Assembly (NCBI GenBank): GCA_010909165.1
Contig: MU008169.1
Span: 2,191,143 to 2,255,142 of the forward strand
Direction of reading: 5' to 3'
DNA length: 64,000 nucleotides
Source of the DNA: Anthoceros angustus
Lineage: Eukaryota; Plantae; Anthocerotophyta
The translations under genes and the position numbers were made by a program. Positions 1 through 64,000 of this stretch are shown here, one piece after another (position 1 is the stretch's first letter; every line of letters starts with the position of its first letter). The notes under the pieces are model-generated. The model searched no databases, was not told where the DNA came from, and was given only the letters and a program-made list of their open reading frames with translations.

Positions 1-650
1 TTGGAGACGCCCGTCAAGATCAAACGGGCGCCCGCGCACCGCCTTCGTCACAAGAAGGCCGGAAGATCTCGATGGTCGAGAGCGGAGTGGCCAAGCTCCA
101 CGCCTGGGTACGGGGAAGCCGCGCCGAAAAAGAGGTAGGATTCCATGAGGAGGGGTCTGGGGCCCAAGGAGGGGTCTGTGTGGCCCAAGGAGGGGTCTGG
201 TGGCCTGGGGGAGGGGTCTGTGGTGGCCTGTGAGACGAGAGAGAGTTCATTGGAAGGGAAAGGTTCCTGAGGAGAAGTCCGGAGGGATTGAGGGAGAGCG
301 TGAGGAAAATCAAACGCGAGGGGAGTGGAAGCGAGGTGAATCTAAATTGTAAGGTGAGGCGATATAGGTATCCGTACCCATAGCCCCTAGGTCCGTGTTA
401 GAGAAGCCGCGACGATAGACTGGGCGGCGCGGTGGTGGGACCGCCACGAACCGCCACGGTGGCCGAGTCTACCACGGTGGTGGGTTTGGGCAGGTAGCTG
501 GAGAAGGTGGGGTAGCGAGCGGTAGGTCTAGAATCCATAGATTTAGCACACCTTGACACAACACCATTCCCTTGGGATCGAATCCTAGGACTATAACGAC
601 ATAGAGGGTAAATGTGGCCTCTTTGCCTTCGATGCAAAACCCATTCCACA
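1..650 (+). repeat. Family A 5' LTR, 3' part only (starts before the window)
   Basis: 1-110 matches 9434-9530 and 110-650 matches ~10595-11150; ends CCATTCCACA directly before the PBS; contains 20-bp GGAGGGGTCTGTGGCCCAAG repeats. Confidence 0.9.
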
Positions 651-667
651 TTTTGCGCTGCCGGGAA
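651..667 (+). promoter_or_regulatory. Primer-binding site of A1 (tRNA-Asp-like, degenerate)
   Basis: TTTTGCGCTGCCGGGAA directly after the LTR end resembles the Athila-type PBS TGGCGCCGTTGCCGGGGA; equivalents at 11151 and 31244. Confidence 0.7.
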
Positions 668-737
668 TGAAACTCAAGGTTATAGGGGACTAACCATAGC
701 TTAGGTGTCTAGTTTTGGAGTGTATCTAGTTAGGTAG

Positions 738-2392
738 ATGGATGCCACGGTTGAGTCGAGGGTTGAGTCAAGTCGGACGGAAGGCCACACGAAGCGACAA
801 CGCCAAGCACCGGAAAGGTTAAAAGGGTTGCAAAACCGCGAGTTGAGGAGGTCCAGGAAGACGCACCCGCTGGAAGGAGAAGGAGGTAAGGAAGCAACCA
901 GGGACGGGGTCCGATCTTGTTGGAGCAAGATCCCCAACCTCGGACTTGGACGAGGTACCACCGCCAAGGAACCTCGACCAATTCCATCCACCGACCTCTC
1001 TTCCAAAAGTGTGCATCGCTGGAGATCAATCGACTCCGCAGAACCGTTGTTGGACCAACCACCGAATCAGAACGATAGTCATGACCACCACCACGGTGGT
1101 GGTCACCACCAAGCAACCTTATCCTCAGATGGAGAGGGAAGGGGTATGAAGACCGATGAATTTGTTGAGCGCTTTGAGCACCGACATTTGCAAACCAGAA
1201 GCGGAGATGCACAGATTCATTGTTCTATGGAGTTCTTCGGGGTCCAAAAGTGGTATAGGCGAATACCTCAAGTCACCACACCTCCAAAGAACCTATGAAG
1301 AATTAAAACCGCCTGTGAAAGGTCTGGGGGCTTGACGAGGGATACGTGTTGTCCAAGCTTGAAAACCGCAGAGGAAAGAAGGAAACCTTGCAGCGATGTG
1401 GAGAGGTTTCACCACGCGATCAAGTGGCCCTCACTGAGTTGCAGTGCACACGGTGGTTCGCTAAAGGCCCGGGTTCTAAGATGGGGAGACACGAAGGTTA
1501 CAAGCGGAGAAGAATTTGGGCAAGGCTATCAAGGCGGCGCTAAACTATGAGGAATCCAACCCGCAAGGGAGGAGGAAGGCTAAGAAGGAGAAGAAGAAGC
1601 CTGTGATGGAAAAAGAAGGGATCCTCATCCTCCTAAGGAAGTTCATCGGTGAAGAAAGCTCCACGGAAGATTCCACGTAAAGTTCCTGAGGAGGAAACGA
1701 GTGATCGGGAGGAAGGCCCATCGATGAGGAGCGCCAAATGGAAAAAGAAAATGAAGGGTCGTGCACGGACAACAAGGAGTCAAGGGCAAAACAGAGGCGA
1801 TGTACGCAAAAAGGACGCGAAGCGAGGAGGGAGGCCGAGGTAAAGCCAAGAAAGTAGAACAACAGGGAACAAGATGGAGGAGATGATGGCAAAATTCGAG
1901 AAATTCCATCTTAATGCGGTCAAGGAACATGAGAGGCGGAGAGTCGTCACGAACCCACGAGCCAACCTCTTCTTCTGCTCAACGTGTGGGCAGCAGGACA
2001 CTCCAAAGCTAATTGTCCGACGACAAGGGTACACCCGGGATATGAGGAAGAGGAGGAAGAGGGTCCGTGGAAGATACATACGATCCGGAGGTTCACCAAC
2101 CCAAGTGTACCCAAAGACCATGTACCCGCCAACCTCGAATTCCACGGGTAGGCGTCAGAATCAAGGTAACAATCCAATGGGCACCGCCTTGTGCTATAAT
2201 TGTCGCAACCTTGGACACTATGCGCAAATGCCTTATCCAACTCGTCAAGGCAATGGAGATTTTGATAAACTATGTCAAGATTGCAAGCAGGGCATTTGGC
2301 GGAAGTGTGCTCGCCAAAGCCCCAAAGACGGTGAGGATCGCCACCCGAACGGAGTTCACCCAAACCCAAGTCCGGTCCGCCATGCATGTTGA
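738..2392 (+). pseudogene. gag: gag of A1 (frameshifted): retrotransposon-gag core and CCHC zinc knuckle
   Basis: Fragments DEFVERFEH, (K)WYRRIP, KKETLQR; knuckle CYNCRNLGHYAQ at ~2190-2230; several indels. Confidence 0.8.
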
Positions 2393-3149
2393 GGACGCAC
2401 TTATGGCGGTATGGGAGGATGCCGAGATTGGAACCCCGAGGAGCTTGGAGGGATTAGACGAGAGGAAGCGATTATTATGGGGAAGCCTCGCCATGGTCAT
2501 AGAACAAGGAGCACAAAAGCAAAAGAGAGGCGACGGGGGGAAAAAGAAGAAGGAGGCGGATACGACCACGGATCGATGAGGGAGAGAGTGTCGCCACCAC
2601 CAAGGAAATACCAACACCGGAACGCAGAGAAAAACAAGTCCCGCAGTGACTTGGCGGATGGACCATATGTGCAAAAGAGTGATGCCGAGACCGGAGTGTT
2701 CCAGGGCGGAAAGGTGAATGAAGGTCACGACAAGTCCGAAGGGGTGGAACCCTACCGATTTCAGAGAGTTACCGAACCGGAGTTAGGGTTTCCACCGGAC
2801 GACGGTGAAGTCATGGATATGATACAAGAAGAATTGGCAAGGGAGGCTACGGGGAAAAGGCGGGGTGTCGATTTCCACCACCCTGTGGGAGTCCACCACC
2901 CCACCGGAAGGGCCACCGCACAAGTCATGACGAACCGGAACCCAACCAACCAAACTCGGATGGTAGAGGTCATGGGCCACCGCTTCTTTCAATCTCGCCG
3001 AGGCCATCATGGACCAACATTTCATGATCACATTCGACAACTCCTCCGAGACAATCCGCGGTATAGGCAACATCGTGAGGGCGTTAAAAGAGGCGCAACC
3101 CAAAAGAGGCGCAATGTTCCTATACCAGCCGCCATGTGAACTTGGTATC

Positions 3150-3430
3150 CATGGTGGATCAAGGCCCACCAACCTGTGGAAATTTGGGATGTGTCATCAA
3201 AGGAGTGCCTCTCGACACGGGTGTGTAAATATTATGACGTAAGACACGGCTAGGAAATTGGGCTTGGATATTGAACATACTACCAAGGTTTTGAGGCTAG
3301 CCATGTCCGTAATGGTGGGGAACCGACAGGGTGCTAACGACCATTGGAACCATCCCTACTTGATGGATTATGTAGTCATCCAAAGAAAATCGCTGTGGCA
3401 CGACGTCCTAATTCGAACATGGATGTACGA
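3150..3430 (+). pseudogene. pol: Aspartic protease of A1
   Basis: GTGCCTCTCGACACGGGT = VPLDTG at ~3205-3222; YLMDYVVIQRK and DVLI(G)R-like C-terminal motif. Confidence 0.75.
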
Positions 3431-4049
3431 TCGCAATGCACGCCAAGTGGGGGAAGGAAGTCGGTTTTAAACCGCTGGAATGGGATCCCAAGACCAAGGA
3501 GGAAGGATGTGCCTATCGTGGAGTAAGGACATGTATGTGTGAAACTCCAAGGGTACACCTCGGCAGAGGACACGTCCGGGAGATGCAAGAGGAAGATAGG
3601 TTCTTCGCACACATCTCATGGTCTCGATGAGGAGCAGGACTACCGCAGATATCCATATACAATTAACCCGAGGGTCATGGGTAACCGCCGAATGCTCCGG
3701 AAGGGGTCCGGCGGATTCTAACAGCAGTGGAGAAAGCCGGAGGAGGCGCCACGCAGCTTCACGCCGGAGGATTTGTTTAGGAATGGGGCATGAGAGAAGA
3801 GGAACCGGGAGCCAAGAAGGATTCGGGTTAGCACCGCACCGAGAGCGCGAGTGGGTACAGATGAAGTCAAGGACGTTGAGGTTCTTCCAGGAAGGTGCTC
3901 AAATTCTCAACAATGGATGCGGCGTTGGAGGAAGGAATGAAGCAACCGCTGCGTAATTTATCGATGTTTTCGCCGAGGTAACGACATGAAGGGATCCCCA
4001 AAGAATGGGGCGAGCATAGGATTGACTGGAACCGTGAGCAATCCGAAGG

Positions 4050-6475
4050 ATTCCACAAGACAAGTTAACCAAGTACTCCTCAAGGTAAAGGATCGCTTGG
4101 AGATGTACCTCAAGGCGGACGTGATCTATCCTATAGTCAATACCGAATGGGTGGCTCCAATAGTGGTAGTACCTAAGAGGCGCAGCAAATCCGAGTTTGT
4201 CGATCGGAGAAGGTTGAATAAGGTCACCAAGAAGGATCACTTTCTACCCTTCATCGATAATATCCTCGGATCCGTCGCAGTGTAATGGCGATTCATTCCT
4301 AGACGGTACTGTATAATCACCGCACCTTAGGGAGAGCGATTGGCCTCGACCGCTTTTACAACCGATCGGGGACATATGCTTACAAGCGCAGCAGGGTTGA
4401 CGGAGCACCGGGTCCTTCATGCGAGCCATCGTCAAAATTTTCAAGGACTTCCTCGCGACTTTATGGAAGTTTTCCGACGACCAGATTCGGCCGCCAAGGA
4501 CCATCCGCACCTCCGGCGCTCGGAGCGCTGCCGAGCAACGCAATTATGCTCGCATCCGTAAAAGTGCTACTGCATGTCGAGGAATTCTGGGGCATCAATT
4601 TCAAGCCGAGGTATAGAAGTAGATCCGGACAAGGTAAAGGTCATCGCCACCCTTAGAGCATAACAACGCTAAAGGAACTCCGCGGTTCCCGGGATGGTGG
4701 GTATTATAGACGCTTGCTCCAAATTTCGCCAAGCGGCCGCCCCACTAACGAGCTTGTTAAGGAAGGATCGGAGTGGGAGTGGACGCAACGGAGGAAGCAT
4801 TTCAGACTTACGCACCACACCCACGCTAAAAGGACCGGATCGAGTAAGAAGTTTGCTGATGTTTCAGATTTGCAATTGGGTCAGCGCGGGATGAGAAGAA
4901 GAAGGATTTTCCGATCTACTATGCCGGAGACAACTAACGGACGCGAGCGAAAGTATACCACCACGGAGCCAAGCAATCGGGAATGGTTTACTCGGTCGAA
5001 ATTCGACACTACCTCCTCTCGTATGAATTTGTGTTCCATGTTGACCACTTTGCCTTGAAACACCTTGTGAATAAACCCGACCTTTCGGACGAGCAGCCGG
5101 ATCTTGCCGCTGTGAGTTTACCTTCACAAAGGAAACGAGAGGGTAGGAAGCATATCAATGCCGACTTCATATCTCGATTGAAAACAGGAAGGTGGAAAAC
5201 CAGTGAAGACGACTTTCCCGATGAGACACTGTCAGGAGTTGCAAACCAACCAGTGAAGCCTTCGGAAGGAGGGAGCCATCGATTGAGAAGGGAGGGTGGC
5301 TTCAAGACCAACATATCGAGATATACGATTATCTTGGCACAGGCCAAATTCCTCCACACTATCCAAGACACGATTCAAAGCGTTGTCCACTACTCCGCAC
5401 CATCTACACGGCACAATATGAATTTATACCGAGTCATCCGGACGGAGCGGTTATGGCACGCACCAAGTGTGAGCGGAGTCCCGAGCTCTTTACACGAAGA
5501 AGAGGCGGAGGTCATTATGCCGCATGTCACATGCGAAAATTTTGAGGCTATTGGTGGCCTACAATGTACAAGGATGCCGTGGAGTTCGTGAAGCGGACGC
5601 TTGCCAAAGGGTCGGCAAGCCAACAAAGAACAACCCAATGGCCCCTTGTCCCCATACTTGCACCGCACCATTCGAGAAATGGGGAATCGATTTTGTCGGT
5701 CCTATCCACCCAAAACCAAGGCTCGCCAAAACCAATACATCCCGTGGCCACAGACATCGACGCTGGATGGTAGAAGCATGCATCGCCGTAGATTCGGGCG
5801 CACGCCGAGCGATTCGCTCGAGCAAATCATCACCCGATATGGCTACCGGAGCTGGCCGATGAGGAACACATTTCCAATCGTAATCTCCAACATGACCAAC
5901 CACTTCAACGCCGCCATGTGAAGTCCACTTTATAACCCAAAAGCCAATGGGCCGGAAAAGGCAAATGGCTTGTTGTGCAAGATCCTAACCAAACTCACCG
6001 CCTATGCGTATGATCGATATGAAATCGCATTCAAGACGGCGACGGACCGCATGGAAAAGGTGACAACGCAGAAACCCCAGATTATCTTACTTACGGCATT
6101 CTCATGCCAATAGAATTCAAGTTCCCACCGAGAATACAGGAACCAAGTCGAATGCCGTGGAGGAAAGTCATTGGAAAGGTTGGTGGGTTTCAGACGACAC
6201 ACGGAGGACAGAGAACAAGCCCTCCAAGTTATGCGGATGTCCAAAGACAGGAGGAAGGAGTGGCACGACAAGAGATTGAAGGCCAAGAATACGTTGTTCC
6301 CGGGATCCGCTTTACTATACGATAACCGATACATGCACTTTCCGTAAATTACATCTCGATGGATGGGGCCCTTCGTAGTTTCGAAGTTTTCGACAACGGA
6401 TCAATTCAACTCAAGATTTTAGTGGCTCACCCTTGCCAACGCCAACGGTTGGCGGGTCAAGAAATATTACCAATA
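4050..6475 (+). pseudogene. pol: RT, RNase H and integrase of A1 (frameshifted)
   Basis: LEMYLKADVIYPIVNTEWVAPIVVVPK; DHFLPFID; MEVF-DD at 4463-4481; RHYLLSYEFVFHVDHFALKHLVNKPDL; HEEEA..H; PFEKWGIDFVGPI; RWMGPF near 6355-6375. Confidence 0.92.
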
Positions 6476-6495
6476 AGTTGGCGAGGACGCCAACA

Positions 6496-6510
6496 AATGA
6501 GAAGGGAGTA
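6496..6510 (+). promoter_or_regulatory. Polypurine tract of A1
   Basis: AATGAGAAGGGAGTA directly before TGTGGAA, preceded by GCGAGGACGC, which also precedes the family B PPT. Confidence 0.75.
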
Positions 6511-6709
6511 TGTGGAAGACCACATGTGCACTAACCCTCTCAAGTGTCGTGGTGAACGATTTTTTTTTTTGTGTTAGAATAGAGTGCTTTGAGAATCGTC
6601 GAGTCGTCTTTTATACGGAATGGTCCTTGGCCCTTGGAGATAATAATAATTTTTCGACCCTTAGGTTTGACCCCGGAGGGTGGGGTAGAAATAGAGTCCT
6701 TGGGTATTG

Positions 6710-6742
6710 GGAATTTTAGAATAAAAGGTGTCTATATATGCT
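6710..6742 (+). promoter_or_regulatory. Putative TATA module for the LTR-borne ORF (family A)
   Basis: GGAATTTTAGAATA...CTATATATGCT; the same two motifs occur in both B LTRs (23036-23075 and ~42687-42722). Confidence 0.55.
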
Positions 6743-7164
6743 AGGGATGCTCACAATATGCCACGCAGGTAGTCAAGTGGGTGGTGGCTAGTTCCACCAC
6801 GGAGAAACGGACGCATGCACTGTGGGGAATTTACAACCCTAGTGGCGGAGCGGACTACCACGGAGCGCAATCGGGAGAAGGGCACACCCAAAGATCATGA
6901 GGTCGCGACTTTCCGTGAGGGGCGCGAGCGAGTCAGCAGAAGAGGGGCGCGCACAGCACCACGCCAGCCAAATCACCGCCTCAGCGGCAGAGGAAAAGGC
7001 GCACACGACGTGACAGGCGGCGCGGGCGGAGGAGAGAAATCGGGCGCCGGCAAGTTCGCGAGGAGGCGTGGAAGGAGCGCGAGGGCGGCTCGATTTTTTT
7101 TTTTCTCTTCCGACCGTGATCTGCAGGTAGTCGAGGTTTTGTTTTGGGAGACAACGAGAAGGAG

Positions 7165-8720
7165 ATGGCGCCCGAGTCTCCCCACTCACGGGCCCAACAT
7201 GGACCATCGGAAAGTGAGAGCCGGCACCGTGCGTGAGCCGGGTCAAGTTCATGGAGAAGAAATGGTGCTACACCGCATTGGTGCAAGAGTGCGCCCGCAA
7301 TTAAGGACCAAGTCGCAAGAGGGTGACGCGAGGAAAAGGCCGCAGAACTGGATTTGGCCTCTTCGAGCAAAGGGCGAGAAGCATCGAGGATGGGAGCTTG
7401 GTGATTGACCCCAGAAGAAGACCTTGAAAGCCGCAGGCCGCTCCATGAAGCCTGGGAAGTGAGAGTGAACAATGGTCGGGTGACTCGCCAACTCGTGTTC
7501 ATAAATGGTGGGGATTGGCCAAATGGATTTTGTGTTTCCTGAAGCCGGATCATATGGCGGATCACTTCTTGGTTTTTCTTCACGAGGTGGTCAAGGGTAC
7601 ACAAATTGATTGGGGAGGATGATTTTCGAAAGAGCCTGAGGAGAAGGCGAATTATTTCTTCCTCGGCCCTCCTTGATTTCGCCTTTTCCGATTCATGTAT
7701 TTGCGCATTCCGGTGTTTAACGAGTTGAAGTCGTGTCCCCGCATGGTTGGAAGCCGTGAACTCAAGGTAGAAGAGGAGGAATTGAAGGAGGATTCGGGCA
7801 AGGATTCCAAGCTGGGAGTGCGCTCGGAAGGTTCTAAGAGGGTGGGGAAGTTTCCAAGGGTAAGAAGCGAAGGCGAACGGTCGAACGGGATCGAAGAAGG
7901 AGGCAGCCAGCAGAGGAGGAACCCACAGCCACACCTGTGGTCACTGTGTCAAGACAGAACGCGGGTAAAGGAGGAGAAAGTAAAGGGAAATGGCAAGTTG
8001 CTCCCTGTGCAGGGGATGAATCGCCGCTAGGGAGAATGAAGCGGGAAGAGGCAAGGCACCAACCCCTAGGAGAGGAGGGGTTAACTTCAGCCGAGACCGC
8101 AACGGAGCTCCGGACATTTTGGCGACATTTCACCGAACCGTCCCCGAGGTGGGGATAGAGACACCGCCGACACGAATTGTTGTGGAGGCGGATGGGCAAG
8201 GGACAGCCCAATTTGGGGATTTGCGGTGGTTTGACTTGCCATGGCGTGACGCAGCGGATCTCCTCGATCAAGCCCATGGCTCTCACTTGGCCGAGTGTGC
8301 AAGGCCAGGAGAAGTTGCTCAAGGAGAAGTTGGAGCCGAAGGCGAGAGCAAGGCGGCCGAGGAGCGCAGACGGAGTGCGGCCTTATGCAAGGCACAGGAG
8401 CAAGGCACATGTCCACTCGCAGAAGCTTTAGTAAATCAGTCAAGGGGCGATGCTACAATTGAAGAGCTGGATGAGGTCTCGCGAGTCCAGGTGTGGAAGC
8501 GATGGCGCCTTGGAGAAATTCAAGAAATCATGAGAGGTACAAGCGGAAGAGACGCTAGGGCCGAGTCAAGAGAGAGGTGGCCAAACCAAGAAAGGCCGAG
8601 CAACCACCGCAGGAGCCAAACAACCACCGTGGAAGTAACCACCACGGTGGCTAAACCAGCCACCGCCGTGGAACGGGAACCGAGGTGGGGAAGTCACCGG
8701 AGTGTCGCAGATGGAGGATG
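7165..8720 (+). pseudogene. Accessory ORF inside the family A LTR; putative plant-transposon-protein-like domain plus charged, coiled-coil-like tail (frameshifted)
   Basis: Manual translation: KFMEKKWCYTALVQECARN (7245-7301) and HKWWGLAKWILCFLKPDHMADHFLVFLHEVVKGTQIDWG (7500-7616); both align with motifs in the B LTR ORF. Boundaries approximate. Confidence 0.6.
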
Positions 8721-9358
8721 ATCCGGAGAATCAACAGCACCGCCTGTGATTGTCCACGGAGGAGAGGGTAAGGACCTCGAAGGGCGATTGTGCACGGCGT
8801 CCGGATGAGGATGCTCATGTCCGGCCGCCGCATGGTGAGCGTGCTCACCTAAACGTGTATGTGGTTGTTGGGACAGGAGGGGCGTAAACCACCGGTCAGA
8901 CATCTTGACCGCCACAGGCTACTGGTTCCTTCGAGTAGGAGCGGGCGCCTATCCTCCGCAAGTGGTGCCGGAAGAGATGAGCGAGGCGCAGAGCATGGAG
9001 GGAGGAGCACACGTATGGTTGTCCAAATGAGGAGGAGGACAATGGACATAGAGGTCACAGGCGCAACGTCCGGGAAGGCGCGAGGGAAATTCAGCAAAGG
9101 AGAGCGAGGTGGAGGTTGTGGGGAAAATCGCCGGATCGAGGCGAGGTCAAGAGCGAGAGGGGTCCCCATGGGCCGAGGCGAGGCAAAGAATCGCGAGGCG
9201 GCAGCGCTGATTTTAGGGAGTCGCGATAGCCTAGGACCGGGTTTTTCGCGAGGATAGGGAGTTCCATCACCGTAGAGTTGTTGCTTAGATTGGTAAGGCG
9301 CCGTGGTAGGAGCTACAATTTTAGACACTAAAGAGAAGTGAGTGTTGGACCACCGATG

Positions 9359-9366
9359 TATAAGAG
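9359..9366 (+). promoter_or_regulatory. Candidate TATA box for family A genomic RNA
   Basis: TATAAGAG in the 3' part of the LTR; the same octamer sits in the 3' part of the B LTRs (29268-29275, 50239-50246). Confidence 0.4.
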
Positions 9367-11150
9367 ACCCTTTGGGTGTCTCTCAAGGCGACGATTTCGT
9401 GTGAACTTCCGTATCGAACCGCCGAGGGGTTGATTGGAGACGTCAAGATCAAACGGGTCACGCCTCCGGTCACAAGAAGGCCGGAAGATCTCGGATGGTC
9501 GAGAGCGGAGTGGCCAAGCTCCACGCCTGGGTAAGGAGAAGGCCGGAAGAGATGAGCGAGGCGCAGCGAGCATGGAGGGAGGAGCACAGATGGTTGTCCA
9601 AATGAGGAGGAGGGACAATGGACATAGAGGACAAAGGCAACGCCCGCTGGAAGGCGCGAGGGAAACGTGCAGGAGAGCGAGGTGGAGGTTGTGGGGAAAA
9701 TCGCTCGGATCGAGGCGAGGTCAAGAGCGAGAGGGGTCCCCATGGGCCGAGGCGAGGCAAAGAATCGCGAGGCGGCAGTACTGATTTTAGGGAGTCGCGA
9801 TAGCCTAGGACCGGGTTTTTCGTAGAGGATAGGGAGTTCCATCACCGAGAGCCGTGTTGCTTAGATTGGTAAGGGGCGCCGTGGTAGGAGCTACAATTTT
9901 AGACACTAAAGAGAAGTGAGCCGTGTTGGACCACCAGATGTATAAGAGACCCTTTGGGTGTCTCTCAAAGGCATTTATTTCGTGTGAACTTCCGTATCGA
10001 ACCGAGTTGATTGAGACGCGTCCGTCAAGATCAAACGGTTCGCGCACCGCCTTCGTCACAAGAAGGCCGGAAGATCTCGGATGGTCGAGAGCGGAGTGGC
10101 CAAGCTCCACGCTGGGTAATCAAGGCAGCTCTTTAAAAGAGGTGTGTTCATTCCATGAGGGAGGGGTCTGTGGCCCAAGGAGGGGTCTGTGGCCCAAGGA
10201 GGGGTCTGTGGCCCGGAGAGAGGGGTCCCCATGGGCCGAGGCGAGGCAAAGAATCGCGAGGCGGCAGCGCTGATTTTAGGGAGTCGCGATAGCCTAGGAC
10301 CGGGTTTTTCGTAGAGGATAGGGAGTTCCATCACCAGAGCTGTTTAGATTGGTAAGGGGCGCCGTGGTAGGAGCTACAATTTTAGACACTAAAGAGAAGT
10401 GAGTCGGTTGGACCACCGATGTATAAGAGACCCTTTGGGTGTCTCTCGTGGCATTTCGTGTGTGAACTTCCGTATCGAACCGCCGAGGGTTGATTGAGAC
10501 GCGTCCGTCAAGATCAAACGGGGCGACCGCCTTCGTCACAAGAAGGCCGGAAGATCTCGGATGGTCGAGAGCGGAGTGGCCAAGCTCCACGCCCGGTAAC
10601 GGAAGGCAAAAAAGAGGTAGGATTCCATGAGGAGGGGTCTGTGGCCCAAGGAGGGGTCTGTGGCCCAAGGAGGGGTCCGTGGTGGGTCTGTGGCCCAAGG
10701 AGGGGTCTGTGGCCCGTGAGACGAGAGAGAGTTCATTGGGAAGGGAAAGGTTCTGAGGAGTAAAAGCGCCGAGGGATTGTGAGAGCGAGAGGAAAATCTA
10801 AACGCGAGGGAGTGAAGCGTGGTAGGATCGCAAATTCCTGAAGTAAGGTGCGATATAGGTGTCCGACCATCCCTAGGTCCGTGTTAGAGAAGCCGTGATT
10901 TTAGACTCCGCGAAGGCGGCGCGCCAGGTGAGGGGCGCCACTGGCCGAACCGCCACCGCGGTGAGTCTACCACGGTGGTGGGTTTGGGCAAGGTAGCCGG
11001 AGAAGGTGGGGTAGCGAGCGGTAGGTCTAGAATCCATAGATTTAGCACACCTTGACACAACACCATTCCTTGGGATCGAATCCTAGGACTATAACGACAT
11101 AGAGGGTAAATGTGGCCTCTTGCGCCTTCGGATGCAAAACCCATTCCACA

Positions 11151-11168
11151 TTTTGGCTGTTGGGAATG
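11151..11168 (+). promoter_or_regulatory. Primer-binding site of A2
   Basis: TTTTGGCTGTTGGGAAT after CCATTCCACA. Confidence 0.65.
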
Positions 11169-11235
11169 AAATCAAGGTTATAGGGGACTAACCATAGCTT
11201 AGGTGTCTAGTTTTGGAGTGTATCTAGTTAGGTAG

Positions 11236-12760
11236 ATGGATGCCACGGTTGAGTCGAGGGTTCGAGTCAAGTCGGACGAAGGCCACACGAGAAGCGACAA
11301 CGCCAAGCACGGAAAGGTTAAAAGGGTTGCAAACCGCGAGTTGAGGAGGATCCAGAAGACGCACGCTGGAAGGAGAAGGAGGTAAGGAAGCAACCAGGGA
11401 CGGGGTCCGATCTTGTTGGAGCAAGATCCCCAACCGACTTGGACGAGGTACCACCGCCAAGGAACCTCGGACCAATTCCATCCACGACCTCTTCCAAAAG
11501 TGTGCATCGCTGGAGATCAATCGACTCGCAGGAACCGTTGTTGGACCAACCACTACCGAATCAAGAACGATAGTCATGACCACCACCACGCCGGTGGTGG
11601 TCACCACCAAGCAACCTTACCCTGTATGGAGAGGGAAGGGTATGAAGACCCGATGAATTTGTTGAGCGTTTTGAGCAATGACATTTGCAAACCAGAAGCG
11701 GAGATGCAGCCAGATTCATTGTTCTATGGAGTTCTTCGGGGTCCAGCGAATACCTCAAGTCGCCCACACCTCCAAAGAACCTATGAAGAATTAAAACCGC
11801 CTGTGAAAGGTTCAGGGAATGAGGGATACGTGTTGTCCAAGCTTGAAAAGCTGCAGAGAGGAAAGAAGGAAACCTTGCAGCGTATGTGGAGAGGTTTCAT
11901 GCCACGCGATCAAGTGGCCTCACTGAGTTGCAACGGTGGTTCGCTAAAGGTGGTTCTAAGATGGGGAGACACGAAGGTTACAAGCGGAGAAGAATTTGGG
12001 CAAGGCTATCACAAGGCGCTAAACTATGAGGAATCCAACCCGCAAGGGAGGAGGAAGGCTAAGAAGGAGAAGAAGCCGTGATCGAAAAAGAAGGGATTCT
12101 CATCCTCCTCGAAGGAAAGTTCATCGGTGAAGAAAGCTCCACAAGATTCCATGAAAGTTCCTGGAGGAGGAAACGAGTGACAGCTGAGGAAGGCCATCGA
12201 TGAGGAGCGCCAAATGGAAAAAGAAAATGAAGGGTCGCACGGACAACAAGGAGTCGGCAAGGGCAAAACAGAGGCGATGTACGCAAAAAAGGACGCGAAC
12301 AAGGAGAGGAGGCCGAGGCAAGAAAGTAGAACAACAGGGAACAAGATGGAGGAGATGATGGCAAAATTCGAGAAATTCCATCTTAATGCGGTCAAGGAAC
12401 ATGAGAGGCGGAGAGTCACACGAACCCACGAGCCAACCTCTGCTCAACGTGGGCAGCAGGACACTCCAAAGCTAATTGTCCGACGACAAGGGTACACCTG
12501 GGATATGAGGAAGAGGAGGAAGAGGGTCCGGTGGAAGATACATACCGATCCGTGGAGGTTCACCAACCCAAGTGTACCCAAAAGACCATGTACCCGCCAA
12601 CCTACGAATTCCACGGGGTAGGCGTCAGAATCAAGGCGGGTAACAATCCAATGGGCACCGTCTTGTGCTATAATTGTCGCAACCTTGACACTATGCGCAT
12701 TGCCTTATCCAACTCGTCAAGGCAATGGAGATTTTGATAAACTATGTCAAGATTGAAGCA
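11236..12760 (+). pseudogene. gag: gag of A2 (frameshifted)
   Basis: Near-identical to 738-2300; CYNCRNL knuckle at ~12665. Confidence 0.8.
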
Positions 12761-13319
12761 GGGCATTTGGCGGTGAAGTGTGCTCGCCAAAGCCCCAGAA
12801 GACGGTGAGGATCGCAGCCACCCGAACGGAGTTCACACCCAAAACCCAAGTCCGGTCCGCCATGCATGTTGAGGATGCTTATGGCGGTATGGGAGGATGC
12901 CGAGATTGGAACCCCGAGGAGCTTGAGGGATTAGACGCAGAGGAAGCGATTATTATGGGGAAGCCTCCGCCATGGTCATAGAACAAGGAGCACAAAAGCA
13001 AAAGAGAGGCGACGTGGGGAAAAAGAAGAAAGGAGGCGGATACGACCACGGATCGATGAGGGAGAGAGTGTCGCCACCACTGGGGCGGAAATACCAACAC
13101 CGGAACGCTACGAGAAAAAAACAAGTCCCGCAGTGACTTGGCGGATGGACCATATGTGCAAAAGAGTGATGCAATTGAGACATTGAGTGTTCCAGCGGAA
13201 AAGGTGAATGAAGGGGTCACGAGAAGCCGTCAAGGGGTGGAACCCACCGATTTCGAGAAGTTACAACTGAGTTAGGGTTTCCACCGGACGACGGAAGTCA
13301 TGGATATGATACAAGAAGA

Positions 13320-15260
13320 ATTGGCAAGGGAGGCTACGGGAAAAGGCGGGGTGTCGATTTCCACCACCCTGTGGGAGTCCACCACCCCACCGAAGGGCCA
13401 CCGTACTCAAGTCATGACGAACCGGGAACCCACACCAACCAAATCCGGATGGTAGAGGTCTGCCACCGCTTTTTCAATCTCGCCGAGGCCATCATGGACC
13501 AACATTTCATGATCACATTCGGACAACCTCCGAGACAATCCGCGTATAGGCAATGATCGAGGGCGAAAAGAGGCGCAACCCAAAAGAGGCGCAATGTTCC
13601 TATACCACCCGCGCGTGAACTTGGTATCCATGGTGGATCAAGGCCCACCAACTCTGTGGAAATTTTGGGATGTGTCATCAAAGGAGTGCCTCGACACGGG
13701 TCGGTGTAAATATTATGACAAGACACGGCTAGGAAATTGGGCTTGGATATTGAACATACTACCAAGGTTTTGAGCCGACATGTCCGTAATGGTGCGGTGG
13801 GGAACGACAGGGTGCTAACGACCATTGGAACCATCCCCTACTTGATGGATTATGTAGTCATCCAAAGAAAATCGCTGTGGCACGTCCTAATTGGCAAGGG
13901 AGGCTACGGGGGAAAAGGCGGGGGTGTCGATTTCCACCACCCCAGGGGAGTCCACCACCCCACCTGGAAGGGCCACCGTACCCCAAGTCATGACGAACCG
14001 GGAACCCACAGCCAACCAAATCCTGGATGGCAGAAGGCTGCGGGCCACCGCTTCTTTCAATCTCGCCGAGGCCATCATGGACCAACATTTCATGATCACA
14101 TTCGGACAACTCCTCCGAGACAATCCGCGGTATAGGCAACTGATCAGGAGGGCGTTAAAAGAGGCGCAACCCAAAAGAGGCGCAATGTTCCTATACCCCC
14201 AGCTCGCGTGAACTTGGTATCCATGGTGGATCAAGGCCCACCAACTGTGGAAATTTCGGGATGTGTCATCAAAGGAGTGCCTCTCGACACTCTGTAAATA
14301 TTATGACAAGACACGGCTAGGAAATTGGGCTTGGATATTGAACATACTACCAAGGTTTTGCGGCTAGCCGACATGTCCGTAATGGTGCGGTGGGGAACCG
14401 AGGTGCTAACGACCATTGGAACCATCCCCTACTTGATGGATTATGTAGTCATCCAAAGAAAATCGCAGTGACGTCCTAATTGGCCGAACATGGATGTACG
14501 ATCGCAATGCACGCCAAGTGGGGCAGAAGGAAGTCGGTTTTAAACCGCTGGAATGGGATCCCAAGACCAAGGAGGGAAGGATGTGCCTATCGTGGAGTAA
14601 GGACATGTATGCGTGAAACTCCAACCGAAGGGCCACCGCATTTCAAGTCATGACGAACCGGGAACCCACCAACCAAATCCGGATGGTAGAGGTCAGGCCA
14701 CCGCTTTTTCAATCTCGCCGAGGCCATCATGGACCAACATTTCATGATCACATTCGGACAACTCCTCCGAGACAATCCGCGTATAGGCAATGATCGAGGG
14801 CGTTAAAAGAGGCGCAACCCAAAAGAGGCGCAATGTTCCTATACCAGTCATGTGAACTTGGTATCCATGGTGGATCAAGGCCCACCAACTCTGTGGAAAT
14901 TTCGGGATGTGTCATTAAAGGAGTGCCTCTCGACACGGGTAAATATTATGACAAGACACGGCTAGGAAATTGGGCTTGGATATTGAACATACTACCAAGG
15001 TTTTGGTTAGAATACATGTCCGTAATGGTGCCGGTGGGGAACCGACAGGTGGTGCTAACGACCATTGGAACCATCCCCTACTTGATGGATTATGTAGTCA
15101 TCCAAAGAAAATCGCCAGTGTACGACGCCCCTAATTGGCCGAACAACATGGATGTACGCGAATGCACGCCAAGTGGGAAGGAAGTTTTTAAACCGCTGGA
15201 ATGGGATCCCAAGACCAAGGAGGGGATGTGCCTATCGTGGAGTAAGGACATGTATGCGTG
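13320..15260 (+). repeat. pol: Protease region of A2 present three times in tandem
   Basis: The block containing GVPLDT...DYVVIQRK recurs at ~13320-13890, ~13895-14620 and ~14625-15260. Confidence 0.8.
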
Positions 15261-15779
15261 AAACTCCAATCAAATGTAGGTACACCTCGGCAGAGGACAC
15301 GTCCGGGAGATGGAAGAGGAAGATAGGTTCCGTCACACATCTCATGGTCCGATGAGGAGCGGGACTACCGCAGATATCCCATATACAATTAACCCAAGAG
15401 GTCGTTACGGGTAATCAATGCTCCGCGGAAGGGGTCCGCGGATTCTAACAGCAGTGGAGAAAGCCGGAGGAGGCGCCACGCAGCTTCACGTCGGAGGATT
15501 TGTTTAGGAATGGGGCATGAGAGAAGAGGAACCGGGAGCCGAAGAAGGATTCGGGGTTAGCACCGCACTCAGAGCGCGAGTGGGTACAGCCGATGAAGTC
15601 AAGGACGTTGAGGTTCTTCCGAAGGTGCTCAAATTCTCGAACAATGGATGCGGCGTTGGAGGAAGGAAGCAACCGCTGCGAATTATCGATGTTTTCGCCT
15701 AATGTACATGAAGGGATCCCCAAAAGAATGGGGCAGCAGGATTGACTTGGAACCGTGAGCAATCCAAGGATTCCACAAG

Positions 15780-17796
15780 ACAAGTTAACCAAGTACTCCT
15801 CAAGGTAAAGGATCGCTTGGAGATGTACCTCAAGGCGGACGTGATCTATCCTATAGTCAATACCGAATGGGTGGCTCCAATAGTGGTAGTACCTAAGAGG
15901 CGCTGTGCAAAATCCGAGTTTGTCGATTGGAGAAGGTTGAATAAGGTCACCAAGAAGGATCACTGCTACCCTTCATCGATAATATCCTCGGATCCGTCGC
16001 AGTAATGGCGTATTCATTCCTAGACGGGTACTGGTATAATCACCGCACCTTAGGGAGAGCGATTGGCCTCGACCGCTTTTACAACCGATCGGGGACATAT
16101 GCTTACAAGCGCAGACGGTTGACGGAGCACCGGGTCCTTCATGCGAGCCATCACAAAATTTTCAAAGACTTCCTTCGCGACTTTATGGAAGTTTTCCGAC
16201 GACGCGATTCGGGCCGCTGGCGACCATCCGTCGCACCGAAGTGCTCGGAGCGCCGAGCAACGCAATTATGCCCGCATCCGCAAAAGTGCTACGGCATGTC
16301 GAGGAATTCGCTAGCATCAATTTCAAGCCGAGGTATAGAAGTAGATCCGGACAAGGTAAAGGTCATCGCCACCCTTAGAGCACCAATAACGCTAAAGGAA
16401 CTCCGCGGTTCCCGGGATGGTCGTATTATAGACGCTTGCTCCAAATTTCGCCAAGCGGCTGCCCCACTAACGAGCTTGTTAAGGAAGGATCGAGTGGAGT
16501 GGACGACGAACGGAGGAAGCATTTCGTGACTTACGCACCACATCGCTACTCCCACGCTAAAAGGACCGGATCGGAGTAAGAAGTTCCACGCTGCTGATGT
16601 TTCAAAGCATTTGCAACCGTCTTAGCCACGGATGAGAAGAAGAAGGATTTTCCGATCTACTATGCCGAGACAACTAACGGACGCGAGCGAAAGTATACCA
16701 CCACGGAGCGCCAAGCACCGGAATGGTTTACTCGGTCAGACACTACCTCTCGTATGAATTTGTGTTCCATGTTGACCACTTTGCCTTGAAACACCTTGTG
16801 AATAAACTCGACCTTTCGGGACGATAGCACTGGATCTTGCCGCTGTGAGTTTACCTTCACAGGGAAACGAGAGAGGGTGAAGCATATCAATGCCGACTTC
16901 ATATCTCGATTGAAAGGGAAAGGTGGAAACGAGAAGACGACTTTCCCGATGAGACTGCCGCAGGAGTTGCAAACCAACCAAGTGAAGCCTGGAAGGAGGA
17001 GCCAAGATCGATTGAGAAGGGAGGGTGGCTTCGGAAGACCAACATATCAGGAGATATACGATTATCTTGGCACAGGCCAAATTCCTCCACAGCTATCCAA
17101 GACACAGATTCAAGCGTTTGTCCACTACTCCAGACCATTCACACGGCACAACATGAATTTATACCGAGTCAGTCCCGACGGCAGGGAGCGGTTATGGGTA
17201 CGTACCAAGCAGGTGAGCGGAGTCCTGAGCTCTTTACACGAAGAAGAGGCGGGAGGTCATTATGCCGCCCATGTCACATGCGGAAAATTTTGAGGTCGGC
17301 TATTGGTGGCCTACAATGTACAAGGATGCTGTGGAGTTCGTGAAGCGTGACGCTTGCCAAAGGGTCGGCAAGCCAACAAGAACAACCCAATGGCCCCTTG
17401 TCCCCATACTTGCACTGGCACCATTCGAGAAATGGGGAATCGATTTTGTCGGTCCTATCCAGCCCAAAACCAAGGCTCGCCAAAACCAATACATCCTGGT
17501 GGCCACAGATTACTGTACGCGGATGGTAGAAGCACAGGCACTGCCGGTAGATTCGGCGCACGTCGTAGCCAGATTCCTGTTCGAGCAAATCATCACCCGA
17601 TATGGCTGCCCGCTGGAGCTGGTCAGTGACAGAGGAACACATTTCGTCAATCAGGTAATCTCCAACATGACCAGCCACTTCAACGTCGCTCACAGGAAGT
17701 CCACGCCTTATAACCCAAAAGCCAATGGGCTGACGGAAAAGGCAAATGGCTTGTTGTGCAAGATCCTAACCAAACTCACTGCCGCCTATGCGCTTT
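15780..17796 (+). pseudogene. pol: RT, RNase H and integrase of A2; integrase truncated after its core
   Basis: WVAPIVVVPK; MEVF-DD at ~16185-16203; integrase core open over 17262-17798 (CQR, PFEKWGIDFVGP, SDRGTHF, YNPKANGLTE); homology with A1 ends at 17792. Confidence 0.9.
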
Positions 17797-17888
17797 AACA
17801 CCATTCCCTTGGGATCGAATCCTAGGACTATAACGACATAGAGGGTAAATGTGGCCCTTTGCGCCTTCGTGATGCAAAACCCATTCCA
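17797..17888 (+). repeat. Terminal ~90 bp of a family A LTR
   Basis: Matches ~560-648 and ~11058-11148; ends CCATTCCA with no PBS after it. Confidence 0.85.
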
Positions 17889-17899
17889 ACCGGAAACCC

Positions 17900-20800
17900 G
17901 GTGAGGAGTCGGACTAGCACAAGGAGCACGGTTCCGTGACCCCAAGCTTCCACAAGGCTATTCACACGGCACGCTGATCGATTACAAGTTCAAAGGTAGG
18001 GGATGTCATGCCAAACGCACAAGAGTTGACGTCACGCATCCACCAACCTCAAGCTTGTCGAGAAAAGCATACAAGAATGTAACGCCAGCTAGGGCGTGAG
18101 TGGTAGCACCTGCCACTTGACCACGTGGCCACGGGTGACGAAGGTCCCAAAGGAGAGAAGACTCGCCACAAGATTCTGGATAACATGTCCCTTGCCCGCC
18201 TCAAGGACATTTAAAGAGGGAAGGTTCCCTACTAGTATACAAACGAACATGAACGAACATGTAGCCCCAAGGCCTTCATGCAGGTATATTGCCACACACA
18301 TAATACAAGACAACGGATGAGGAATGTGACGAGAGAGATGAAGAAAATTGAATCGAAAATGCTTGATAGAGAAAATTAAGAATAGAAAAATGCTTGAATA
18401 GAGAAAATTAAGAATAGGAAATGCTTGATAGAGAAAATTAAGAACATCACATCTTTTACACTAGGTGGTCTTGCTTAAGTTTTTTGGGCAATTTTCTTAA
18501 AAGACGGTTATTTACACCGAGATGCTATCATAACATAAAGTTCTATGATATGAATGTCGATCAACTTTTTTCCGCCCACTCTCCAACAATCTTGCGATTC
18601 ATCTAACTCTTATTCCTCTAAGTCATACATCCGGGTCAAGGGAACTATGTTGGCATGTTATAACTTTGGCACGCTCATACATTTGCTCTTCACATGATAC
18701 AAATTATAGACACAATGGCTAGTAATCGAACGGCGCACACATTTGATTGTATTATGTGCATTGACCCGCCACATTTGCATCAACACATTCCTCATTGTCC
18801 TCTACGTAGTGTGTGCTTCTGCAAGACCAAATTATGCCAGGAGTGAGGCGCCAAGACATAATAATATATGAGATGGTAGTTGACCAAGTCTCGTTGTGTG
18901 CGTGATCCGTCATAGCTTGGGATTACGTGGCTTCGCTCAACTTATAATCGATGCTAGTGGGCTTGGAAAGATTGGTGTTATTATCCCATCTCCTAACCCT
19001 AAAAGAAGATTGAGAATCGCCATGAGCACATGAGCCATATGAGTGGATGAAAAGCTCAAGACACCTAGAATGAAGTTTGACAAAGCGAATCAAGTAGCAC
19101 AACGGAGAAACCATCAAGGTTATTTAAGGTTGAGCTATTGGTCTTTATGTAGTACTTACTCTAGAACAAATCCAAGACTTGCATAGAGAAATTACTATAG
19201 GCTCGCCACCATCGAGATCAATTTTCTTAAAGCATGATTAATATATATGTTTTCCACCCAAAACAATAAGATTGTGGATTCTCTTTTAGGGAATTTGGTT
19301 TTGATTGCATAGCTGGAGTTCCAACCCTATACCACACTCGACTTTTGGCGGATCAAATGCTTCTTCAATACCCGCCAGCTAATCGATCCACCGGATGCTC
19401 GAGCATCTACGGAAAGTGATGCGGCACATCCGGGTTCAATTCGTGTTGTTCAACGATGTTTGTAGGTGTTCTTTTGCTAGGCTGAAGATGGGTTACTCAT
19501 CGCTTGACTCGCACAAAAAACATTTTGGAAGACTTGGTTATTCATTGACTAGCACAAAACCACAATGAAACGGAAAAACTATAAATAAATAGCTTGATAT
19601 AAATAACAAGGATAATAATTTTTATTTTTATTAAAACTTAAAAGGTAATGTCAAAATGTCTTTAAGAACAAGAAAAGAAACTGGATATCACCATCTTTTA
19701 GTGAACAATCTTATTTGATGATGATCGAGAGTTATCATGAGCTTTTTGATACGTTATCGCGATAGATTGCCTTGAGGCCTATATGTGGGGGTCGTTGTTG
19801 CAATCTTGAACAAAATTGTGCTTGCCTTGTTGTGGGTTTTACATCTCCGTGTCTCACTACATCTTGGGTTGTTAGGCTTTCCCGCTACCATGGCTTTGTG
19901 AAAATGTCCATCATGTTGAAGACGATTTTGCTCATGATGGTCTTTCTCTTGCTTTGAGGCCACGGCAATGTTTGGAGGTGCTACTACCAAGGACTTGCAC
20001 GTGGACTATGAGTTCTCGCCTCGATGCGAATGTGGTATGGTGTGTACTGATCCGATCAAATATTTCACCTTATCCAACCGCCGTTGTTGTTCATATTTAT
20101 GTTGGTTGGGACCCAGCAATGTGCCAAGTTATGACAAATTAATTCAGGACTAACTGATGTATGATTACATCCGGTTGCAATTTTGACGAAGCTCAACATT
20201 GTTGAAGACGAGTGGACTTAAAAAGTTGACACGAGCACTCTTGCCATGGAGCTTTTTATGTTGAGGTGCACTTTGGTCCTAATAGTTGGATCTGCTGGAT
20301 AGATGTTCAATGCGTAGTTCTAAGTGATTTGGTTGTATGTAGCGGATGTAGCTTGTTGGGTAGAGGAAGGAAAAAGAGTTGACGTGGGTATTCTTGCCAT
20401 GGAACTTTGATGTTGGGATCTACTTTAAAGTAGTAGGAGTTCTCATCCGATTATAAATGAAAATGTTTTTCATTTAAAGGTTTTAAATGGTCGTGATCTC
20501 TTTGTTGATTCTAATCCCGTATGGAGCTAACTTGGTTCTCTCAAAGGGGTTATTCGCCATTAAAGGGGTTTAAGTTCCTAAAGGCCAAAAACGACCTTCA
20601 AACGGGCCAAAAACGCATCATCTTCGTAAAACCACTCTTTAGAGATGTACAAAAGACATTGACCATGTTATTTTCGCGAATACCACGTCTGGCGAGGTTT
20701 TAAGTCAAGAAGGTTCGCAAATTTCATCTTCACAAGGAAGGGATTTCATGATTTATATCGTGCTGGGAATTCTAAACACCTCTTCTGGCGGCAATTACTT

Positions 20801-22750
20801 CCTAGCAGGTTGAGCCGAGAGGGCAAACCAAACCAAACCAGTCCAATAAGCCAAATGCGCCGAACGTCCAAATCAACCAACATGCAAAAGAAGCAACTCC
20901 CAAGCCCAAAACAAACTGCAGACGTCCGCGAATTGTGAGAGGACATCAAGCGATGTACCTGATCAGGGGCCATCTCGAGAGGGACAAACTAGGACTCTAG
21001 AAAACAAAGCATCACACGCCTAGTGCAATGTAAGTACACACCGTATCGGATCTCCATTATTAGAGTGAAAAAACAGGAAGGAAATGGGGCAATGCGCTCG
21101 AGGTTTCGCGATTGGCGCGAGGTGTCCGCCGGCAGCGGATTCGAGCGATTTCACCAGTCCCCAATCTTGCCGGGCATCCAACGCGATGGAAGTGGTGTAT
21201 TCGAGACCCCAATCTTCATGGTGTCAACGATGGAAGTGTTGAGTGGATGGAGACGTCCGGCCATATTTGTATATGTATTATTTCTATCCGATAGAAGAAT
21301 ATGTGCTTTTGCGTAGATAGACAGCCGATTAACATAAGAACTCCAAAGTCCCCCCGGGTTGGACTGTGATAGGATGGGGTGTTTGTTTTGGTAGTTTGAA
21401 AACTTTGTGAGAACTCCACACAAGCAACTTGGGGGATCACTCAAGATGGGGTGTTGATTTTAGTGGTTTGAAAATTTGTAAATCATCCCGTTATCTAGGT
21501 TTTAAAGTATGGAATATTGGTTTGAAAATCATTTGTTGGTTGACGTTATGTTCATACATTCGCTTTGTATACACATTTAAAACCTTTTCGGCCTTCCTAT
21601 GCCTCGACCCTACCTACGACTTATGCCTAGACCTTTTATTGTTAAAAATGTCCGCTAATCCGAGTTTGATGCGTGTATAGATGCATGCGCCTTGGTTTCT
21701 AGATGAGCTACATTTTCCAAAAATTTGACATGTGTAATGGTGGTTTCGATGGCCAACCTTTTGAATACGACAATGTTTCACAATGTTTTACGTAGAAGTA
21801 AGAAAATAAAGATAATTGATGATCCGCCTTCAAGAATGAAAGCGTGTCGGATGTTGTCGAACACAAGGTAAGAGAGCATATGCCCGGCCACTACGAGCCC
21901 CAGTGAGAGCCAATGAGTATGTGAAGAAAGAGAGTTGGTCTGAGGATTTTGACCAAATGGGTGACTCAGATTTTAGTGAGGCTATGAAGGAGGACCCGCT
22001 CTATACCCATTGACGCCAAGGCTGTGGTGCGTGCAAATGGTGTTCGAGAGACTAACCATAGCCGAGCTCGCCAAGAGATTTTGAATTTAAGATCTAACTT
22101 GCACCATGTGCCGTGGGTGGACTAGTAAGGTTGAAAAGAGTGAGACAAGGAAAGCCCGAGTTCGGTCAAAGCTGAGCGCATGACCATCCTTTAAGACCTT
22201 GCTCGATTCTCACCATGGGCCTAGAGCGGCAACCCAAGTGTGGCTTGTCTGCATGGAGGGGGCAGGTCGAGACAGTGTGCCCGCATCGTGGATTTCTCGT
22301 GATGATGGGGTTTGAAAAGAACATTGATGTGAGTGTCGGTGCGCGGTGCAAGTGTGCACGGAACGAAAGTGTTTGCCCTGCATATCGGCGCAATCCTTCC
22401 AAACCCGGCACCATTTTGAGTATAAGAAGTCATGTCTGTGCACTCCCGCCTTAGAGCATGAGGCGCCATCATCCAACAGATCTTCTTTGTATCCGCTGGC
22501 AAGTGTATGGGTCTAGTTCTCTTAATCCACTTTAATTGGCAAAATTGACGCTTCTTGCTAAAAGGGGTTTTGAGACAAACCCTTCCCGGAGACACAAAAC
22601 AAAGTGCTCATATCACAAAGCAATCTGATGTCACTCAAAGCATGCACCAGCCACGAATAACAAGTCCCATGTGGACCGGTTAATCACATGGTCTCCATAT
22701 GCTTGTCCACGCAAGGCGATGCGGCATTGTTTTAGGGTTGCTCCTGAACA
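17900..22750. other. Segment X: AT-richer non-LTR sequence of unknown nature, duplicated piecewise at 51225-57380
   Basis: 17905-18160 matches 51225-51455; 18180-18600 matches 52205-52610; 18600-19510 matches 53045-53950; 19560-19820 matches 54145-54415; 20190-20620 matches 56240-56660; 21075-21310 matches 57140-57380. Confidence 0.7.
18355..18445. repeat. Three copies of a ~30-bp repeat (AAATGCTTGATAGAGAAAATTAAGAATAG); also at ~52370-52460
   Basis: Seen directly. Confidence 0.8.
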
Positions 22751-25700
22751 TGGGCATAAAGTTTGGGCAACCAAACAAAAGGCCCAAGACAAACAAGTTT
22801 GATTTTTTTGGCTAGGAACGATTGAAGAGGAGCATGCCAAGAAATTTTCCGAGAATCTTGAAATGGAGTTGTAGGATATTGTTAGGAAGGCAAAAGGATA
22901 TCCCAGAAGAAACGGTCGAAACGACCCAGCGGCGGGAGGCGTCAGGTGGTAGTACTCCCGTAGGGCCCACGGGGTACGAGAAGGAAGGGACTACCGCGGT
23001 GGTGGCGGACTACCGTGGTAAACAAATCTCAAAAAAGGAAATTTAGAATAGAGGGGGATATCCACTATATATGCTCACCAATAGGGAATAAATATATAGA
23101 GTAATTAGAAGCGGTTAATTAGGATAGCAGATAGGAAAATAGGTAGTTTAGATAGAATTAGGATTTTGGAATGATGAACCCAATCTAGGGTTGCGGCCGT
23201 GGCGGACATCCAAAGGAGGGCAAAGTGCGGTTTGGGCTTCTCCATTAGAGAACAGAGCGAGCTGGCGTTGGAGCAAGCAAAAGGAAGGAAGCGCCATCGC
23301 GAGAACGCGCCATCGCCACGAGCAAGGGGGGAGGCGACCCCGAGAAGGAGACCCAAGCGGGCGGAGACCGGTGGAAGGAAAAGCGGAGTGCCGCAAGGAA
23401 GAACTCGCGCCGGGCACCGGAAGGGAAGTGTGAGCGAGCGCCAAGGAAACAACACACTGTGGTGAAATTGAAGGGGAGGCTTGCAGAATCGGTGGCGCCA
23501 CCACAAGAAGACAGGAGGTGGCGCAGGAAAAACTTGGGCAGGCTAACGTGTGCCGGTGAAGTGTGGTTGCTACCCCAAGGAGAAGTGTTTGGAAGAAAGC
23601 AAGCACCGATTGCTTGGATTGGGAAATTCCTTCCTTTCACTTGAAAGGAAGCACCATGCCTCGAGGAAAGGCAAGGGAAGGAGCCAGCAAAGGCTCTTCG
23701 CGAGAAGGAAGGAAAGAAGGTGAGCTACCGCCGAGGAGGTGAACTTTAATGCCCCAATTCACTTGCTTTGCAGCTCAACCCCGAGATTTGGTTGATTTTC
23801 GGCGAGGAGGAGGAGAACATCCAATGGGATGGGTGTATGGCCGCCAATGGGCCTACACCAATTTGGAATTGATTGAGGAGTGTTACATCAACCTCCATCA
23901 ATCGGAAGCGCCTGCCGCATAGGAGGAATGCTAGAACGGATCGCTGTTGGGACAAGAAGCATTCGGCAGTGTATGGGACCGGAGGAGGAGAGCTCGAATT
24001 GCTCTCTCGAAAGGTCGAATGGAGGGAAGAGGACATCCTCTCGACATCCGCAGAGTTCCTTGACATGATGGATGGAGGAGTGAAAGCCCACGCCAAGAAT
24101 GGCTGGAAGGAGCATCAAGGAGTCAAGTGGAGGCTCTTCGCAAAGATTGTGCTGGGGTTGGTAAATTACCAACGCACTTCTTATTTCAAAGACCAACTTC
24201 CTCCAATTTTGTGGAAGATTTCCATGGGAGCCAAGCCGGATTGGGGACTATCATGTATGAGGCCTACATCCACCAGAGAAGCTCCTCAAGCCAAATTCGT
24301 GGATGAGGAAGGGCCAAGCCATGCTTAGCACCTATTTGGTGCATTTGTGGGAAACCGAAGGACTTCTCACAAGCAAGGAACTTGAAGATGCATGGCATCC
24401 CTTTGAGGTCATCCACCTCCAGCCGAGGTTGGAAAGGCCTTTACCTTTTGCATTGTGCAAGACGGTGGGAGGTCAGACCTCCACAAGCATGCTAGAAGCA
24501 AGAGGAGAAGATGCGGAAGCAACAAGGTTGCCGGAGTGGGAATCTCTTCCCCCACAGGAGCAAGCAAGGGAGAAGTGTTTGAAGAGAAGTGAGCACTTTG
24601 GAAGAATTTCCTTCCTTTCACTTGAAAGGAAGGCCACCATGCCTCGAGGAAAGGCAAGGGAAGGAGCCAGCAAAGGCTCTTCCTCGCGAGAAGGAAGGAA
24701 AAAAAGGAGCGGGCTGCCGGAGAGGAGCTTCAATGCCTCAATTCACTTGCTTTGCAGCTCAACCCCGAGATTTGGTTGATTTTCGGCGGTGGGCGGAGGA
24801 GGAGAACATCCAACTAGGATGGGTGTATGGCCAATGGGCCTACACCAATTTGGAATTGATTGAGGAGTGTTACATCAACCTCCATCAATCGAGCGCCTTG
24901 CCGGAAGGAATGCTCGGATCCAGTTGGGACCAAGAAGCATTCGACGGTGTATGGAGACCGGAGGAGGAGAGCTCGAATTGCTCTCTCGAAAGGTCGAATG
25001 GAGGAAGAGGACATCCCTCTCGACATCCCGCAGGAGTTCCTTGACATGATGGATGGAGGAGTGAAAGCCCACGCCAAGAATGGTAAGGAGAGCATCAAGG
25101 AGTCAAGTGGAGGCTCTTCGCAAAGATTGTGCTGGGGTTGGTAAATTACGCACTTCTTATTTCAAAGACCAACTTCCTCCAATTTTGTGGAAGATTTCCA
25201 TGGGAGCCAAGCCGGATTGGGGACTATCATGTATGAGGCCTACATCCACCAGAGAAGCTCCTCAAGCCAAATTCGTGGATGAGGAAGGCCAAGCCATGCT
25301 TAGCACCTATTTGGTGCATTTATGGGAAACCGAGGGACTCTCACAAGCAAGGAGCTTGAAGATGCATGGCATCCCTTTGAGGTCATCCACCTCCACCGAG
25401 GTTGGAAAAGGCCTTTACCTTTGCATTGCGCAAGACGGTGGGAGGTCGACCTCCACAACATGCTAGAAGCAAGAGGAGAAGATGCGAGGCAACAAGGTTG
25501 CGAGTGGGAATCTCTTCCCCACAGAGCAAGCAAGGAGAGGAGCAAGAAGCCGAGGAAGGCCGAATGGTGGTCTATGAGAGAAGGACCACGGGGGTGACCC
25601 AGAGTGGGGAGTCCCCACCATCTCCTTTGTGCCTACGAGAGGCACCCCTGACTACGGTAGGGAGGCGCACCCAAGGGGTGGGCAGCCTACCGTGGTAGGC

Positions 25701-28700
25701 GCACCTACCATGGTAGGTAGGCGACACAGGGGGAGCATCACTGGTGGCCACCCCGCCGCAGCCCTGGCGGGGAAGGGAAGGAGAAGAAGGTGCCGCGAGC
25801 GGCGCCGAGGCCACCATCTCCGCCCGGTGGGAGGCGGATGGAGCGACAGTGAAGGGACCAGGCCCGATGGCCCGAGTGGGGAGAGCTGGAAATTTCCAGA
25901 AGAAGAGAGGGGTGAATTAGGACCCCTAGGAGAATTGGGAGCTTGTGAAGCACTCACCGTGGATTTGAAGGGGCTAGGGACCTAGCAGCCTCCTTGTGGG
26001 CATGCCAAGAGGAAGTGAAATCTCAAGACATGGCCGGAGGAAAGGCAGGACTAATGGCAATTGGAGGCCATGGAGTCCGATGAAAAGGCAGCCAAATTGG
26101 AAAAGGTCAGGAAGCTCCAACGACCTCATAGAACAAGCGGAGAAGGCCTAGAGGGGTTGTCGTCAAGAAAGAGCCATTCGCAACAACCCAAAAGGATTCT
26201 TGGAGGCAAAAGGCGGAAGAGCATTTTGCCCAATTAGAGCAAGAAAGGAAAAGCAAGGCGAGGCACTAGGAAGGAGAAGCAGCAACTCAGAATGGCCGCC
26301 ATGAGCAGTGATGGCTACTCAAGCATCAAAATCCGGATATGGAGAGGAGTTGAGAAGGACCCGGTTAATTTAAGAGAGAGCGCCGAGAAGCACAAGACCA
26401 AGAGCGGAGCGAAGGAATGCTTGGCAAGCGGAGAAGGAGAGCTTGCTCACGAACAAAGGAGGTCTCAGAGGAGGAGCGCCACAAGAAGGTGGTGCATAAT
26501 GCGTAGTGAGGAAGCGATTTTGGCGATTATGCCCTTCGTGCAAAATTGGCCAGCCACTAAAGGAAGTGAGGGAGGAGAATGTAACCTCCATGTGAAGGTG
26601 GGAGAATTAACCACCTCAAGAGATGCCTACAAGGTAGGTGAGGATGGAGAGTGGCCCACGGAGATTGATGATCTCCAAATGCAATATCACAACTTGGGGC
26701 TCACCTCCACAGATCTTGAAGGCCAACAATGAAGTCTTACGGTTGGCCAAGAGGAGGACATTGGGTCCTCATGATGATGATGAAGGAGCCGCAACAAGTG
26801 CAGCGAGGCCTCCGATTTTGATGAGGCCATCGAAATGGACTCAGGAATGAGGAGTCGAGGTGAAGGAGCACCGCAGGATGGGGAGGCGGAGAGCAAGGAG
26901 AGGGACAGCCCCCTCGGGGTCACCCTACCTGAGGTGACCACCCTACCACGGTAGTCCGCCGACTACCGTGGGGCCCACCTCCGGTAGTCCGCCGACTAGG
27001 GTGGGCAGCTACCGTAGGCCACTACCATGGTAGGTAGGCGATCACCGTGGATTTGAAGGGGCTAGGGACCTAGCAGCCTCCTTGTGGGCATGCCAAGAGG
27101 AGGAGTCCAACGCAAAAGGGCCCGGAGATGGAGGAAGGGAAGGAGAAGAAGGTGCCGCGAGCGAGGCCACCATCTCCGCTGGGTGGGAGAGCGGATGGAG
27201 CGACAGTGAAGGGACCCGCGCCGCCGCGCGATGGCCCGCGAAGTGGGAGAGCTGGAAATTTCCAGCAAGAAGACAGGAGGGGTGGAATTAGGACCCCTAG
27301 GAGAATTGCTGGGAGCTTGTGAAGCACTCAGCCCCGTGGATTTGAAGGGGCTAGGGACCTAGCAGCCTCCTTGTGGGCATGCCAAGAGGAAGTGAAATCT
27401 CAAGACATGGCCTAAGAAAGGCAGGACTAAGTGGCAATTGGAGGCCATGGAGTCCGATGAAAAGGCAGCCAAATTGGAAAAGGTCAGGAGAAGCTCCAAC
27501 GCGACCTCAGATGGGCGCACGGAGAAGCCCCGAGGGAAGTTGTCACAAGTCAAGAAAGAGCCATTCGGCAACAACCCAAAAGGATTCTTGGAGGCAAAAG
27601 GCGGAAGAGCATTTTGCCCAGCAAGAAAGGAAAAGCAAGGCGAGGCACTAGGAAAGGAGAAGCAACTCGCAAGTGGCCGCATGAGCAGTGATGGCTACTC
27701 AAGCTATCAAAATCCGGATATGGGAGAGGAGTTGAGAAGGACCCACAATTTGAAGAGGAGCGCAGCGAGAAGCACAAGACCAGTGTGAGTCGGAGCGAAG
27801 GAATGCTTGGCAAGCGGAGAAGGAGGGCTTGCCAAGCATGACTGGAACAAAGGAGGTCTCAGAGGAGGAGCGCCACAAGAAGGTGGTGTAATCGGGTAGA
27901 GGAAGCGATTTTGGCATATGCCCTTCGTGCAAAATTGGCCAGCCACTAAAGGAAGTGAGGGAGGAGAATGTAACCTCCATGTGAAGGTGGGAGAATTAAC
28001 CACCGCAAGAGATGCCTACAAGGTAGGTGAGGATGGAGAGTGGCCCACGGAGATTGATGATCTCCAAATGCAATATCACAACTTGGGGCTCACCTCCACA
28101 GATCTTGAAGGCCAACAACGAAGTCTTACGGTTGGCCAAGAGGAGGACATTGGGTCCTCATGATGATGAAGGAGCCGCAACAAGTGCAGAGGCCTCCGAT
28201 TTTGATGAGGCCATCGAAATGGACTCCGAGGAACTGAGGAGTCGAGGTGAAGGAGCACCGCGACGGTGATCGGGAGACGGCGCGAGAGCAAGGAGAGGGG
28301 ACACTCGGGGTCACCCTACCCCAGAGGTGACCACCCCACCACGGTAGTCCGCCAGACACCGTGGGGAACCACACCGTAGTCCGCTGATCACCGGTAGGGC
28401 TGGGCCCGGCACGAGCTTGTTGGGAGTTGGGACGAAGCCGAGATGGAGGAAGGCCGGGGTGCAATACCCCCGGAGGCGCAGGGGTGGTGGGAGAGACAAC
28501 CCCACCGGAGGAAACTAAGGACGGGTCCGACCCGTGAGGGGGAAGGGTGAGGAATCCCTTATCCCACGAGTAAGGGAGGAACCGGACCCGAGGAGGAGTC
28601 CAACGCAAAAGGGCCCGGAGATTAGGAAAATCCGCATGGTGGGCGATGGGGATGAAGGGTGCTCTATGATAGGTATGGACAAATCCAAAGGCAAGAGCAA

Positions 28701-31243
28701 TGAAGATCCCGACCCAAGAAACCCTCACCGAGGAGGAGTCCAACGCAAAAGGAAGGAAGAGAGTAGGGGCCGACTACCACGATGGTAGTCACCTACCCCG
28801 AGTCGCCGGACTACCTAGGTGCGAATAAACGATCGCGACAAGGCGCGAGATGGAGGAAGGAAGAACTTGCTGGTGGAGGCGGAGATGGAGGAGGAGGAGT
28901 CCAACGCAAAAGGGCCCGGAGATGGAGGAAGGGCAAGATTGTACTTGCCCCACACATTAGGAAGCGACAAGTGGGAAAGGCAAGAGCAAAAGGAGGGCGA
29001 GGGAGCCAATCCACCACGGACACGTCACCACCAGTAGGTGACTAGATATGGTCAAGGGCCATAAATGCTAGGTAGAAGAATAGGAAGGACGGTGATGTAA
29101 TCGACATCCTTCGAGGATAGACTTAGGTGAAGTTACTAGAATAGAATTTACCAAGAAGGACAATAGACTTAGGTGCCGGACATTAAATGTCGGTAGGAAA
29201 ATAATAGAATATTGGAAAAGGTGACTGCAGAGGGTCACCCAAGGGAGGTTGTATGTGGAAGGCCTCCTATAAGAGGAGGAGGATTTCACAAAGTAAAGTA
29301 TCATGTCTTGCGCCCACGCCACCGAGTCCTTTGCCATTACAGAGGAATTTCGTGTCCGTGAGCCAACACGTCTGGTAGAGAGGAAGTCGCGGTGGTGGTG
29401 TGGAGGACTTGCTCGCAAGTGCCTAAACGAGTTGCTCCCCTTGTGAATGGTTGCGTGAAATTGCTTTGCTTTGGGTGTGTGGCAAATGCCCAGAACTCTC
29501 GGCTTGAGGGTAGACTACAGGAAAGACTCCGGAGGTTCTCATTGTCGTGTCAAACTCATAGCAACCGCCCAAGGAAGAACTTGCTGGTGGAGGCGGACCC
29601 AGGCAGCAGTAAGGGAGGAACCGGACCCGAGGAGGAGTCCAACGCAAAAGGGCCCGGAGGGTAGGAAAATCCGCATGGTGGGCGATGGGGATGAAGGGTG
29701 CTCTATGATAGGTATGGACAAATCAAAAGGCAAGAGCAATGAAGATCCCGACCCAAGAAACCCTCACCGAGGAGGAGGAAGGAAGAACTTGCTGGTGGAG
29801 GCCGACTACCACGATGGTAGTCACCCCAGTGCCTACCGCCTAGGTGCGAATAAACGGCGCGAGGCGGCGGAGATGGAGGAAGGCGCCTAGGTGCGGGCGG
29901 GAAGGGCAAGAGCAAAAGGAGGGCGAGGAATCGCCGCCCGGAGATGGAGGAAGGGCAAGATTGTACTTGCCCACACATTAGGAAGCGACAAGGCGGGAAG
30001 GGCAAGAGCAAAAGGAGGGCGAGGGAGCCAATCCACCACGGACACGTCCCTAGGTGAAGACTAGATATGGTCAAGGGCCATAAATGCTAGGTAGAAGAAT
30101 AGGAAGGACGGTGATGTAATCGACATCCTTCGAGGATAGACTTAGGTGAAGTTACTAGAATAGAATTTACCAAGAAGGACAATAGACTTAGGTGCCGGAC
30201 ATTAAATCTGTAGGAAAATAATAGAATATTGGAAAAGGTGACTGCAGAGGGTCACCCAAGGGAGGTTGTATGTGGAAGGCCTCCTATAAGAGGAGGAGGA
30301 TTTCACAAAGTAAAGTATCATGTCTTGCGCACGCTCAGTCCTTTGCCATTACAGAGGAATTTCGTCTGTGAGCCAACACTCTCGTAGAGAGGAAGTCGCG
30401 GTGGTCGGAGTGCTTGGTGGAGGACTTGCTCGCAAGTGCCTAAACGAGTTGCTCCCCTTGTGAATGGTTGCGTGAAATTGCTTTGCTTTGGGTGTGTGGC
30501 AAATGCCCAGAACTCTCGGCTTGAGGGTAGACTACAGGAAAGACTCCCGGAGGTTCTCGCCGTCCGTGTCAAACTCATAGCAACCGCCCAAGGAAGAACT
30601 TGCTGGTGGAGGCGGACCTGCGGTTGTGCCGTGGGGCGAGTCGAAACCAAGAAGCCCGAATCGAGGTTAGAATAGGAGGAAGAGGATGAGGAGATGAGAA
30701 GATGAGTAGAGGATTAGAGGTGTAGGTGTTAGTGGAAGGAAGGCAGAGCCTAAGGGACGAATCCCAACTGCAAGTAAAGAGCGCTCCCGAGTGGAGAAGA
30801 GTGGTCTTAGAAGTAGGGACGAATCGTGTGAACTGGGGTCCCCGGCGCCCGTGGTAGGCTCTTCGAGGCGGGACCTGCAATTGTGTTGTGTCGTTGTAGG
30901 TCAAGTTTGGTCTTAGAAGTAGGGACGAAATCGTGAACTGGGGTCCCCGGCGCCCGTGGTAGGCTCCTTCCGAGGCGGGACCGCAATTGTGTTGTGTCGT
31001 TGGGTCGAGGTTGGCGATTTTTCAAGCCGGTGCAAGTGGTGCACGTGAGAGGGAGAGTAGAGGCGCCTTGCTTGTTGAGAAGGGACCGAGGGTCACCATG
31101 TGTTGTGAGGAAGCGATTGGTGATCACAAGGCCTCGAACTTTCACACAAGTCTCATGGGACGAAACCCAACGTCTGGCGACTGGGATAAGTGTGGCCGCT
31201 ATAGTGGGAGGACCCGGGAGTGCCCCGGATTCTCCCTACCACA
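22751..31243 (+). repeat. Family B 5' LTR (8.5 kb as assembled, ~5 kb non-redundant)
   Basis: Start (AAAGTTTGGGCAACC...) matches the sequence after the PPT at 42404; end TCTCCCTACCACA matches 51181-51193 and is followed by a PBS. Internal tandem duplications at 23580-25560, 25900-28400 and 28500-30600. Confidence 0.85.
23656..26900 (+). pseudogene. Accessory ORF inside the family B 5' LTR (core duplicated; frameshifted)
   Basis: Candidate start MPRGK at 23656 (GCCACCATG context in the copy at 24639); GWVYGRQWAYTNLELIEECYINL (~23830-23895); KWRLFAKIVLGLVNYQRTSYFKDQLPPILWKISMGAKPDWG (24125-24247); YLSTYLVHLWETEG; charged tail HFAQLEQERKSK. Confidence 0.62.
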
Positions 31244-31262
31244 TTTTTGGCGCTGTCGGGAC
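31244..31262 (+). promoter_or_regulatory. Primer-binding site of element B (tRNA-Asp-like)
   Basis: TTTTTGGCGCTGTCGGGAC directly after ...CTACCACA. Confidence 0.75.
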
Positions 31263-31436
31263 TTGTTGTTGAAAGGTTGAAGTTTTGTGGTTTCCATCGC
31301 TAGGGTAGCAAGCTTGAGGGTCGACCATGTGTTGTGAGGAAGGAGCTTCACGACCTTTAGTTGTCATCGGGGTGAATGGTTGAGACACTAGAGGGGTGTG
31401 GTTTGCTTCCTTCTTAACGACTGTGGGTTGGAGGAC

Positions 31437-34400
31437 ATGAGGATGGTTGCAGATGTCCGACAGGGGTCGATCTAGGGGATACACGCGAAGGTCACCACCA
31501 CACCGCAAGAGATTTACGAGCCTTAAGAAATCGGAAGAGACCGCTGCCGCTACTCGAGGCGGGAGGAAGTAGAGTTACGAGCGACGTGGAAGAAGTCGCG
31601 GTGGTCGGAGGAGGAGGAGGAGGAGAAGAAGAAGAGGATGAGGAAGAGGCGAGATCACCGCAGAGGAAGGAGGTCGTAGAAGAGAAGCTGGTGACCAGTG
31701 ACGAGGAAGGGTCGCGCTCCTCCGAGCACGAGTTACCGTCCACGACCGTCGCGGAACGCCCGCGACGTTTTGCTTCTCAAAGCGGTGACACCACCTCATC
31801 TCCCAGCGAGACCGACAGTGACGACGAGGTCGTCAGTAGCGGGGAATTTCAGGCTTGGTCGGAGGATTTGGCGGAACGACTCGATCGAATCGCTGGTCAG
31901 ATTGATCTTTTGGGACGAACTAGAGGGGAGGTCGCTACTCCTCAAGGATCCCGATTTGTTTCCTGTTACCCGGAGGAGTGTTGGTCCAGTGGACACTCGA
32001 GCAACATGAGTGGAGTTGGTGGAGGAGGAGGACCGCCAACTTCATAGTCGCCATACGCCAAATTCGAGAAGAAGAAGGGAGATGACGCGAGGCGCTTTAA
32101 GAACTTTGAGCATGTCTCCCATGCTAACTTGGAGGATGGAGCCGATCGACTCGCATCTTTCCGGGCTGAGAGGGCATGCACATGGTATGGTCGCACCTAT
32201 AATTCGGTCGCGATTGGGAAGCTCTCAAAGCGCCTTCTTGAATCGGTTCGAGGGCTCACTATGCACACCACACTTTAGCAAAGTTGAGACCCTCAGGAAG
32301 AAACGAGAATCTTTGTTTGATTATGTGGAGAGGTTTTACGGATATCCGGATCGAGTTCAAATGTGCACCCGAGACCCGGAGATCCACCACCTGGTACTCA
32401 CAAGAGCAAGCGCTGGATTGGTTTGTGAGTGGCTTGTCTCGGAAAATGGAGGTACACTGCAGACGTGGGACGAAGACGTTGGCAGGGGCCCTCCGCTTGG
32501 CTGAGGAATGGGAGTCCGCCGAGTTAGGGAGGAGAAGAAAGAAGAGGCGAAGTCATAAGAAGAGGAAAGGATCGAGAAGATCTAGCTCCTCGTCTTCCGC
32601 CACCTCCTCCAGCTCGTCACCCTCGTCCTCATCAGGAAGCGAGGATAGCGGAACTCAGGAAAGCTCCACATCGGATGAAGAATCAGGGAAGGCCTACGAA
32701 CGGCGAATAAAGAAGGACCCGGAGAAGGTCAAACGAAGGCGAAGTCATAAGAAGAGGCGAAGTCATAAGAAGAGGAAGGAAGGGAAGACGGTCCGTCGGA
32801 TGGAGGAGGAGGAAGGACCCCTAGAGAATTGCTGGAGCTTGTGAAGCACTCACTGCTGGATTTGAAGGGGCTAGGGACCCAGCAGCCTCCTTGTGGGCAT
32901 GCCAAGAGGAAGTGAAATCTCAAGACATGGCCAAGAGGAGGAGGAGGAGGAAGAGGCGAAGGCCGAGGAATGGGAGTCCGATGAAAAGGCCAAATTGGAA
33001 AAGGTCAGGAGAAGCTCCACATCGGATGAGGAAGGAGAAGCAAGGAGGAAGTTGTCACAAGTCAAGAAAGAGCCATTCGGCAACAACCCAAAAGGATTCT
33101 TGGAGGCAAAAGGAAGAGCATTTTGCCCAATTAGAGCAAGAAAGGAAGAAGAGGAAGTGAGGGAGGAGGCAAGGCCCAACTCAAAGAAGTGGCCGACATG
33201 AGCAGTGATGGCTACTCAAGCATCAAAATCCGGATATGGGAGAGGAGTTGAGAAGGACCCGGAGAAGGAGAGGAAGGAGGTCGAGAAGAGAAGCACAAGA
33301 CAGGAGTCGGAGCGAAAAGGAATGCTTGGCAAGAAAGGAGGGCTTGCCAAAATTAGGACTGGAACAAAGGAGGTCTGGAGGAGGAGCGCCACAAGAAGGT
33401 GGTGCATGAATGCCGGTAGTGAGGAAGCGATTTTGGCATGCCCTTCGTGCAAAATTGGCCACCAAAGGAAGTGAGGGAGGAGAATGTAACCTCCATGTGA
33501 AGGTGGGAGAATTAACCACCAAGAGATGCCTACAAGGGTAGGTGAGGATGGAGAAGGGACCGAGGGTCGACCATGTGTTGTGAGGAAGGAGCTTCACGAC
33601 CTTTAGTTGTCATCGGGGTGAATGGTTGAGACACTAGAGGGGTGTGGTTTGCTTCCTTCTTAACGACTGTGGGTTGGAGGACATGAGGATGGTTGCAGAT
33701 GTCAGACAGGGGTCGATCTAGGGGGGATACACGCGGAAGGTCACCACCGCCTGTCACTGCAAGAGATTTACGAGCCTTGCGAAGAAATCAGCTCAGGGAA
33801 GAGACCGCCGCTGTCGCTACTCGAGGGCAGCGGGAGGAAGTAGAGTTACGAGCGGACGTGGAAGAAGTCGCCTTGACCTCGGAAGGCGGAGACGGAGGTG
33901 CGGAACGACAGACTGAAAAGTGGAGGAGGAAGAGGCGGAGATCACCGACAGCGAGAGGAAGGAGGTCGTAGAAGAGAAGCTGGTGACCAGTGACGAGGAA
34001 GGGTCGCGCTCCTCCGAGCACGAGTTAAATCCACGCCGAACGCCACGCTTTGCTTCTCAAAGCGGTGACACCACCTCATCTCCCAAGCCGAGGAAGGGAA
34101 GACGGTCCGTCGGATGGAGGAGGAGGAGGAGGATTTGGAACGACTCGATCGAATCGCTGGTCGATTGATCTTTGGGACGAACTAGAGGGAGGTCGCTACT
34201 CCTCAAGGATCCCGATTTGTTTCCATTACCCCGGCGAGGAGTGTTGGTCCAGCGTGGACACTCGAGCAACATGAGTGGAGTTGGTGGAGGAGGAGGACCT
34301 AACTTCATAGTCGCCCGTCAAATTCGAGAAGAAGAAGGGAGATGACGAGGCGTTTAAGAACTTTGAGCATGTCTCCCATGCTAACTTGGAGGATGGAGCC

Positions 34401-35700
34401 GATCGACTCGCATCTTTCCGGGGCTGAGAGGGCATGCACTGCGGTGGTCGCACCTATAATTCGGTGTCGCCGGATTGGGAAGCTCTCAAAGCATTGAATC
34501 GGTTCGAGGGCTCATGCACACCACACTTTAGCAAAGCTGAGGACCCTTCGTAGGAAGAAACGAGAATCTTTGTTTGATTATGTGGAGAGGTTTTACGGGT
34601 ATCTGGATCGAGTTCCGAAATGTGCACCCGAGAGACCAGGGGATCCACCTACCTCTGGGTACTCACAAGAGCAAGCGCTGGATTGGTTTGTGAGCGGCTT
34701 GTCTCGGAAAATGGAGGTACACTGCAGACGTGGGACGAAGACGTTGGCAGGGGCCCTCCGCTTGGCTGAGGAATGGGAGTCCGCCGAGTTAGGGAGGAGA
34801 AGAAAGAAGAGGCGAAGTCATAAGAAGAGGAAAGGAACGAGAAGATCTAGCTCCTCGTCTTCCGCCACCTCCTCCAGCTCGTCACCCTCGTCCTCATCAG
34901 AAAGCGAGGATAGCGGAACTCAAGAAAGCTCCACATCGGATGAGGAATCAGAAAAGGCCTACGAACGGCGAATAAAGAAGGACCTGGAGAAGGTCAAACG
35001 AAGGCGGAAGCGGGCAGCGGAGAAGGAGAGGAAGGGAAGACGGTCCGTCGGATGGAGGAGGAGAAACGTCTGCAGCGGAGGAGGATTGCGGACAAGTGGA
35101 GGCTTTGACCAAGATTGACCGAGTTAGAGGTCAAAGGCGTGAAGAATCAAGCTCCACGAAGATCTCCTCACCGGCAGCTTGGTGTATTGCTCAATTTGTC
35201 ATCAAGCGGGACACACCAACCGAATGTATTCGCACCACGACATGCGGTAAACCATGTGGAAACCGTCATGCCGGGGGACTATTGGTATGTGGATGAAGCT
35301 TATCAGGTGCAAGCGGTCACTGGGAGTCGGCCACCTCAATCCATGAGGGCGACTTACCAACCGACTACACCAGTCCCCTCGAGGTATGGATCGCGACCGA
35401 CATCGCCAGGACCATGGAGACCAGATCCATCGCAGAGGCCGATGGCGATTCCACAGGGGTGTTGTTACAATTGCGGAGCACCAGGTCACTACTCAAATGA
35501 ATGTCCAGAACCACGAAAACAAGTGGGCTATGTACCCTTTTGTCAAGTCTGCAAGGAATTAGGACATAAAATGGGGGATCCCAGGTGCTCGGGTGTGGCG
35601 CGAGTGGCACCCGAGATTGAGGTTGAAATTGCGGGTGTTTGGTGGAGGCGGAGGCAAGGCCCAACTCAAACCGCGATCACGTGACCACGACACGGTCAAG
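31437..35700 (+). pseudogene. gag: gag of element B (first ~1.4 kb duplicated, with an interleaved LTR-derived block at ~32815-33550)
   Basis: Gag-core motifs ESLFDYVERFYG and QALDWFVSGL (32300-32460, 34560-34720); knuckles CYNCGAPGHYSNEC and CQVCKELGH at ~35462-35570. Confidence 0.82.
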
Positions 35701-36369
35701 GTGGAGGCGGAGTATGATTCCTCGACGGATCCAGTGACATCGTGGATCGTGGAAGAGGGGTATGAAGGAGATGAGTGCGGATGAAGGATTGATGGTGGCC
35801 AAGGTGACCACCGGATCAAGCGGAGAAAGGCCGAGGAAGGGAAGACGGTCCGTCGGATGGAGGAGGAGAAGAAAGAAGGACCCGGAGAAGGTGAGGGACG
35901 ACTCACCGGCCTCCAGAGGCGCAAGCGCGTGAGGAGGAGGAGGGAGGCCCACCCCAAAGTAGACTTCCGCACCCGGTGGGGCGGCGAAGGGGCCAAGGAG
36001 AGGAGGAACGAACCACGCTTCCTCCCGACATCGCCGAGAAGTAGCGTCGGAAGATGAGCTAAACAGCTCACCCGATGGAAAGGCCGAGGAATGGGAGTCC
36101 GCCGAGTTAGGGAGGAACCGGACCCGAGGAGGAGGACATTGGGTCCCAACCGATAGGAGGGATCATGGAATCGAAGCTTTACCAATAAGGTCGGAGTCGA
36201 CTCAGTGCAAGCGGGAGGAAACCTTGTCGATAAAATCTCCGAAGCTACTTGACCGCGAATTTGTGGTCACAGCTTGCTATGCGGTGAGTCCGAGATCCCG
36301 CAAAATTGTGAAGGAGGCGATCGGGGAATCCACAAGCGGTAGGAGGAGAAAGCGGCGGCGGAGGTAAAT

Positions 36370-36700
36370 GTGGTCGAACTCATTGATTTTGGGGCACCCG
36401 AGATTGAGGTTGAAATTGCGGGTGTTTGGTGCCCGACGTGCCATTAGATTCGGATCGAGTCAACTTGATGACGGAGGAGACGGCTCATCAACTCGGGTTC
36501 ACCGAGTTTCACCCGCCCGAGTATTTTTACGGATGGCCGACTGCAAGGAGAAAGCCACTAGGGGTCAAGGACGTGCGTGAATTGGGGACTCACCTTCCAT
36601 CTTACCTACATTGTGATGCGGCCGGTTTCGGATCTAGGCTATAAGGTTTTGATAGGTAGGCCTTGGTTGTATGGTACTGCGTGTGTTTTTGATTTTGGTC
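36370..36700 (+). pseudogene. pol: Aspartic protease of element B
   Basis: VPDVPLDS with catalytic Asp at 36447-36449; ends YKVLIGRPWL. Confidence 0.8.
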
Positions 36701-37079
36701 GTAGTGGCATCACCTTCAAGTCCAGTAGATACGGACCTGCGGCGATTGCTTTCGTGTCATGGAGTAAGGCTCCTTATGAGGGGGAGTCTGCAACCCAGTC
36801 TGACGGGTACACCTCAGGTAGCACGGGGGTAAGCTCCTCGGGCAGTGACCGAGCATATCGGGGTCCCTCAGTCGAGGTCGCCGAAATAAAGAGTGATTTG
36901 GTGTATACCTGTTTACATATAGAGGAAGTCATAGAAGAATCAGAAGATGAGGCCCATAGAGAAGGAGTAGCCTTTTGGAAGGGCAAAGCTTATGAGCGAG
37001 ACTTTCCGGAAGAGGGATCCGAACCCGATAGGCAGCATCCGGAGGAACATATGTAGATCCGTGAGGACTTAGAGTTAGA

Positions 37080-40000
37080 ACCCAAGGTAGTCAAGATTTC
37101 TAGGTATCTAGGCGGTGGAAAAGAAGAGTTTCGTAGTGCTTAGGGAGTATGTCGATGTGTTTGCCTTCAAGATTACCGACATGAATAGGAACTGGGATAC
37201 ATCGAATTGATTTGAAGGAGGCAAGACACCGTAAGGATCAAGCAATACTGAATCCCAAGTATTCCATGGTCGTTAAGGATCAACGACCAATACTTGGAGC
37301 GGTGATTTATCCGGCTTACCAAAGTGGGTTGCTCCCATCGTAATTGTACCCAAAGCAGGAAAGGTTCGGTGTGTCGATTTCGTGAAACTTAATGAAGCAA
37401 CGAAGAAGGATCATCACCCTTTGCCTTTCATGGACAGCGTAGACATGGCTGGCCATGAAATGTCTGATTTTGGATGGGTATTCGTACAATCAAATTTCGT
37501 TGAGGAAGGAGGATCAGACAAGACAACGCTCACAATTGGGGAACTTACGCTATTCAAGCTCCCTTCGGGTTGTGTAACGCCCGCCACTTTCAACGAGTGG
37601 TGAACGCTATATTCCGAGATTTTTAGAAGTTCATGGAGGTATTCCTAGATGATTTCGTGTTGGGAGGCGGAACGCATCTAGATCATTTAAGCAATGTTTC
37701 GAGATGCAGAATCGAACATGAAACTTCATCCGAAGTGTTATTTTGGTATGACAGAGGGTATCCTGTTGGCACATCGAGTTTCAGAGCGAGGATTGCAGGT
37801 AGATAAGGAGAAGGTAGCAGTCATAGCTGAGATGGACGCACCACAAACGGTGAGGCAGGTGCGTGCTTTTGTAGGGCTGGTAGGATATTACAGGAGGTTC
37901 ATCAAGGATTTCGCCAAGAAGGCAGCCTTGTTGACACAATTGACCAAAAAGGATACACCGTTCGAATGGACAACGCGACGAGGCCCTTGAAGGACTTGGT
38001 GAGCGCCAACACTTGCAACCGATTGGGAAAAACCGTTTCATGTATACGTGATGTGTCCGCCATTGGGACCGTCTTAAGCCGAAGGAGAAGAAAGCGGGAT
38101 CATCCGATTTTCTATGCGGTAGACACTCACGGATCCGAAAAGAACTACTCAACCACGGAGCGGGAGGGTCTTGGTATCATTTACTCCCTAAGAAGTTTAG
38201 ACACTATCCGCTTGCAAGGTGACGCTTCATGTTGACCATTTTGCGTTGAAGTATCTTGTCAACAAGCCGGTTTCGTGAAGGATTGCCGTGGGTACTCGCT
38301 GCAAGAGTTTGACTACGACGAAACCAGGCAGGAAGCAACATCGAACGCTGATTTCATTTCTCGTCGGCGGAGAGCGACTTGAGGCCACGATTTCGACGAG
38401 GAGTTGGTCGCCACGACTGGTCAAGGAAGGACGAGCATAATGAAGACGGCCTAAGAATTGATCAGCAAGTCTTGTTGCTAGAAGAGGCCAAGTGAGCAAG
38501 AAGGGAAGCGTTGTGCGAAAGGCTGCAGGACAACTGGAAATCCGAGAGAGGATAGCGGGCATGGGCGCGAGGAGGAGGCTGAAATGCTCCTCAAGGGTGA
38601 GCAGTCGGGAGCTGCAAGTGGAGGCCACGAGTTGGCAACAGGAAGGAGATGCATCCCATGACAAGCTTGAAGAAAACTGGGAGAAGGAAATGGCAGATCA
38701 TGGGAAATCGCCCATGAGGCGACCATGGGGGCAGCGGGCCAAGGCGTGAGGCCGCCGAAGAAGGCGAAGTCGGCCCATTCGGAAGGATCAGATGAGGCCC
38801 ATAGAAGGAGTAGCCTTTTGGAAGGGCAAAGCTTATGAGCGAGACTTTCCAAGAGGGATCCGAACCATATAGGCAGCATGGGAAGGAACCTATGTAGATC
38901 CCCGGTGGAGGACTTAGAGTTAGAACCCGCAAGGTAGTCAAGGTTTCTAGGTATCTAGGCGGTGGAAAAGAAGAGTTTCGTAGTGCTTAGGGAGTATGTC
39001 GATGTGTTTGCCTTCAAGATTACCGACATGACATCGAGAACTGGGATACATCGAATTGATTTGAAGGAGGCGCACAGAGGATCAAGCAATACTGAATCCC
39101 AAGTATTCCATGGTTGATCAACGACCAATACTTGGGCGGTGATTTATCCTTCACCGGTGAGTGGGTTGCTCCCATCGTGATTGTACCAAGAAGCAGGAAA
39201 GGTTCGGTGTGTCGATTTCGTGAAACTTAATGAAGCAACGAAGAAGGATCATCACCCTTTGCCTTTCATGGACAGCGTGCTGACATGGCTGGCCATGAAA
39301 TGTACTGATGGATGGGTACTGGTTACAATCGATTTCGTTGAGGAAGGAGGATCAGACAAGACAACGTTCTCCGATTGGGGAACTTACGCTTATTCCAAGC
39401 TCCCTTCGGGTTGTGTAACGCCCGCCACTTTCAACGAGTGGTGAACGCTATATTCCGAGATTTTTCGGAAGTTCATGGAGGTATTCCTAGATGATTTCGT
39501 GTGTTGGGAGGCGGAACGCATCTAGATCATTTAAGGCAATGTTTCAGATGCAGAATCGAACATGAAACTTCATCCGAAGTGTTATTTTGGTATGACAGAG
39601 GGTATCTGTTGGCACATCGAGTTTCGGGCGGATTGCGTAGATAAGGAGAAGGTAGCGATATAGTCGAGATGGACGCACCCAAACGGTGAGGCAGTGCGTG
39701 CTTTTGTAGGGCTGGTAGGATATTACAGAGGTTCATCAAGGATTTCGCCAAGAAGGCAGCCTTGTTGACACAATTGACCAAGAAGGATACACCTTCGAAT
39801 GGACAACGCGAGGCGAGGCTTTTCAGCTGAAGGACTTGGTGAGCGCCAACGTTACAACCACCGATTGGGAAAAACCGTTTCATGTATACGTGATGTGTCC
39901 GCCATTGGGACCGTCTTAAGCCGGAAGGAGAAGAAAGCGGGATCATCCGATTTTCTATGCGGTAGATGCTCACGGATGAAAGAACTACTCAACCACGGAG

Positions 40001-42370
40001 CGGGAGGGTCTTGGTATCATTTACTCGTAAGAAGTTTAGACACTATCCGCTTGCAAGGTGACGCTTCATGTTGACCATTTTGCGTTGAAGTATCTTGTCA
40101 ACAAGCCGGTTTCGTGAAGGATTGCCGTGGGTACTCGCTGCAAGAGTTTGACTACGACGAAACCAGGCAGGAAGCAACATCGAACGCTGATTTCATTTCT
40201 CGTCGGCGGAGAGCGACTTGAGGCCACGATTTCGACGAGGAGTTGGTCGCCACGACTGGTCAAGGAAGGACGAGAAGAAAGCGGGATCATCCGATTTTCT
40301 ATGCCACAGACGACGAAAAGAACTACTCAACCACGGAGCGGGAGGGTCTTGGTATCATTTACTCCTGTAAAAAGTTTAGACACTATCTGCTTGCTTGCAA
40401 GGTGACGTTTCATGTTGACCATTTTGCGTTGAAGTATCTTGTCAACAAGCCAGATTTGTCAGGAAGGATTGCCAGGTGGGTACTACTGCTGCAAGAGTTT
40501 GACTACGACGTCGAAACCAGACCAGGAAAGCAACATCAGAACGCTGATTTCATTTCTCGTCTGAAAACTGGAGAGCGACTTGAGGCAACAGACGACCGAT
40601 TTCCTGACGAGGAGTTGGTCGCCACGACCTGGGTCGAAGGAGAAGGACACGAGCATAATGAAGACGGCCGAAGAAGTGATCAGCAAGTCTTGTTGCTAGA
40701 GGAGAGGCCAAGTGAGCAAGAAGGGAGCGTTGTGCAGGAAAAGCTGCAGCAGGACAATCTGGAAATCCGAGAGAGGATAGGACGGCGCCAGCATGAGCGC
40801 GAGGAGGAGACTGAAATGCTCCTCAAGGGTGAGCAGTCAGGAGCACTGCAAGTGGAGGCCACGAGTTGGCAACAGGAAGGAGATGCATCCCATGACAAGC
40901 TTGAAGAAAACTGGGAGAAGGAAATGGCAGATCATGGGAAATCGCCCATGAGGCGACCATGGGGGCAGCGGGCCAAGGCGTGAGGCCGCCGAAGAAGGCG
41001 AAGTCGGCCCATTCGGAAGGATCAGATGAGGCGCAGCAGTATGTGAACCTAGGGAGAAGCAAGGAGGCGATGGATTTACGGATAGATCCACGCCACTTGG
41101 GGCTGCCGGAGCGGCTAGGAGGAGGCGACGTACGCCGGAGGAGGAGATTAGAACGCGAGGGGCGTTCATGCCCGAGATATCTGTTGAATGGTGAGGTACG
41201 CAAATTCCTGAAGCATGGAATCATGCCCGAGGGGTTGTCCAGGGAGGGGCGAGCCGTCTTTCTCCATAAAGCCTCGCCCTACTGCTTGAAGGCGGGTGTT
41301 CTGTACAAACAAGGCCCGGACGATAAAATTCGAAGATGCCTCGAGGTTGAAGAAGCCGCACTCGTCACGGAGGCACTACATGCAGAAGAGGCTGGTGGAC
41401 ACTATTCGGTACAGGTGACCGTTAAGAAGATTTTGAATGCATTGGTGGCTACGATGCAAAAGGATGTGTGGGAGTTCACCGAGGTGTGATGCGTGTCGAG
41501 GGTTGGGCGGCCTACGTTGTCGACACAATGGCCTCTTACCTACATCTTACCACGCACCTTCGAGAAGTGGGGAATCGACGTGGGACCGATCAAACCACCA
41601 ACGCAATGGACTAAGAAGCAGTACATTTTGGTGGCTACGGATTGTACAAAGATGGTGGAAGCAGCGAGGAAGGATGACGCCTGCAGGTGGCCAAATTTTT
41701 ATTCGAGAACATCATAACGAGGTGGATGTCCTTTAGAGTTGGTCACGACCGGGGACACATTTCCTCAACTCGGTCGTCCCTAACCACCTACTTCAACATT
41801 CCGCATCGAAGACGACTCCTACAACCCCAAAGGCAAATGGATTGTGGAGAAGACGAATGGGTTGCTCGCACAATCCTCACCAAGGTAATGGCACACATGT
41901 ATGATTGGGATGCTAAGTTGCATTCGCATTGTGGGCCTACAGACCCGCGGAGAAGATAACCACCAAGAAGACACCTTATTATCTAACATATGGTATGTCT
42001 CCGTGATGCCGTGGAATTTGAAGTACCACCTACTGATCATGGAGGATGAACGGATGGAGAGGATAGTCGTAGCTAGGTTAGAAGCTTTCATAGCAGAGGA
42101 GCATAGGGAGGATGCTTTAGAAGAAACAGATTCGTGAACTCGTAAAAGATCGGCATGATGGGAGGTTGAGGAAGCAGAGACTATCGTGGACGGGATTTGG
42201 TTCTTCTATATGATAGTCGGTACCTAGACTTTCCAGGAAGCTCAGGCTAAGATGGATGGGACCTTACGAGGTGGTCGCAGATACGAGAATGGATCCGTGC
42301 AACTCGGGTCGGGCGGGTACCACCGAGTCAATGGGTGGAAGGTCAAGAAGTACCTCCACCAGTACTGTTG
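37080..42370 (+). pseudogene. pol: RT, RNase H (both duplicated) and integrase of element B
   Basis: KLNEATKKDHHPLPFMD; MEVFLDDF at 37633-37656 and 39475-39498; NYSTTEREGLGIIYSCKKFRHYL; LHAEEAGGHY; FEKWGID; RWMGPYEV; NGWKVKKY. Confidence 0.92.
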
Positions 42371-42390
42371 TTTGCGAGGACGCAAACAGT

Positions 42391-42403
42391 GAGGTGGGGA
42401 GTA
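42391..42403 (+). promoter_or_regulatory. Polypurine tract of element B
   Basis: GAGGTGGGGAGTA directly before TGTGGAA. Confidence 0.8.
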
Positions 42404-43437
42404 TGTGGAACGAAAGTTTGGGCAACCAGCCCAAAAGAGCAAGACAAACAAGTTTGATTTTTTTGGCTAGAACGATTGAAGAGGAGCATGCCAAGAAATT
42501 TTCGAGAATCTTGAAGCGGAGTTGTAGGATATTGTTAGGAAGGCAAAAGGATATCCCGGAAGAAGAACGGTTACCCCGACGCGGGAGGGCGTCGAAAGGT
42601 AGGTGGCACTACGTAGGGTCCACCACCCGTAGAAGGAAGCGGACTACATGTGTGGCGGACTACCGTGGTCGACAATCTCGCTAAAAGGAAATTTAGAATA
42701 GAGGATATCCACTATATATGCTCACCAATAGGGAATAAATATATAGAGTAATTAGAAGCGGTTAATTAGGATAGCGGATAGGAAAATAGGTAGTTTAGAT
42801 AGAATTAGGATTTTGGAATGATGAATCCAATCTAGGGTTGTGGCCGCCGGTGGCGACATCCAAAGGAGGGCAAAGTGCGGTTGGCCAACTTCCTCCAATT
42901 TGTGGAAGATTAAGAAGGAGAAGCTCCTCAAGCCAAATTCGTGGATGAGGAAGGCCGAGGTTGGAAAGGCCTTTGCCTTTGCATTGCGAAGACGGTGGGA
43001 GGTCGACCTCCACAAGCATGCTAGAAGCAAGGGAGAGGAAGGAATGCTAGAAGCAAGAGGAGCATGCCAAGAGGAAGAGGAGCTCTCACGCGCCGCCACG
43101 GAAGGGAAGTGGGGCGAGCGCCAGAAACAAAGTCTTGTAGGATTCCCATAGCGAGAGTATAGTCTTAGGATTGACAAGTGATTTGATCAAAAACAAGTTT
43201 GCACACCAAAATCACAAAGCCCTAAACACTCTAAATGTTTGTACACATGATTGTGAGAATGACCTTCTTTTAGGAAGGCTCAAAATTGGATAAAATTGAG
43301 AATCAAGACATTGTGCACACGTAAACAAGACCTAAACTATTCAAAATGGTCTTTTAGTGCGGATTTTTAGCATGCAATTTGGGGTTTAGCAACAAAATTG
43401 AGAAACCTTTCTACCCGATCTTTTAATCTAGAAACCC

Positions 43438-43769
43438 ATGGGAGTTAATGATATCGATCCCCTTGCTCCTTCTTGTCTGGTGGTAACACAATATCGGCGC
43501 GATGCTCGCCGTGCATTGAACTTGAGAATTTATGGTCTTGGTAATGACATTGTTGCACCACTTGTGGCTGCAAAGGAGTTTCTCAATAGGCTAGAGGTCG
43601 ATGTGGTCGCTGCTCGAGCCTTGCTTGGAAAGGATCGGTAGACCGCATATTGATTATGACTTTTCACTCCATGGATGATCGCCTCGTTATGAAGGCTAGG
43701 TCTATGTTACGACGACTTATATATCAATCGATCTTACACCATTGCAATGGAAGATTAAGAAGGAGAAGT
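43438..43769 (+). pseudogene. LINE-ORF1p-like gene of unit Y, partial copy inside the B 3' LTR
   Basis: MGVNDIDP...RRALNLRIYGL...RALLGKD, then RILIMTFHSMDDRL after a frameshift. Confidence 0.6.
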
Positions 43770-45972
43770 GTTTGGAGAGAAGCAGGAGCACCGCTTGGGA
43801 AGTAATTCCTTCCTTTAAACACTTGGAAAGGAAGCCATGCCTCGAGGAGGAAGGCAAGGGAAGGAGCCGCCAGCAAGGCTCTTCCTCGCGAGGAAGGAAT
43901 GCTAGAAGCAAGAGGAGCAAGCAAGGGAGAGGAGGTGAACTTCAATGCCAATTCACTTGCTTTGGCAGCTCAACCCCGATTTGGTTGATTTTCGGCGTGG
44001 CGGAGGAGAACATCCAATTGGGATGGGTGTATGGCCGCCAATGGGCCTACACCAATTTGGAATTGATTGAGGAGTGTTACATCAACCTCCATCAATCGAG
44101 CGCCCTGCCGCACGGAAGGAATGCTAGAACGGATCCCGCTGTTGGGTGGAAGCATTCGGCAGTGTATGGAAGACCGGAGGAAGAGCATGCTCTCTCGAAA
44201 GGTCGAATGGAGGGAAGAGGACATCCCTCTCGACATCCCGCAGGAGTTCCTTGACATGATGGATGGAGGAGAACATCCAACTAGGATGGGTGTATGGCCG
44301 CCAATGGGCCTACACCAATTTGGAATTGATTGAGGAGTGTTACATCAACCTCCATCAATCGGAAGCGCCCGCACGGAAGGAATGCTAGAACGGATCGCTG
44401 GACCGGGGCGAAGTATTCGACAGTGTATGGAAGACCGGAGGAGAGCTCGAATTGCTCTCCTCGAAAGGTCGAATGGAGGAAGAGGACACCCTCTCGACAT
44501 CCCGCAGGAGTTCCTTGACATGATGGATGGAGGTGAAGCCCACGCCAAGAATGGCTGGAAGACCGAGAGCATCAAGGAGTCAAGTGGAGGCTCTTCGCAA
44601 AGATTGTGCTGGGGTTGGTAAATTACCAACGCACTTCTTATTTCAGCACCAACTTCCTCCAATTTGTGGAAGATTTCCATGGGAGCCAAGCCGGATTGGG
44701 GACTATAATGTATGAGGCCTACATCCACCATCGAGAAGCTCCTCAAGCCAAATTCGTGGATGAGGAAGGGCCAAGGCCATGCTACCTCAGCACCTATTTG
44801 GTGCATTTATGGGAAACAGAGGGACTTCTCACAAGCAAGGAGCTTGAAGATGCGTGGCATCCCTTTGAAGTCATCCACCTCCAGCCGAGTTTGGAAAGGC
44901 CTTTGCCTTTTGCATTGCGGAAGACAGTGGGAGGTCAGACCTCCACAAGCATGCTAGAAGCAAGAGGAGAAGATGCGGAGGCAACAAGGTTGCCGGAGTG
45001 GGAATCTTTTCCCCCACAGGAGCAAGCAAGGGGAGAGGAGCAGGAACCGGCCGAGGAAGGCCGAATGGTAGTCTATGAGAGAAGGACCAGGAGGGTGTGA
45101 CCAGAGTGGGGAGTCCCCACCATCTCCTTTGTGCCTACGAGAGGCACCAGACTACCCGGTGGGAGGCGGTCTACCCAAGGGGTGGGCAGCCTACCGTGGT
45201 AGGCGTCACCTACCATGGTAGGTAGGCGACTACCACGTGGGGAGCACGCATAGGCGGGCACCCCACGCCAAGAATGGCTGGAAGACCGGAGGAAAGGCAA
45301 GGGAAGGAGAAGCAGGCGTGCGCGCCGAGGCCACCATCTCCGCGGGTGGGAGGCGGATGGAGCGACAGTGAAGGACCCCGCCGCCATGGCCCGAAAGTGC
45401 GGGGAGCTGGAAATTTCCAGAAGAAGGGGGGTGGAAGGACCCCTAGGAGAATTCTGGGAGCTTGTGAAGCACTCACCGCGTGGATTTGAAGGGGCTAGGG
45501 ACCTAGCAGCCTCCTTGTGGGCATGCCAAGAGGAAGTGAAATCTCAAGACATGGCCGGAGGAAAGGCAGGACTAATGGCAATTGGAGGCCATGGAGTCCG
45601 ATGAAAAGGCAGCCAAATTGGAAAAGGTGGAGAAGCTCCAGCGACCTCATGGATGATCGCCGGTTATGAAGGCTAGGTCTATGTTACGACGACTCGTATA
45701 TATCAATACGATCTTACACCATTGCAATGGAAGATTAAGAAGGAGAAGTTACCGCTGTGAGTCGTGCGCAAGTCAACGGCTTTCTTTCATGGGGATGAAT
45801 TTGTGGTGTTTAGCCCTCGTTCATGCATTTCATTAACATTATTGATTGATTGAAGATTATTTGTCTTGTTTGAATTTTACCTTTGCATGTCTAGACCATT
45901 TTACCGCAATCTATGTAGTTGCCATATTTCAATCCTATGACGAAGATCCGTCCTTAGTGGACTTGAATAAAT

Positions 45973-46056
45973 TTCTTCTTCTTCCTCTTCATCTTCTTCA
46001 TCTTCTTCATCTTCTTCTCTTCTTCTTGTTGTTCTTCTTCTTCCTCCTCTTCTTCT

Positions 46057-46091
<35 letters not shown>

Positions 46092-46170
46092 TCTTCTTCT
46101 TCTTCTTCTTCTTCTTCTTCTTCTTCTTCTTCATCTTCTTCTTCTTCTTCTTCATCTTCTTCTTCTTCTT
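45973..46170. repeat. (CTT)n microsatellite of unit Y
   Basis: Imperfect CTT array with the same flanks as at 51687, 58475 and 62609. Confidence 0.95.
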
Positions 46171-46374
46171 AAAGTTATTAATTGTATTTAGAAAACTATG
46201 AAACTTCTTCACCTCTAGGTATTGTATGTATACATGTTTAGTATAGTGATTATTTTTCACTAGCATAGTAAATAAAAATATTTATTTAATTATTTATGTA
46301 TGCTATTCTTTGCAACAACAAAGAAACATACAACCATATTACATACATATCGGCCCTTCTTGTTTCCACCTTTA

Positions 46375-46990
46375 AATTTGCATACTAAATTGTGCTAACA
46401 TGAAGTCTTGCGATATGCAATCTCGCATCACTTGACCATGGTACACATCTAGCTCCGCATCCAAGACCTCGCACTTTTGACTATGGCGGAGGTGGCTACC
46501 TCCTCTTCCTATAACATGTGCCGCCACACTCCCATTTGGGGTCGTTGGTTTGCCGCTTGTATTATCATTCGCATATCAATTGCCTCAATGGTCATTGGTT
46601 TGCCATCAAGATCCAAGTGGTTGTTTGGCTTAGTGGTTCGACGAGCTTCAGAAGAGAACCACAATAGGGTTGCAACAAAGTCGTGGCTCAAGTATCACAA
46701 AGTTAGAGACTTCAACTTAAACGTGAGACAAGATCAAACAACAAAATCCAAATGTAAAATTGAAGTTCAAAACCGCCCAATCATATATCGACAAGCTAGG
46801 GCACAAGTAACACTAAATATGCACAAGTTCCACTAAGTACTTAAGCATCTAACTGCACACCAAAGTGTGTAGTTACAAACCTTGGAGGTTAAGTAGGTGC
46901 GTCTTGCTACACGGTTATCTCAGAAGTCGTGTGTCAACACCTCCGAGCCCCGCCTCGAGAACCTCTCGCCCTGGCAGCATGTCCGCATTG
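46375..46990 (-). pseudogene. ALY/REF-like gene, C-terminal part (fragment)
   Basis: LDGKPMTIEAI and LDAELDVYH on the minus strand. Confidence 0.6.
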
Positions 46991-49900
46991 GATGACGCGG
47001 AGAAGGTCTGAGGGAAGTTGTCACAAGTCAAGAAAGAGCCATTCGGGCAACAACCCAAAAATTCATGGAGGCAAAAGGCGGAGAGCATTTTGCCCAATTA
47101 GAGCAAGAAAGGAAAAGCAAGAGGCACTAGGAAAGGAGAAGCAACTCGGCAAGTGGAGGCTCTTCGCAAAGATTGTGCTGGGGTTGGTAAATTACCAACG
47201 CACTTCTTATTTTCAAAGACCAACTTCCTCCAATTTGTGGAAGATTTCCATGGGAGCCAAGCCGGATTGGGGACTATGTATGAGGCCTACATCCACCATC
47301 GAGAAGCTCCTCAAGCCAAATTCGGTGGATGAGGAAGGCCAAGGCCCTACCTTAGCACCTATTTGGTGCATTTATGGGAAACCGAGGGACTCCTCACAAG
47401 CAAGGAGCTTGAAGATGCATGGCATCCCTTTGAGGTCATCCACCTCCGAGGTTGGAAAGGCCTTTGCCTTTGCATTGCGAAGACGGTGGGAGGTCGACCT
47501 CCACAAGCATGCTAGAAGCAAGAGGAGAAGATGCGAGGCAACAAGGTTGCCGGAGTGGGAATCTCTTCCCACAGGGGCAAGCAAGGGAGAGGAGCGGCCG
47601 AGGAAGGCCGAATGGTGGTCTATGAGAGAAGGACCACAGGGAGGTGTGACCAGAGTGGGGAGTCCCCACCATCTCCTTTGTGCCTACGAGAGGCACCCGC
47701 AGACTACCCCTGAGGCGGTCTACCCAAGGGGTGGGCACTACCGTGGTAGGCGTCACCTACCATGGTAGGTAGGCACTACCATGAGGGGAGCACCCTGCAG
47801 TGGCGGGCACCCCACGCCAAGAATGGCTGGAAGACCGGAGGAAAGGCAAGGGAAGGAGAAGCACGTGCGCCGAACCACCATCTCCGCTGGGTGGGAGGCG
47901 GATGGAGCGACGTGAAGGGGACCGCCTGGCCCGAGAGTGCGAGAGCTGGAAATTTCCAGCAAGAAGGCGAGGTGGAATTAGGACCCCTAGGAGAATTCTG
48001 GGAGCTTGTGAAGCACTCACGTGGATTTGAAGGGGCTAGGGACCTAGCAGCCTCCTTGTGGGCATGCCAAGAGGAAGTGAAATCTCAAGACATGGCCGGA
48101 GGAAAGGCAGGACTAATGGCAATTGGAGGCCATGGAGTCCGATGAAAAGGCAGCCAAATTGGAAAAGGTCAGAGAAGCTCCAGCGACCTCATGGATGACG
48201 CGCGGAGAAGTCTGGAGGTTGTCATGGTCAAGAAAGAGCCATTCGGGCAACAACCCAAAAGGATTCTTGGAGGCAAAAGGCGGAGAGCATTTTGCCCAAT
48301 TAGAGCAAGAAAGGAAAAGCAAGGTGAGGCACTAGGAAAGGAAAAGCAAGGGAGAGCAGTGATGGCTACTCAAGCCATCAAAATCCGGATATGGGAGAGG
48401 AGTTGAGAAGGAGAAGCTCCTCAAGCCAAATTCGTGGATGAGGAAGGGAAGGAGAAGCACAAGACCGAGTCGGAGCGAGCGAAGGAATGCTTGGCAAGCG
48501 GAGAGGAGGGCTTGCCCAATTAGCGACTTGGAACAAAGGAGGTCTCGAGGAGGAGGAGCGCCACAAGAAGGTGGTGCATGGAATCGGTAGTGAGGAAGCG
48601 ATTTTGGGACTATGCCCTTGAGCAAAATTGGCCAAAGTGAGGGAGGAGAATGTAACCTCCATGTGAAGGTGGGAGAATTAACCACCTCAAGAGATGCCTA
48701 CAAGGTAGGTGTGAAGATGGAGAGTGGCCCACGGAGATTGATGATCTCCAAATGCAATATCACAACTTGGGGCTCACCTCCACAGATCTTGAAGGCCAAC
48801 AACGAAGTCTTACGGTTGGCCAAAGGAGGACATTGGGTCCTCATGATGATGATGACAAGGAGCGCAACATGCGGAGGCCTCCGATTTTGATGAGGCCATC
48901 GAAATGGACTCGAGGAACTGAGGAGTCGAGGTGAAGGAGCCACCGCGCCCGCGGAGATGGAGGCAAAAGGCGGAGAGCAAGGAGAGGGACAGCCCACCTC
49001 GGGGTCACCTACCTCAGTGGTGACCACCCTACCACGTAGTCCGCCGGACTACCGTGGGGCCACACACGCCGCGGACTACCGGGTAGCGGGCAGCGCAGCG
49101 GGGGGAGTTGGGCCGGCCCAAGGCCCAAGATGGAAAGGCCGGGGGTCGTAGTATACCCCTAAGGAGCTGGGGTGGTGGGAGAGACAACCCCACCGAGGAA
49201 ACTAGAGGTCCGACCCTGAGGAGGAGGAGGGGTGAGGAATCCCTTATCCCACGAGTAAGGGAGGAACCGGACCCGAGGAGGAGTCCAACGCAAAAGGGCC
49301 CGAGAGATTAGGCAAAATCCGCATGGTGGGCGATGGGGATGAAGGGTGCTCTATGATAGGTATGGACAAATCAACAAAGGCAAGAGCAATGAAGATCCCG
49401 ACCCAAGAAACCCTCACGGCGGAGAAAGGAAAGAAGGAAGTAAGAGTTAGGGGCGACTACCACGATGGTAGTCACCCTGTAGTCTGCCCGGACTACCGCG
49501 GTAGGGTCGATGAACGGCGCGACAACGGAGATGGAGGAAGGCGCCTAGGTGCGCGGGAAGCGCGATTCGGAGGAGGAGGAGTCCAACGCAAAAGGGCCCG
49601 GAGAGATTAGGCAAAATCCATGGTGGGCGGATGGGGATGAAGGGTGCTCTATGATAGGTATGGACAAATCAAACAAGGCAAGAGCAATGAAGATCCCGAC
49701 CAAGAAACCCTCACGGCGGAGGCGGGAAGAAGGAAAGAAGGGGTCGACTACCACGATGGTAGTCACCTAGAGTCGTGGACTACCGCGTAGGGTGCGAATA
49801 ACGGCGCGAGGCGGGACCCGAGGAGGAGGAAGGCGCCTAGGTGCGCGGGAAGCGCGATTCGGAGGGCCAGAGGAATCCAGACGCCGCCCGCGGAGATGGA

Positions 49901-51686
49901 GGAAGGGCAAGATTGTACTTGCCCACACATTAGGAAGCGGACAAAGGCTGGGAAGGGCAAGAGCAAAAGGAGGCGAGGGAGCCAATCCACCACGGACACG
50001 TCACCACCGAGGTGAAGACTAGATATGGTCAAGACCATAAATGCTAGGTAGAAGAATAGGAAGGACGGTGATGTAATCGACATCCTTCGAGGATAGACTT
50101 AGGTGAAGTTGCTAGAATAGAATTTACCAAGGACAATAGACTTAGGTGCCGACATTAAATCTTGTGTAGGAAATAATAGAATATTGGAAAAGGTGACCTG
50201 TAGGGTCACCCAAGGGAGGTTGTATGTGGAAGGCCTCCTATAAGAGGAGGAGGATTTCACAAGTAAAGTATCATGTCTTGCGCCCACGCTCAGTCCTTTG
50301 CCATTACAGAGGAATTTCGTCAGTGAGCCAACACAGTCTGGTAGAGAGGAAGTCGCGGTGGTCGGAGTGCTTGGTGGAGGACTTGCTCGCAAGTGCCTAA
50401 ACGAGTTGCTCCCCTTGTGAATGGTTGCTGTGAAATTGCTTTGCTTTGGGTGTGTGGCAAATGCCGGGCTCTCGGCTTGAGGGTAGACTACAGGAAAGAC
50501 TCCTGGAGGTTCTCTGTCGTGTCAAACTCATAGCAACCGCCCAAGGAAGAACTTGCTGGTGGAGGCGGACCCAGGCGGTTGTGCGTAGCGGTCGAAACCA
50601 AGAAGCCATCGAGGTTAGACTAGGAGGAAGAGGATGAGGAGATGAGAAGATGAGTAGAGGATTAGAGGTGTAGGTGTTAGTGGAAGGCCACAGGCGAGCC
50701 TAAGGGACGAATCCCAAATCCCTGCAAGTAAACGAGCGCTCGAGTGGAGAAGAGTAGTCTTAAGTAGGAAATCGCGGTGTGAACCGGGGGTCCACAGGCG
50801 CCCGTGGTAGGCTCCTTCTTCGAGGCGGGACACACTGTGTTGTGTCGTTGTAGGTCAAAGTTTGGTCTTAGAAGTAGGGACGAAATCGCGGTGTGAACCG
50901 GGGGTCCACAGGCGCCCGTGGTAGGCTCCTTCTTCGAGGCGGGACCCGCATGTGTTGTGTCGTTGTGGGTCGAGGTTGGCGATTTCAAGCGGTGCAAGTG
51001 GTGCACTGTGAGAGGGAGAGTAGAGGCGCCTTGCTTGTTTAGAAGGCCGAGAGTGTGTCAGTGGCGATTGGTGATCACAAGGCCTCGAACTTTCACACAA
51101 GTCTCATGGGACGAAACCCAGCGTCTGACGGCAGTGGGATAAGTGTGGCCGCTATAGTGGGAGGACCAGGGCGCCCGAATTCTCCCTACCACACTCCCAT
51201 ACACACCACGCCTTGGCTATGAAAAGTGAGAGTCGGACTAGCACAAGCATTTAAGTTCCAGGACCCCAAGCTTCAAGGCTATTCACACGAGCGTTGATCG
51301 ATTACAAGTTCAAGGTAGGGATGTCATGCTCAACGCTGAGTTGGCTCACGCATCCACCAACCTCAAGCTCGTGAGAAAATATACGTAACGCTAGCTAGAG
51401 TGGTGTAGCACCGCCACTTGACCACGTGGCCATCGGTGTGAAGGTCCCGAAAGGAGAAGTTACCTGCTTGAGTCTGCCGTAAGTCAACGGCTTTTCTTTC
51501 ATGGGGATGAATTTGTGGTGTTTAGCCCTCGTTCATGCATTTCATTAACATTATTGATTGATTGAAGATTATTTGTCTTGTTTGAATTTTACCTTTGCAT
51601 TCGTCTAGACCATTTTACCGCAATCTATGTAGTTGCCATATTTCAATCCTATGACGAAGATCCGTCCTTAGTGGACTTGAATAAAT

Positions 51687-51859
51687 TTCTTCTTCTTCCT
51701 CTTCATCTTCTTCATCTTCTTCTTCTTCTTCTTGTTGTTCTTCTTCTTCTTCCTCCTCTTCTTCTTCTTCTTCTTCTTCTTCCTCCTCTTCTTCTTCTTC
51801 TTCTTCTTCTTCTTCATCTTCTTCTTCTTCTTCTTCATCTTCTTCCTCTTCTTCCTCTT
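51687..51859. repeat. (CTT)n microsatellite of unit Y
   Basis: Seen directly. Confidence 0.95.
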
Positions 51860-54408
51860 GCAAGTTATTAATTGTATTTAGAAAACTATGAAACTTCTTC
51901 ACCTCTAGGTATTGTATGTATACATGTTTAGTATAGTGATTATTTTTCACTAGCATAGTAAATAAAAATATTTATTTAATTATTTATGTATGCTATTCTT
52001 TGCAACAACAAAGAAACATACAACCATATTACATACATATCAGGCCCTTCTTGTTTCCACCTTTAAATTTGCATACTAAATTGTGCTAACATGAAGTCTT
52101 GCGATATGCAATCTCGCATCACTTGACCATGGTACACATCTAGCTCCGCATCCAAGACCTCGCACTTTTGACTATGGCGGAGGTTGGCTACCTCCTCTTC
52201 CTATAACATGTCCCTTGCACTCAAGGACATTTAAAGAGGAAGGTTCCTACTAGTATACAAACGAACATGAACGAACATGTAGCCCCCAAGGCCTTCAGGT
52301 ATATTGCCACACATAAATACAAGACAACGGATGAGGAATGTGGCGAGAGAGATGAAGAAAATTGAATCGAAAATGCTTGATAGAGAAAATTAAGAATAGA
52401 AAAATGCTTGAATAGAGAAAATTAAGAATAGGAAATGCTTGATAGAGAAAATTAAGAACATCACATCTTTTACACTAGGTGGTCTTGCTTAAGTTTTTGG
52501 GCAATTTTCTTAAAAGACTATTATTTACATCGAGATGCTATCATAACATAAAGTTCTATGATATGAATGCCGCATCAACTTTTTCCGCCACTCTCCAACA
52601 ATCTTGCGATATGCAATCTCGCATCACTTGACCATGGTACACATCTAGCTCCGCATCCAAGACCTCGCACTTTTGACTATGGCGGAGGTCGTTGGCTACC
52701 TCCTCTTCCTATAACATGTGCCGCCACACTCCCATTTGGGGTCGTTGGTTTGCCGCTTGTATTATCATTCGCATATCAATTGCCTCAATGGTCATTGGTT
52801 TGCCATCAAGATCCAAGTGGTTGTTTGGCTTAGTGGTTCGACGAGCTAAAGAAGAGAACCACAATAAGGGTTGCAACAAAGTCGGGCTCAAGTATCACAA
52901 AGTTAGAGACTTCAACTTAAACCGTGAGACAAGATCACAACAAAATCCAAATGTAAAATTGAAGTTCAAAACCGCCCAATCATATATCGACAAGCTAGGC
53001 ACAAGTAACACTAAATATGCACAAGTTCCACTAAGTACTTAAGCATCTAACTCTTATTCCTCTAAGTCATACATCCGGTCAAGGGAACTATGTTGGCATG
53101 TTATAACTTTGCACGCCATACATTTGCTCTTCACATGATACAAATTATAGACACAATGGCTAGTAGTCGAACTAAGTGCACACATTTGATTGTATTATGT
53201 GCATTGACCGCCACATTTGCATCAACACATTCCTCATTGTCCTCTACGAGTGTGTGCTTTGCAGCACCAAATTATGCTTCGTGGAGTGAGGCGCCAAGAC
53301 ATAATAATATATGAGATGGTAGTTGACCAAGTCTCGGACATGTTGTGTGCGACCGCCATAGCTTGGGATTACGTGGCTTCGCTCAACTTATAATCGATGC
53401 TAGTGGGCTTGGAAGATTGGTGTTATTATCCCATCTCTAACCCTAAAGAAGATTGAGAATCGTCATGAGCACATGAGCCATATGGAGTGGATGAAAAGCT
53501 CAAGACACCTAGAATGAAGTTTGACAAAGCGAATCAAGTAGCACAACAAAGATTAAGAAGGAGAAACCAAGGTTATTTAAGGTTGAGCTATTGGCTGATG
53601 TAGTACTTACTCTAGAACAAAATCCAAGACTTGCATAGAGAAATTACTATAGGCTCGCCACCATCGAGATCAATTTTCTTAAGCATGATTAATATATATG
53701 TTTCCACCCAAAACAATAAGATTGTGGATTCTCTTTAGGGAATTTGGTTTTGGATTGCATAGCTGGAGTTCCAACCTATACCACACCTGGCCGACAGCCT
53801 TGCGGATCAAATGCTTCTTCAATACCCGCCAGCCAATGATCCACCGGATGCTCGTCTTTAAAGTGATGCGTACATATCCGTTCAATTCTGTTGTTCAACG
53901 ATGTTTGTAGGTGTTCTTTTGCTAGTGAAGATGGGTTACTCATCTTGACCTCGCACTTTTGACTATGGCGGAGGTCGTTGGCTACCTCCTCTTCCTATAA
54001 CATGTGCCGCCACACTCCCATTTGGGGTCGTTGGTTTGCCGCTTGTATTATCATTCGCATATCAATTGCCTCAATGGTCATTGGTTTGCCATCAAGATCC
54101 AAGTGGTTGTTTGGCTTAGTGGTTCGACGAGCTAAAGAAGAGAACCACAATGAAACGGAAAAAACTATAAATAAATAGCTTGATATAAATAACAAGGATA
54201 ATAATTTTTATTTTTATTTTTATTAAAACTTAAAAGCAGAATGTCAAAATGTCTTTAAGAACAAGAAAAGAAACCGGATATCACCATCTTTTAGTGAACA
54301 ATCTTATTTGATGATGATCGAGAGTTATCATGAGCTTTTGATACGTTATCGCGATAGATTGCCTTGGAGGCCTATATATGTGGGGTCGTGTTGCAATCTT
54401 GAACAAAA

Positions 54409-55319
54409 TTGTGCTAACATGAAGTCTTGCGATATGCAATCTCGCATCACTTGACCATGGTACACATCTAGCTCCGCATCCAAGACCTCTGCACTTTTGA
54501 CTATGGCGGAGGACCTCCTCTTCCTATAACATGTGCCGCCACACTCCCATTTGGGGGTCGTTGGTTTGCCGCTTGTATTATCATTCGCATATCAATTGCC
54601 TCAATGGTCATTGGTTTGCCATCAAGATCCAAGTGGTTGTTTGGCTTAGTGGTTCGACGAGCTAAAGAAGAGAACCACAATAGTAGGGTTGCAACAAAGT
54701 CGTGGCTCAAGTATCACAAAGTTAGAGACTTCAACTTAAACTGTGAGACAAGATCACAACAAAATCCAAATGTAAAATTGAAGTTCAAAACCGCCCAATC
54801 ATATATCGACAAGCTAGGCACAAGTAACACTAAATATGCACAAGTTCCACTAAGTACTTAAGCATCTAACTGCACACCAAAGTGTGTAGTTACAAACCTT
54901 GGAGGTTAAGTAGGGTGCGTCCTACACTTTATCCGTAAGTCGTGTGTCAACACCTCCGAGCCTCCGAGAACCTCTCCCCTTGGAGCCGCATTGGATGACG
55001 AGCACCGCCACGCCTTGCTTTTTATTGAGCTTGATCAAGTCATCAAGACTCAATTTGCCTTCCTTAGCGCAACGGTTCCATACATATGGTGACCGCCACC
55101 GTGGTCCTTTGCCTTAAGCTTGATCAAGTCATGCTTATTCTTTTATTGAGCTTGATCAAGTCATCAAGACTCAATTTGCCTTCCTTAGCGCAACGGTTCC
55201 ATACATATGGTGACCGCCGCTTTTTATTGAGCTTGATCAAGTCATCAAGACTTAGATGACCACAACGTTGTCTTAGGTCCTCGAGCAACTCATAATTATT
55301 GCTTGGTCGAGGAATTCAT
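54409..55319 (-). pseudogene. ALY/REF-like gene, second near-complete copy (frameshifted)
   Basis: Three SLDDLIKLNK motifs at ~55015-55255, then LDGKPMTIE and SAEVLDAELDVYH; homologous to 58849-59826. Confidence 0.7.
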
Positions 55320-55472
55320 TATTGCTTGGATGTTTGTGCTCTATAATGTATTTAAAATTGGTCAATATGGATTATTTTTGTGAAAATATATTCAACCGTG
55401 GTGGTTGCTCTCAATATCCTAGGCAAATCAATTGTTAGGAGTTCTCGAGGTGGAACCCTTGCAAGGATGAGC

Positions 55473-55820
55473 AATTTTACCGACCACTTATTGTTTGATA
55501 GATGTTCAATTTTACCGACCACTTATTGTTTGATAGATGTTCAATTTTAGACCACTTATTGTTTGATAGATGTTCAATTTTATAGACCACTTATTGTTTG
55601 ATAGATGTTCAATTTTATAGACCACTTATTGTTTGATAGATGTTCAATTTTACCGACCACTTATTGTTTGATAGATGTTCAATTTTACCGAGCACTTATT
55701 GTTTGATAGATGTTCAATTTTATAGACCACTTATTGTTTGATAGATGTTCAATTTTACCGAGCACTTATTGTTTGATAGATGTTCAATTTTATACACCAC
55801 TTATTGTTTGATAGATGTTC
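55473..55820. repeat. 35-bp minisatellite (~10 copies, GACCACTTATTGTTTGATAGATGTTCAATTTTACC)
   Basis: Head-to-tail units with no spacers; also at 59978-60326 and ~56665-56760. Confidence 0.95.
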
Positions 55821-56777
55821 ACGAGGTGGAACGAGCGAGGATGAGCAACAACAAACCACTTCTTGTTAGGCTTTCCCGCTACCATGGCTCTTGTGAAAAT
55901 GTCCATCATGTTGAAGACGATTTTGCTCATGATGGTCTTTCTCTTGGCTTGAGGGCCACGCAATGTTTGGAGGTGCTACTACCAAGGACTTGCACGTGGA
56001 CTATGAGTTCCTCCGATGCGAATGTGGTGGCATGGTCATAGTTTTAACCTTATCAATGTTATGAATTGCGTAAACTTACGCCAACTTAAGGCTGGCCTTG
56101 ATGAACTTTGTGACGTGAACTAAGCAATGTCATGCCTAACACTTCAGCCCAAATGTGGTAACATGGTCATAGTTTTAACCTTATCAATGTTATGAATTGC
56201 GTAAACTTACGCCAACTTAAGGCTGGCCTTGATTGCCACGAAACCTTTTATGTTGAAGACGAGTGACGAAAAGACAGAGCACTCTTGCCATGGAGCTTTT
56301 TATGTTGAGGTGCACTTTTGGTCCTAATAGTTGGATCTGATAGATGTTCAATGCGTAGTTCTAAGTGATTTGGTTGTATGTACTGATGTAGCTTGTTGGG
56401 TAGAGGAAGGAAAAAGAGTTGACGGGTATTCTTGCCATGGAACTTTGATGTTGGGATCTACTTTTAAAGTAGTAGGGAGTTCTCATCCGATTATAAATGA
56501 AAATGTTTTTCATTTAAAGGTTTTAAATGGTCGTGATCTCTTTGTTGATTCTAATCATGGAGCTGCCAACATGTGTCTCCGAAAGGGGTTATTCGCCATT
56601 AAAGGGTTTGGGGTTCCTAAAGGCCAAAAACGACCTTCAAAACGGGCCAAAACGCATCATCTTGACCACTTATTGTTTGATAGATGTTCAATTTTATAGA
56701 CCACTTATTGTTTGATAGATGTTCAATTTTACCGAGCACTTATTGTTTGATAGATGTTCACGAGGTGGAACCCTTGC

Positions 56778-56885
56778 AAGGATGATTTCAAGGATGATTT
56801 CAAGGATGATTTCAAGGATGATTTCAAGGATGATTTCAAGGATGATTTCAAGGATGATTTCAAGGATGATTTCAAGGATGATTTC
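56778..56885. repeat. Nine perfect copies of a 12-bp unit (AAGGATGATTTC)
   Basis: Seen directly; only two copies at the related locus ~61274-61297. Confidence 0.95.
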
Positions 56886-57921
56886 AAGGATGAGCAACAA
56901 CAAAACAAAACAAAACCTCAAACAACAAAACAAAACAAAACCTCAAACAACAAAATCCAAATGTCTAAGAAACAAAGTCGGGCTCAAGTATCACAAAGTT
57001 AGAGACTTCAACTTAAACCGTGAGACAAGATCAAACAACAAAATCCAAATGTCTAAGAAACAAAGTCGGGCTCAAGTATCACAAAGTTAGAGACTTCAAC
57101 TTAAGGCTGGCCTTGATTGCCACGAAACCTTTTATGTTGAAGACGAGTGAAAAGAGGAAGGAAATGGGGCAATGCGCCTGAGGTTGGCGCATGCGAGTGT
57201 GTCAAGCCCGCGACGTCGGGCGCATTTGGAGTCCCCAATCTTGCCGGGCATCCAACGATGGAAGTGGTGTATTCGAGACTTAATCTTGCCGGGTGTCCAG
57301 TGAAGTGTTGGAGTGGATGCGCTGACGTCCGGCGTATTTGTATATGTATTATTTCTATCTGATAGAAGAATATGTGCTTTGGCAGGGGCCCGAAAAGTGC
57401 AGGAGAGCTGGAAATTTCCAGCAAGAAGACAGGAGGGGTGGGATTAGGACCCCTACATCTTTTGAATCTTTAGACATTTGGCTTGGGCCCAGCTCCAAGT
57501 GCACACCATACCACTTTCGTTGTCGCATTGCAGGCGAATCAAGAAGAGCATCGGTCAAGGAAGATATTATTGTGCCAAATGTCTAAGAAACAAAGTCTTG
57601 TAGGATTCCCATAGCGAGTATAGTCTTAGGATTGGTGATGCAGTGAAAGGTTGATCAAACAAGTTTGCACACCAAAATCACAGAAGCCCTAAACACTCTA
57701 AATGTTTGTACACGCGGATTGTGAGAATGACCTTCTTTTAGGAAGGCTCAAAATTGGATAAAATTGAGAATCAAATGCGTTTGTGCACACGTAAACAAGA
57801 CCTAAACTATTCAAAATGGTCTTTTTAGTGCGGATTTTTAGCATGCAATTTGGGGTTTGCGGCGTGTGCAAAAGGTTCTTGGAGAAACCCTTTCTACCCG
57901 ACGCTATTCCGGTAGAAACCC

Positions 57922-58353
57922 ATGGGAGTTAATGATATCGATCCCCTTGCTCCTTCTTGTCTGGTGGTAACACAATATCGGGCGGGGACTCGTGCATTGA
58001 ACTTGAGAATTTATGGTCTTGGTAATGACATTGTTGCACCACTTGTGGCTGCAAAGGAGTTTCTCAATAGGCTAGAGGTCGATGTGGTCGTTGCTCGAGC
58101 CTTGCTTGGAAAGGATCTTTAGAGACCGCATATTGATTATGACTTTTCACTCCATGGATGATCGCCTCCAGTTATGAAGGCTAGGTCTATGTTACACGAC
58201 TATATATCAATCGATCTTACACCATTGCAATGGAAGATTAAGAAGGAGAAGTTACCTTTGAGGCTCGTCAAGTCAACGGCTTTCTTTCATGGGGATGAAT
58301 TTGTGGTGTTTAGCCCTCGTTCATGCATTTCATTAACATTATTGATTGATTGA
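57922..58353 (+). pseudogene. LINE-1 ORF1p-like (RRM plus C-terminal domain) gene without ORF2, ~145 aa (frameshifted here)
   Basis: Consensus of copies: RRALNLRIYGL...FLNRLEVDVVVARALLGKD-RILIMTFHSMDDRL.VMKARSML...DLTPLQWKIKKEKLP...RKSTAFFHGDEFVV. This follows the RRNNLRIYG / I.V.F / DLT..Q pattern of Transposase_22-type ORF1. Confidence 0.68.
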
Positions 58354-58474
58354 AGATTATTTGTCTTGTTTGAATTTTACCTTTGCATTCGTCTAGACCA
58401 TTTTACCGCAATCTATGTAGTTGCCATATTTCAATCCTATGACGAAGATCCGTCCTTAGTGGACTTGAATAAAT

Positions 58475-58538
58475 TTCTTCTTCTTCCTCTTCATCTTCTT
58501 CATCTTCTTCTTGTTGTTCTTGTTGTTGTTCTTCTTCT

Positions 58539-58570
<32 letters not shown>

Positions 58571-58644
58571 TTCCTCCTCTTCTTCTTCTTCTTCTTCTTC
58601 TTCTTCATCTTCTTCTTCTTCTTCTTCATCTTCTTCTTCCTCTT
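58475..58644. repeat. (CTT)n microsatellite between the convergent genes
   Basis: Seen directly. Confidence 0.95.
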
Positions 58645-58848
58645 GCAAGTTATTAATTGTATTTAGAAAACTATGAAACTTCTTCACCTCTAGGTATTGT
58701 ATGTATACATGTTTAGTATAGTGATTATTTTTCACTAGCATAGTAAATAAAAATTATTTATTTAATTATTTATGTATGCTATTCTTTGCAACAACAAAGA
58801 AACATACAACCATATTACATACATATCAGGCCCTTCTTGTTTCCACCT

Positions 58849-59826
58849 TTAAATTTGCATACAGCTAAATTGTGCTAACATGAAGTCTTGCGATATGCAA
58901 TCTCGCATCACTTGACCATGGTACACATCTAGCTCCGCATCCAAGACCTCTGCACTTTTGACTATGGCAGGAGGTCGTTGGCTACCTCCTCTTCCTATAA
59001 CATGTGCCGCCACACTCCCATTTGGGGGTCGTTGGTTTGCCGCTTGTATTATCATTCGCATATCAATTGCCTCAATGGTCATTGGTTTGCCATCAAGATC
59101 CAAGTGGTTGTTTGGCTTAGTGGTTCGACGAGCTCGCGAAGAGAACCACAATAACTGCTAGGGTTGCAACAAAGTCGTGGCTCAAGTATCACAAAGTTAG
59201 AGACTTCAACTTAAACTGAGACAAGATCACAACAAAATCCAAATGTAAAATTGAAGTTCAAAACCGCCCAATCATATATCGACAAGCTAGGCACAAGTAA
59301 CACTAAATATGCACAAGTTCCACTAAGTACTTAAGCATCTAACTGGCACACCAAAGTGTGTAGTTACAAACCTTGGAGGTTAAGTAGGGTGCGATTCGTC
59401 TTGCTACACTATCTCAGAAGTCGTGTGTCAACACCTCCGAGCCCCGCCTCGAGAACCTCTCGCCCTGGCAGCCATATTCCGCATTGGATGACGAGCACCG
59501 CCACGCCTTGCTTTCTTTTTATTGAGCTTGATCAAGTCATCAAGACTCAATTTGCCTTCCTTAGCGGCAACGGTTCCATACATATGGTGACCGCCACCGT
59601 GGTCCTTTGCCTTAAGCTTGATCAAGTCATGCTTATTCTTTTTATTGAGCTTGATCAAGTCATCAAGACTCAATTTGCCTTCCTTAGCAGCAGCGGTTTC
59701 ATGCATGTGGTGACCGCTGCCGTGCTTTTTATTGAGCTTGATCAAGTCATCAAGACTTAGATGACCACAACGTTGTCTTAGGTCCTCGAGCAACTCATAA
59801 TTATTGCTTGGTCGCGAGGAATTCAT
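58849..59826 (-). CDS. ALY: ALY/REF (THO4/Yra1)-like mRNA export adaptor with triplicated N-terminal UAP56-binding motif and an incomplete RRM; may be a pseudogene
   Basis: ORF 59428-59826 has LSLDDLIKLNKK three times (compare ALYREF MSLDDIIKLNR) and then an RG-rich stretch. ORF 58849-59151 has NNHLDLDGKPMTIEAI (compare the plant ALY RRM end NNVQLDGKPMKIEI), GRGG, and KSAEVLDAELDVYH (compare SAEELDAQLDAY / LDADLDKYH). Probable intron at ~59215-59365. Confidence 0.75.
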
Positions 59827-59977
59827 TATTGCTTGGATGTTTGTGCTCTATAATGTATTTAAAATTGGTCAATATGGATTATTTTGTGAAAATATATTCA
59901 ACCGTGGTGGTTGCTCTCAATATCCTAGGCAAATCAATTGTTAGGAGTTCTCGAGGTGGAACCCTTGCAAGGATGAG

Positions 59978-60326
59978 CAATTTTACCGACCACTTATTGT
60001 TTGATAGATGTTCAATTTTACCGACCACTTATTGTTTGATAGATGTTCAATTTTAGACCACTTATTGTTTGATAGATGTTCAATTTTATAGACCACTTAT
60101 TGTTTGATAGATGTTCAATTTTATAGACCACTTATTGTTTGATAGATGTTCAATTTTACCGACCACTTATTGTTTGATAGATGTTCAATTTTACCGAGCA
60201 CTTATTGTTTGATAGATGTTCAATTTTATAGACCACTTATTGTTTGATAGATGTTCAATTTTACCGAGCACTTATTGTTTGATAGATGTTCAATTTTACC
60301 GACCACTTATTGTTTGATAGATGTTC
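59978..60326. repeat. 35-bp minisatellite (~10 copies) upstream of the ALY-like gene
   Basis: Seen directly; flanked by imperfect direct repeats CGAGGTGGAAC...AGGATGAGCAA. Confidence 0.95.
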
Positions 60327-62045
60327 ACGAGGTGGAACGGCGAGGATGAGCAACTTAACAAACCACTTCTTGTTAGGCTTTCCTAAGGTGCAACGCTAAG
60401 GTGGGCAACTCAACCAACCACTTAGATGATGGCTCCTTTATAGATGACCTTGAATACTAGATACTACAGGATATTTGATATTTCCTTTCTAGCATCTTCA
60501 AATTGTTTTTCTTGTGATAGGTACTATAAATGGATATTTGATATTTCCTTTATGGCACGTTCAAGTTGTTTTTCTTGTAATACATACTATTAATGGATAT
60601 ATGATATTTCCTTTCCAAAGATGTTCTAATTGTTTTTCTTGTGGTAGCGATATTATATTTATATTTGGTATTTTCTTTTGTGGTATCTTTGAATTTCTTT
60701 CACGCTGCTCGTATTGGTCCATCTTAGTAACAAAATGGCATGGTTGTGCAACTTAATAATTAAGTCTCCTCACCTTGCCTTCTTAATGTACAACATGTCA
60801 ATTGGAGAACTAAACTACACCAAATGCTGTAGGAATAGAAGTTGATGTGGGAAATAGTTACCACACGTGATTAGACAAAGGCATTTGTTTCGTTCCTTGA
60901 TGAACTTTGTGACGTGAACTAAGCAATGTCATGCCTAACACTTCAGCCCAAATGTGGTAACATGGTCATAGTTTTAACCTTATCAATGTTATGAATTGCG
61001 TACAAACTTACGTCAACTTAAGGCTGGCCTTGATTGCCACGAAACCTTTTATGTTGAAGCTCACGATGGCCTCCCAAACTGCTTCTTACTAAGGGCTGTC
61101 CATGGCATTCAAACCTTCATCAAAAGGAGCCATTCAGATATCTAGTTTCACGAAATCTTTATCAAGGTGCCCAATATTGCAAGGCGCAAGCGGCAATTAG
61201 GAGACCCCAATACTTTAGTGTAGATGAGACCATCCAATTTGTACACTTTACATAAAGAACTACTCATCATATTATGATTTCAAGGATGATTTCAAGGACT
61301 ATCAAACTACGAGAGAAACAAACCTAGACTTGTAGGATAAGAGGTTAGTCGTAGAGACTTTGCGTTGTGGAATAGGGTTTGACCTACTTTGGGCTTTTCT
61401 TGTGAATACATAAGCATTGGGATTCTCATCTTATCTCCATTTTCAAATTTCATGGCCAAACGGAAAAAACATGACTACAATAATATAAATTAAACCACTA
61501 GCACAACAAAGATTAAGGCATAATAAAGAAAAAAAGAATAAAACATAAAACATAAAACAAAACAAAACCTCAAACAACAAAACAATAGAGAGAACCTTGT
61601 GCATCTTTTGAATCTTTAGACATTTGGCTTGGGCTCACTCCAAGTGCACACCATACCACTTTCATGCAAAGCGAATCAAGAAGAGCATCGGTCAAGGAAG
61701 ATATTATTGTGCCAAATGTCTAAGAAACAAAGTCTTGTAGGATTCCCATAGCGAGAGTATAGTCTTAGGATTGACCACGAGTGAAAGGTTGATCAAACAA
61801 GTTTGCACACCAAAATCACAAAAGCCCTAACACTCTAAATGTTTGTACACGTGCGGATTGTGAGAATGACCTTCTTTTTAGGAAGGCTCAAAATTGGATA
61901 AAATTGAGAATCATGTTTGTGCACACGTAAACAAGACCTAAACTATTCAAAATGGTCTTTTTAGTGCGGATTTTTAGCATGCAATTTGGGGTTTGCAAGT
62001 GTGCAAAAGGTTCTGGAGAAACCCCTCACGCATCGGTAGAAACCC

Positions 62046-62487
62046 ATGGGAGTTAATGATATCGATCCCCTTGCTCCTTCTTGTCTGGTGGTAACACAAT
62101 ATCGGCGATGCTCGCCGTGCATTGAACTTGAGAATTTATGGTCTTGGTAATGACATTGTTGCACCACTTGTGGCTGCAAAGGAGTTTCTCAATAGGCTAG
62201 AGGTCGATGTGGTCGTTGCTCGAGCCTTGCTTGGAAAGGATGGTAGAGACCGCATTGATTATGACTTTTCACTCCATGGATGATCGCCTCCAGTTATGAA
62301 GGCTAGGTCTATGTTACGGACGACTCGTTATATATCAATCGATCTTACACCATTGCAATGGAAGATTAAGAAGGAGAAGTTACCGCTTTCGAGTCTTGTC
62401 CGCAAGTCAACGGCTTTCTTTCATGGGGATGAATTTGTGGTGTTTAGCCCTCGTTCATGCATTTCATTAACATTATTGATTGATTGA
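62046..62487 (+). pseudogene. LINE-1 ORF1p-like gene, second full-length copy (frameshifted)
   Basis: Homologous to 57922-58353; ORF 62296-62487 gives DLTPLQWKIKKEKLP. Confidence 0.68.
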
Positions 62488-62608
62488 AGATTATTTGTCT
62501 TGTTTGAATTTTACCTTTGCATTCGTCTAGACCATTTTACCGCAATCTATGTAGTTGCCATATTTCAATCCTATGACGAAGATCCGTCCTTAGTGGACTT
62601 GAATAAAT

Positions 62609-62760
62609 TTCTTCTTCTTCTTCATCTTCTTCATCTTCTTCTTGTTGTTCTTGTTGTTGTTCTTCTTCTTCTTCTTCTTCTTCTTCTTCTTCTTCTTCTT
62701 CTTCTTCTTCTTCTTCTTCTTCATCTTCTTCTTCTTCTTCATCTTCTTCTTCTTCCTCTT
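62609..62760. repeat. (CTT)n microsatellite of unit Y
   Basis: Seen directly. Confidence 0.95.
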
Positions 62761-62963
62761 ACAAGTTATTAATTGTATTTAGAAAACTATGAAACTTCTT
62801 CACCTCTAGGTATTGTATGTATACATGTTTAGTATAGTGATTATTTTTCACTAGCATAGTAAATAAAAATATTTATTTAATTATTTATGTATGCTATTCT
62901 TTGCAACAACAAAGAAACATACAACCATATTACATACATATCAGGCCCTTCTTGTTTCCACCT

Positions 62964-63958
62964 TTAAATTTGCATACAGCCTAAATTGTGCTAACATGAA
63001 GTCTTGCGATATGCAATCTCGCATCACTTGACCATGGTACACATCTAGCTCCGCATCCAAGACCTCTGCACTTTTGACTATGGCGGAGGTGGCTACCTCT
63101 TCCTATAACATGTGCCGCCACACTCCCATTTGGGGTCGTTGGTTTGCCGCTTGTATTATCATTCGCATCCTACAATGGAGCCAACAAAACAAAACAAAAC
63201 AAAACCTAGACTTGTAGGATAAGAGGTTAGTCGAGAGACTTTGCGTTGTGGAATTTCTATCCTCAAGAGCAGAACTGTGTTTACTCTTCCTCTTCTTCTT
63301 GTTTCCACCTTTAAATTTGCTGTGGCGCGTGTACAAAGAGCTTTTGATGGAAACGGCAGCCCCGGTTTCATCACAACTCAAGCCGCCACACTCCCATTTG
63401 GGGTCGTTGGTTTGCTTGTATTATCATTCGCATATCAATTGCCTCAATGGTCATTGGTTTGCCATCAAGATCCAAGTGGTTGTTTGGCTTAGTGGTTCGG
63501 AGCTTTGGTAGAGAACCACAATCGTTAGGGTTGCAACAAAGTCGTGGCTCAAGTATCACAAAGTTAGAGACTTCAACTTAAACTGTGAGACAAGATCAAA
63601 CAACAAAATCCAAATGTAAAATTGAAGTTCAAAACCGCCCAATCATATATCGACAAGCTAGGCACAAGTAACACTAAATATGCACAAGTTCCACTAAGTA
63701 CTTAAGCATCTAACCGGCACACCAAAGTGTGTAGTTACAAACCTTGGAGGTTAAGTAGGGTGCGACGTCTTGCTATCTCAGAAGTCGTGTCAACACCTCC
63801 GAGCCTCGAGAACCTCTCGCCCTTGGCAACAGCGTCCGCATTGGATGACGAGCACCGCCACGCCTTGCTTTCTTTTTATTGAGCTTGATCAAGTCATCAA
63901 GACTCAATTGCCTTCCTTAGCGCAACGTTCCATACATATGGTGACCGCCACCGTGGCG
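62964..63958 (-). pseudogene. ALY/REF-like gene, third copy (rearranged; 5' end missing)
   Basis: SLDDLIKLNK at ~63875-63905, LDGKPMTIE at ~63445-63470, SAEVLDAELDVYH at ~63035-63075; scrambled insert at ~63165-63385. Confidence 0.6.
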
Positions 63959-64000
63959 GGCGTGGTAGAGGAAGGCGGCACGAGTGCCACCGCGATGCCG

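Follow-up and report, generated by a model that had tools for sequence, protein, structure and literature searches.

We have analysed a window of 64,000 nucleotides from Anthoceros angustus (contig MU008169.1). Within 1 kb of its minus strand lies a set of ALY-type gene pieces, carried by a longer repeat unit (Table 1). The pieces follow one another on a single strand: the N-terminal UAP56-binding motif, an RG-rich region, an APY motif, a gap, the end of an RRM, an RGG stretch and a C-terminal motif. This order of parts matches the one described for ALYREF (PMC7744094), therefore the ALY ancestry of the locus is well supported. That said, the locus is a relic of the ALY/REF family and not a member of it. 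The focal copy keeps its first 132 codons open, yet it is unable to encode an ALY-like protein.

Table 1. Features of the ALY/REF relic, its sister copies and the repeat unit that carries it, in positions of the 64,000-nucleotide window.
Feature	Position	Strand	Description
Exon-1 ORF	59428-59826	-	What is left of ALY exon 1: unrelated 22-aa lead, UAP56-binding motif three times, partial fourth, RG-rich tail; TGA at 59430-59428
UAP56-binding motif copy 1, LSLDDLIKLNKK	59725-59760	-	5′ flank unrelated to the flanks of copies 2 and 3
UAP56-binding motif copy 2, LSLDDLIKLNKK	59638-59673	-	HGSGHHMHETAAAKEGK directly before
Partial motif DLIKL within NKHDLIKLKAKD	59614-59628	-	Remnant of a further duplication
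UAP56-binding motif copy 3, LSLDDLIKLNKK	59515-59550	-	HGGGHHMYGTVAAKEGK before, RG region after, as in canonical ALY
Broken exon-1 remainder	59372-59427	-	ARRIAPYLTSK in another frame; stops in 3/3 frames; ends at donor-like AAG/GTTTGT
Intron-like spacer, GT...AG	59155-59371	-	217 nt; stops in all frames; without RRM remnant; conserved among copies at least as well as the ORF pieces
Terminal exon(s) relic	58849-59154	-	Last ~20 RRM residues (..NNHLDLDGKPMTIE), short RGG stretch, C-terminal motif KSAEVLDAELDVYH; stop at 58851-58849
Sister copy B	54380-55340	-	Three motifs plus partial, in different frames; seven indel events in exon-1 part; 10-bp deletion in RGG region
Sister copy C	62955-64000	-	Cut by window end; one motif seen; in-frame stop; ~270-bp insertion/duplication in terminal exon relic
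Sister copy D	46335-47000	-	Amid LTR-retrotransposon remains; without any N-terminal motif; C-terminal part frameshifted
Fragments E2 (52050-52214) and E (52570-53052)	52050-53052	-	Terminal-exon relic; both frameshifted
Fragment F	53947-54151	-	Terminal-exon relic, LDGKPM part only; frameshifted
Repeat unit carrying the relic	57456-61601	+	~4146 bp; next unit from 61602; rearranged ~6-kb unit 51451-57455 before

The first piece is an intact open reading frame that runs from ATG (59826) to TGA over 132 codons. Its 22-residue lead is unrelated sequence, after which LSLDDLIKLNKK occurs three times, together with a partial DLIKL. The preliminary description of this DNA had reported the same triplication and partial copy, with coordinates and strings that are right to within a few bases, and the HHM-type sequences that it placed before copies 2 and 3 are there as well. 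The duplication unit measures 123 bp, and a comparison of 59513-59630 with 59636-59750 gives 88% identity. The motif core and its neighbours are identical over 54 nt between the repeats, while the 51 nt upstream contain seven differing positions. The codon changes between repeat units 2 and 3 are six non-synonymous and three synonymous. The ancestral start was probably the ATG within the 'HHMYG' of HGGGHHMYGTVAAKEGK, before motif 3. Each duplicated unit would therefore have taken a few bases of 5′UTR, the ATG and the motif, and the earlier proposal that the ancestral N-terminus was tandemly duplicated in frame is supported in this form.

Behind the RG-rich tail the frame is broken. From the RG region to the APY motif there is a stop in each of the three frames, in 4/4 copies that keep this stretch, and each of the four has small indels of its own there. 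We take ARRIAPYLTSK to be the 'R..APY' motif, which in ALY proteins comes after the first RG region; this agrees with the REF2 alignment given below. The AAG/GTTTGT after it is a good splice donor, and this ancestral donor (59372/59371) sits behind stops in all frames. The terminal-exon ORF piece (58849-59151) lies in the same genomic frame as the 132-aa ORF. We worked through the possible junctions by hand, combining the GT donors at 59434 and 59432 with the AG acceptors at 59159-59158 and 59156-59155, and found no in-frame GT-AG join of the two ORF pieces. A single continuous (spliced) frame does not run through all of the ALY parts. In the terminal-exon piece LDGKPMTIE (59097-59071) and the C-terminal motif (58959-58918) are both located on the minus strand after the RG region, as the preliminary description had it.

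The two ORF pieces were searched separately, with no joined model. A phmmer search of the N-terminal piece against the PDB aligns residues 6-55 of mouse REF2 with ORF residues 78-127 (50 residues, E 0.0046), an alignment that takes in both the motif and the Arg-rich stretch that follows it. Three Pfam profiles had been suggested for these sequences, and their results differ. FYTT, to which UIF with its own UAP56-binding motif belongs, gives three matching stretches in the N-terminal piece (E 3e-5; 23.9 bits, cut-off 21). No other Pfam family passes its cut-off for the relic, and the FYTT match spans just 28 of the 310 profile positions (23-50), which are the motif itself. FoP_duplication, the C-terminal motif region common to ALY and CHTOP, stays below its cut-off of 24.6 bits with the C-terminal piece (18.8 bits, E 0.0025); copy B gives a similarly weak score (E 0.005). 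The ESM-Atlas clusters nearest to the C-terminal piece are all FoP_duplication (0.88), a sub-threshold lead only. RRM_1 has no match in either ORF piece at E values up to 10, and in our test for an RRM residues 159-192 of human THO4 match at E 5 only.

The preliminary description had spoken of an RRM with an eroded, unrecognisable first half. Its C-terminal strand (LDGKPMTIE) is indeed present, whereas the sequence of the first half is absent. The RRM exons were deleted rather than eroded, with 217 intron-like bases now sitting between the pieces.

An exhaustive HMMER search of 1.84 billion protein representatives found no relatives of the 132-aa ORF. Exact look-ups returned no record for either piece. 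The word-index protein searches returned nothing for either piece, a result of little weight as their length window shuts out full-length ALYs. Some matches were considered and rejected. The only two significant HMMER matches are long repeat proteins of another type: P0001, whose repeats are (LTADQVMKLAKKSNW)n-like, and P0002, which is BlaR/M56-like and repeats (LSVDELINLSKYGVD)n. Both are convergent matches between short repeats. Matches of the C-terminal piece to ribosomal protein S7 in the PDB (E 0.03-0.6) are due to chance and rest on one short QAANQRP word.

A comparison with known systems helps to place the relic. ALY/REF/Yra1 (THOC4) is the closest in its parts. The motif LSLDDLIKLNKK resembles MSLDDIIKLNRN of mouse REF2, and the RG-rich stretch, R..APY, LDGKPM.IE, RGG and a putative C-terminal motif, SAE.LDAELD.Y, occur in the same order. 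An N-terminal UAP56-binding motif and an RG-rich region are found in the relic; a central RRM is not. In contrast to ALY proteins the relic lacks the RRM except for its last ~20 residues, carries the N-terminal motif 3.5 times, has a frame that is broken between RG and APY, and belongs to a locus that has been multiplied and is decaying.

Plants have both ALY1-4 and the RRM-less UIEF1/2 (PMC8421220), and CHTOP has two closely spaced UAP56-binding motifs (PMC7744094). UIF, plant UIEF1-2 (FYTT) and CHTOP are RRM-less adaptors that have one or two UAP56-binding motifs, and in the relic, too, the motif leads into basic sequence and not into an RRM. The relic differs from them in that its FYTT match is the motif alone, with no FYTT-like body, and in that its RG/APY region, its LDGKPM piece and its C-terminal piece resemble those of ALY. 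A further likeness is to repeats that bear gene fragments, where pieces of unprocessed pseudogenes are amplified in macrosatellites, segmental arrays or capturing transposons: a retained intron-like spacer, unconstrained sequence, many copies in the same orientation and a kilobase unit. Unlike gene-fragment-bearing transposons, the relic's unit shows no transposon termini or TE proteins.

The window holds six further copies or fragments of the relic, all in one orientation and adjoining LTR-retrotransposon remains. Several copies among retrotransposons had been noted before, and this is what we find. The ORF is intact in one of the three exon-1 copies in the window, which at a divergence of 3-7% is no surprise, and the sister copies have many indels of 1-10 bp inside their 'coding' parts. 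Copy B is frameshifted right behind the ATG and between the motifs. It shares the architecture of three motifs plus a partial one, therefore the triplication is older than the unit's multiplication, and a local artefact of assembly does not explain it. Copy C differs in its visible part: at 64000-63896 on the minus strand, the sequence upstream of its one visible motif is unrelated to the region of focal motif 2 and the partial motif. Copy C may represent an ancestral-like variant with a single motif, or else it may have been rearranged.

Contigs from an independent DNA run, X1, give a second view of the family. They are short, and yield no transcript ends, strand or calibrated copy number. 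Two 1-bp deletions, at 59024 and 59639, are found in these contigs too, with 35% and 18% of the summed depth, and because an independent run shows both, at least these frame-breaking indels are real. The contigs span the whole motif-repeat region at high depth, and among the joints listed there is none that skips a repeat. Over 59428-59826, the deletion at 59639 is the sole difference among those listed; many copies may therefore keep the 132-aa ORF. A side observation comes from another run, X2, which is labelled as a different organism (B). One of its contigs, 257 nt long with a depth of ~3, matches 58909-59155 at 95-99% with nine gaps; the match is to the terminal-exon relic and to no other part of the unit. 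This contig could belong to the same repeat family, or to a true ALY exon, in a related species.

The coding pieces show no sign of purifying selection. Substitutions per aligned site against the focal copy are equal to or above those of the spacer: copy D has 6/271 in ORF 2 and 0/238 in the spacer, and copy C has 8/152 in ORF 1 and 4/247 in the spacer. The changes in ORF 1 are spread evenly over the codon positions, 6/6/5 at positions 1/2/3. None of the runs listed as containing the relic is an RNA run. One small contig set, X3, from the same sample and guessed to be RNA, touches only 40 bases elsewhere in the unit, 58213-58254, with unlike sequence on both sides; given the size of the data, this is weak evidence against transcription.

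The relic is part of a larger repeat. The next unit, seen as 61602-63168, adjoins the focal one directly and head to tail, and is 93.5% identical to it. The rearranged unit that precedes them holds extra partial relics, and further unit fragments lie at 43123-43769 and 45648-46997; all of the units and partial units have one orientation, and LTR-retrotransposon remains interrupt their head-to-tail order. In X1, 1965 short contigs map onto one unit, with a summed word depth of 3000-10000 over ~57990-61660 and of ~350 over 57400-57990. This number of contigs and the very high summed depth mark the unit, or at any rate a core of ~3.7 kb, as a high-copy repeat, its copy number being uncalibrated. 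The head-to-tail arrangement, the shared orientation and the high copy number are those of a kilobase-unit tandem repeat of the macrosatellite-like kind. Searches of the unit for Rfam families and tRNAs found none. Upstream lie Ty3-like LTR-retrotransposon remains, with RT_RNaseH at 40243-40983 and a zinc knuckle at 35115-35684.

The unit contains some smaller repeats, which we describe in their own right. On the plus strand an AATAAA is followed by ~170 bp of (TTC)n (58455-58644), tail to tail with the ALY relic, and the same tail is found at 45973-46170, 51687-51859 and 62609-62760. The left parts of the units may represent 3′ ends of a non-LTR retroposon. Just upstream of the relic ATG each unit has a tandem repeat of 35 bp, CAATTTTACCGACCACTTATTGTTTGATAGATGTT, with ~10 copies that are 95% alike (59978-60327 and 55472-55821, also 56664-56760). 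It has the top summed depth in X1, about 25000 in the bin 60193-60339. A 63-bp repeat lies at 60469-60678.

Our reading of these results is that the locus is very probably a dead ALY/REF gene fragment that has been multiplied in a repeat unit of ~4.1 kb, and not a functional export adaptor. The source would have been a host gene for an ALY/REF-type mRNA export adaptor, of which exon 1 and the terminal exon(s) were kept. Its RRM-coding middle would have gone, with a single intron-like spacer remaining. Tandem duplications of ~90-125 bp, older than the amplification of the unit, would have multiplied the start of the gene, so that three and a half motifs came to share one frame. Slippage or unequal exchange at short repeats and at the TTGATCAA palindrome in the motif DNA is the probable origin of these duplications. 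Since amplification the copies would have decayed neutrally. The anatomy, the arrangement of the copies, the disabling lesions and the absence of constraint are shown by our results; we infer the mechanism of duplication and that the locus has no protein function.

Two other origins were tried and rejected. A processed pseudogene would not have kept the intron-like GT..AG spacer, and the sequence downstream on the sense strand is (GAA)n rather than poly(A). Capture by a Pack-MULE or another TIR transposon was dismissed as there are 0 inverted repeat pairs of at least 30 nt in 50000-64000.

How the fragment spread, and whether its open frame is used, can be read in other ways. It is possible, though we think it unlikely, that the relic was captured and spread by a transposable element, either Helitron-like or a non-autonomous retroelement, while still being non-functional as a protein gene. 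The step in X1 depth, ~10x higher over ~57990-61660 than over 57400-57990, looks as if it outlined a core of ~3.7 kb, and both the AATAAA-(TTC)n tail on the plus strand and the 35-bp tandem repeat, which is subterminal-like in its placement, could belong to such an element. However, the depth step perhaps comes from unmapped copies that are more than 10% diverged. There are no inverted terminal repeats in 50-64 kb, a pattern search of the unit found no tRNA-Met primer-binding site, and Pfam scans of the ORFs in the unit gave no domain of a transposase, an RT or any other TE protein. The copies in the window also share one orientation and are largely head to tail.

A bolder idea is that expression of the 132-aa ORF yields a motif-only microprotein, with three UAP56-binding motifs and an RG tail but neither RRM nor C-terminal motif, that titrates or clusters UAP56, acting as a decoy or a high-avidity recruiter and perhaps helping the RNA of the repeat or of a transposon. 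The ORF is open and has an ATG, its motifs match the canonical UAP56-binding sequence of REF2/ALYREF (PMC7744094), and the focal sequence looks near to the family majority in X1. We consider this very unlikely all the same. The sister with the same architecture, copy B, is frameshifted behind its ATG and between its motifs, there is neither a codon-position bias nor a synonymous excess, no RNA run is among those listed as containing the relic, and the 1.84 billion representatives gave no conserved relative. The identity of the motif-core DNA includes the synonymous sites. It could reflect recent duplication or gene conversion, which it fits better than selection on the protein, although selection is also compatible with it. 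We give slightly less credence again to a master copy whose 132-aa microprotein clusters or titrates UAP56 and either exports the repeat's own intron-poor RNA or interferes with the host TREX. The preliminary description had proposed that a four-motif, RRM-deficient variant could act as a recruiter or decoy of TREX. This is not supported, in view of the stops, the indel-bearing sisters, the neutral pattern of substitution and the lack of an RNA match or relatives in the sets searched. It had also named, as grounds for giving up the idea, an untranscribed locus with fixed disabling mutations; of these two, the disabling mutations are what we found. That the locus encodes a complete, spliced paralogue of ALY, having four motifs and an RRM of reduced length, is hardly credible. 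The ORF pieces do share a genomic frame and have GT and AG near their ends, but no donor and acceptor pair that we tried keeps the frame, the ancestral donor lies behind stops, RRM_1 is not matched, and the terminal exon is frameshifted in other copies, with the 59024 indel confirmed by independent reads. It is equally hard to believe that the triplication is an assembly artefact. The duplication does sit inside a repeat, but two copies in the window share the layout of three motifs plus a partial one while each has private differences, the flanks of the repeats differ, and the depth of independent contigs over the region is high. The repeats are real, as had been supposed.

As read here, a decaying gene fragment in a repeat matters little. 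It is a warning for annotators, as relics of this kind may present ORFs that look intact and contain striking arrays of motifs. It also offers a neat natural case of the in-frame microduplication of a short linear motif. Only if the 132-aa ORF were expressed and bound UAP56 would it be an interesting case, a repeat-borne mimic of a plant mRNA export adaptor, carried on a selfish element.

Some further features of the window deserve a brief mention. A perfect 12-bp tandem repeat, CAAGGATGATTT, is present in one unit only (56777-56893, 9.8 copies, 100% matches). It seems to have expanded very recently, and it makes artificial repeat ORFs. The plus strand has a strong and sustained excess of purines over 1-50000, with a GC skew of ~+0.2 and an AT skew of ~+0.2 in most 2-kb bins, which is absent from 50-64 kb; the base counts for the whole window are A 17973, G 17912, T 14437 and C 13678. 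The excess probably comes from LTR retrotransposons in the same orientation with a purine-rich sense strand. Finally, tandem duplications of 106-114 bp at 30802-31002 and 50768-51030 have a common core, GGCGCCCGTGGTAGGCTCCTTC...GTGTTGTGTCGTTGTAGGTCAA. The two are likely to be one LTR-family sequence, the second of them at the border of the repeat array.
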